Assembly (NCBI GenBank): GCA_051362555.1
Contig: CM120648.1
Coordinates: forward strand, 19,588,587 to 19,652,586
Reading direction: 5' to 3'
Source of the DNA: Lingula anatina
Taxonomy: Eukaryota; Animalia; Brachiopoda
Length of the DNA: 64,000 bases
This document shows, piece by piece, positions 1 through 64,000 of this stretch. Every line of letters starts with the position of its first letter. Position 1 is the first letter of the stretch. The notes beneath the pieces were generated by a model that had not been told where the DNA came from, did no database searches, and worked only from the letters and a program-made list of their open reading frames with translations. The translations under genes and the position numbers were made by a program.

Positions 1-1060
1 AAATGTTGGAAATAACCTACATTTTATGTCTTGAGCCCTTAATTGTAAAAATTATCAATATTTTGAAGACCTTTGCAAAACTATTTAATGATTTTTCCAG
101 ATAAAAGTGTTAATAAAATCATAATTAATCATCAAAACCTGCACTTCCTTTGGATTATGGTGTCTTGTGGGGTCAATTTGTTTTAAGAAATCACAAGTTT
201 GATAAGTAGGAGTCTTTTTAAGGTCCGCGTACCAAACACCTTGGAATAGCCTTAATGTCTTAAGCAAAAAGTGCCTTATATTAATAGACTATGGAACATA
301 GCCCCCGCCAAGGGACCATCCTTAATATAACTGAGCAAGACCCATGCTTATAAATAACAAATATTTAACATGTAAGTGGGGCTGTCAGGGCAAATTTTAT
401 TCTAATACATGTTCTTAATGTTTATTTGCTAAGTTTTCATTCCTTTAATTTCTTTTCAACCCTAAATGTGAGGTAAACACCATAGTTTATTATTAGTTTT
501 TTGCTAACCTATACATATACTATACTATACTAGTATACATATACTATACTATACATATACTATACTATAATGTTAATGAAATGTGCATTGTAAAAAACTG
601 TTTTGCTTAAACAAAAGCTGTAAATTTTAATTTGGATGTTGCTTTTGTTTGGTTTACCATTAAAATTAGTTTTTGGAGCTTTTTTTGGTCCTGACGGCAC
701 TGTTGTGGCTAAATTGCATATATAACCAGAGACGAGATTACTCCACTGCGGATTTCCAGATTTTAAAATTCATTTCTGATTGTTCCTGTGAGTTTGGTCC
801 TACAAAATATGAACCATGGCTCATCTCTGCTGACAGGGATTTTTCTATTTTTGGTGTATTTCTTCTTTATTTGTGAATGTGATTTTCAAAATTAGTTGCT
901 TTCTTTTGTGAAATGATATAAAGGGGTAAAAGGCATAATAATAAATAATAAACATAAGCTAAGATGGGAATATAGTCCATTTAACATTGATTGAGGGGCA
1001 TGTCTCTATTTGACACATTGTATGATATATGTATAATAATTTAACACTATCTATTTTTAG

Positions 1061-4000
1061 ATGATAGAAACACACTAAGCAAGTACATGGACAATTATAT
1101 TGAGACAGGATCCTCAACCACACCCACAAGAGGCAGGGAAGGCGGCAAGAGCCATAGGACAGTAAAGAAAAATGCCAAGTACATTAGTGTTCAATCAGAT
1201 GAGGAAGAAGACACCATGACAAGAAAGGTAAAACATTTTGCATTTACTGTTATAATTGAGGTATTAGATAACTATTTGTTTAATGTTTAAATTTGCCATG
1301 TAATTCAAAATATGATTTTTTTTTTCAATGGAGCTTTAGAATCTGTAATTTTTAATGAATGATGTACATGGTGACAGACTACATTTTAATATTCCGGTAT
1401 AGGCTCAATGTTGACATATTACTATTAGATGCATTTGTCATTTCTGATGTCCACAATATTTTTAAGACTTCATGTTACATACTTAATGCATGTAGATGTC
1501 ACATGGCAGATCCTGATCCAGCCCAGTTACACATATGTATGTGAATGTCTTTTAATAAACATTTCTACACATTTTAGCAGCCTCCGCCAAAGAAAAGGCG
1601 CATTTTGGACTCTTCTTTGGCAGCAATAAAGGAAAAGTTGAAGGGAAAATTGGCAGATAAATTTGAGGTATGAAGTGCACCTACAAAAACGAACATGAAA
1701 TGGGTGTTACTGTTTTTTTTTTATAAATTTCCAAATGAGCTCACAGCGTTTATGGTTTGGGTTGAAATTGTTCTTAATATAAGTTATTTTAAAAACAATT
1801 TTTTGCCAACCTTTACAAAATATTTATGATGTGTATGTTGGGGGGAATTTGACAGTTTTGTTCTAGCAGAAGTTTTCAATTCCAATGCAATATTTGAAAT
1901 TGAGTATTTAGGTCAACCAAGTGCTATTTACAATTTACACGAGGTGCACACATTTTTTATGTGCTGGCCTTTCTGACCTGAACATTACTAGAAATGTGTT
2001 ACCATGGTAAAATTTATGATTTTGCATTATCAAATTTTTGCTTAGGTCGAAGTTGGGGAAGATGATGACATGTACAAGGAGGAGGAAAACACGTACCAGG
2101 TATGTATGCATTGCTATATGTGAAGCAAGTGGTTATTAACAGTATGGCTGCACTGTATTGATATCACACAGTCTTAATGCTATTAAAATTGATCTTTATA
2201 ATTACATTTTGGTTTAATTTTTATCCTCTGTAATTGTTACATGTGATCTTTTTATTGGTTTCCACTTCCTTTTTTTTTTAGTTAAAGGTCATCAGTGTTA
2301 TTGTTATTTTATATTTATAAGGTGGAGCTGAAAAAACTGAGAGAAAGGAACCTCAAACTAGAAGAAGAGGTTTCAACTCTACGGAGTGTAATAGCTAACA
2401 TGAGAGGTGACTTTTTTTCCTGATCTGTGTGTACTTTTAACATATGAATTGTGACACCTTTTGTTTTGAAAAAGCACTTATGATGAAATCTTGAATCTAC
2501 ATTTAAAGCCATGGCAAGTTGCTTAAGAATATTTCTGCCTATCCAGTTTTGAAAAGACATTGTACCAAAGTGCTTTTTATCAATGAATCTATTTCTTCCT
2601 TTTATGATATCAAAAATTAAAATCATTTGTTAAGAAATGTGCTTTTTAATTACACAATTCATAGAATACTGCCTATGTGGATTATTTGAAATATATTTAT
2701 TCTTAACTTGTTATTAGCTTATTATTTAAATGACTCTGTGAAATGTCTACATAAAGATTGATTTTACTTATCAGGATTGGTATCAGTAGAAAAGCTCGTG
2801 AAAGATCTATCCACAACTGTGAGTAGGGTGCAGGCGTTTAGAAGGTCAGAGTCACCCACGCCATCACCCACTCCATCAACATCTGGCCAGTCCCATTTCT
2901 CAACACTATTTGGTCAAAAATCAAGAGTAAGACAAGAATCCTCCAGCTCGGGATCCTCTGACAATGAGGATGAACACATGGTAAATTTTGATTTCATCTA
3001 TATAAATAAATTTGTAGTGTACATATTACAGAAAATTCTTTCAATGAAAAGGCTGATAAGTCATGGCTTAGGTATGGTGAACAGTAGATAAAAAGAAAAT
3101 CTGAATCCTGTAATGCTTTCTCTGCCTTTTTACATTGGAGCTGAAATTTAAGAACTGTGCCCCTGCAAGGAAAATGCTGGTTGAGGCACATTCTTCTTTT
3201 CATTTACTGTTGAAAATATTTGAGCCATGGCTTAGCTGAGCTGCTGGCTATCTTGATGAGAACGTGGTCTAGGATTTGGCAAATTGCATTACCTTATTTT
3301 TGAAACAATTCATCAGTGGAATGGGCCTTTCTTACCTTTTTACTTCACAGACATAAATTCACATAAACTGTTCAAATTGATTAGTAAAATAGTAAAAATG
3401 CTTCCTGTATTTTATGGGGAATCAGTCTGTACATTTGACAGCTTTGCTGCCTTGTTTGTATTTAGAATTATTTTTGATAGAATTTTTTACATGTTAATTT
3501 GGTAGTTGAATATGTATCTATATTGTTGCTGCTGTTAATCCAGCCTACTTATCCATAAAGGTGTAAGTGATATATATTTTCTGTTGTCTTTGTAGGTGCT
3601 GCTTCACCCAGGATTAAAGATCAGAAGAGAGGAGAAGCAAGTGTTAGATTTAAATAGGGATCCTAGGAAATTTGTTTATGTTTTAATGGACATGATTTGG
3701 ACTAGAGAAGTCCTAGCAACCCATTCTCTGACTGGGAGGAGTTCCAATGCGCACAAAGAAAAAATGGTTAAGCCACAGCTTGACCAGACGAAGGTGGTGG
3801 CACTGTGTGGTAAGCATGATTATAAGTTATGGGTGATTTCTACAAAAGCTGACAAAACTTATTGTTTCAGAAATCCTAATGTTTCGATAATAATTTAGAT
3901 TGTGCAATAATAATGGGTTCCATTTGCATAAAATTCTAGCAGCCAGTATCACTTTTAAACATTACTTTAATCCCTCGTCTTTGATAAAATGCTGTTAATT

Positions 4001-4223
4001 GATAAAGGCAATGAATTGCTTGAAATAGAATTGGTGCAATTATTATTTATCTGATTTGAAAAATTTTCCTCCTTATTTTGCATTTTTGTAGACAGAAAAC
4101 TGAACTTCACATTGTTTTTTTTTTTTTTCAGAATACGTCTGCAGACGGTTTAACATGTCATCTACAGAAGTAAAGAAAGCAATCACTGCGAAGCTAAACA
4201 ATGTTCAAAAGACTTATGTTTAA
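1061..4223 (+). CDS. Multi-exon BEN-domain protein (basic NLS + coiled coil + C-terminal BEN domain); 5' end not defined in the window
   Basis: Phase-compatible GT-AG exons at 1061-1227, ~1581-1667 (PPPKKRR), 2046-2099, 2322-2406 (VELKKLRERNLKLEEEVSTLRSVIANM, coiled coil), 2775-2980, 3596-3809 and 4132-4223. The last two give FVYVLMDMIWTREVLATHSLTGRSSNAHKEKMVKPQLDQTKVVALCEYVCRRFNMSSTEVKKAITAKLNN, a typical BEN pattern. TAA at 4221-4223; AATAAA near 4450. Confidence 0.85.
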
Positions 4224-4435
4224 AATTCTTGGTACATAACTCAAGGGATGAACTACTACCCTAAATCAGAATTATATGTTGTATGTTGAAGATGTACATA
4301 CATCTACAGAAGTAAAGAAAGCAATTACTGCGAAACTAAACAATCTACAAAAGACTTATGTTTAAAATTATTGGTACATAACTCAAGGGATGAACTACTG
4401 CCCTAAATCAGAATTATATATTGAAGATGTACATA
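4158..4435 (+). repeat. Tandem duplication (~142 bp unit) of the end of the last BEN exon plus 3' UTR
   Basis: catctacagaagtaaagaaagcaat...gaagatgtacata occurs twice, at about 4158 and 4301, with a few substitutions. Confidence 0.9.
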
Positions 4436-4560
4436 CTTTGTACTTATTGAATAAAAGATATAAACATGATACTCTCTTTTGTTTTGAAGGACCAGAGCTA
4501 CCAATTTTGCCACTTACTTAACAATATATAAAGAGCTGTAAAAATATTTTTAGCAGTTAA

Positions 4561-4930
4561 TAAGATTTCCTATAAAATTTCCTATAAGATTTCCTATAGG
4601 ATCCTATAGGATTTCCTATAGGATCCTATAGGATTTCCTATAAGATTTCCTATAGGATCCTATAAGATTTCCTATAGGATCCTATAAGATTTTCTATAGG
4701 ATCCTATAAGATTTCCTATAGGATCCTATAAGATTTCCTATAGGATCCTATAGGATTTCCTATAGGATCCTATAAGATTTCCTATAGGATCCTATAGGAT
4801 TTCCTATAGGATCCTATAGGAAAAAGGGACAATTTCCTATAGGATCCTATAGGATTTCCTATAGGATCCTATAAGATTTCCTATAGGATTTCCTATAGGA
4901 TCCTATAAGATTTCCTATAGGAAATCTGTG
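4561..4930. repeat. Array of palindromic TCCTATAGGA / TTTCCTATAGGAAA units; probable subterminal repeat and right terminus (…CTGTG) of a CACTA/EnSpm-like element
   Basis: About 370 bp of gatttcctata(a/g) and ggatcctata(a/g) units ending gatttcctataggaaatctgtg (reverse complement CACAGATTTCC…). It abuts a truncated HINE 5' hairpin. Confidence 0.65.
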
Positions 4931-7637
4931 TCTGTACATATAGCCATCCTCTGCGTCTGTCGTCGCCGTCGGCGCCGTCGGCGCCGTCGTCGCCGTCGTG
5001 CACTTTTACCGATAACACGATAAGTGGAACACCGTTTTTACTTTTGGCTTGAAACTTACAGAACTGATGAATATTCATAATACGCAGGTCAAGTTCGAAA
5101 ATCAGCATGATCTGGTCACTTATAGGGAATTTAGGCTGTTTTTATGTACAGACACAGTCTGTACATATAGCCATCATCTGCGTCTGTCGTCGCCGTCGTC
5201 GCTGTCGTCGCCGTCGTCGCCGTCACCGTGCACTTTTACCGATAACACGATAAGTGGAAAACCATTTTACCTTTTGACTTGAAACTTGCAGAACTGATGA
5301 ATATTCATAATACGCAGGTCAAGTTCGAAAATCAGCATGATCGGGTCACTTTTAGGGAATTTATGCTGTTTTTTCACTTTTTTCAGCATATATGCAGCAC
5401 CGATAACACGATAAGTGGAAAACCATTTTACCTTTTGACTTGAAACTTACAGAACTGATGAATATTCATAATACGCAGGTCAAGTTCGAAAATCAGCATG
5501 ATCGGGTTACTTTTAGGGAATTTATGCTGTTTTTTATGTACAGACACAGATGTGTCTGTACATATTGCCATCACCTGCGTCTGTCGTCGCCGTCGCCATC
5601 GCCGATCATGTCGCCGTCGCCGTGCACTTTCAGCGTTAACACCATAAGTGGAAGACTGTTTTACTTTTTGGCTTTATATTTACAGAGCTGACTAATATTC
5701 ATAAAACACAGGTCAAGTTCGAAAATCAGCATCATCGGGCCATTATTGTAGAATTTATGCTGTTTTTTCACTTTTTAGCATATATGCAACACTGTTAACA
5801 CATTTCAAAGAAAACCGATAGGCCTGTTGTCATGAAACTCACAGGAGTTATCAATCTTACTAAAATGCAGATCAAGTTCGAAAATCGGCATGATCGGGCC
5901 ACTATTTTAGTAGTTATGCTGTTTTTTTTCACTTTTCAGCATATGTGCAACACTGTTAACACATTTCAAGGAAAACCGATAGACCTGTTGTCATGAAACT
6001 CACAGGAGTAATCAATCTTACTAAAACGCAGGCCAAGTTCGAAAATCAGCATAATTGGGCCATTATTTTATAAGTTATGCTGTTTTTTCACATTTCCTCA
6101 GATTCAATTCTTAGGCATGTTAACAGTCTCATTATTTAACTAATAAGATTAGTAAAAGTGTTTGTTTGACATTTCCTGCATCTTTACAACATTGTTTGTT
6201 GATTATGTAAAAATGATGGTAAACTTGTTATCATGTATTGTATAATAGAGTATCAAAAATGGAAATAAACTCAGATTCATTCATTCATTCATTCATTCAC
6301 TATGTTCAGAAACTCAGAATGGAGGAAATTGGACATTAAACACTGTTCTATTGATATTTTTCCCATCTCATCAATTTTCTTAGTTGATCATATATAAATG
6401 GCAGTAAATTGTTAATTTTGTTATATGTTAAAAAATTGTTAAAAATGGCAAAAAAAAAAAAACACATTTCAGGACAGTGCTGTCTTGTCTACATTTTGGC
6501 ATTTTCAAGGTGTGACTTTGAAGTTCCTTGGGCCTGAAGACCTTTGCTAGGAACATTTTCTGAATATCCATGATAGTAATATTTTATTATTAAAAATTGA
6601 TGGTAATTATCCTGTTAAACATTATGTAATATTGCATCAAAATTTGAAGACACCCCTATTTTGGACACTGCTCCCATGATGACCATTTAAGGAAAACCAT
6701 GTCACTTACTGTTCTCAAACTTACAGGAAGAAACATGGGACTTAAATAAAGCTTCAGTGGGCAATGCAGTCTATTTGGTAAATTTTTTTGACAGTTAATC
6801 AGTTTTTTGTGAAAATTTAATTTTTCACATATTGGCATTTTCAAGGTGTGACTTAAGAATCTCCACCGGCTTGAAGACCCATGCTAGTCACATTTTCTGA
6901 AAATCCATGATACGGATCTTTTATTATTAAAAACTGATGGTCATTATGCTGTTAAGCATTATGTAATATTGCATTAAAATAGAAGAAAACACAATTTTGG
7001 GTGCTGCTGCCATGATGACCATTATGGGAAAACCATGTTACTTATGATTGTCAATCTTTAAAAAAAAAAAAAAAGGACTAAAATGCAGGCTGAGTTAGAA
7101 AAGCAGTCTAATTGGCTTCTTTTTCTGGAAGTTATACATTTTAGTGAAATATTCATTTTTATCATGTTGGCATATTCATTGTGGGATTCGAAGCTCCCAT
7201 GGACATGAAGCCAAATGGTAATCAAATTTTCTACATGTCCATGCTATTTATAGTCAATAATCAAAAATTGGTGATAATTATTCTGTAATTTAATATGTAA
7301 TGTTACATCAAAATTGACAAAAATCTTTTTGCACTGCTACTACAAACATTATGAAAAGAAAACTGTTACTTATTATTATTTTCAACTTACAAGTATGATT
7401 TGTAGGATTGGCATGCAGTTCAAATAAGAAAGCCAGCTCAAATGGGTTATCATTTATTATTGAATTTAAGCAGTTTTATGTGAAATTTTCATTTTTCTCA
7501 TTCTGGCATTTTCAAAGTGTGAACTTAAACTCCCATGGGCCTGAAGCATTATGCTTGTTACACATTTCACTTACATTGGTATTACCTGTTGAGCATAATT
7601 AAAATTTGATGTTGAATGTGAAGTTAAGCATAATGTA

Positions 7638-10106
7638 CCGTATAGCTAAAAAAAAACACGACTATTGGTACGCGTATGATCGATAACTGATTTAATTCTC
7701 GTAAGATTACCATCCGCCCCCTTCCTTATGAATAGGTATTACTTTATTAATACAATGCAACCGTCGTGTAGCCGCATGTTAGAAGACAATGTTTGATTAC
7801 GCACAGCAGTAGGAGGCCGCTACCCCTTCCCAGCAAGGAGTCAACACAGCAGCGCGTAACCCGGGGTTAATTAGGGGTTATTAGCTGTCCACTTATGATC
7901 GGTATTGTTCGTCTTGATTGCAGCCCACTTCCTACTCACTATTGGTTCGACCGCCTCTTCTTTAAATGCTCTCTCAAACCTTTCCTCAGTCAGCCGAGAA
8001 TGGAAACACGTTTATCTGCCGATAAACTACGTCGTTGATGTATTATTCGGCATCATTCTACAGTGGGTCATAAGGCTCTTTCTATCATTTTTTTCGTCTC
8101 GCATTTTACCAGATTAAGCTGACGCTCGAAAACTAAATTTAATGAATAATTTTCTCACGTGCACCGTATCCAGCTAATTTTACGACAATAACTACCACGG
8201 CACCTCCGCCATTTGCAATTGTAGACGAACCACGTGTTTCCAACTGATAGGCCAATACAACTATACCAGACCCATTGTACGAGAAAAGACCGTTTATATT
8301 TAATGAATTAAAAAACATTTGAGGATTGCGATTTTCTATTGATATACTATCGATGGTATCCCTGTATTAAATCATCCACTGCTACCCCCTCTTTTGTAGT
8401 GTAGCATGACTCGTATCACAAGATGGCCTTAGAAATGAAGTAAGACAGGCCTACACTCTGATAGTTTTTAGTCTATTATTAACCCTAATGTCGTTGCTTG
8501 TCATTCATTCTAGAACTCTCTGAGCCATCGCAAAATTATTTGCCAGGACATTTAAAGGCTACTTCTTCACGGATTTTTTTTTATTTGCACTGAGTCCAAA
8601 ATGTTCGAGGACGTCTCTGTCGTTATCGCCGTTTCTCGGACGCAGTCCCAGACAAAGGATCGGAAAGTTTCTAAATAAAAGAACTTATAAATGCTGCCAC
8701 TAGCCATCCTTATTGTTCCTAAGTAAAGAGAGGCGATAATGATCTTTTCTTTCTTCTAGCTTAGTCTGTCGACTAAAATGAACAAGGTTAGGCCTACAAT
8801 GCAACCACCTATTATTACGACCATTAATGAGGTTCTTTGCTACACTCCCTTTCTTCATGATCGCGAAACCAGTGGGGTGCTGTGTTTTAAATATATAAAA
8901 AAGGGTCTCGCGAGGTGAAGCTATAATAATGAAATAAAAAAATCCAATGATTAGGCCTATCTAATAAACCATGAAGCACGTAGTCTAGGCCTCTTCTTTG
9001 ACCGACATCACATTTTTACATTCTTTGTTTTAATAAGAGGACGAACGTGGTCTAATTTGTCTTTTGGTGGCGTGTGATTTTGCTCGAAGTAGCGGAGTCA
9101 AGTAAATTTAATAAACATTTAATAAACCACGAAGCACGATATTTGGAAGGCCGCTCTTTTGTTGTTTATATCAAAGGAAAACTATTTGATACCCATCGTA
9201 TCAATCATTATACCATGATAAGAGATTAGCATACTAATTTATGTCCCCAGTAATAATAACTTTAACAATAACAACAAACCTTCCTACTGTGCTTTCCGTT
9301 GCAAAAACAATTAGCCACGACTGTTTTATATATTAATAGATATTTATAATAATGACAATTTCAAAATCTTCAAAAGTACCGACAGGGACACGAACTCCCG
9401 TCGGGTAGGTTACAGTCGACTCAACGACGTTAACCGTTGTTCCACCAATTCTATTGTTCACGCGCACAGGTATCGACAGCTCTGTATTGCCGCGCATGCC
9501 GAAGCTTTGCGGAAATTGCCGAAGGCTAGGAAAATTCTTCAAAATATACTTTTATTACATTTAATCAAATCCAGACTATCTCCTACTGCCCTGAGGTATG
9601 GCTAAAGGCTTTCAGTTGTCATCAGACTTTGTAATTTGGGAGAAAAAAGTGAAACAGTAACTTCTGGTGATGAATAATAGGTAATAGTGCTGCAAGGTGT
9701 TGTTTTTATCCCTGATGTACGAGTAGCTTTTTCTACAGTTTCTTTAATTCTCTTAACGTATGAAAATATGCAGGTTTTCTGATATAATAAGACTTTGATA
9801 AAATCAAAACCAATAATACTTTTAAAGTCGAGAGTCGGGATAAATATCGACAAGGTGGAGATATGTCCCGCCGGCGCTTCCGCAACAGCAAGACTGAAGG
9901 ACGCAAGTTACAAAGCAAAACATGTTTAGTCAAGTTAAAGACTTAATTACCGGTTTAACTTCGGCGGCAGTGCCTACTGCTGTGAGCAACATGCGCTGTC
10001 CATCGTAATCCCCCTATCATTAACACTGTCAGGGACGTGCGCAATAGCGCGTCTGATGTAGACAGCGTGTGCTATTAAAGTGACCGGGGACTTATTAGCT
10101 ATAGTG
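7638..10106 (+). mobile_element. Non-autonomous TA-flanked TIR element (Tc1/mariner-like), copy A, internally deleted
   Basis: TA|CCGTATAGCTAA…TTAGCTATAGTG|TA interrupts the HINE motif cataatgTActtttgcatcag, which is intact at ~13581 and ~47791. Subterminal inverted CACAGCAGTAGG at ~7802 and ~9974. No long ORF. Confidence 0.8.
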
Positions 10107-13100
10107 TACTTTTGCATCAGAATTGACAGTAGCCCGTTTTGTTATTTCCTGCTTTTTGTCTGTACATTTGACAGCTTTGCTGCCTTGTTCACTTTTTTCA
10201 GCATGTATGCAGCACCGATAACACGATAAGTGGAAAACCATTTTACCTTTTGACTTGAAACTTACAGAACTGATGAATATTCATAATACGCAGGTCAAGT
10301 TCGAAAATCAGCATGATCGGGTCACTTTTAGGGAATTTATGCTGTTTTTTCACTTTTTTCAGCATATATGCAGCACCGATAACACGATAAGTGGAAAACC
10401 ATTTTACCTTTTGACTTGAAACTTACAGAACTGATGAATATTCATAATACACATGTCAAGTTCGAAAATCAGCATGATCGGGTCACTTTTAGGTAATTTA
10501 TGCTGTTTTTTCACTATTTTCAATATAAATGCAACTCTGATAACACAATATAAGAAAAACGGATTGGCCAATTGTAATTATACTCACAGGAGTGGTCAAT
10601 CTTACTAAAACGCAGGTTGAGTTCGAAAATAAGCATAATCGGGCCATTACTTAAGAAGTTATACTGTTTTTTCACATTTCCTCAGATTCAATTATTAGGC
10701 ATGTTAACAGTCTCATTATTTAACTAATAAGATGCCTAAAAGTGTTTGTTTGATATTTCCTGCATCTTTACAACATTGTTAGTTGATTATGTAAAAAACA
10801 TGGTAAACTTGTTATCATGTATTGTGTAATAAAGTGTCAAAAATGGAAATAAACTCATATCATTGCAGTTTGTCAGATTCAATCATCCACTATGTTCAGA
10901 ATCTCAGAATGGAGGAAATTGGACATTTAACACTGTTCTATTGATACTTTTCCCATCTCATCAATTTTCTTAGTTGGACATATAAAAATGGCAGTAAAAT
11001 GTTTATTTTGTTTTATGTTAAAAAAGTGTAAAAAATGGAAATAAACCCATTTCAGAACAGTGCTGTCTTGTTTACATTTTGGCATTATCAAGGCATGACT
11101 TTGAAGTTCCATGGGCCTGAAGACCTTTGCTAGTCACATTTTCTGAATATTTGTGATACAAATATTTTATAATTAAAAATTGATGGTCATTAAGCTGTTA
11201 AACATTATGTAATATTGCATCAAAATTTGAAGAAACCCCCATTTTGGGCACTGCTTCCATGATGACCATTTAAGGAAAATCATGTCACTTACTGTTTTCA
11301 AACTTACAGGATAGAAACATGGGACTAAAATACAGCTTCAGTAGGCAATGCAGTCTGTTTGGGTTTTTTTTTTTTTTTTTTTTTTTTTTTGGCAGTTAAA
11401 CAGTTTTTTGTGAAAATTTAATTTTTCACATATTGGCATTTTCAAGGTGTGACTTTAAAGTTCCATGATCTTGAAGACTTTTGCTTGTCACATTTTCTTA
11501 ATGTCCATGTTACTAATATTTTATTAATAACATTTGATTGTCATTATGCTGTTAAACATTATGTTATGTTGCATCAAAATTTGAAGAAACCCCTATTTTG
11601 GGCTCTGCTCCTATGATGACCATTTAAGGAAAATCATGTCACTTACTGTTCTCAAACTTACAGGAAAGAAACATGGGTCTAACATACAGCTTCAATAGGC
11701 AACGCAGTCTGTTTGGTAAATTTTTCTGGCAATTTAACAGTTTTTTGTGAAAATTTAATTTTTCACTTATTTGCATCTTTATTTTCTGTTCCTTGTCTGT
11801 ACATTTGACAGCTTTGCTGCCTTGTTTCACTTTTTTCAGCATATATGCAGCACCGATAACACGATAAGTGGAAAATCATTTTACCTTTTGGCTTGAAACT
11901 TACAGAACTGATGAATATTCATAATACGCAGGTCAAGTTCGAAAATCAGCATGATCGGGTCACTTATAGGGAATTTATGCTGTTTTTTCACTTTTTTCAG
12001 CATAAATGAAGCACCGATAACATGATAACTGGAAAACTGTTTTACTTTTTGGCTTGAAACTTACAGAACTGATGAATATTCATGATACGCAGGTCAAGTT
12101 CGAAAATCGGCATGATTGGGTCATTTTTTAGTGAATTTAGGCTATTTTTTATGTACAGACACAGATGTGTCTGTACATATTGCCATCACCTGCGTCTGTC
12201 GTCGCCGATGGCGATGGCGATGGCGATGCCGATGCTGATGCCGATGCCGATGCCGGCGCCGTGCACTTTCCTTGTAAACACGATAAGTGGAGGGCAGTTT
12301 TACTTTTTGGCTTTATATTTACAGAGCTGATGAATATTCATAAAACGCAGGTCAAGTTCGAAAATCAGTATGATCGGGCCATTATTGTAGAAGTTATGCT
12401 GTTTTTTCACTTTTCAGCATATTTTTCACATTTCCTCAGATTCAATTCTTAGGCATGTTAACAGCCTCATTATTAAACTAATAAGATACATAAAAGTGTT
12501 TGTTTGACATTTCCTGCATCTTTACAACATTGTTAGTTGATTTTGTAAAAAAGATGGTAAACTTGTTATCATGTATTGTGTAATAAAGTTTCAAAAATAG
12601 AAAAAAACTCATATCATTGCAGTTTGTCAGATTCAATCATTCACTATGTTCAGAATCTCAGAATGGAAGAAATTGGACATTTAACACTGCTCTGTTGATA
12701 TTTTTCCCATCTCATCAATTTTCTTAGTTGATCATATAAAAATGGCAATAAACTGTTAATTTTGTTTTGTGTTAAAAATTGTTAAAAATGGAAAAAAAAA
12801 ACATTTCAGAACAGTGCTGTCTTGTTTACATTTTGGCATTTTCAAGTTGACTTTGAAGTTCCATGGGCCTGAAGACCTTTGCTAGTCACATTTTCTGAAC
12901 ATCCATCATACTAATATTTTATTATTAAAAATTGATGGTCATTATGCTGTTAAACATTATGTAATATTGCATCAAAATTTGAAAAAAAACCTATTTTGGG
13001 CACTGTTCCCATGATGACCATTTAAGAAAAACCATGTCAATTACTGTTCTTAAACAGTACAGTAAATATATATAGATGTGTCTGTACATATTGACATCAC

Positions 13101-16100
13101 CTGTGTCTGTCGTCGCCGTCATCGCCGTCGCCATGCACTTTCATTGTAAGCACAATAAGTGGAAGGCAGTTTTACTTTTGGGCTTTATATTTACAGAGCT
13201 GATGAATATTCATAAAACACAGGTCAAGTTAAAAAATCAGCATGATCGGGCCTTTATTGTAGAAGTTATGCTTTTTTTTTTCACTTTTCAGCATATATGC
13301 AACACTGTAAACACATTTCAAGAAAAACCGATAGGCTTGTTGTCATGAAACTCACAGGAGTAATTGATCTTACTAAAACGCAAGTCAAGTTCGAAATCGG
13401 CATGCAGCCTGAGTTGGAAAAGCAGTCTAATTGGCTTCTTTTTCTGGAAGTTATACATGTTCAAAGTGTGAACTTGAACTCCCATGGGCCTGAAGCCTTA
13501 TGCTTGTTACACATTTTACTTACATTGGTATTACCTGTTGAGCATAATTAAAATTTGATGTTAAATTTGCAGTTTAACATAATGTACTTTTGCATCAGAA
13601 TTGACATTAGCCTATTTTGTGCATAGTTATTTCCTGCTTTTTGTCTGTACATTTGACAGCTTTGCTGCCTTGTTCTCTTTTTTCAGCATATATATACAGC
13701 ACCGATAACACGATAACTGGAAAACCGTTTTGGCTTTTGGCTTGAAACTTAGAGAACTGATAAATATTTATAAATCGCAGGTCAAGTTCGAAAATCAGCC
13801 TGATCGGGTGACTTGTAGGGAAGTTATGCTGTTTTTTTAACTTTTTTCAGCATATATGCAGCACCGATAACACGATAAGTGGAAAACAGCTTTACTTTTT
13901 GGCTTCAAACTTACAAAACTGATGAAGATTCATAATCCGCAGATCAAGTTCAAAAATCAGCATGATCAAGCCATTTTTAGGGGAGTTATGCTATTTTTTC
14001 ACTTTTTTCAACATATATGCAACACTGATAACACTATATAAGAAAAACAGATAGGCCAATTGTCATTATACTTACAGGAGTGGTCAATCTTACTAAAATG
14101 CAGGTTGAGTTGGAAAATCAGCATAATCTGGCCATTATTTTAGAAGTTATGCTGTTTTTTCACATTTCCTCAGATTCAATTCTTAAGCATGTTAACAGTC
14201 TCATTATTTAACTAATAAGATACGTAAAAGTGTTTGTTTGATATTTCCTGCATCTTTACAACATTGTTAGTTGATTATGTAAAAATGATGGTAAACTTGA
14301 TATCGTGTATTGTGTAATAAAGTGTCAAAAATGGAAATAAACTCATATCATATCATATTGCAGTTTGTTAGCTTCAATCATCAACTATGTTCAGAATCTC
14401 AGAATGGAGGAAATTGGACATTTAACACTGTTCTATTGATATTTTTCCCATCTCATCAATTATCTTAGTTGGTCATATAAAAATGGAAGTATACTGTTTA
14501 TTTTGTTTTGTTTTAAAAGTGTTAAAATGGAAATAAACCCATTTCAGAACAGTGCTGTCTTTTTTATAGTTTGGCATTTTTAAGACGTGACTTTGAAGTT
14601 CCATGAGCCTGCAGATCTTTGCTAGTCACATTTTCTGAATATCCATGATACTAATATTTTATGCTTAAAAATTGATGGTCATTATGCTGTAAAACATGTA
14701 ATATTGCATCAAAATTTGAAGAAACCCCTATTTTGGGCACTGCTCCCATGCTGACCATTTAAGGAAAGTCATGTCACCTACTGTTCTCAAACTTACAGGA
14801 AAGAAACATGGGACTAAAATATAGCTTCAGTAGGCAATGCAGTCTGTTTGGTAAATTTTTCTGGTAGTTAAGCAGTTTTTTTGTGAAAATTTAATTTTTC
14901 ACATATTGGCATTTTCAATGTATGACTTTGAAGTTCCATGATCCTGAAGACCTTTGCTTGTCACATTTTCTGAATATGCGTTATACTAATATTTTATAAT
15001 TAAAAATTGATGGTCATTATGCTGTTAAACATTATGTAATGTTGCATCAAAATTTGAAGAAACCCCTGTTTTGGGCACTGCTCCCATGATGACCATTTAA
15101 GGAAAATCGTGTCAATTACTGTTCTCAGACTTACAGGAAAGAAACATGGGTCTAAAATACAGCTTCAGTAGGCAATGCAGTCTGTTTGGTAAATTTTTCT
15201 GGCAATTAAACAGTTTTTTGTGAAAATGTAATTTTTCACATATTGGCATTTTCAATGTATGACTTTGAAGTTCCATGATCCTGAAGACCTTTGCTTGTCA
15301 CATTTTCTGAATATGCGTTATACTAATATTTTATAATTAAAAATTGATGGTCATTATGCTGTTAAACATTATGTAATGTTGCATCAAAATTTGAAGAAAC
15401 CCCTGTTTTGGGCACTGCTCCCATGATGACCATTTAAGGAAAATCGTGTCAATTTCTGTTCTCAGACTTACAGGAAAGAAACATGGGTCTAAAATACAGC
15501 TTCAGTAGGCAATGCAGTCTGTTTGGTAAATTTTTCTGGCAATTAAACAGTTTTTTGTGAAAATGTAATTTTTCACATATTGGCATTTCCAAGGTGTGAC
15601 TTAGAACCTCCACGGGCTTGAAGACCCATGCTAGTCACATTTTCTGAAAATTCATGACACTTATATTTTATTATTAAAAATCGATGGTCATTATGCCGTT
15701 AAGCATTATGTAATGTTGCATCAAAATAGAAGAAAACACAATTTTGGGTGCTGCTGCCTTGATGACCATTATGGGAAAACTGTGTTACTTATGACTGTCA
15801 AACTTTCAAAAAAGAAACACAGGACTAAAATGCAGCCTGAGTTGGAAAAGCAGTCTAATTGGCTTCTTTTTCTGGAAGCTATACATTTTAGTGTAATATT
15901 CATTATCTTTTTGGCATATTCATTGTGGGACTCAGAGCTCCCATGAACATGAAGCTGAATGGTAATCATATTTTCTACATGTCCATACTATTTATAGTCA
16001 ATAAACAAAAATTGGTGATAATTATTCTCTAATTTATTATGTAATGTTACATCAAAATTGACAACAATCGTTTTGCACTGCTACTGCAAACATTATGAAA

Positions 16101-19100
16101 AGAAAACTGTGCTACTTATTATCATTTTTAACTTACAAGTACGATTTTTAGGATTGGCCTTCAGCTCATATGAGAAAACCAGCTCTTTTGGATTATCATT
16201 TTTATGTACAGACACAGATGTGTCTGTACATATTGCCATCACCTGCGTCTGTCGTCGCCGTCGTCGCCATCGCCGATGCCGATGCCGTCGCCGATGCCGG
16301 CGCCGTGCACTTTCAGCGTTAACACGATAAGTGGAAGAAAGTTTTACTTTTTGGCTTTATATTTACAGAGCTGATGAATATTCATAAAACCCAGGTCAAG
16401 TTCGAAAATCAGCATGATCGAGCCATTATTGTAGAAGTTATGCTGTTTTTTCACTTTTCAGCATATATACAACACTGTTAACACATTTCAAGGAAAACCG
16501 ATAGGCCTGTTGTCATGAAACTCACAGGAGCAATCAATCTTACTAAAACGCAGGTCAAGTTCGTAAATCGGCACGATCGGGCCACTATTTTAGTAGTTAT
16601 GCTGTTTTTTCACTTTTTAGCATATATGCAACACTGTAAACACAATATAAGAAAAACAGATAGGCCAATTGTCATTTAAACTCACAGGAGTGGTCAATCT
16701 TACTAAAATGCAGGTTGAGTTTGAAAATTAGCATAATTGGGCCATTATTTTAGAAGTTATGCTGTTTTTTCACATTTCCTTAGATTCATTTCTTAGGCAT
16801 GTTAACAGTTTCATTATTTAATTAATAAGAAATGTAAAAGTGTTTGACATTTTCTGCATCTTTACAACATTGTTAGTTGATTTCGTAAAAATGATGGTAA
16901 ACTTGTTATGGTGTATTGTGTAATAAAGTGTCAAAAATGGAATTAAACTCATATCATTGCAGTTTGTCAGATTCAATTATTCAGTATGTTTAGAAACTCA
17001 GAATGGAAGAAATTGGACATTTAACACTATTCTATTAATATTTTTCCCATCTCATCAATTTTCTTAGTTGATCATATATAAATGGCAGTAAATTGTTAAT
17101 TTTGTTATATGTTAAAAAATTGTTAAAAATGGAAAAAAACACATTTCAGGACAGTGCTGTCTTGTCTACATTTTGGCGTATTCAAGGTGTGACTTTGAAG
17201 TTCCTTGGGCCTGAAGACCTTTGCTAGGAACATTTTCTGAATATCCATGATACTAATATTTTATTATTAAAAATTGATGGTAATTATCCTGTTAAACATT
17301 ATGTAATATTGCATCAAAATTTGAAGACACCCCTATTTTGGACACTGCTCCCATGATGACCATTTAAGGAAAACCATGTCACTTACTGTTCTCAAACTTA
17401 CAGGAAGAAACATGGGACTTAAATAAAGCTTCAGTGGGCAATGCAGTCTATTTGGTAAATATTTTTGGCAGTTAATCAGTTTTTTGTGAAAGTTTAATTT
17501 TTCACATATTGGCATTTTCAAGGTGTGACTTAGAACCTCCACGGGCTTGAAGACCCATGCTAGTCACATTTTCTGAAAATCCACGATACGTATATTTTAT
17601 TATGAGGCCACCTGCGTCTGTCGTCGCCGTCGCCAATCATGTTGCCGTCACCGTCGCTGTGCACTTTCAGCGTTAACACCGTAAGTGGAAGACAGTTTTA
17701 CTTTTTGGCTTTATATTTACAGAGCTGATGAATATTCATAAAATGCAGGTTAAGTTCGAAAATAAGCATGATCGGGCCATTATTGTAGAAGTTATGCTAT
17801 TTTTTCACTTTTCAGCATATATGCAACATCGTTAACACATTTCAATAAAAACCGGTAGGCCTGTTGTCATGAAACTCATAGGGGTAATCAATCTTACTAA
17901 AACGCAGGTCAAGTTCGAAAATTGGCATGATCAGGCCACTATTTTAGTAGTTATGCTGTTTTTTTCACTTTTCAGCATATGTGCAACACTGTTAACACAT
18001 TTCAAGGAAAACCAATAGACCTGTTGTCATGAAACTCACAGGAGTAATTAATCTTACTAAAACGCAGGTCAAGTTTGAAAATCAGCATAATCAGGCCATT
18101 ATTTTATAAGTTGTGCTGTTTTTTCACGTTTCCTCAGATTCAATTCTTAGGCATGTTAGCAGTCTCATTATTTAACTAATAAGATTCGTAAAAGTGTTTG
18201 TTTGACATTTCCTGCATCTTTACAACATTGTTAGTTGATTATGTAAAAATGATGGTAAACTTCTTATTTTAGTAGTTATGCTGTTTTTTACACTTTTCAG
18301 CATATATGCAACACTGTAAACACAATATAAGAAAAACAGATGGGCCAATTGTCATGAAAGTCATAGGAGTGGTCAGTTTTGCTAAAATGCATGTTGAGTT
18401 TGTAAACCAGCATAATCGTACCAATATTTTTGAAGGTATTCTGTTTTTTCACATTTCCTCAGACTCATTTCTTAGGCATGTTAACAGTCTCATTATTAAA
18501 CTAATAAGATACGTAAAAGCGTTTGTTTGACATTTCCTGCATCTTTACAACATTGTTAGTTGATTTAGTAAAAATGATGGTAAACTTGTTATCATGTATT
18601 GTGTAAAAAAGTGTCAAAAATGGAAATAAACTCATATCATTGCAGTTTGTCAGATTTAATCATTCACTATGTTCAGAATCTCAGAATGGAGGAAATTGGA
18701 CATTTAACACTGTTCTATTGATATTTTTCCCATCTCATCAATTTTCTTAGTTGATCATATAAAAATGGCAGTAAACTGTTAATTTTGTTTTATGTTAAAA
18801 ATTGTTAAAAATGGGGAAAAAAACATTTCAGAACCGTGCTGTCTTGTCTTTATTTCCACGTAAGCAGTTGTATTGTTTTTTATGTCTTTAAACATTATGT
18901 AATATTATTTTATGCACTGTCATCATTTTTCAAAAATTGAGACTTTCATCATGTGAATTTGAACTCTCATGATCCTGAAACTGTAATCTTATTGAAGGGG
19001 TGGATTGAGACCATCTTCTGGGTCTTCCGGAAGACGGTCAGGTTATTAAGTTTATATTGACTGGTATCTATTTTTTTTCTGTTGGAAGACCATAAAAATG

Positions 19101-19796
19101 GGGGATGGATCAACATAGATACTTTGGAATACTATCAGAAAATATCTCTGGGTTTGCTCCTGTTATTGACCATGGTACCTGTTGTGCATGATTAGAATTC
19201 AGTGTTGACTGACAGTGCTATTATAAGCATTATTTATTATTGCATCAAAATTGACAAAATGGCCTATTTTGCATCTTTATTTTCTGTTTTTTGTCTGTAC
19301 ATTTGACAGCTTTGCTGCCTTGTTATTGAATTTATGCATTTTTTGTGAAATTTTCATTTTTCTCATTCTGGCACTTTCTAAGTATAAACTTGAACTCCGA
19401 TGGGCCTGAAGCCTTATGCTTTTAATTTCGTCTGTGTTACCTGTTGTGCATAAGTTGATGTTGACTGTGCAGTTAAACATAATGTATTATTGCATCAGGA
19501 TTGGTAGTCTCCTATTTTGGGCATTATGGTTTTGTGCTTTTCTTAAAGTGTGACTTATGGGCCTAAAGACCTTTGAGTGGGTCAGTCTGTAAATTACCCT
19601 TGGGTATCACTAGATTAATTTCAGAGTTATAAAGTCATTTGCCTTAATAGGCCATTAAATGAGATTACATAAAGCACACTTGTTGATATTTCCCTGTAAA
19701 CTCCCAAAGGTAAAGCTCTCTGCTAGATTAATAATAAGGAAGCAGTGATAATTATGCAGGTAAATTTTGTTTAATATTGCAAATAAGTTTTAAATA

Positions 19797-19800
<4 letters not shown>

Positions 19801-19872
<72 letters not shown>
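19801..19872. repeat. (AT)n microsatellite
   Basis: Pure AT dinucleotide run. Confidence 0.95.
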
Positions 19873-19874
<2 letters not shown>

Positions 19875-19919
19875 AACTGGAAGATTAAAAGTTTGAATAG
19901 CATCTTCATTGGAATTATA

Positions 19920-20154
19920 TTTACCTCAAGCTCTGCCAAGGAGGTCATATTTTCACCCCCGTTTGTCTGTCATCCACATAACACAAAAAGTTATGGCCTG
20001 ATTTTGCAGAAATTTTCAGGAACTGTCGGAAGTGGGCCAAAGAGGACAATGATTAATTTTTGGTGGTGGTCTGGAACAATAATCAATCAATTATCAATAA
20101 TAATCAACAATTGCTGCCTTGGCAGAGGTCTGCACTCTCAAAGTGCTTTTCTAG
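19920..20154 (+). mobile_element. Short HINE/Helentron-like element of a second family
   Basis: 5' ttacctc…ctctgccaaggaggt, then gtttgtctgt, then 3' cttggcagag (inverted to ctctgccaag) followed by the hairpin gcact-ctcaa-agtgc and ttttctag. Confidence 0.55.
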
Positions 20155-20710
20155 CTTTGTTATGTTTTCCTTTATAATTTTTTCTCAAACACTTGCATTT
20201 GTGACTTTTAACTCTCATCTGCCTGGGGCTCTGCACATTTTCTGTATTTCCACATAAGCAGTTGTATTGTTTTTTATGTCTTTAAACATTATGTAATATT
20301 ATTTTATGCACTGTCATCAATTTTCAAATATTGAGAGTTTCATAATGTGAATTTGAACTCTCATGGTCCTGAAACTGTAATTTTATTGAAGGGGTGGACC
20401 ATCTTCTGGGTCTTCCTGAAGACAGTCAGGTTATTAAGTTTATATTGACTGGTATCTATTTTTTTCTGTTGGAAGACCATCAAAATGGAGGATGGATCAA
20501 CATAGATACTTTGTAATACTGTCAGAAAATATCTCTGGGTCCGCTCCTGTTATTGACCATGTTACCTGTTGTGCAAGATTAAAATTCAGTGTTGACTGAC
20601 AGTGCTATTATAAGCATTATTTATTATTGCATCAAAATTGACAAAATGACCTTTTTTGCATCTTTATTTCTGTTTTTTGTCTGTACATTTGACAGCTTTG
20701 CTGCCTTGTT

Positions 20711-21215
20711 TTCCATTTCTTTCAATTTTTGAGTTTTGACATAATGGTTGTGATAGGATTTCATCTGGGGTTAAATTGGGATTTTCCTGAATTTCACCCA
20801 AATAACCAATAATCTTTGCCATAAGGGATAAGAAGTTGCTTTTAGTATTTTTATTCCACCTTTTGTAACTACTGATTCCTGACATTTCACCGAGAAAAAC
20901 ACTTTCCACTTACTCTTATTTTCTTCATAAAGAAGTCTTTTAAGCCATGTAAATTTTAGGGCCTTGGTAAAATTTTTATTTGCGGTACCTTTTGTCATCC
21001 ATTTTAGTAATCTGACACCATCTTTGCTCATTTTATTTTGTATCTTTTCCCATTGCTGATAAAGTTAAATATGATATTTGCATATTTTTAAATATTGAGG
21101 GAAGGGGGGGGGGGCTGGAAGGAGAGTTTACACAGACTTGACATTTAATATGGAATATTTCAGTTTCGATGATATGCCTAGGTAGAAATGTGGTCTTTTT
21201 TTTTTAATTCCAATA
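20711..21215 (-). mobile_element. Degenerate L1/Tx1-clade LINE ORF2 fragment (RT thumb and downstream region)
   Basis: Minus-strand peptides FYLGIS, NIIFNFISNGKRYKIK, FTKALKFTWLKRLL…SKWK and PDEILSQPLCQNSKI, with stops and frameshifts. Confidence 0.65.
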
Positions 21216-21853
21216 TCATATAAGACGTATGAATGGGGAAGTGTGTAATCAGGTGTGTCGCTTCCAATTAAGTGAATACCAGGTTTGTTGCGCTGCTGCA
21301 TTATGTAATATGCAGTGATTTAATTGGGTAGTGCACCTTTGGGCAGGTCAAAGATTGTCTTTGGCAAAGCATGGTTCTGTCAAAAAAGTATAAAATTTAC
21401 ATGGCTTAAAAGACTTCTTTATGTCGGCAACTACTGCATAGAAAAATTTGAAATTTTGCATGCAAGTGGTCGGTTTTGCAGTGTGTAAATGAGCTATGCA
21501 GTGCTCTATAAATTTTTATGTCTCCTTGATCAAAAAAAGTTCAATACAGTGTCAGAAAAAAAAAGCATTAAAGTGACAAACACAACTATGATGTTCGAAA
21601 TTTGGCCGATGCCGGCCGCTTTTATTGTGAATCCTTCTACTTAAATGAAATGAAGTAATTTTAGAAGCTAAAATTGAATAATTGTGACAGTGCCAAATTA
21701 CGTTACTTTTACGCCTGAAAAGACTTTATTTCATATATAATTCCCAAACAACATAGTGCAGACACTTTAATTTGTGGGGTTGCAAAGCTAATAACCATAT
21801 ATTTACTTGTCTGTCTTTCTTAAGATGCACTTTCAGTTGTAGTGCCCTAAGTA

Positions 21854-24800
21854 CACTATAGCTAATAAGTCCCCGGTCACTTTAATAGCACACGCTGTCT
21901 ACATCAGACGCGCTAATGCGCACGTCCCCGACAGTGTTAATGATAGGGGGATTACGATGGACAGCGCATGTTGCTCACAGCAGTAGGCACTTCTGCCGAA
22001 GTTAAACCGGTAATTAAGTCTTTAACTTGACTAAACATGTTTTGCTTTGTAACGTGCGTCCTTTAGTCTTGCTGTTGCGGAAGCGCCGGCGGGACATATC
22101 TCCACCTTGCCGATATTTATCCCGACTCTCGACTTTAAAAGTATTATTGGTTTTGATTTTATCAAAGTCTTATTATATCAGAAAACCTGCATATTTTCAT
22201 ACGTTAAGAGAATTATAGAAACTGTAGAAAAAGCTACTCGTACATCAGGGATAAAAAACAACACCTTGCAGCACTATTACCTATTATTAATCACCAGAAG
22301 TTACTGTTTCACTTTTTTCTCCCAAATTACAAAGTCTGATGACAACTGAAAGCCTTTAGCCATACCTCAGGGCAGTGGGAGATAGTCTGGATTTGATTAA
22401 ATATAATAAAAGTATATTTTGAAGAATTTTCCTAGCCTTCGGCAATTTCCGCAAAGCTTCGGCATGCGCGGCAATACAGAGCTGTCGATATCTGTAAACG
22501 TGAACAAAAGAATTGGTGGAACAACGGTGAACGTCGTTGAGTCGTCTGCAACTTACCCGACGGGAGTTCGTGTCCCTGCCGGTACTTCTGAAGATTTTGA
22601 AATTGTCATTATTATAAATATCTATTAATATATAAAACAGTCGTGGCTAGTTGTTTTTGCAACGGAAAGCACAGTAGGAAGGTTGGTTGTTATTGTTAAA
22701 AGTTATTATTACTGGGGACATAAATTAGTATGCTAATCTCTTATCATGGTATAATGATTGATACGATGGGTATCAAATAGTTTTCCTTTGATATAAACAA
22801 CAAAAGAGCGGCCTTCCAAATATCTTTGCTGAATGTTTATAACGTAGGTACTATTATGCGCAAAAATATTGATACATGACGCAAACGACATTTACTAATT
22901 TTGGTAATATCAATTTTAATTAAAATTAAATTTAATTGAAATTAAAATTAAAATTTGTCTACACGTGCAAATTACCATTCACCTTGTTTAAAGGGTTCGC
23001 AACACTTTACATTCTAATACATTTTGCCAATTTTCATGTTTGCTAGTTTATTTTGATTTGAGAGAAAACGAGAGAAGACCCTCTACTAGGGCCGCAAATT
23101 AATTATGAGTATTTTTCTTCAGTGCAAGAGACTGTGTAATGAAAAATCAATCTGTAACTCTGGTATAGGGTGGCCTTGTGTGTGTAATAATATACAAGTA
23201 GGGGCAGGGGTACAGTTATATAGTACAAATAGTCATTTTATACATCTTATTGATCTCATCGTCGGGTCATTGTTTACAATAGCGCTTTGTCGCTGTGCGT
23301 ACCTTTTTGCATTTGAGTTAGACTCAGTCAGTAACAGCTGGTGATTTTGTCTTTTTTGCGTTTCATTGACAATATTTTGGCCACCTAAGTAGGGAAATGT
23401 GGCTCTTTGTTTTGAAATGACATTTCCATTGTTCCTTTGAACATGCAAAAGTCAACACACTTACGTCAACATACTTACTTTGTAATACCAACCAAGGGGA
23501 AGAAACAAAAGCCTCATAAGGTGTCGTCATTCACACTGTAAAAGGTGTTAATTTCATGCTTCTATTGTTTGCCCATGAATCATTATGACAAATTTGTAGG
23601 GTTGCCAGATCACTGGCGCTTCATTCAATTCTCTATATCTGCCCTGCAGCCTGGGATGAGTGATACTTGACTGACCTTTGTTTACATCTGGAGATTTTCT
23701 TTATAATTCGATCAGTGTGCATAAATTATGATATTTTCCATCAGGAAAAATACGTGATAATGTTACGATTCTTATTTTACGGATACATAATTACAAAAAT
23801 TAATTCCTGATTTAATACCCCTTATTTCAGCGCCTATTCCTGGCTGCGTTAATTATGGGGGGTTGGAAAGTAATCCGTTAGAACGCAGGAGTGATGATTG
23901 CTACTCTTACCAACGGTGCATCACCGATCAACTAATCTCAGCCACCTGAAGCAGAATCACCAACAAAAGACAAATTGGACTACATCTGCCTTCTTGTTGA
24001 GACATCTTATGTAAAAAAGGCGATAACGGTCAAAACATACGTGCTTCGTGGTTTATTAAATGTTCATCGTATTTTTTCGTTCGTTATTCTTATGAGTTAA
24101 GCAGCTTCACCTCCGTGACACCCTTTTTATTTATTTAAACCATTGTTAGATAAACCATGGGTTTCACTCCAGATTTCACGATCGAGCAGCTGATCATGAG
24201 GAGAGTGTAGCATGCTATAGTAAACTACCCCAAATATATATACAACACCTCCAGGGTTTCACGATCGAGCAAGTGATCATGAGGAGAGAGTGTAGCAGAG
24301 AACTTCATTAATGGTCGTCATAATTGGTGGTTGCCTTGGGAAAATGAGTTACATGATTACATAATACAGATACATAATAACATAAGATTAATACTAAAAT
24401 TTTCCCTGATACAAAGACCCCTATTTGAGCGCTTATTCCTGACTGCGTTAATTACGGGTGATTAGAAAGTAGGCCTAATCTATGAGGACGCAGGAGCGAT
24501 GATCGCTACTCTTACCAACGGTAAATCACCGATTTACTTGACTCCGCTACTTCGAGCAAAATCACACACCACCAAAAGACAAATCAGACCACGTTCGTCC
24601 TCTTATTAAAACAAAGAATGTAAAAATGTGATGTCGGTCAAAGATGAGGCCTAGACTACGTGCTTCATGGTTTATTAGATAGGCCTATTCATTGGATTTT
24701 TTTATTTCAATATTATAGCTTCACCTCGCGAGACCCTTTTTTATATATTTAAAACACAGCACCCCACTGGTTTCGCGATCATGAAGAAAGGGAGTGTAGC

Positions 24801-25995
24801 AAAGAACCTCATTAATGGTCGTATAGGTGGTTGCATTGTAGGCCTAACCTTGTTCATTTTAGTCGACAGACTAAGCTAGAAGAAAGAAAAGATCATTATC
24901 GCCTCTTTACTTAGGAACAATAAGGATGGCTAGTGGCAGCATTTATAAGTTCTTTTATTTAGAAACTTTCCGATCCTTTGTCTGGGACTGCGTCCGAGAA
25001 ACGGCGATAACGACAGAGACGTCCTCGAACATTTTGGACTCAGTGCAAATAAAAAAAATCCGTTAAGAAGTAGCCTTTAAATGTCCTGGCAAATAATTTT
25101 GCGATGGCTCAGAGAGTTCTAGAATGAATGACAAGCAACGACATTAGGGTTAATAATAGACTAAAAACTATCAGAGTGTAGGCCTGTCTTACTTCATTTC
25201 TAAGGCCATCTTGTGATACGAGTCATGCTACACTACAAAAGAGGGGGTAGCAGTGGATGATTTAATACAGGAATACCATCGATAGTATATCAATAGAAAA
25301 TCGCAATCCTCAAATGTTTTTTAATTCATTAAATATAAACGGTCTTTTCTCGTACAATGGGTCTGGTATAGTTGTATTGGCCTATCAGTTGGAAACACGT
25401 GGTTCGTCTACAATTGCAAATGGCGGAGGTGCCGTGGTAGTTATTGTCGTAAAATTAGCTGGATACGGTGCACGTGAGAAAATTATTCATTAAATTTAGT
25501 TTTCGAGCGTCAGCTTAATCTGGTAAAATGCGAGACGAAAAAAATGATAGATAGAGCCTTATGACCCACTGTAGAATGATGCCGAATAATACATCAACGA
25601 CCTAGTTTATCGGCAGATAAACGTGTTTCCATTCTCGGCTGACTGAGGAAAGGTTTGAGAGAGCATTTAAAGAAGAGGCGGTCGAACCAATAGTGAGTAG
25701 GAAGTGTGCTGCAATCAAGACGAACAATACCGATCATAAGTGGACAGCTAATAACCCCTAATTAACCCCGGGTTACGCGCTGCTGTGTTGACTCCTTGCT
25801 GGGAAGGGGTAGCGGCCTCCTACTGCTGTGCGTAATCAAACATTGTCTTCTAACATGCGGCTACACGACGGTTGCATTGTATTAATAAAGTAATACCTAT
25901 TCATAAGGAAGGGGGCGGATGGTAATCTTACGAGAATTAAATCAGTTATCGACCATACGCGTACCAATAGTCTTGTTTTTTTTTTAGCTATACGG
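21854..25995 (-). mobile_element. Non-autonomous TA-flanked TIR element, copy B (longer, inverted relative to copy A)
   Basis: TA|CACTATAGCTAA…TTAGCTATACGG|TA. Near-identical reverse complement of 7638-10106 plus ~1.7 kb of extra sequence that includes a diverged ~600-bp tandem duplication (anchors ~23819 and ~24418). Confidence 0.85.
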
Positions 25996-27655
25996 TATAT
26001 AAGTAAGGGAACCCCAGTATTCGAGATGTGTGAAGGGTGGGGGTTGATAGACATTTTTTTAAACCTCCGTGGAAATGACAGTGGAACATCGGATTTGAGG
26101 GAGTACATGTAATAAATGTGAATAAATGGTATTAAATATGGATATCTTAACCGCTAGTTTGTATTTTCTGTACCACTTATCATGTTAGTTATGGTATATG
26201 GAATGAAAATCGCCATTCATAGCAATTGACTCCTGTGATGTGATCATTTATAAATAAAAGCACATGAAACTGGGGGTGGGACAACCATTTTGACCAATGT
26301 CGTATGAGAGTTGTCTTGCGAGATGAACATATCTGAATCAGCACTACGGTGCCATGTCATCAGATACCATGTGCTCACTCTGGTTGGACTTGTGTGGAAC
26401 AGTCGACTCTTGTGGACACATTTGCCAGAATCTGTTGTTCTGCCCAGAGTTGCTGCAGTGTGCACGTAGGAGCAGATGTATACAGTAGGCTGACAATGTG
26501 CAAGGGCAAAATGCACTGTATATTGCACATGCAAGGGAGATTGTAACGCCTTAAATATTGCAAAGTTTATAAAGAGTTGTAAGGTGATAAAAACATGGAA
26601 ATGACTGGTTACTAACTTTGAACACGCTGCCTTAAGTATTTGCAGCGGCAATGCTTACGGGATTGAAAGTATGAATATCTTGCTCAAAATTGTAGTTCCT
26701 AGCTAGTATTTTAGATTTGCCTTACTTAATAGACTAACGCAACTTTATATGCTTGTTGCTAGGGTAATATACTGCCTAGCAACTGTGGAAAGGTTAATTT
26801 GGGTTTTAATTGCCTTAAAATAGTCTAGGGATAGTTCTGATTCCCTGAAGCATTGTTATTAGCATTTCTAAATCATTTAAACTGGATAAGAAAGGTCTAA
26901 TTAGGTCGCGCAACAAGGTTATTTACAGTTGCACCCTGAATTATGCTCGCTTGCTCCGCAAGGTGTCGCCTGTGGTGGTGGGGCAGCACAGCACATATGG
27001 TTACTGTGGCGAAGGTGACAGGTACTTCCACACATTTTTTCATAATTGTCATTATTCCTCATTCTATTCACAAATTTGATATTTACGGCAATGGAAAATG
27101 TGGCACTGGCAGAAGTGGGTCTTGGTGCGTTGACAGGCTGCACAGGTGTCCCCAATTAACCGCTGCCAGAGGAGAGACCCCAAGCATTAAACAACACAAC
27201 CTGTAGATATTGGAAATTTGGCGAAAGTTAAGCAACTGAGGCTTTATTAGATATGGGCAGAAATTGAGAGGAATGTCCAGTGACATGCCAAACCCTTAAG
27301 TTCAAGTCTTGGCCCTTGACACCAGTAACGCACCCCTTAGTCAAGAATCTGAACAAATCAATGTTGGGCAGGTATGCTCTATTTTCAACAGGCGTTTTGT
27401 GATTTTATCAGCTTGATTGTCAAGTGCCAGACCTTTTTGTTCCCAGGTACTACTACTACTACTACTACTACTAATAATAAGCAAACTTTATCAGAAAGCA
27501 ATCTGACACTAACCATGCTGCACTAATAGAGCTGTAAACTCAGTTAGCAATGCTGTCATCTTTACCTGTATCTTTACCGGTATTATACCAGTGGTACGTT
27601 TGATATATTTCAATATGGAAATATGCTTTGATGCTTATATTTATGTGTAATAACC

Positions 27656-27695
<40 letters not shown>

Positions 27696-27820
27696 GGAAC
27701 CTTTCAATGTTATTACACAATAACAGTATAATGATGGGAAATGTTATAATTAAATGCTTAGTTAAAAGAAATAATAAAAACATATTATGTGAAATATAAA
27801 ATGAATTGATTTTATTTGGG

Positions 27821-27851
<31 letters not shown>

Positions 27852-29457
27852 TTTCAAACCAATTAATTATCAAACATGAAGCTTATTTTTAGAAACATTA
27901 ACAGATATTACTGCAATATAACCCTGCTGGTACAGCTTCAGGGACAAGATCACACCAACTACCCTTGCTGTGATGATGGATCTACTAGTACATTATCTAT
28001 GTTTTTTTCCGCCCAGTTTCTCTAATACCATTTCCCCTGATCTATGCTCACATCAATCTCTACAGCTTTACCAACAGCTACACAGTTTTCACATCTGAAA
28101 GTATAAAGCAAAAATTGTAATAAAGCACTATCAATTTACTTGTTATTTATTGAATTGAGGGCAAGAGAAAAAGGCAGAAACCTCATATCATAATCAAGAT
28201 AATTGAAAATCAAATATGCATAATCAAATAGCTTTAACTGTACATACTACTGATGATTTAATCTTTTAAACTTCAGCATAAATTTTGACTTTTTCTTGTT
28301 TTAGCATAGCCACTTTATCAAAATGTGCTTGAACAAATAATAATAAACATGATGGAACATGGAGGTCAATTGCCGCAAAACTAAGTTGATTTGTACTTGG
28401 TAGCTTGAGAAATAATATCAGGTATTAATTTGAGCAGTAATAATACATGTACTACAGAGTTAACAACGACACAAGCATATGGTGTTATGTAACATAATTC
28501 ATGCATTACTTGCTGTGGCAGTGTCCTCCCCAACCTATCGTGCACCGCAGGTTTTGATTGTCATCAATTTTTTTTTGTTAGTTTGATCTATGTATCTGCT
28601 ATTCAAAAAATATCGTTTGGAAAATAACTAATTTAATTATACTTTTGCAACATGAAATTATCATTAACTTTGCTGGTTCACGTGCACACAGTACTTTGCT
28701 ATCAGTGCTGCTCTTTTCTCCCCAACTCGCCAACGACAGGCTAACCACATCGTTTCAAAACAACGTTGGTATGCTCCTTTACTTTTGGTGTTGGCAGTTT
28801 CGTCCTGGGGACATCGTCTTCGGTTAAAAACAACATATCATTCTCACCCATCTTTGCGTTGCTCCTGTACAAAATGTCCACTTGCTGCCCGCCCAATTGA
28901 AAAATCGTAGCAAGTGGGTAGTTACGCTAGACCTGTGACATGTAACGTGCGCAAGGTTATTAGCTTGTTAGTAAGAAAATACACTTCCATAGCAAAGGTT
29001 GCTAAGCAATGCTTTGAAATTTTGGGCACTGCCCTTGAAAATGATCAGCATAGTTCAAAGAACAATTGTGCCAGGTTTTACGCTTTTTCCACACTCTGAG
29101 CAATTTGGCCAATATATTATATAGCACCAATCATCCAGACTAATGGGTAGTATAAGAATGTTGACGGTATGTCGATGTATGAACGATCCCTAACAAATTA
29201 AATAAATTAGATTGAAAGCATGTCTATTAATATTAATATCTAGTCTTCCTCTCCCCCCCCCCCCCCACCCCCCGAAGAAAGCACACAAGCCAATTGATGT
29301 TATTAGACGCATTTTCAATCTAAATTATTTATTTTTATAAAATATACTGTGTGGTTAATACGATGAATATGATGAATATGCACACATTGCAATACATTAC
29401 AATATGCATTATGCTAAAATCAGTTAGTTTGGACATAGCTTATTGTATTCCTCGCAG

Positions 29458-32400
29458 TGGCAGCAAGGGACCATCTAGATGATATTGACAAGGAGCTATT
29501 GGAAAAAATCGAGAAAATTGCCCGAGGAGAACATGTGGAGCCAGAGAAACAGGTCACAATTTGGGATTTTGCAGGTCAGGATGTCTACTACACCACGCAC
29601 CAAACGTTCCTCTCAGAACGGATCATCTACTTGTTGGTATTCCGACTTGACCAGGACCTCGATGATAAAATCCGTGTATACAGGGGAGAGAAGACGCTGA
29701 AAGGTATTGTTGAGCTTTATATCTTTACATGTATAAGCTACTCAGGGCCCTCATGTAAATATAATGGCCTGTCAGCTGTGTATAATTTCTTTATTAAAAG
29801 ACCCACATTTTTAAATCTCTCTATTGCTCTTAATATATTAGTATAGGCATTGTTATTATTATTATATTATATATAATATTATATATATTATATTATATAT
29901 TAGTATAGGCATTGTTATTATTGTTAAAATTATTAGGATAGTGAGTTTATATAATAAAAGCGGCCTTGTATGGCCAAATCACGAACACCCGATAGTCTTT
30001 GTTGCCTTCTCTTTTGTTATGAACTGGACTATGCAAGTTTGTGGTGCACTGGGATGGAGGAGACGTAAACGTATTTACACGCCACATGGTTACTATTTTC
30101 ATTGGTTGTCTTTCGTTTTGTGCGCCAACACTTATGTCTTAATGTTACATTAAAATAAAAGAAAACGAGACAAATAAAATTTCTTGCCTTCAACTATCTG
30201 TGAAAATTGTTCATATGATACATACGTTACCGATATATACATGGCCAAATAATATGAAGGTGTTGTTTTCTGATTCCATTGATTGTTTTCTGTTGTCACG
30301 GCTTTGTTTGTGCGTGCGACTTTGTATATGTGCGCACGTTTGTACGTTACCGATACATACGTTACCATGAAGCGTGTTAATAATCATTTTTCTTTGTTAC
30401 GTTAAAATGATACATACGTTACCATATATATAGTCCTGCTTCCAGCAATAGGTAGACCATTCGCACTTAAACGCCAGCATTACGCAGACCGGAATTTTAG
30501 GCAGACCGCAGCCGGTCTGCCTAACATTTTCCCCCCTTCAAAAATGTAGATAAAAGCAGATTGAAAAAGTAATCTGCTGTCAGTTACTAAAGGGTACACC
30601 GATGTTATTGTTTACATTGATTATATATTGTTTGCGAAGCCCATTTAAAAATAAATCAAATGTATTTTTACAACCGTGTATATTTACGATGTATATCAAA
30701 AACTTATGAGACACGCTAGCTACGGCAGACCGTTGGAAAATCGACGATAATTTTCAAGATACGCTATATATCGAAATTATCTCTTTGCTTCTGTGTTATT
30801 TAGCCACATAGCTATCCCTTCGCACAATCAGTTTCTTACAACGCAGATTTTTTACAAGATCGATATTTGACATGCCACCTTTTTCTCCTTCTGAGAGAGA
30901 AAGTCAGCAATGACCTTGACCTTTATGATATAGGTCACTGGCGCGCAATGCATTAGATGGCATGGCTACCGGTACGTGACTGTGCTGCACAAGATATGTC
31001 ACTTCTGAGAGGAAAACAGTTGGTAAGTTTACGTTTTCATCGTATCTTTATAATTAGAGAATGTTGTGAGGAGATTTACTGCGTGTTAATGATCGACTTC
31101 CGGGAAAAAATCGTAGTATAAGATATGAAATTATAATATTCCTTGATGCACATATGTAACTTGCACCCCATTTCCATAGATTTTTAGATCGATCTATCCC
31201 TGTGGGGAGTCTCACTAGATTACTGTCAGCTTGGTCGGCTTAAGCGTCTGTCCCGCCTACTAAAAGCTTTAAGGGGGTAATTAACTATGGTGCCCGCTCG
31301 GCTGACTGCAATTTAGCGTGAAACCCCAGGGAGTTAGATCGATCTAAAACTTATAAAGCTCTGGGAAAGCACCCTAAGTTTTATTGCCATTTCACGCGTT
31401 TTTTTTTTTTTTAATTTGGTCATGATGGTTATATAAGCAAATGCAATTTATGCAAATTTACAGATCTTTAGCTTATTTTGTGGCTAAGTTAAACAGAATA
31501 TGGTGGGGTTTGTCAGCTTTATATACATTTTTATTATTTATTTATTATCCTTAAACAAATTTTGAGACTTTGTTTTGAGAGTGCCCAGAATTTCCAACAC
31601 TTAAGGATTGCCACTCCAATTTTTTCAACCAATTTTAATTCAGTAAAAAGACCTACTGGATACAGTGTACAGAATGAAGCAAAATGTGATGTATTGAAAG
31701 CCAAAGCATATATTACTGGCCATTGGAACTTCTACTTTAGCATCCTCTGTATTAGGTTCTCAAAATACTAGTATATACTCCCACCTTCAAATTTATCATG
31801 TGTATTAGATTTCTGATCTTCATCCAGCACTGATGTAGTCTCTAACACAGTTTGTTTCAGGATAATAGTTATAACTTTAATTTATTCCTTCTTTAATATT
31901 CATCTTTTAAGCCAATAGCCTATGCATAAATAATCTTTTATATAACCTGTTTCAACTGACTCAGAAATTTAATTTCCCATATGAGGCAGAGATTAATTGT
32001 AGCGTAGGGTGGGAGGGGGGTCTCTGTTTGCCCAGAATACTGGACTAAGAGTGCATTCTCAACGAATTAAGCCAGGCTTTACAAAGCCGGTGACCTAAAA
32101 ATGGCGGACGTACATGAAAGAAAAACCGCCTAATCTTTTAATAGTCTCTCCGCCTCTCACACGCCTCCCCACACGTCGTCCCTGCGGGGTTCAGTAATTA
32201 AATCTCGGCTCCGAACATTAATATTACCGTGAATATCTCTGGTGATATTATCTCCGTAGAAAGTCGATTCATTGCTGCTCTACCGGCCAAATTATTCCTT
32301 TTTCGTCTCTGTTTTCAAAGATAATAGAACAGAAGAGCTTTTTTCCTTCGATCGCCTTCAGCCGCCATGCTTTCTTCACCACGAGTTTAACTGATGAGCA

Positions 32401-35400
32401 TGCGCACTTAATATTTCTCAGGTAGCTTCCGCATGGCGAACGGAGACGCAATTTAATTACTGTACCCCGCAGGGACGACGTGTGGGGAGGCGGAGAGACT
32501 ATTAAAAGATTAGGCGGTTTTTCTTTCATGTACGTCCGCCATTTTTAGGTCACCGGCTTTGTAAAGCCTGGCTTACTTCGTTGAGAATGCGCTCTAAGAT
32601 GATTCTTTCATACAGTATTGAATTTCCTTTCAGTTAAGACTTGCTATGCACAGGGTGCAGGTTAGCATTAATTTATAATGTTATATTTATCAATTGTATC
32701 TTAATGACTTTTTATTATGGAAGATTATTGTATAGTTTTAAAAATATAGATATCATATTAAAGTCAAAGGGATTATTTATATTTTCCAATAATATAGTGA
32801 AATAGTGTTCCTGTTGAACTGCATGAAGTATGCAGGGATGTATAGGATAAAGCATGCTGTCTCAGTCTGTTTCTCCTTGAATGTTTTGCTTATATATGAT
32901 AGATAGAAATGAAGCATATATATATTATGATGATGGGAGCGACAGTGGTAAGTTTTTTTTTTTCTTACTTTTACTGAAGCCAGGGGCTTGTGGGGGGGGG
33001 GGCTTGAGACACATCATCACTCCCCACACACCCCATTTTAACACCTACTACTAATTTTTGTAACATAGTATGCATTTGTACATAGTGAGAAGCAATGCTT
33101 AGTTCAGTACACTGATAAGGTAATTTTCTTTCAGAGTATGATCCTTATCTCTTTGATTCTGATGAAGGACCTGTTGACAAAAGAATCAAGGTAATGGATA
33201 CATGAAATCGAAATACTTTAAAGTTATCGCTTTTTTAATATAATATATGTAAACTATCCAAAAGATGACATAAGCAACTGAATCTGTTAAAAGCTTGGTA
33301 CTTGAGGGATTTATTGTACATTAAGCATGAATTGCTGTTTGGAACATCTTGTAACTACAAGCCTTTTGCTTGATTAGGTGTGCTTTACTTTCAGAAAACA
33401 AAAGAGCCTGAGGAGATTGTAGAAAACAGTTATGGTAAGCCTATTATAAATTCCCTAAAAAATTCTGGCTGTAAAATGCTTTACATGAGGTTACATGAGG
33501 ATAACAGTGAGTTTGCTAGGTGTAAATACAGTGGGTATACATACGCAAAGGTACATGTATATCAAGTGCATCTTTATTTTCGTAATTACTTTACACAAGT
33601 GGGATTTATGTTTATTCAGTCATTTATATATGTATTTATTTATTTATTAAGGTGATGGCAGTAGCAGTGTTGTAGATCAATTTCCGTCCTTACAAAAGTA
33701 CATAAGGTAAGCAGATCTGCAAATTTTCATTTTGCTAATAGTTTTAAGGCTGTATGGTATATGCATTTTGTCTCCCACTGCAGTTTGTGAGAAGAAAATG
33801 ATGCATTGTCCTGTAATTTGTAAATACCTAACATTTTTTGGTCTCTGATAATATTATCATTATATTATCATTATATATGCATGCAAGGTAAAGTTACACT
33901 TCTGTATGGGATAATAAAAAGTAGAGGGAATAGTTGATTTTAATGAAGCCTTACATAATTTATTAAAGAAATGATCCATGCATTGATTCAACATAAGAGA
34001 GAGACATGTACTAGTACATTTATATATATAAATGTATATAGTTGTGCAAAACCTCCTGTTGGTAGGAAGCAATGCAATATGTTCATTTGCTTGTTCTTTC
34101 GGGTGGTATTTAGGTATAAATTACTATTTTGATTACTTTCCATGTGCATGAAACAATCTATTAGAATGTGCTCTACTTCCAATTATAGACCTTCATTGGA
34201 CAAGGGTGCTGAGTTAATTACTAGTGGTGAACTTGTCTCTAGTGGCATCGAATGGGAAACCCAGGGTGAGTTATACTGTTAAATAAAAAGAAAGTTAAAT
34301 TGACACTTGGTTATTTCCATTTTTAATTTTTTTTAAACATAGTCAAATTACTACTGGATATAACTGCTCAGAGCCAGTTCTTGTAAACCTGTGCTGGAGA
34401 ATACAAATATATTATACAATAGTGTTTTTCTGAATGCTGTTTTAATGTAAGGTCTGCTTATTACTGGTGCAATATCCAATTCTAAATTGATATTTTTTTT
34501 CTGTGGAACATTACACAGTTCAAATTATGTTTTCAAATTCAAATTATTTACTCATGTATGTATACATATATATACAATATAAATGCATATCTTATAATTA
34601 ACTTCTACATTTCACAACATTATTAATATAAATGCTTTGTAACTCACTAATCTAAACTGAAATATACATATTTATTCTTGTATCTGAGGAAAATAGTCCT
34701 ATGTGCCTGCAATTGTGTGTGAGGTTCAGTCTTTGGCTACTTTTACAGAGAGTGACCTTCAAGATTCTTCAGAGCTTTCACCAGAAGATGTTATTAGATT
34801 TGGCGATAAGGTATTTGTTATAAGTGGAAATATTTGCTTTTAGATGGCAAGATGTATGTACATACCGGTACAGATATAATTCCATTCCCCTTCCTCAAAA
34901 AAAAAAAAAAAAAAAAAATTAGTCATACATACTGGTAAAAAAATTACCACTTAGTCAAGAAGGATTTGTTGAGTCTACTGTTTGATAACCCTCTTTGAAG
35001 TAACTTGCACAGATACTGGAACTCTGTTACTTTATCTGTTATAGCACAAGCTCCAGGCTTTGGAAGAAACTGTGATTGGAAGGTGTCACAGTCAATGCCA
35101 CAAAGAACAGACATTATTTGTCAACTGTATATGCAAGTCTGGACATGAGCCCAGCAGATCAGCAGGTCTTTTTAGATCATATAGGTCACGAAAAAAACAT
35201 CAACAGAGATAATTACCAATGTCCAATTGGACTCAGGGAGGTCAAAGTAATGGGCCGCATGTTGGGAGATCTTGAAAATGGTAATTGTGTTCATTTCATA
35301 ATTACATGTTTACTTAAAATAAGCTTAATTTCTTCATGACTATTTTAAACATTTTTTTTTTTTTTTTGTATTTGAAAATATGTGTCATTTAATCCAAACA

Positions 35401-36324
35401 GATATTTCTATGCATTAGATATCCATGATCTGTAAAGGACAAGATGCAGTCACTAAAATGAGTAAACATTGATTTGTTTTTGTTCTCAGTACCAGAACCA
35501 GCAACGGATTTAACCACTATACAAACAGTTGAGGCAAGTGCAACTGAAACTAAAGAGATTGGTAAAAATGAAGAACTTCAGTGAGGTAATAACATGCATA
35601 CCTTTACCAAATAATCATATTATTTGCAAAACATTTTTAGTGGTTAAAACACAGTGACAGTTTTACAACTACACTGAATATATATTCCCTTTTATGTTTT
35701 TAACATTGTTTTGCAGAAATTGTTTATATTAAATAAAAAATAAAGTATAATATTTCAGACATAACAGCATGTGCATGGTCCACCTCCAAATAAAATTAAT
35801 GTTATTTTGGATATTTGTACATGAATGTGGTTAATTTGCTTTGCAGAGAGCTTCAATCAATAAAAGATGTGTACATATATTTTCTTTTCAGAATAAAATC
35901 TAACATGTAATCCTGTTACATTGATTGTAGAGGGCAAGAAATCTGTATCAGGTAATAACATATAAGAAAAGTAAACAATTGCTATCTTTTATTTGATAAA
36001 ATGAAATGTAAGCTATATAAATTCAGAACAGCTATTTCTTTTTATAAGCTTCTAAAGTCCTATAGGCAAAACTAATGTCATCGAAAAAGGAAATTGTATC
36101 CATCACTTTGAAATAGGGGATTCAAATATGTTATAGATATATGTGCTTTTGTTCTTTCAGTGGCCTGGCCTGCTGAAGACACAAATATGTTGAGAGACCA
36201 TTTTACGCCATATTAAGTACTCACCTAGAGGCTGCGGATAACAAAGGAAGCCTTCCAAGTAAGCATATTTTATTGACTAGATATTGTCATTTTCATGCAT
36301 AGTACCTCTTAGATATAAGAGTCT

Positions 36325-36367
<43 letters not shown>

Positions 36368-39300
36368 TAATGACTAGAAGAATTGGACAATATGGTTCAA
36401 GGTGAACTTGTAACAGAGTGCAGCCAACTTTTTTCGTTTGAAATCATACGTGCATTTTTATTGAATATCCAATTAGTACATTACATTGTTACATTGTAGT
36501 TGTGTACATTTAGAACTACAGGCATCATCCAATTTTTGTCCAAACTGTATATCTGTAGAGTTTCATGTACAAATATAAAATGGCATTTTTTAATAGTTAT
36601 TGAAAAGATGACTCTTTTTTTTTTTTTCTTTAAACTGGAGGAGAAAATTAAAACTATGTTGCCACGAAAATGCAATTTTTGTGAAAATTTGTATTGCTTT
36701 TGGCAGAAGTCGTGTAAACAATACCAGATGGACAAAAAACATTGTGTACTTAAGGAAAATGAATATCTGTATCTAAGTGGAAATAACTTACTTTTAAAAT
36801 CCAGGCCCACAAACTAAAATAGTAAATTGCACATAATTTTTCTAACATCTTATTTTCCAAAAGTGTAACGGGGATGTAAGGAGGTCAACCAATGACATCA
36901 TTCAGCCTAACAAAACTGAATTTTATGATTCATGGAGGCTTTGCTAATGATATTAATATATTTTTTATTTACTTTGAAGGTAAAAAAGAAATAATGACAT
37001 TTCTTGAGGGCCACATGCCACACTGCCTCAAGAGTTTGGAGTTACAAGAAGCCTACAAAAAGACCAGGATAAAGATATTCAATGAGAGAAAAACAATGAG
37101 GGAAAATGTTAATAAAAAACTTCAAAGAATATAGTGCAACTGTTGGAGGATGACTGTTCTTGAAATGGAACACCAATGTTTCTTCAAACAACAGCAAAGT
37201 ATATAAATATTACCTCCAATATTTCAGTTGATGAAATTCTTCTCAAAGTTTGTTCTCCAAAATATTGGAGATAATATTTCACATACTTAACTGTTGCTTG
37301 GAGAAACAATGCATTCCATTTCAAGTTCATTTTACAGTTGACTAAGTTTTTCACAGAGATTGCTCTCCAAAATATTGGAAGTAATATTTCACACATTTAA
37401 CTGTTTGAAGTAACAGTGAAGTTCCATTTCTTGAAGATTGTTCAATGATGCAATGTGCTTGGTGGCAGACAAGTTACACTTAAGACTATGCTTATGTAGA
37501 TTGGTGCATGTTATTCATCCAGACTGTTCAATGATGTGACCTCAATAAATATATTAAGACCTTACATATAGTTTATGTTAGTTGTTTTTCATGTCACACA
37601 AAAAATCCAATAACGGGTAACATTAAAATAAAGTGTGGGATTAGGTCATAATTTTATTTTGCTGAAATTATCCTTGCTCTTTGGTTGAAAAGGAATGATA
37701 TGTTACAGCACTCATAAATTATACTCATAAATTGTAAAGTAAAAATATACAATATACTGTCCCACAAATGACAAAAAATAGATAACATGAATAATTAAAA
37801 TGTGCCAAAGTGTTGATTGTTCTGAGTGGTAAGCACTTTGTGTTGCAACATAGTGCAAAAATAAGTTAAAATGTAGTTTGATATAAAGTCTGCCTAATGC
37901 TGGTTTTTTTTATATATATATAGTGTAAATGGTCTGCTTATTGCTGTTTAGTTACATGTATGCCAAATAAATTGTGGTTTGTGCTCAAAACTAAGTGTTG
38001 ATTTGCTAAAATTATCCTGGCTTTTTGGCTGTGAAGACATTGCTCTTTAAAACAATCCCATTAATTATAAACGCACAAATGTATACAACATATTGTCTCC
38101 CAAATCACACATAATAGCAAGATTGCATGAACAAGAATAATTACTCTGCTAAACTGTTGGTTGCTGTGAGTGGCAACATTATGCAATAATTAATAGCAAA
38201 CAAATGTATACTTTAATATAGTCTGCCTAATGCTGGTCTTTGATATATTTATACAAGTACATGTGGTCCACTTACTGCTGCTAAAATATGCATATATATA
38301 TATATATGTATATTTCTGGTCTGCCTAATGCTTGTCTGCCTAATGCTGGTTCTGTCCTTACAGAAACTTAAGCAGACCAATTTTTTTGTATATTTTTTGT
38401 TGTTTATATCTGTGCCTCTATAATCATAGCATGTGCATAATATTCATTAAGTGTTATAATAAAGTTATTTTTTCAATTATAAATGATCATCTAATACCTA
38501 CCCAGACAGCCTCAGTGATCTGGCCCACGTCTGGCCCAGATCTGGCAACGTCTGGCAATGTCTGGCAAAAGGTATGGCCCACATATGGCTTGCCACATGT
38601 GGGCCAGATGTGGCAATGTTTGGGCCAGATCTGGCCCAGACATTGCCACATCTGGCCCAGTCCACATTTGCTCATATGGCCAGATGTCGGCCCAGATCTG
38701 GCAATATCTGGCAAAGGTATGGCATGCCAGATGTGGGCCAGATCATATTCAAATGGGCCAGATTAGGGCCAGACATGGACCACATATGGCCCAGAATGTT
38801 TTTTTTTTCTTTTTTTTAAATTATTTTTAATTATTCAATAAGATTACTATAAAAAAGACATACAAGATTCAAGATTCAAGTATTTATTCTGTGCTAAAAC
38901 CCTAAACAAAATTATTACACATTATATAACCTTGCTGGCAACTAACATGTAACAAATTAAGGGTCACTCCTTGTCTTTTTGTACAAAACAATGTATATTT
39001 GAAAAAAAAAAAAAAAAAACTACATTGCAAAAAGATAAATATACAGACACTTAACAGGAGGAAATGTCACTTACATACATGTAAAGAAAACAGTTATAAC
39101 AACAATTTTTTTTTTCAACACAAAGCTGCTCATCGAATCTGAATTAACACAAATTACAAAAATTGTAATTAATTATGCATGTACATGGGGGAGGGGTTCG
39201 AGGGGGAAATATTTTTGCACACATTGTCATTTTTAAACTAATTCAAACATATCATTAATAATAATAATCACTAATGAATATAGTTTTGTAATGAATAAAT

Positions 39301-41036
39301 CTTGAATAATGAATGAAAAAACATTGTTTTTTTAGATGATGGTGAGTTATAACAAAATTATAGGTCAAGTCAAAACACAACATCCCTTCCTTTCTTGGAC
39401 AGAAACGGTCCTTTCAAAACATGTTTATTGACAGTTCAGTCTTTAAAATGTCCTTTCAAACATTTGCAGAATAGCATATGAACTCCAACTTTTATTCCTT
39501 AAACCACACTGAAAATTCTCAAAACTTATCAACTCATATCAAATCCCATGTCCTTTCACTACTACTGGTCTCTTCCTATACGTCACATTCAAATGTTCCC
39601 TTCACTTTTAAAGGTTTCTCAGACGTGTATGAATAATGCTGTTTGTTTTCTAGTCCTCCACAAGAGCCACATTTATTTTTCTTGGATTTCAGCATTCTCC
39701 ATGTATTTTCATCAATGATATTACAATATGCACCTGAATCTGGTAATACACTGAGATAAACACCGCCTCTATTTCCTCCATGTCTTCTGTGTATATTGCA
39801 TTGGTTCCCACACCAAATGTATATGCACTCCTGGATTATCATGTTCAAAGCTGTCATTTACATGAATAATAGTTTCAGTTTTGCAGACTTTTGCAAAGTG
39901 ATCCAACGTTCCATGTTTTCTCAGTCAGGGAGTTTCTACTTCGTTTTTCATGTCTAAACTGGTAATGTTTAGACTGGCTTGGTTTGTCAAATGACTTCGG
40001 TTTCATCATACTCACAGTTTCTGGTGTTCCAATTTCATTCAAAGCGTTAACCGTCTAATGTATATTCATGTTTCTAACCTGTGTTTGGGAGAGTCCTGAA
40101 AATATCTTGTACACCTGTCCCTGCTGAATACAACATAAGCGCGCGTCTCCTCTGTCATGTATTTTTAATTTTCCGTTATTCATGCCGTCCGTTGGTTTTG
40201 AAAAGATCAATCTTTTCCGTCAGCGAAGAGGTTTAAACTGTCTAGCCATCGCGTCGAGCGTGACCCTAATGTCTCCGGACTTCTGTACGGTTCGAATTCC
40301 GTAATTTCACATTTTTCCTCCATTTTTTCAAAGAAAGTTGGCTCACAGTTTTGCACTAGTGTTAATCCTCGTCGCCAGTGTTGATGCCTTCGAAATAAAT
40401 CGCATCACAAATCAAATCACTCAACGAATTGTATCAGTTTGATACGCTTGTGCTTTTTTCATATCCATAACTCTAAGAAACGCTACATCCGGGTCCTTGA
40501 CCGGCTTAGCATAAAAAGCGGAATCTTACAACAGCGGAAGGGGTAGTTCAAAAAAGTTTTAGAACAGTGAATTCATTCAAATGTCAAGTCAAATTAAACA
40601 AATAGCACACTTATGAGGGGACTTTGAAGAAAAGAGAGAGATAAATTAAATCAAAATTTATCAAATGACGTCAGTTCAATGCATTCAGCTCACTGGTCAA
40701 TAAAAAATAAATAAATAGAAAATAAAAATTGAAAATGAAAGTACCATATCTGGCCCAAGTCTGGGCAGCATCTGGCAAAATGTGGCATAAATGCCAGACT
40801 TTGCCAGACTTGGCCCAGATCTGGCAAGTGTCTGGCAAAATGTGGCATAAATGCCAGACTTTGCCAGACTTGGCCCAGATCTGGCAAGTGTCTGGCAAAA
40901 TCTGGCCCAGATATTGCCAGACGTTGCCAGATCTGGGCCAGACGTGGGCCAGATTACTGAGGCTGTCTGGGTATATACACGATGGTCTACCTAACACTGC
41001 TTTTACGGGTAGTGTCTGCATAAGTCTGGAACTAGT

Positions 41037-41081
<45 letters not shown>

Positions 41082-44000
41082 ACATTGAGTTTTTAGTAGT
41101 GTTAATTTTAATATTGTAGTAATTTTAAGGATTTTAGTTATATTATCCGTTGTAAGGCACCCAATAACAAACATTATTATTATTATATTAATTGGTGCTA
41201 TTTTTTAGAAATGCTGAGGAGAACACTGATTAATATTCATCTTTGCAATTACCTCAAGGCTTTATATACATTTTCAGAGTTTATTATGTTTTGGTTAAAC
41301 TCAATCCATATGCACACTGTTGGAAAATTGAGGGAAGAAGACAAAAATGCCATGCCATACGTCTTGATTATTGGAACTCATAAGGACATGTTATGCGCAC
41401 AGGTGAAAACGCTTTTCTTATCACAATTATTCAATTACTACCATACTTATTCTATGTATAATTTGTATCCCTTCAACCATATCACGATTCCTGACAAGTG
41501 ACTTAATTATTTAGAAACTTTTCACTATGTGACTATTTGTGGATGGCATGATTTAATGTTGGGGGAAAAGGGTGTTCCTTGCCCCCTGTACTCCATCCTA
41601 ATTTTATATGTTCATTGCAACATACCCCATTTCTCAACTTGAACAAAGTGGACTATATCATATACACACACACACACACCCCGGTAAATGTTTTCTTTTG
41701 CACTGACAATTTAACATTATTATATGGTAATGAACAACAACTACAAAAATGTCTTAACTAGTTTTTATTCACAGGGCGACGTTGAAAAGATTTTTGATAA
41801 ACTCAAGAAGTGTCTCGACGACAAGCAGGTACTCAAGGACCACGTCTACCGATATTTTGCCATAAGCAACTTGGCCGAAGATGATGGGGAGTTTGCTGAA
41901 ATAAAAAGAGCGATCGAAGATTTGTGTGGTTATAGCAGCAACAGTATTGCTACGGTTCAACATCTTTCAGTGAATTGGATTAAATTGGAAATGAATTTGG
42001 CAGAGAAGAGTGAAGAAACACCCATCATAACTATTGAAAAACTGAGGGAAATGGCAAAAAGGGTCGGACTCCCTGATGAAGAATTAAAAGAAAAATTCAT
42101 TCCTTACCATCACCATCAAGGCGATATCCTACACTTCAAAGTTGATGGACTGGAAAATGTCGTCATAATAGATCCACTTTGGTTAGCAGATGTGTTTTCT
42201 GCCATCATGACCAAGGCCAGCAGTCAACCTGGAGGCAGTCACTTTGATCTCCTGAAAGACGATCTGAAAAGAGGAGTGCTCAATGAGGAGGTATTTGATG
42301 AATATCTAAAACAAATCAAAATGGCCGAAAAAAAGACTGAAATCATTCAACTTATGCTGCATTTCGACTTGATGTTAGAAATATCCCAATCAGTTGAAAA
42401 CCCTCTGCCTGGGTCTGGAAAGAGAAGATTCGTTGTGCCTAGTATGCTGGTATCCAATACCAGTGTAAATAACGCCTTGTCTGAGACGGATCCACAGAAA
42501 TATTTGCTTATCGCATTCCCTCACATTCTGTTTCCTACCGGGTTGTTTCATCGTCTGATCATCCGTCTTCTTAAGAAGTATAGAGCTCAGGAATATAAAC
42601 ATAACATTCCAGTTGTTGGGTTTGACCACGCTTCCTTCCGTTTGGGAGACGAACAGTCGGTGCTCCATCTCGCCATTGAAGAAAGGGCCATGAGAATGAT
42701 GATAACAAACGCTACTGGAAACAAACCAAAACCTGACATATACTCCAACGCACGGGAAACCATTGAAAAAGAACTGTCAACTCTTCGGGACACGTACTGT
42801 CCCAGGATGCAGTTAGGCTTTCGCATTCGGTTAAATGACAAAGGAAAAGATATTCCAATAAAAGCAGAAGACGTCCAAGAAAATGATGAGATATGTAGAT
42901 CTGTAGAGGGCACGGAAATGCCAATTGATGTGACACCGTATCGTGTTTGGTTTTCAGGTAAGCATTAAAATTTTAGGTAGTTTTGCTGTGAACAGACATT
43001 ATGTTCCTGAATATAATTAGGGGTAATGTAGTCATTGGAATCGGTGATACTTAAACTGATGTAAATGCAACTAATCATATTGGGTGATGTACTATGATGT
43101 ACATGAAGAGAATTAATATTTCAAATTGTTGCCAATAAACCAAACATTATATATTTTAAAATAATGTAACTTGATAAATACCCAAAGGCATTTTCTATAA
43201 TCCCCGAAAATGATATCTTTACAGATCTTATCAGCATTTTTCCCCTTGGCAAATTTTGCACATCGCCTTTGTTAGAACAGTATAAATATCGCCCACAAAA
43301 TCATGCAATTTATATTTTAATCATTCCAACAATACGAGCTTTACATGGGCATCAACGTCTGTTTGAGGGTAAGACTGTTGCAATTGAACATTTTTCATAT
43401 AAACTGTCACATATTAGATTTATTACCCAGCCATGCACGTTGCTAGAATTGTTTTAACTTTTAATTTAAAAACAAATGCCCAAGCATATTTGGAAAGCAT
43501 TTAATGACAAAAATAAATATTATGCCCTGGTCGTATTTTGAGAATTTACCTGCAGTGCAGAAGGTAAATGTACAGCAGGTTACCTTTTGCTCACAACACA
43601 TATCTATTAATAAGTTTCTTCATACTTAAATTACATGTATATTATTAATTGCTAATTATGGTTCATCATGCGCATATTCTTGTAATCCTTCTTATTTTTA
43701 CAGATAGTGCACAGGCAGTACAAACAAGTGATCCAGGTAATTTTGTATTTGGTATTGCTTAGCTTAGGCTAAGAAGTACGCGCATTCTTATTTTAACTTC
43801 TATTTTTTTTACTTTTAACTTACAAATCTTCAATATAAAGAAATAGCATATATTGTTACTAGCATGTATCCCCTGTTCATATGACAGTACATTTTACTGA
43901 CTACATATTTCTCCCATAATGCAGTGGTGGTTGCCGTATATTTTACACAAACACACACACACTAGTATACTGTTCTATCTCTCTTTCCTTATAAAATTCT

Positions 44001-44723
44001 TGTACAAAAAGCATTGATCATTATCATATTTTTCTATTAATAGGTGCGAATGCCCCAGATGCGTCATCTATTTATACACAGAGGTTTGCAAGGGTGAGTT
44101 ATCTCGTTATTGAACTTGGAACGAAAGTCATTAGAACTTTCTTCCTCAAGGATGTTGTTAGGCCTAGCATCACTAATGGTGAGCACATCAGTGATAAAGA
44201 TGCAGTGCTTCAGTTTTTTGGTAAGCATGATGTGAAAATTGAACTTAAGAAACTCAAGAAAACAAAAGTCATATATGCTTCTCAGTGGAATCTGTTGTAC
44301 CCTGCCTCTGGTCATACAGATGTGGAAACGTTTGACATTACATTGCTAGTGTTATTGATAAGAAAACTTCACCCAGACAAAGCCAACCTGAAATGGTCAG
44401 CACCGAAAGAAAATGCCACGTTACCTTCCTCTCCACAAACAACACAAGGTTTCATTGACCACATCCAACAGCTTAAGAATGTCAGGAATTATATACAGCA
44501 TTCCGCCAAGTATGAGATCCAAGACATGGAGAAATTCTGCACGAAGTGGGAAATCGCCTGTGCTTCTGTTCTAGCACTTGGTGCAGATCCAAATGAAGTT
44601 GAAAAGGCACAGAAATCCATCTTTAGCATACAGGAGATAGATACAATAGTGTGTGAAATACGCAGCTCGGCTGAAGTTACAAACGGCATTTCGACAACAG
44701 ATTTGACAGGCTTGAATTATTAA
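29458..44723 (+). CDS. ROCO-family protein, 3' part: Roc GTPase - COR - DZIP3-type HEPN domain; 5' exons including the G1 P-loop not found in the window
   Basis: Phase-compatible exons: 29458-29703 (IWDFAGQDVYYTTHQTFLS…IYLLVFRL, G3); 41278-41402 (FWLNSIH…LIIGTHKD, G4); 41775-42957 (FAISN G5; COR motifs HHQGDILHF, VIIDPLWL, FVVPSML, PTGLFHRLIIR); 43704-43736; 44044-44723 (QWNLLYP, FDITLLVLLIR, RNYIQH). The frame is open throughout. Confidence 0.88.
31182..31349. repeat. Small imperfect inverted repeat (MITE-like)
   Basis: ttttagatcgatcta-tccctgtgggg … ccccaggga-gttagatcgatctaaaa. Confidence 0.45.
32049..32594. mobile_element. PIF/Harbinger-type MITE with ~150-bp TIRs and TAA TSD
   Basis: TAA|GAGTGCATTCTCAACGAA…TTCGTTGAGAATGCGCTC|TAA, with long near-perfect inverted arms. 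Confidence 0.85.
32907..37134 (+). pseudogene. Spliced, disrupted tyrosine-recombinase-like gene of the Crypton-like element
   Basis: Small phase-compatible exons at 33135, 33394, 33652, 34189 and 34749. The exon at 35045-35280 carries NATKNRHYLST…LDHIGHEKNINRDNYQ (R, H and Y catalytic-type residues), but out of frame and behind a TGA, so the core is deleted. The exon at 36161 (WPAEDTNMLRDHF…GSLP) has a frameshift. The final exon 36980-37134 reads KKEIMTFL…KIFNERK. Confidence 0.65.
38501..40971. mobile_element. Non-autonomous CACTA/EnSpm-type element (CCCAG termini, 2-bp TA TSD, subterminal repeats)
   Basis: TA|CCCAGACAGCCTCAGT(G/A)ATCTGGCCCACGTCTGGCCCAGATCTGGCAACG…CTGAGGCTGTCTGGG|TA. Arrays of TGGCCCAGA/TGGCAA units at 38501-38795 and 40745-40971. 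Confidence 0.88.
39540..40385 (-). mobile_element. Degenerate Gypsy LTR-retrotransposon remnant (PBS, gag, zinc knuckle, protease)
   Basis: Minus strand: …TCAACA-C-TGGCGACGAGGAT (PBS at 40365-40377, complementary to the tRNA-Ser(GCT) 3' end). ATG at 40323 starts MEEK…ETLGSRSTRWLDSLNLFADGK, then QRRRALMLYSAGTGVQDIF, DHFAKVCK and VLPDSGAYCNII. Confidence 0.8.
41039..41078. repeat. (TA)n microsatellite at the right end of the Crypton-like element
   Basis: Pure TA run. Confidence 0.9.
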
Positions 44724-44766
44724 TATTCTCTGTATGTGCCATCCTCATTGTGTTAGCCATAAATTA

Positions 44767-45020
44767 CAAGAAGTGGATTTAGGTGGGGAAGGGGTCACGG
44801 GGATCCTGGTTTCTGAAAAAAATCACACTAGTATTCCCCTCTTGAAATTAGAATTTTGACTAGCTGAATCATAGTTCTAAATAGAACCAAATGACACCAT
44901 TCGCCCTATAAAGTATCAAAATTTTCCGGGGCCTAAAGTGGGCCTTTGAACCCCATGCCAGGGTGGTGTGGCTTGGCATATGCGCCCCTCCTCCTTCAAA
45001 TAACCTTGGATCTGCCCCTG
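44767..45020. mobile_element. hAT-like GC-rich MITE with apparent 5-bp TSD (AATTA)
   Basis: aatta|caagaagtggatttagg…cttggatctgcccctg|aatta. Shares the internal ttgaaattagaattttg-ctagctga motif with the copies at 57956-59023. Confidence 0.55.
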
Positions 45021-45842
45021 AATTACCGTAAGTGAAAGGGTGAGTTGAGGTCCGTCTTAAGTTGTACGTGGCATATGTGGATGGTCCAATGTCAGATTGA
45101 ACCTTCGAATTTTCACCCAGTAATATTTAACACAATTAAAGCCTAGATTACATTTACACGGGCGCCGTGCGATGAAATTATCTGTACGATATTTTTTTTT
45201 TTTTTTGAAATTGTGAAGAGCTTGGGCCTACGCCGATTATAATGTCTACATTTAAATGGCCTAAAATCAGTAAGATTTCGCAGGGTCATCGTCTACCTCC
45301 GCTCTGACGCCATACGGAAAGTGTATTACGGGCAGTATACGTGCATTGCACGGACATCACATTTCAAATGTAATTTATGCTTAAAAAGGGTAAAAAAAAT
45401 CATGGTATTTAGTGGAATTGTGAAAAGAAAAACGGTGTAAGTAGGATGATGTGAGTATAAAAATTGATATGTCCAATTTATAGGTAAATTTATTTAATCA
45501 TAGTCATTCAAATCAACAGTTTTGAGGATATATTATGTTAAGTCTTTTCCAGTACTATGGAATGCATCTCTTGATACAAATGGCAGATCACTTACGTGAA
45601 AGGAAATTTAGGGGAAAAAAATAGAAAAGTTCAATTACAATTATAATTATATGCAGACACATGTATATGTTTTGAGCACTCTGTCTGTTGTGACTGTCGC
45701 TGTCCAACACATGACATTGGCCCCATAACTGCCAAATCACATTTTTGTTTTACTTAAATTTTAATCAGTGGCTTAGTTTGGTAAAGAGGCAGATTGCTTT
45801 TGAAAATCAGCATGATCGGTTTACATTTACGGTGATATTTTT

Positions 45843-48800
45843 TATGTACAGACACAGATGTGTCTGTACATATAGCCGTCATCTGCGTCTGTCGTCGCCG
45901 TCGCCGTCGTTGCCGTTGTCGCCGTCGTCGCCGTGCACTTTTACCGATAACACGATAAGTGAAAAACTGTTTTTTCTTTTGGCTTGAAACTTACAGAACT
46001 GATGAATATTCATAATACGCAGATCAAGTTCGAAAATCAGCATGATCGGGTCACTTATAGGGAATTTATGCTGTTTTTTCACTTTTTTCAGCATATATGC
46101 AGCACCGATAACACGATAAGTGGAAAACCGTTTTACCTTTTGGCTTGAAACTTACAGAACTGATGAATATTTATAATACTCAGGTCAAGTTCGAAAATCA
46201 GCGTGATTGTGTCATTTTTAGTGAATTTAGGCTATTTTTTCTCTTTTTTCAGCATATATACTGCACCGATAACACCATAAATGGAAAACCATTTTACCTT
46301 TTGGCTTGAAACTTACCGAACTGATGAATATTCATAATACGCAGGTCAAGTTTGAAAATCAGCATGATTGGGTCATTTTTACTGAATTTATGCTATTTTT
46401 TCACTTTTTTTCAGCATTTTTGCAACACTGATAACACAATAAATGAAAAGCTGTTTTACCCTTTGGCTTGAAACTTACAGAACTGATAAATATTCATAAT
46501 ACACAGGTCGAGTTTGAAAATCAGCATGATTGGACCACTTTTATGGAAGTTAAGCTGTTTTTTTCACTTTTTTCAGCATATATGCAACACTGATAACACG
46601 ATAAGTGAAAAACAGATAGGCCAATTGTCATAATACTCATAGGAGTGGCCAATCTTACTAAAACGAAGGTTGAGTTGGAAAATCAGCATAATCGGTCCAT
46701 TATTTTAGAAGTTATGCTGTTTTTTCACATTTCCTCACATGCAATTCTTAGGCATGTTAACAGTCTCATTAGTTAACTAATAAGATATGTAAAAGTGTTT
46801 GTTTGACATTTCCTGCATCTTTACAACATTGTTAGTTGATTTTGTAAAAATAATGGTAAGCTTATTATCGTGTATTGTGTAATAAAGTTTCAAAAGTGGA
46901 AATAAACTCATGTCATAGCAGTTTGTCAGATTCAATCATTCACTATGTTCAGAATCTCAGAATGGAAGAAATTGGCTATTTAACACTGCTCTATTGATAT
47001 TTTTCTTAGTTGATCATATAAAAATGGCAGTAAACTGTTAATTTTGTTTTATGTTAAAAAAAAAAACATTTCAGAACAGTGCTTACATTTTGGCATTTTC
47101 AATTTGTGACTTTGAAGTTCCATGGGCCTGAAGACCTTCCCATATCACATTTTCTGAATATCCATGATACTAATATTTTATTATTAAAAATTGATGGTCA
47201 TTATGCTGTTAAACGTTATGTAATATTGCATCAAAAAAACTATTTTGGGCACTGCTCCCATGATGACCATTTAAGAAAAACCAGGTCACTTACTGTTCTC
47301 AAACTTGCAGGAAAGAAACATGCGACTAAAATACAGCTTCAGTAGGCAATGCAGTCTGTTTGGTAATTCTTACTGCCAGTTAAACAGTTTTTTCTGTGAA
47401 AATTTAATTTTTCACAAGATATGCTTGAAGACCTGTGCTAGTCACATTTTCTGAAAATCCATGATACGTTTATTTTGTTTTCAAAAGTTGATGGTCTTTA
47501 TGCTGTTAACCATTATGTAATATTGCATCAGAATAGAAGAAAACACAATTTTGGGTGCTGCTGCCATGATGACCATTATGGGAAAACCATGTTATTTATG
47601 ATTGCCAAACTTTCAAAAAAGAAATACAGGGCTAAAATGCAGCCTGAGTTGGAAAAGTAGTCTAATTGGCTTCTTTTTCTGGAAGTTATACATTTTCATA
47701 GTGTGAACTTGAACTCCCATGGGCCTGAAGCCTTACATTGGTATTACCTGTTGAGCATAATTAAAATTTAATGTTGAATTTGCAGTTCAACATAATGTAC
47801 TTTTGCATCAGAATTGACAGTAGCCTATTTTGTGCATAGTTATTTCCTGTTTTTTGTCTGTACATTTGACAGCTTTGCTGCCTTGTTTTTTTTTTTTTTT
47901 TTTTTTTTTGTGAAATTTTCATTATTCACATAGTGGCTTTTTCAGTGCCTTTTTATATCTCATGGAACTGAATCAGTTGCCAGTATTTCACCTGTAGTGC
48001 ATTATGCAAGAGGGTAAGAGTGATTAGGCTATTATGTAACAGTGCATCAAAATTGGCCAAAACATTATTTTGTGTACTTTTTTCTGTAGTCTGAATATTT
48101 CACAGTTTTGCTGCCTTGCTTCTTGGTGTCTGTATATTTGCAAGCTTTGTCTAGTTTTTAAGGGCCATTCCGTGGTATTTGGTCCGCAGACCTCAAAATT
48201 TGAAAAAGGAATCCTACTTATAAAACTTATAATTTCTGAAACCAGACACCATAAGACACCAGAATCCAAAAGAAATTTTAGGTTTTGATGACTAATTATG
48301 ATTTTATTGACACTTTTATCTGGAAAACTTATAAAATAGTGTCACGGAAGGACATTTTTATTTTTGATATATTTTTATGTACAGACACAGATGTGTCTGT
48401 ACATATAGCCATCACCTGCGTATGTCGCCGTCGTTGCCGTCTTTGCCGTTGCCGTGCACTTTTACCGATAACACGATAAGTGGTAAACCGTTTTTTCTTT
48501 TGACTTGAAACTTACAGAACTGATGAATATGCATAATACGCAGGTCAAGTTCGAAAATCAGCATGATCGGGCCATTTTTAGGGAAGTTATGCTGTTTTTT
48601 TTTCACTTTTTTCAGCATTTATGTAGCACCGATAACAGGATAATTGGAAAACTGTTTTATCTTTTGGCTTGAAACTTATAAAACTGATGAATATTCATAA
48701 TACGCAGATCAAGTTCAAAAATCAGCATGATTGGGCCATTTATATGGAAGTTATGCTGTTTTTCACTTTTTTCAGCATTTATGAAACACCAATAACACAA

Positions 48801-51800
48801 TATTTGAAAAACCATTTTATCTTTTGGCTTGACACTTACAGAACTGATAAAAATTCATAATATGCAGGTCAAGTTCGAAAATCAGCATGATAGGAATATT
48901 TTTATGGAAGTTATGCTGTTTTTTCACTTTTTTCAGCATATATGCAACCCTGATAAAACAAAAAAGTGAAGAAAACACTTTACTTTTTGGCTTGAAACTT
49001 ACAGAACTGATGAATATCTATAATACGCAAGTCAAGTTCGAAAATTGGCATGAGCAGGGCATTTTTATAAGTTTTGCTGTTTTTTTCACTTTTTTTCAGC
49101 ATATATGCAACACCTATAACACATTTTAAGGAAAATCGATTGGCCAATTGTCTTGAAATTCACAGTAGTGATCACTGTTACTCAAATACAGATTAAGTTT
49201 TTAAAATAAGCTTGATCAGTTAAAGTTTGGTGAAGTTATGCCTTTTTTATGTACAGACACAGATGTGTCTGTACATATAGCCGTCACCTGCGTCTGTCGT
49301 CGCCGTCGCCGTGCATTCAATGATAACACGATAAGTGGAATACCATTTTACATTTTGTATTCAAAATTACAGAACTGATGAATATTCATAATCCGCAGGT
49401 CAAGTTCGAAAATCAGCATGATCAGGCAATTTTTAGGGAAGTTATGCTGTTTTTTCACTTTTTCAGCATATATGCAGCACCGATAACAGGATAAGTGGAA
49501 AACCATTTTACTTTTTGGCTTGAAACTTACAAAACTGATGAATATTCATAATACGCAGGTCAAGTTCGAAATTCAGCATGATCGGGCCATTTTTAGGGAA
49601 GTTATGCTGTTTTTCACTTTTTTCAATATATATGCAACACTGATAACACAATATATGAAAAACAGATTGGCCAATTGTCATTATACTCACAGGAGTTGTC
49701 AATCCTGCTAAAATGCAGGTTGAGTTCGAAAATCAACATAATTGGGCCATTATTTTAGAAGTTATACTGTTTTTTTCACATTTCCTCAGACGCAGGTCAA
49801 GTTCGAAATTCAGCATGATCGGGCCATTTTTAGGGAAGTTATGCTGTTTTTCACTTTTTTCAATATATATGCAACACTGATAACACAATATATGAAAAAC
49901 AGATTGGCCAATTGTCATTATACTCACAGGAGTTGTCAATCCTGCTAAAATGCAGGTTGAGTTCGAAAATCAACATAATTGGGCCATTATTTTAGAAGTT
50001 ATACTGTTTTTTTCACATTTCCTCAGACGCAGGTCAAGTTCGAAATTCAGCATGATCGGGCCATTTTTAGGGAAGTTATGCTGTTTTTTCACTTTTTCAG
50101 CATATATGCAGCACCGATAACACGATAAGTGGAAAACCATTTTACTTTTTGGCTTGAAACTTACAAAACTGATGAATATTCATAATACGCAGGTCAAGTT
50201 CGAAATTCAGCATGATCCGGCCATTTTTAGGGAAGTTATGCTGTTTTTCACTTTTTTCAATATATATGCAACACTGATAACACAATATATGAAAAACAGA
50301 TTGGCCAATTGTCATTATACTCACAGGAGTTGTCAATCCTGCTAAAATGCAGGTTGAGTGCGAAAATCAACATAATTGGGCCATTATTTTAGAAGTTAAA
50401 CTGTTTTTTTCACATTTCCTCAGATTCAATTCTTAGGCATGTTAACAGTCTCATTATTGAACTAATAAGATACGTAAAAGTGTTTGTTTGGTATTTCCTG
50501 CATCTTTACAACATTGTTAGTTGATTATGTAAAAATGATGGTAAACTTGTTATTATGTATTGTGTAATAAAGTGTCAAAAATGAAAATAAACTCATATCA
50601 TTGCAGTTTGTCAGATTCAATCATCCACTATGTTCAGAATCTCAGAATGGAGGAAATTGGATATTTAACACTGTTCTATTGATACTTTCCCCATCTCATC
50701 AATTTTCTCAGTTGGTCATATAAAAATGGCAATAAAATGTTTATTTTGTTTTATGTTAAAAAAGTGTTAAAATGGAAATAAACCCATTTCAGAACAGTGC
50801 TGTCATGTTTACATTTTGGCATTTTCAAGATGTGACTTTGAAGTTCCATGGACCTCAAGACCTTTGCTAGTCACATTTTCTGAATATACGTGATACTAAT
50901 ATTTTATAATTAAAAATTGATGGTCACTATGCTGTTAAACATTATGTAATGTTGCATTAAAATTTGAAGAAAACCCTATTTTGGGCACTGCTCCTATGAT
51001 GACCATTTAAGGGAAATCATGTAACTTACTATGCTCAAACTTACATGAAAGAAACATGGGTCTAACATACAGCTTCAGTAGGCAATGCAGTCTGTTTGGT
51101 AAATTTTTCTGGCAATTTAACAGTTTTTTGTGAAAATTTAATTTTTCACTTACTGACATTTTCAAGGTGCGACTTAGAACCTCCACGGGCTTGAAGACCC
51201 TTGCTAGTCACATTTTCTGAAAATCCATGACACGTATATTTTATCATTAAAAATTGATGGTCATTATGCTGTTAAGCATTATGTAATGTTGCATCAAAAT
51301 AGAAGAAAACACAATATTTGGTGCTGCTGCCATGATGACCATTATGGGAAAACCGTGTTACTTATTACTGTCAAACTTTCAAAAAGAAACACAGGACTAA
51401 AATGCAGCCCGAGTTGGAAAAGCAGTCTAATTGGCTTCTTTTTCTGGAAGTTATACACTTAGTGAAATATTCATTATCTTTTTGGCATATTCATTGTGGG
51501 ACTCTGAGCTCCCATGGACATGAAGCCTAATGGTAATCAAATTTTCTACATGTCCATGCTATTTATAGTCAATAATCAAAAATTGGTGATAATTATTCAA
51601 TAATTTATTATGCAATGTTACATCAAAATTGACAGTAATCTTTTTGCACTGCTACTGCAAACATTATGAAAAGAAAACTGTGTTACTTATTATTATATTT
51701 AACTTATAAGTATGATTTTTAGGATTGGCATGCAGTTCAAATTAGAAAGCCAGGTCCATTGGGTTATCATTTTTATTAAATTTATGCATTTTTTGTGAAA

Positions 51801-53542
51801 TTTTCATTTTTCTCATTCTGGCACTTTCTAATTGAAAACTTGAACTCTGATGGGCCTGGAGCCTTATGCTTTTACTTTCATCAGCGTTACCTGTTGTGCA
51901 TAATTACAATTTTATGTTGACTGTGCAGTTAAACATAATGTATTATTGCATCAGAATTGGGCAGTCTCCTGTTTTTGTGCATTATTGTTTTCTGCTTTTC
52001 TTAAGGTGTGACTTATGTGCCTGAAGACCTTTGATAGACAAATTTGTGTGGTCAGTCTGTTTATTCCCCTTGGGTATTCACAAGGCTAATTTCAGTGCTA
52101 TAAACTCATTTACCTAATTAAGTAGCCATTTATTGAAATTTCATAAAGCACACTTGTTGATATTTCCCTGTTAAGCTCTCTGCTAGATAACATAGTGTCC
52201 ATAATAAGGAAGCAGTGAATAACAGCTTCATTGGGATTATATTTTTGTTGTTTCTATTGAATTTTTTCTCCAACACTGGCATTTTTAAGATGTGACTTTT
52301 AACTCCCATCCACCTGAGGCTCTGCACATTTTCAGTATTTCCACATAAGCAGTTGTATTGGTATTTATGTCTTTAAACGCACTGTAATATTATTTTATGC
52401 ACTGTCATCATTTTTCATATATTGGGACTTTCATCATGTGAATTTTAACTCTCATGGTCCTGAAACTGTAATCTTATTGAAGGGGTGGATTGAGACCATC
52501 TTCTGGGTCTCCTGGAAGACAGTCAGACTTTAAAGTTTATATTAACGGGTTTCTGTTGGAAGACCATCAAAATGGAGGATGGCTCAACAAAGATACCTTG
52601 GATTACTGTCAGAAAATATCTCTTGATCTGCTCCTGTTATTGGCCATTTTACCTGTTGTGCATGATTAAAAATCAGTGTTGACTGACTGTGCTATTATAA
52701 GCATTATTTATTATTGCATCAAAATTGACAAAATGACCTATTTTTCATCTTTTTTTTTTTCTTTTTTTTTTTTTGTCTGTACATTTGACAGCTTTGCTGC
52801 CTTGTTTATGATTTATATACCATTGTTTGTACAAAGACTATCTCCCTAGATGCATGTATGTTTAAAATATCACCAGTTTTTGACTGACTGCTTTTTTCTT
52901 TTTTTGACTGACCTTTAATGATACTACGGGGTTGCCAGTTAGTTGGGAAAATAAAATTTCCAGTCTCTTCACTGACCAAATTTTTTTATTCGCTGCCTAA
53001 TACCACATAATTTTCCTGGCTCCACCTCACCAACAACCTTCCAATCCATCCATAATTGTTTTTTTTTTTTTTTTTCTTAATCAAACCAACTTTTATTATG
53101 TAACGCATGCACCATTACCTCCAGCTCTTCTCATACACATGTCCCGAGTCCAAGCTTGTGACCTATTTTAATGGTACATGTTTTAAATCTTGATGTTGCC
53201 ATATAGGCCTTAGAGTGGAGACTTGGCACATTGAGGTTCAAGTCCTGCTCTCAAAACAATTGACTGGCCTTGGTATTATGATAATAGGTCTGCATATCTG
53301 GTTTTTCATGAATTTATGCCAACATTGTTCATTTTTTTCTCATCTGGTGTTTTCATTGTGTGGACATAAACACTCATGGGCCTGAAGCCTTATGCTAATT
53401 CCATATTCCAAATATCCATTTTACCTAGTAACTGAGCGTAATTAAATTTTGGTGTTTATTTTGCTGTTATTGCTTTAATACTAACAAAATAACATATTTT
53501 TTGCATCATTGTTTCCTGCTTTTTGTCTGAACATTTGATAGC
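45843..53542 (+). mobile_element. Second cluster of the same HINE family (nested copies)
   Basis: 5' hairpins at 45843, 48376 and 49248. 3' ends at 47887 and 52806, with a degenerate one at 53524-53542 (tgtctgaacatttgatagc). Same 161-bp and 337-bp units. Confidence 0.85.
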
Positions 53543-53567
53543 AACCTTTTCATTTCTCTTCTTTAAG

Positions 53568-56162
53568 AGAAGCCAAGGAAGTGTTTCTGGACCTTGCAGA
53601 AATGCAGAGGAGGATCACTTCAGCAATATCCCTGTGTTTGGAAAAATCCTGCTCAGTATGAAGTATGACTACAGAAAAGGTTGGCTGATTATACATATTT
53701 ACAGATGCCAAGACCTTGCTCCAGCTGATGTGAAGAAGAATAGATCTGATCCGTGAGTTTTTTTTTTTTTTTTTTTTGCTGTGTTTTTTGCAAGATACGG
53801 CATAATTTGAGATCTTAATACCATGTGAAAGCAAAACATGCCATTTGTAGCTTATCTCAACAAAAACAAAATTCATGGTGTTATCCAAATGTGTTGAACT
53901 TAATTCATTCACCTAATTTTTACACTGTTTTATTTATGATCGTAATATTTTAAAGTATCTCTGGGTTGCAGCTATGTCAAGACCTACCTCTTGCCAGATA
54001 AATCAAGAGGTGGGAAGAGAAAAACAAAGATAAAGAAGAATACATTGAATCCAACATTTGATGAATTGCTGCATGTAAGTTTCAGCATAAACTGTAAAGA
54101 AAGTAAAGAAAATACTGTTCTTTTAGTTGGTGCAAGGCTAAGCATTCATGGTGAGCAATTCAATGCATCAATAAATTGTTTTTTAATTAATGTACATGTT
54201 GTGGTGTATCTGCTGACAGTCACCCACTATCCTGTTTCAGTACATCATCAATAAGAATGAGCTGGAAAGAAGAACCCTGTGGGTGTCAGTCTGGCACAGT
54301 GTCACATTTGGCCACAATGTGCTCCTGGGTGATGTTGTTTTGCCTCTTAATAAACAGAACTTCGATGACACCTCACCACAGTGGTTCCAGCTATCAGGAG
54401 TAAGTTGGAGAAGTTACAGTAGTATTCAAAGCAATGTTAAATATCAATTTTAAAAGCAGGTTGAAGCATATACAGCTACTTTTTAATGATGTTAATTATA
54501 ATTTACAGACACATTGTGTTAATTTAGTTTGTGAATCCCAAGTTTTTCTGCAATACAGGACCATATGGCTGCTGGGGATCGAGACCAAGCCGTTACTAAT
54601 GTCACTGACCCTCACAGCATCAAAACAAAGAGAGGCCAAGTTCTAAACCAGGCTGATGTGGGCAACCAGTGGCAAAGGTCAACATTATTGGAGACATCTT
54701 TACAGCCCAACCTGGTTGTTCAAGGAGAATACCAACAAAACCAACCATCATCACAACCTACCTTTGGCAAGCAGTTGTTGCAACAAGGCAATTTCCAATC
54801 TCAGACACTACCTGGTAAGTCAACAGGAACAAATCAGCGCTGTCATCATGAAGGACAATCCCAACATAGCAGACTACCTCAGGGGCCAGTCACTGACCAC
54901 CACCTGCAGGAACAAGGTGGTGACCACTTTCAAACAAGGAAATCAGGCCATGACTTCCCACCTTTACCCTCACAACAGGACCCTCTGGCTGCTGAGGATC
55001 AAGACCAGGGTGTCACTGATCCTCAGTCCACCAGAAGAATGGGAAACCAAGCTCTTAACCAGGTCCATGGGGATAATCAGTTAGAAAGTTTACCTACGGC
55101 AGTGACACATGGGATTGCTGGGGTTCTAAGACAGATCCCCACTAATACAGGCAACATGCACATTACATTCAATGTTCAGCAGAATTACCACAATTACTCA
55201 GAAAAGGAATCAATGACAAGCATGAAAGAGAAAGATGTGACAGCGTCATTTCATAAACATGTCCCTCCAAGTGTGAAAAAACGACTGAATGAGACACTTT
55301 CTCAAAATGATGTATGGAACCAAGTAAAGGAGATGTATGACATTTCAGATGAAATCCCATGTCCTCCTGATGTTGTGTCTTCTTTGTTGTCTCAAGTTGA
55401 GGGTTCCATTGCATCTTTCATCAGTGTGTTGTTAAAGTTAAAAGAATGCCACAGAGAAGGACAGCAAGACATTCCACAAGATTTGATTAATGAAGTCAAG
55501 GTAATTGATACTATGGTCTAAAATAAAGTCAAATAAAGTAACCAGTCTTTTAAATTTAAAATTGACCATGTATTTCTTCATATTCTAAGTGAAAAAATAA
55601 AAGCTAGAACTAAATGTATAAGACAATGGGTTGGCTGTTTGGGATTATTAAGTGAATTGTAAGTTGTTTACACAACCTCATGGTTTGAATGAATAGAAGT
55701 TGTAAATAAATGTGACCTATTATATTTCTCTTCTAGAAAGGACTTCTGAGTGAAATGGAGTACAACAGACTGAGAGAGAAAGTGGTTGACTTTGCTGAGG
55801 AACTTTCGATGCATATAGAAAGAACTTTAGATTACCTGTATCAGTTTAATGTAATACCAGATGAGGAGACAACAAAACTTAAAAATGATGCACAGAGAAA
55901 TCCTCAAGACGCTTGCAGAAATTTCTTCAAAGTACTGCTTGCAACCAGTCCTAAAAAAGGACCAATTATATATCTGAAAGCTGCATTCAAAAATTCCGGT
56001 CTTGGGCATCTAGTAAATGAACTAGAAGTCAGCTATCAGGATGTAGAGGATGAAATACAGAAACATGGAGGTGGCCGACCTTCTTGTGAAGAGCCGTTGG
56101 TGATAGGAATGACAGCTCCCCCCACACCTGCTACAGGTGAAAACCCTATTGGAGAACATTAA
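53568..56162 (+). CDS. Chimeric protein: SYTL4/5-like C2A - Q-rich linker - death-domain-like region - CARD (no own start exon visible)
   Basis: Exons 53568-53752, 53972-54074 and 54241-54399 encode [18 protein letters not shown]…[32 protein letters not shown]…NPTFDE…RTLWVSVWH…LLGDV (Slp4/5 C2A). They join in phase 0 to 54559-55500 (Q-rich, then [22 protein letters not shown]…) and to 55737-56162 (FAEELS…[10 protein letters not shown]…[14 protein letters not shown] pattern). AATAAA near 56269. Confidence 0.75.
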
Positions 56163-56199
56163 AACTATGTGTACAGTATTTGACAGTATGTGTCAAGAT

Positions 56200-56690
56200 T
56201 GTTTATGCTATTTGGGTCACCGTGGACTAAGAACATATGGTGTATTGCCACATATATTGACATCAGACAAATAAAGTGACTCTTTGTATTTACTGATTTT
56301 GAACAAGCTTGCTGTTAAACTACAGTGAGGAAGACGTTCATATTTGCAGTTCAGCATCAACTGTGACCCTAACTTTTAACAGGAAGATGACAGAAATTTT
56401 TAAGCAAAACCCAGTGGACCATGAAACCATCAATCCTGTTAGGGGACTTCAATGTTGATTTGTCTTACAGTAGATCTAGAACCCCTACAACCTCTGTTTG
56501 TGTTCCACTTTTATAATACCATCAACAAGTTATTGTCTCACCAACATTGAGGGATATCAAAGACACACTAGTGTTTATGACCATTTTTTTATGTACAAGG
56601 TGTAAAACCAGTAGAAACTGGTACACTGCACCTTTTACATTGCCACATGTGATCCTGTATATGCTATTATACCCATCTGTTTAAACTAGC
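56200..56690 (+). pseudogene. Degenerate apurinic-type (EEP) endonuclease remnant, possibly Helentron-derived
   Basis: MKPSILLGDFNVDL (56421), QQVIVSPT, YDHF and DPVYA, with stops and frameshifts. No RT follows. Confidence 0.5.
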
Positions 56691-57955
56691 TTATAAATTA
56701 CTCCTTTAGTTCATTCCCACAAACAAAAATTTGTAAAAAGCACTGTATATATGTTAAAAAGCATCCATATGTATTTTATGTAAATATATTCTTCTGGTAA
56801 TGTCAACACCATGTAATTTATGTAAATATATCCCCTTAAAGATGGCAACACTACAAATACGTGGGAAGGTGTTTTAATATGTAAAAGAATAGTTTGTAAA
56901 GTATAGTTTGATAATTTTACTAGTGTATACATATAAGTCCATTTATTATTTTGATATTATTCAAGGTGGATGTTTTTATATGAAGTATTGTATTCAATTA
57001 TATTTACAAGAACACTGTATATATGTAGAAAGTTTTAATAAGCACTTTATGTTAATATATATTCCCTGAAAGAAGACAGCACCACAGATATTTATCAGGC
57101 CTACCCAACTACCAGACTCGGCACATAAGGTTCCTGAATTAACCGGTATATCAGACCACACTACCCGTTTTCAAAGGTGTGTGTCACCTTTGAAAACTAA
57201 TTTGCAAATAAACTAATTTCTTATTCAAGTTGTCTTACTTGTATCTTTAAAATATAGGCCTTTATTTCGCCTTTCTTTTATGATACTTTATAAAAGCAAA
57301 TTTTATTATTTAAAGAAAGGGAGGGTTCCAGATGTCAGCCACTGAAAATTATAACACTTCAATACAACATTATAGTCAAAATTGCTGCCCAGATCACAGT
57401 GCTAAAACGTATTTTGATAAAAAAGAATCCTCAGAGAGACCACTAGCCTCCAAAAACATAACATATGTTCACCGTGATACAGTTGCTATAAAAGGTAATT
57501 CAAATGCAGTCTAAGAGAATATCTTATTCCAATAAACTCTATATCTGGGTACCAATGTGTCATTTGCCCAATATCTAAAGTAGCCTCAATTCCCAGATAT
57601 CTTCAGAGAGAGAGTAGAGCGTTTGCCTCTGCTTTATAAACACTGAAACCTCTTATTTTAACTTCTTCAAAATTTAGTTTCCAGTAAACAACACAGATAC
57701 GGGGAATTTATATAAAATAATAATAAAAAACAAACTTAATACTCGCATAAATAAAAAATACATATTTGATGATCTGTAGAAAATATAAAGCCTAAAAGTG
57801 CATTTATCAACCTGAAATGTATTAAGTTGAAGCTGTTTGTTATTTTGTGTGTAAACATGCACATAAATACCCAGTACATCGACTGCGTATTCTTTTTGTC
57901 TCCCTACCGTGTGTTAATAGATATGTTTGGATTAGAATAATAAGATTGTCTTACT

Positions 57956-59023
57956 CAGGGACGGATTTAGGGAGGGGGGTTCAGTGGGGTCCTGACCCCC
58001 CCCCCCCCCTCCTTCGGGTTCTGAAAAAAAAATCACACTAAATATTACCCTTTTAAAATTAGAATTTTAAGTAGCTGATTTATAGTTCTTAACCGTTCCA
58101 AAAGGCACCGTTTGGCATTCAAAACACCAAAATATTTTGGGGCCCTTCAGTGGTCCCCCAGCCCCACCACAAGGAGGCTGAGGGTCGGCTTCGAATCCGA
58201 GGCCTGTCATTTGTAAAAGACACTGACACCCCCTTCAAATCCTAGATCTACCCCTGTCTAACCACCTGTATAATGCGTTCAGGAGACAAAAATGGTGTCT
58301 TCTTTGTAAAATTGTTTGGCAAATATGCTTAGGCGGGGATGGTTTTTGTTCTTTATCCTTTACCAGCTACGCCACAGATCAAACTCAAATGAAATCAATA
58401 GGTAATCCGGCATAGCGGCATGAATGTCATACTTCTCAGCAAGTTTTTTTTTTCAAAAGTCACGTCGCCCTTATCACTATCAGTGATCTCTCGGTAATCT
58501 CTCTTGAAATTAGAATTTTGGTCAGCTGATTCATAGTTCTCAACCGTACCAAACGGCACCGTTTGCCCCCAAAACACTCCACGGAGGCCGAGAGTCGGCT
58601 TCTTATCGGAGGCTTGTCATTCCTAAAAAAAACGATCACGTAAGATTGCCACCTGACATTTGGGTGCCTTGTGGCCTGTGAAAGGGAATACCCCCCCCCC
58701 CCTCCGCCCCAGGACGAATAACCTGTAAAAACTCGGCAAAGTGGTACGGTAAACAGTAGCGGATTTAGGGGGTGTCAAGTGGTTCCTGACCCCCTTCGAT
58801 TTCTGGAAAACATCAAACCAATGGTCCTCTCTTGAAATTAGAATTTTGACAAGCTGAATCACAGTTATCAACCGTACCAAATGGCACCGTTCGCCCTCTA
58901 AAATACCAAAATTTTTCCGGTCCCTTCAGCGGGCCCCGGACCACAGTCCAAAGGAGGGGGGGGGCGTCGGCGTTGCATCCGCGGACCCCCCCCCCTCTCT
59001 CAAAAATCCAGGGTCTGCCCCTG
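57956..59023. mobile_element. Cluster of hAT-like GC-rich MITE copies (57956-58256, partial ~58500-58620, 58754-59023)
   Basis: CAGGGACGGATTTAGG…CCTAGATCTACCCCTG and CAGTAGCGGATTTAGG…GGGTCTGCCCCTG ends, with a shared internal core. Confidence 0.6.
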
Positions 59024-59532
59024 TCCGACACCCATATTCTTTCTTAATTATATCATGCTAGTTTCCAGAATTTGACTCTCGATTTATACCGCTCACTTAG
59101 CAGGTGACAAGATGATACAACGATTAGCACAGCATTTATAAACATTATTGTAAAACAGTTTTCACAAAATTTGATAAGGGTGGTTCAAAGGAAGGAAAGA
59201 AATGATTACAAATTAAACAGGCTCTCGATCTTGTGTTCTCTTATGCTTCATTACCATTTACATTTTGGTGAAGGTTTGCATTCAATTGTGGGGAGATCTG
59301 GAGTTTCATTGGTTTAATTGAGAAATACAGGATGAGGGTAAACTGTGCGTAGTCTTCAGTAATAAAACTGGGATATTAAAAAAAAGAATAAAAAACGACA
59401 TACACGTTACCAGAGGAAAGTAGCCTGCAAGTTTGGTTCTTCTCCACCCCTTCTCTCTCCGTTTCTCTCCCTTTATCTTACTCTCTCCCTTTCCCCCTCA
59501 ATATCTCCCTCTCTTTTTCTCTCTGTGAGTAC

Positions 59533-59536
<4 letters not shown>

Positions 59537-59570
<34 letters not shown>
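59537..59570. repeat. (CT)n microsatellite
   Basis: Pure CT run. Confidence 0.9.
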
Positions 59571-59574
<4 letters not shown>

Positions 59575-60698
59575 CACTGTTAAAGGGTGTATTTCACATG
59601 TACAGTATATGTACACAAAATATTGTTTTAAAACGCCTTAGGTTGTACATGTACTGTGCATAGTAATTGTACAATAATTTTACAGTGACTGATTTCTTTA
59701 CTACATGTACAGTAGCTTTTGTAATCAACGTGTTCAAATAAACAAAAAATAGTTTAGTTTTAGTACAATTTTGTTCAATTTTCTTTTTTTTTAACCGAAA
59801 AACGTCATTAGTTGACACCATCCCGGACCCAGAACCAGAGATTTTCTACAGTAAGTCGTAACTTTATCAGTTGAATTGTTTCCAAATATGTAGGAAACAC
59901 ACACACACAGAGAAATAATAAAAATTAAACGTTCACTCGAGAAAAATGTTGGACCTTAAGTATGATCTCAAAATCATGGCGATAGTCGATCTTTACATCT
60001 ACATGTATTTAACATACTTGTACAGTGTATCCACTCATTTTCTACCGTGTGATACTATCGAAAAAACTTGCCAAATTAAATCATTATAAAACCATAATAA
60101 TGGCCGTAGCGGGATCTCGCGGCTTCGCAGCCTAATGCTAAAGACACAGTTCACTCCAGGGAAATGACAACGCTGGAGAAGGCGGAGCCAATTTGAAGGC
60201 GTGTCATTGGAAGAGTTATGTACTGGGAGGGTGATTTAGTAAAAGGGCAAGTCACTGGAAAAGGGTCAGTCGCTTAAATAAGCAATTCACAGGAGGGATG
60301 AGGTGATTGCACATTTAGTTTTCATCATTTGTCTGTTTTATTATTGTGACATTCATTTTAGCTGAGCCTATAGTGTCTGAGTTGTAGAACATGTCATTTG
60401 CTTGATATGTTAATATCTGTGTCACTGTGATTGGATTATATGAGGAATCACAAGCTTTGAATAATTTCAAAGCAGTTCTTAACAAATAAGAACTGTGCTT
60501 ACAGTGCAGTTTATATAAAAGGGAGTATGTTTTCTATAGGTAAATGATGCATCAGGTTAAAATTATTGTCAGATGGTACCTTTTCTTTCCTTTTACAGAT
60601 TGGTGTGTGGGTTTGGCGGTGCTCTGTTCATTTATTTCCACAGGAAAATTATCCACTTTATACGAAAACAGAGGAAATTGTCCTCCTTTCTCCAGAAG

Positions 60699-61002
60699 AA
60701 GTAAGTACCAGTTACAACAGGAGTCATCCACTGTATGTGACTTACAAGAGAGTAATTATATGACGGTGTATAGTACAAGTAAGTAGCAGTTACAACAGGA
60801 GTCATCCACTGTATGTGACTTACAAGAGAGTAATTATATGACGGTGTATAGTACAAGTAAGTACCAGTTACAACAGGAGTCATCCACTGTATGTGACTTA
60901 CAAGAGAGTAATTATATGACGGTGTATAGTACAAGTAAGTACCAGTTACAACAGGAGTCATCCACTGTATGTGACTTACAAGAGAGTAATTATATGACGG
61001 TG
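60699..61002 (+). repeat. 78-bp minisatellite (~4 copies) starting at the splice donor
   Basis: Unit aagtaagtaccagttacaacagg…gtatagtac. Confidence 0.95.
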
Positions 61003-61361
61003 CAACTGATTTGCACATGTATGGCACATACAATAGACCACAAGTGGTTGTAGAGCTGCTTCAAGCATTTATAGGATGATTACACTTGTATTTCGCTTAC
61101 AACACAGTGAAGCATGTTAATATAGATGAGCAAGCAATCGTTCCATTGTTGCTAACAGTAAATGTTTTTATGATTGTTATCACATAAGGAAATGTTTGGG
61201 ATAATTATGTGAAAAGGACATAGTGAAGATACCTTTTATTAGCATTCAGTTTATTCCCATTTTTTGTGTGATATAATGTGTTGTAAATATGATGTGTTTT
61301 ATTTATTTCAGTCGATTCATCTATCCAACTGTGATACATGTAACATTTTTGATATCCACTC

Positions 61362-62140
61362 TATCCTTTCCCCTGGGGCTGGGGCAGTATACAGCTGGAA
61401 TGGTACGTATCATGGGGGGTGAGGGTGTTATCCTTTCCCCTGGGGCTGGGGCAGTATACAGCTGGAATGGTACGTATCATGGGGGGTGAGGGTGTTATCC
61501 TTTCCCCTGGGGCTGGGGCAGTATACAGCTGGAATGGTACGTATCATGGGGGGTGAGGGTGTTATCCTTTCCCCTGGGGCTGGGGCAGTATACAGCTGGA
61601 ATGGTACGTATCATGGGGTTGAGGGTGTTATCCTTTCCCCTGGGGCTGGGGCAGTATACAGCTGGAATGGTACGTATCATGGGGGGTGAGGGTGTTATCC
61701 TTTCCCCTGGGGCTGGGGCAGTATACAGCTGGAATGGTACGTATCATGGGGGGTGAGGGTGTTATCCTTTCCCCTGGGGCTGGGGCAGTATACAGCTGGA
61801 ATGGTACGTATCATGGGGGGTGAGGGTGTTATCCTTTCCCCTGGGGCTGGGGCAGTATACAGCTGAAATGGTACGTATCATAAGGGGTGAGGGTGTTATC
61901 CTTTCCCCTGGGGCTGGGGCAGTATACAGCTGGAATGGTATGTATCATGGGGGTGAGGGTGTTATCCTTTCCCCTGGGGCTGGGGCAGTATACAGCTGGA
62001 ATGCTATGTATCATGGGGGTGAGGGTGTTATCCTTTCCCCTGGGGCTGGGGCAGTATACAGCTGAAATGGTATGTATCATGGGGGGTGAGGGTGTTATCC
62101 TTTCCCCTGGGGCTGGGGCAGTATACAGCTGAAATGGTAT
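61362..62140 (+). repeat. 66-67-bp minisatellite (~12 copies) made of exon 3' end + donor
   Basis: Unit tatcctttcccctggggctggggcagtatacagctggaatg|gtacgtatcatggggggtgagggtgt. Confidence 0.95.
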
Positions 62141-62586
62141 GTTTTCTGGAAACAATTTACAGTAGGCAAGGGTTATCTCAAATGAAGCAAACAAATTACT
62201 AGTTTGTCCGATTTACCAACACAACTTACCAAACACCCCTTTTCTCTATTAGTAATAGATACCTCAAAATGTACAGAGATTATGTTCAATCAACTCACTG
62301 ACAAGTCCATTGTATTTTCAGTTATCAGATAAATTCATCTCTTTCCACAACTCTTGATAGTGCACCTGTCCTTTCAGTTAACTCACCTAGAAGTTAAATG
62401 TAATTTCAGTTAACTTACTGATGAGAAGTCCAATGTAGTCAGGATGGGAGAGCAGGTGTCTCCTATAGTCCCTGGAGGATATGCTGTAGTAGGTGAGTGT
62501 ATGACTACATGGTATCCCAGTGAAGTCATGATGGGAGAGCAGGTGTCTCCTATAGTCCCTGGAGGATAAGCTGTAGTAGGTGAGTG

Positions 62587-62754
62587 CAGGCCCGTAGCCA
62601 GCAATGTCAAAAGGGGGGTTCTTTTTCTGAGAAAGTGGACCTTTTTCTTTAAAAACTTTATGTACCTAGATCAAATTTTACCCAGAGTGGACCTTTTCCC
62701 AGCAAAAAGGGTGGTTCTTTCGAACCCCCCGAACCCCCCCTGGCTACGGGCTTG
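62587..62754. mobile_element. hAT-like MITE with 5-bp TSD (GAGTG) inserted in the CLC repeat
   Basis: gagtg|CAGGCCCGTAGCCAG…CTGGCTACGGGCTTG|gagtg. The empty site is visible in the adjacent repeat unit (gtaggtgagtgtatg). Confidence 0.85.
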
Positions 62755-63224
62755 GAGTGTATGACTACATGGTATCCCAGTGAAGTCATGATGGGAGAGC
62801 AGGTGTCTCCTATAGTCCCTGGAGGATATGCTGTAGTAGGTAATATCATTTAACTCAGCAGTACTCTCTATCTGTTAAGATTCATATTAGAGTCCTCTAC
62901 AAACCCATGATAGTAACTACAGGTATGAAAATTGATCACTTGGTCTAGTGTGTCAGTTATTTTAAATATTAGGGGAAAAATGAATATTATTATTATTATT
63001 CCAAACTGAGTTTTTCGGTTCATTATTTATTAATAAACCAGCTGTACATGTATCTTTATGCAGCAGCTATTGCTCTTTAGGCTGGCTGATATCGCATTGG
63101 AAAAAATGTCAGTGGTATGCTTGTTTCAATGTATTTTTGCTTTCATAATCATGAGGTGTGTGTTTATCATTTGTGTAGGAGCTGCTGCCTTGGCAGGAAG
63201 TGTAACCCACACCATTTCCACCTC

Positions 63225-63962
63225 TGTGATAGTGTTTGAGCTAACAGGACAGATATCCCACATTCTACCTGCTGTGGTAAGACAACTGATTGTTTGATAA
63301 ATGTGATAGTGTTTGAGCTAACGGGACAGATATCCCACATTCTACCTGCTGTGGTAAGACAACTGATTGTTTGATAAATGTGATAGTGTTTGAGCTAACG
63401 GGACAGATATCCCACATTCTACCTGCTGTGGTAAGACAACTGATTGTTTGATATATGTGATAGTGTTTGAGCTAACGGGACAGATATCCCACATTCTACC
63501 TGCTGTGGTAAGACAACTGATTGTTTGATAAATGTGATAGTGTTTGAGCTAACGGGACAGATATCCCACATTCTACCTGCTGTGGTAAGACAACTGATTG
63601 TTTGATATATGTGATAGTGTTTGAGCTAACGGGACAGATATCCCACATTCTACCTGCTGTGGTAAGACAACTGATTGTTTGATAAATGTGATAGTGTTTG
63701 AGCTAACGGGACAGATATCCCACATTCTACCTGCTGTGGTAAGACAACTGATTGTTTGATATATGTGATAGTGTTTGAGCTAACAGGACAGATATCCCAC
63801 ATTCTACCTGCTGTGGTAAGACAACTGATTATTTGATAAATGTGATAGTGTTTGAGCTAACGGGACAGATATCCCACATTCTACCTGCTGTGGTAAGACA
63901 ACTGATTGTTTGACAAATGTGATAGTGTTTGAGCTAAAGGGACAGATATCCCACATTCTACT
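63225..63962 (+). repeat. 77-bp minisatellite (~9.6 copies) made of exon 3' end + donor
   Basis: Unit tgtgatagtgtttgagctaac(a/g)ggacagatatcccacattctacctgctgtg|gtaagacaactgattgtttgata(a/t)a, starting at 63225, 63302, 63379 … 63918. Confidence 0.95.
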
Positions 63963-64000
63963 GGCTGACAAGATTGTTGGTCTTTGAAAAAATTTAATCA

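Follow-up and report, generated by a model that had tools for sequence, protein, structure and literature searches.

The window, a 64,000-nucleotide stretch of Lingula anatina DNA, carries on its forward strand a Roco-HEPN gene, read as one open frame from five exons with AG/GT ends and matching phases, from 29458 to the exon that opens at 44044. Its features are the following:

29458..29703, + strand: exon for the middle part of Roc with G3 (WDFAGQ), phase 1-1, the first exon of the family in the window
29704..41277, + strand: intron of 11,574 nt, skipped by the reads, in which lie repeats and what may be the remnant of a transposon
41278..41402, + strand: exon with Roc G4 (THKD), from the frame and RNA reads
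41775..42957, + strand: exon with the end of Roc (AISN) and the whole of COR, from Pfam COR-A and read junctions
43704..43736, + strand: symmetric 33-nt microexon for the linker DSAQAVQTSDP, from the frame and read junctions
44044..44675, + strand: last exon, with a DZIP3-type HEPN domain (PF18738, E 1e-18)
44484..44501, + strand: R-N-Y-I-Q-H (Rx4H), a putative RNase motif, from sequence and conservation
44676..44678, + strand: site where the assembly is shifted in frame by one base against the reads and the RefSeq copies, from read insertions and a change of frame in tblastn
44681..44782, + strand: helical stalk, predicted transmembrane helix and short basic tail (KKWI-stop), in the read-supported frame

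A Pfam search of the joined frame matched Roc (PF08477, 6e-8) and COR-A (PF16095, 1.5e-21) above cut-off, and Roc is followed directly by COR, the two being joined by RNA reads as in a ROCO protein. The motifs WDFAGQ (29562-29579), THKD (41376-41387) and AISN (41859-41870), the last of which we take to be G5 of Roc, lie together with RNYIQH where an earlier note on this DNA had placed them, and these forms of G3 and G4 are the commonest among the relatives retrieved. The spliced frame that the note had drawn from Roc through COR to HEPN stands, with the addition of the microexon, which it had not named. The COR exon ends at 42957, at a phase-1 intron after YRVWFS. No kinase family of Pfam matched the joined frame, in which COR is spliced to the microexon and HEPN instead, in agreement with the note's statement that no kinase follows COR, unlike in LRRK1/2. 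A structure model of the sister copy P0156 matches the COR of CtRoco (Foldseek E 5e-12), and also matches LRRK1/2 structures and 3dpt/3dpu. No Pfam family reached E < 0.05 with eleven short ORFs taken from the introns and the upstream sequence, and an Rfam search gave no match. The C2/CARD gene at 53.6-56.2 kb is not counted as part of the Roco-HEPN gene, and its middle exon does not match the P0004 tail (E 0.11). Nothing in the window matches P0006, the caspase-like protein encoded next to LOC106168738.

RNA reads from four runs were mapped over 41200-44900, the main evidence coming from the stranded run X4, which covers the exons on the expected strand at a depth of 21-58x (mean depth below 8 in the remaining three runs). 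The G4-COR junction is crossed by 40 X4 reads, the COR-microexon junction by 7+11 (seven of them with the window-type joint) and the microexon-HEPN junction by 2+10, with 7 more in X1. The G3-G4 junction appears as a loose end of 45 reads before 41276, with 30 of 30 bases identical to 29672-29701, and no sequence 5' of 29458 turned up in these reads. Since most X4 reads are 95-99% identical to the window (492, against 75 at 99% or more) and variants listed at 44236-44247 match LOC106151602-type copies, transcription is assigned to the window copy or near-identical copies. At that resolution the gene is transcribed and all its junctions are read-supported, which bears out both the claimed transcription and the claimed splicing of the 44044 exon to COR. 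Four bases are missing at 44503 in 6 of 31 X4 reads, so broken copies are transcribed. Moreover, 14 reads leave COR at 42957 into an alternative exon, for which the best match downstream in this window was 18/30; a location there was rejected, and this exon more likely comes from a paralogue.

Behind the HEPN exon, an extra base is present in 9 of 25 X4 reads after 44676 and in 12 of 21 after 44678, as well as near 44677 in two of three X1 reads and both X2 reads. The one-base shift is either an assembly error or a tail-less allele. Because reads with the extra base extend the frame through a hydrophobic tail to 44782, the stop at 44723, where the stretch described in the earlier note ends, is likely not the natural one. 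The transmembrane helix is predicted at about 44711-44767 (Kyte-Doolittle 19-mer 2.38), and the same tail is found in six RefSeq copies (2.2-2.9) and absent from the assembly's own frame. It was the only hydrophobic segment found in a hydropathy scan of P0001, and the P0156 model shows a long terminal helix at low confidence. The membrane helix is missing from all 8 mussel Roc-COR-HEPN proteins and from Lingula P0003. In the Lingula gene the hydrophobic C-terminal helix is a predicted tail anchor that would insert into a membrane, with ER, mitochondria and peroxisome as candidate destinations; for such tails, hydrophobicity and charge are what determine the destination (PMC5450235).

Upstream of the first exon, window positions 1-29457 hold no match to G1/G2, NHL or the linker microexon. 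These parts can be followed in the RefSeq model LOC106159696, which encodes NHL, an intact P-loop (GPYGVGKT), G2, G3 and G4. The G3 exon of the window is 97.5% identical to it over 81 aa, and the model continues into intron sequence equal to window 41403-41489. LOC106159697 holds the end of COR, HEPN and the tail, at 97% identity to the window; the two models have adjacent locus numbers and lie on one 45,860-bp contig. The LOC106159696 propeller is nearest to the NHL structures of TRIM2/3, TRIM71 and Brat. Since a 95-98% identical RefSeq copy has the NHL propeller and an intact P-loop, the full protein is likely NHL-Roc-COR-HEPN-anchor, the NHL and P-loop being presumed for the window copy.

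The last exon scores 67.9 bits with Pfam HEPN_DZIP3 (cut-off 27) and aligns to positions 6-130 of the 144 in that profile, confirming the HEPN identity given to it, and its Rx4-6H motif is intact, with a polar residue (N) after R. R-N-x3/4-H is present in 17 of the 17 Roco-fused HEPNs examined (Lingula, mussels, clam, sea anemone and one further record), and in an alignment of 16 of them R and N are invariant (16/16) and H is found in at least 90%. In 5000 shuffles of the HEPN exon, Rx4-6H occurred in 46% and RNx3-4H in 1.7%; a bare Rx4-6H is therefore weak evidence, and what gives RNYIQH weight is where it lies in the Pfam domain and how well it is conserved. The structure model is all-helical (pLDDT 87), and its first match in a structure atlas is a cluster with HEPN_DZIP3 in 11% of members (score 0.96). 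HEPN proteins take ranks 1-3 of a wide fold search, namely Csm6 (Z 7.5, rmsd 4.5, 125 aligned), Swt1 (7.0) and Roquin (6.9), all under the Z 8 noise level for helical bundles. The Swt1 HEPN is thought to be inactive (PMC3710099). The KEN domains of RNase L and IRE1 were not among the best 50 rows of that search, an absence that carries no weight, Foldseek of the model returned nothing at E <= 0.001, and the HEPN profile found no relative among solved structures (best E 0.014, a ribosomal protein). HEPN RNases require a canonical dimer (PMC8266594); the predicted HEPN homodimer scored 0.34 and one unrelated control 0.48, a result that counts neither for nor against pairing. In the literature searched, no DZIP3-type HEPN was described as having RNase activity.

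RefSeq Lingula contains at least six HEPN-tail loci, and LOC106159696/7, LOC106181119, LOC106151602 and LOC106168738 are 85-98% identical to the window exon by exon. Among the matches listed for 147 relatives scanned there were at least 53 with Death, 8 with TIR, 4 with GT4, 3 with a C-terminal caspase, 9 with a C-terminal and 4 with an N-terminal HEPN, and none with a kinase after COR. At a single exon boundary, after YRVWFS, close Lingula paralogues exchange their tails, among which are HEPN, caspase and RHIM-like ones. On these matches, the gene is a member of a large invertebrate Roco family whose post-COR slot is filled by Death, TIR, caspase, glycosyltransferase or HEPN. The architecture of the earlier note holds for Roc-COR-HEPN, but it included neither the likely NHL front nor the membrane tail predicted here, and did not place HEPN among the swappable end modules of this family. 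A C-terminal HEPN is also present in freshwater mussel Roco proteins, and the brachiopod and freshwater mussel fusions apparently arose separately; the groupings are those of a quick tree, from which 7 of 72 chosen rows were left out because the G3 search pattern failed to match them.

We lean towards reading the spliced Lingula Roco, with its likely NHL front and predicted tail anchor, as a one-chain sensor, switch and effector that would cut RNA in defence upon pairing. The NHL propeller would bind a ligand, possibly RNA, which is bound by TRIM-NHL propellers, and the ligand would shift the Roc nucleotide cycle. COR-COR pairing would then bring two RNxxxH motifs together as a composite site, and viral or host RNA would be cut near the membrane, leading to shut-off or cell death. 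The pairing step is suggested by CtRoco, by RnlA and by the sibling end modules, most of which (Death, TIR, caspase) are proximity-activated. The paired state is taken as "on", GDP-bound or empty being more likely than GTP-bound, following the precedent of the bacterial Roco CtRoco, which forms mostly dimers with GDP or without nucleotide, and monomers with GTP (PMC5714945). In the dimerisation-activated, GTP-gated RNase of the earlier note, it is the GTP-gated dimerisation that this precedent weakens, and the "on" nucleotide may therefore be the opposite one. A bolder version, possible and on the doubtful side, would be an animal equivalent of RNase L/IRE1: NHL would read viral RNA at the membrane, an LRRK2-type GTPase would be the switch and a tail-anchored HEPN would cut. 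This would be the first animal GTPase-controlled ribonuclease, a cassette of an exon-shuffled Roco family parallel to NLRs, and brachiopods and freshwater mussels would each have arrived at the HEPN version independently.

The window copy may instead be a 5'-truncated or decaying duplicate, with neither sensor and P-loop exons nor tail, whose product would not work as a switch or would serve as a decoy partner. The 29.4 kb upstream without a G1, NHL or microexon match, set beside the two RefSeq halves together on a 45.9-kb contig, would fit this, as would the one-base shift ahead of the membrane tail, the many reads that match other copies, the transcription of broken ones (6 of 31 X4 reads, at 44503) and four RefSeq models that likewise begin after G2. 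We nevertheless hold truncation unlikely: the five exons are open, in phase and 92-98% identical to the nearest copies, the acceptor at 29458 is intact and the COR-microexon joint occurs in its window-type form in seven X4 reads. Moreover, an upstream 18-kb block is flanked by 96-99% inverted repeats and the following intron spans 11.6 kb, distances that would allow the 5' exons to lie beyond the window.

Other readings concern what the HEPN does. It could be an RNA-binding or scaffold module, or an RNase outside the control of Roc-COR, and the protein would then serve RNA turnover at membranes or the control of stress, a role that has been proposed for C6orf70/ERMARD and is established for IRE1. 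HEPN with a single transmembrane helix is the layout of C6orf70 (PMC3710099), P0005 and four other proteins carry HEPN ahead of Roc, so that its position is not fixed, and the literature searched on this HEPN family yielded no activity data; however, all 17 of the Roco-fused HEPNs examined retain the RNase-type motif, and recent multiplication with tail swaps involving caspase, TIR and Death fits conflict systems better than housekeeping. We hold this reading to be less probable still than truncation. The polarity could also be reversed: a resting COR dimer would keep the HEPNs separate until GTP loading freed them, and pairing would then run through the membrane stalk. The enzyme would in that case be GTP-on, in line with the earlier note. 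RnlA has both a resting and an active dimer (PMC8266594), GTP-driven monomerisation is termed activation in the titles of CtRoco papers, and stalk and membrane helix could offer a second pairing surface (P0156 model, low confidence). All 8 mussel proteins and Lingula P0003 are nevertheless without the membrane helix, so pairing there would come from elsewhere, most simply from COR, and we regard reversed polarity as very unlikely.

The Roc-COR-HEPN layout was earlier listed for bacteria, and we found no description of it in animals. The output of Roc-COR and its "on" nucleotide state are a long-standing question for LRRK2, and a Roco with a dimer-dependent RNase output, if true, would let pairing be followed directly by a biochemical assay. 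With it one could also test for the first time whether DZIP3-type HEPN domains, much expanded in marine animals, cut RNA. More broadly, the gene points to a largely unstudied invertebrate family of putative GTPase-based immune receptors that exchange effector exons, in parallel to NLRs and bacterial defence proteins.

The uncharacterised RefSeq models LOC106159696/7, LOC106181119, LOC106151602 and LOC106168738 belong to the same gene family, and automatic Pfam annotation already flags their Roc, COR and HEPN; unlike the layout proposed here, each model is split or lacks its 5' part, not one reaches from NHL to the tail, and no paper on them was found. LRRK1/LRRK2, DAPK1 and CtRoco share the Roc-COR tandem, whereas the Lingula gene has no kinase after COR, no LRRs were found in it and its effector is HEPN. 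A published kinase-less invertebrate Roco with an effector is the ROC pro-domain caspase of Owenia fusiformis (Horkan et al. 2024, PMC11463336), but this carries a caspase, the main text has no mention of HEPN and it is treated there as a single oddity. In the mostly open-access literature searched, no paper on an animal Roc-COR-HEPN was found. RNase L and IRE1 (KEN/HEPN RNases) likewise join a sensor, a regulatory domain and a dimer-activated HEPN RNase in one chain; their dimer switch is a kinase or pseudokinase in place of the Roco GTPase, and the HEPN family differs. IRE1 is also membrane-bound (PMC3710099).

Bivalve HEPN-NACHT NLR-like proteins and other DZIP3/hRUL138-type fusions have the same HEPN family with N after R in Rx4H, along with lineage-specific expansion and a presumed antiviral role, but have a STAND ATPase switch and an N-terminal HEPN; Roc-COR is not among the fusions of this HEPN type in one row of Table 1 (PMC9646362, PMC3710099). 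The closest parallel to the arrangement proposed here is prokaryotic. Kaur et al. 2021 (PMC8195603) support the earlier analogy to NTPase-effector defence proteins, with at least two bacterial LRR+AP-GTPase+COR+HEPN entries (WP_086489369.1 and WP_086489735.1) in the supplement rows searched. The AP-GTPase-COR conflict proteins of that study are predictions too. These LRR-AP-GTPase(Roc)-COR-effector counter-invader proteins combine a repeat sensor, a Roc-COR switch and a variable C-terminal effector, HEPN included, and a single genome holds several of them that differ in their effectors, as in Lingula. The Lingula gene differs in being animal and intron-containing, with a DZIP3-type HEPN and a predicted tail anchor behind it, and the nearest Lingula copy has an NHL propeller instead of N-terminal LRRs. 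The Lingula gene would thus work like the prokaryotic AP-GTPase-COR family, but is not classed in it for want of those LRRs.

The spliced gene holds a single open frame of 754 codons on the + strand, built from five exons with AG/GT ends and matching phases:

29458-29703, + strand, exon with the G3 part of Roc
41278-41402, + strand, exon with the G4 part of Roc
41775-42957, + strand, COR exon, ending at a phase-1 intron
43704-43736, + strand, microexon between the COR and HEPN exons
44044 onward, + strand, last exon, with HEPN
44484-44501, + strand, RNYIQH motif in the HEPN exon

Pfam matches in this frame to Roc (6e-8), COR-A (1.5e-21) and HEPN_DZIP3 (1e-18), with no kinase among them, bear out the Roc to COR to HEPN frame read by the earlier note and its statement that no kinase follows COR. 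R-N-Y-I-Q-H lies at 44484-44501, as the note says. Every one of the closest proteins is a Lingula anatina RefSeq model, with exon-wise identity up to 97-98%.

RNA reads of four stranded runs (X1, X2, X4 and X7) were aligned to 41200-44900. In X4, depth is 21-58x over the exons, with reads on the strand that a + transcript would give, and 0-8x over the introns; depth in X1, X2 and X7 is below 8x over this region. The G4-COR joint is crossed by 40 reads, the COR-microexon joint by 7 window-type and 11 variant-type reads, and the microexon-HEPN joint by 12 reads in X4 and 7 in X1, and 45 reads pass from 41276 into sequence identical at 30 of 30 positions to the 3' end of the G3 exon. The first refuting condition of the note, a HEPN exon that is not joined to COR by splicing, thus does not hold. 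Because X4 identity to the window is spread (492 reads at 95-99%, 75 at 99% or above) and the read variants at 44236-44247 are those of LOC106151602-type copies, the reads represent the subfamily more than the exact window copy. The gene is real and is transcribed, either at this locus or from near-identical copies. At 42957, 14 X4 reads go from the COR exon into another phase-1 exon, absent from the window; they come either from a close paralogue whose tail differs or from alternative splicing that reaches a distant exon. At 44503, directly after the HEPN motif, four bases are missing in 6 of 31 X4 reads, which we propose to stem from a transcribed broken copy or allele.

An extra base near 44677 is present in X4 reads (9/25 and 12/21 at two placements), X1 (2/3) and X2 (2/2), so that the assembly there is either in error or represents an allele without the tail. 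The read-supported frame continues to a stop at 44782; on the way it encodes a helical stalk, then a hydrophobic 19-mer (Kyte-Doolittle 2.38), which is a predicted membrane anchor, and lastly KKWI. Six RefSeq loci share this ending (2.2-2.9); a hydrophobic tail is absent from the paralogue P0003 and from 8/8 mussel Roc-COR-HEPN proteins (below 0.8).

No GxxxxGK[ST] P-loop is found in any frame of the window, and the G1/G2 region and linker microexons of relatives have no match in 1-29457. Querying with the G1 part of the paralogue P0005 recovered LOC106159696, which harbors an NHL propeller, with TRIM2/3, TRIM71 and Brat as its nearest relatives, and an intact P-loop, GPYGVGKT. Its G3 and G4 exons are 97.5% and 95% identical to the window, and at its end it continues into the intron sequence found at 41403-41489. 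LOC106159697, the next locus number, is 97% identical and contributes the end of COR, the HEPN and the tail; each locus lies on a 45,860-bp contig. The complete protein is likely NHL-Roc-COR-HEPN-stalk-anchor. Since fronts are swapped too (P0013 has an 83% identical propeller on a Roc-COR only ~30% alike, and P0005 has HEPN at the junction used by the propeller), an NHL front on the window copy is likely but not certain. An 18-kb block with nested inverted-repeat borders upstream of the gene could displace the 5' exons out of the window; possibly the window copy is instead a truncated duplicate.

The borders of this block (7633-10111 and 21849-26000) are 96-99% alike, and its ~18-kb interior is full of dispersed tandem-like repeats, found again at 45.8-51.9 kb; it is possibly a large foldback element or a recent inversion. 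Exon-like pieces at 1061-3895 (+), the last a BEN domain (PF10523, E 1e-10), may belong to a transposon-borne gene that lies either before the Roco gene or within it. The 11.6-kb intron contains, at 35045-35339 (+), an ORF fragment that resembles a tyrosine recombinase C-terminus (Crypton-like); it has no Pfam match, and its atlas score of 0.87 to an integrase cluster is a lead only. A separate-looking gene at 53570-56162 (+) encodes, by its predicted domains, an odd C2-CARD protein, with C2 exons (PF00168) and a last exon with CARD (PF00619, E 1e-5); its glutamine-rich exon has no Pfam match and holds a stretch which we take, by resemblance, to be RHIM-like. Several near-perfect tandem arrays occupy 60.6-64.0 kb, with units of ~67 nt (61.4-62.1 kb) and ~77 nt (63.2-64.0 kb).

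At E <= 0.001, a homology search against 1.84 billion representatives found 4,423 hits, and a domain scan covered 147 new proteins among the best 150. The scan listed no more than five families for 20 of these proteins, so that domain counts are minima: Death at least 53, TIR at least 8, GT4 at least 4, C-terminal caspase at least 3, trypsin at least 2, HEPN at least 9 C-terminal and at least 4 N-terminal, and kinase at least 1, N-terminal to Roc. The non-Lingula C-terminal HEPN proteins (8 among those scanned) belong to Sinanodonta and Potamilus, both freshwater mussels; N-terminal HEPN relatives include Mercenaria, Mytilus and Nematostella. R-N-x3/4-H is kept in 17/17 HEPNs examined and occurs in 1.7% of shuffled sequences. 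In a quick Roc-COR tree (65 rows, midpoint root), the Lingula genes cluster together (SH-aLRT 100), with HEPN, caspase and other tails intermixed, the mussel HEPN proteins are nested in a separate group (SH-aLRT 100), and the C-terminal HEPN label changes three times, which suggests separate fusions in Lingula and mussels. Lingula tails switch at one boundary, after YRVWFS, the phase-1 intron of the window; exon shuffling is therefore the likely route. Further Roco layouts are found among relatives (P0012, P0019, P0047, P0138), with Bcl-2-Roc-COR-caspase in Owenia, Neuralized-Roc-COR-Death-TIR among RefSeq relatives and Roc-COR-GT4 in Branchiostoma (P0047). A weak C-terminal RHIM match in the Lingula paralogue P0004 (LOC106170498, residues 666-681, E 0.007, below cut-off) hints at an amyloid-signalling tail.

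The model of the sister copy P0156 matches the COR and Roc-COR of the bacterial CtRoco (E 5e-12), and also LRRK1/2. HEPN is modelled with confidence (pLDDT 87); Csm6, Swt1 and Roquin match its fold best, with Z scores of 6.9-7.5, under the tool's trust level for helical bundles.

Roc-COR alternates between dimer and monomer, and most sibling end modules are proximity-activated. HEPN RNases are described as requiring two Rx4-6H motifs forming a composite site (PMC8266594; motif mutagenesis in PMC3710099). On these grounds we somewhat favor a sensor-switch-effector protein, in which a ligand at the propeller would shift the Roc nucleotide cycle, COR pairing would bring two HEPNs together, and these would cut RNA close to the membrane. 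RNA is a plausible candidate ligand, since the NHL-like domain of TRIM56 is reported to bind viral RNA (PMC6623546). The overall logic of the GTP-gated, dimerisation-activated RNase put forward earlier survives, but its GTP-on polarity may be reversed: CtRoco is described as a dimer when empty or GDP-bound and as monomers with GTP (PMC5714945), and this one precedent leans toward the opposite polarity.

The putative function would place the product in an already known type, the sensor-NTPase-effector defence proteins. Among the bacterial LRR-AP-GTPase-COR proteins described by Kaur et al. 2021, the end domains are of at least 24 kinds, and the supplement holds two proteins with HEPN, like the Lingula gene in their GTPase-COR-HEPN order. 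Other sources describe DZIP3-type HEPN fused to NACHT in oysters (PMC9646362), ROCO-TIR in Aplysia (PMC9334734), ROC-caspase in Owenia (PMC11463336) and immune ROCOs in brown algae (PMC11378527). Our literature search found no report of an animal Roc-COR-HEPN, although RefSeq has such models, unnamed. What is new compared with these systems is Roc-COR-HEPN in an animal, probably headed by NHL and with a tail predicted to lie in a membrane.
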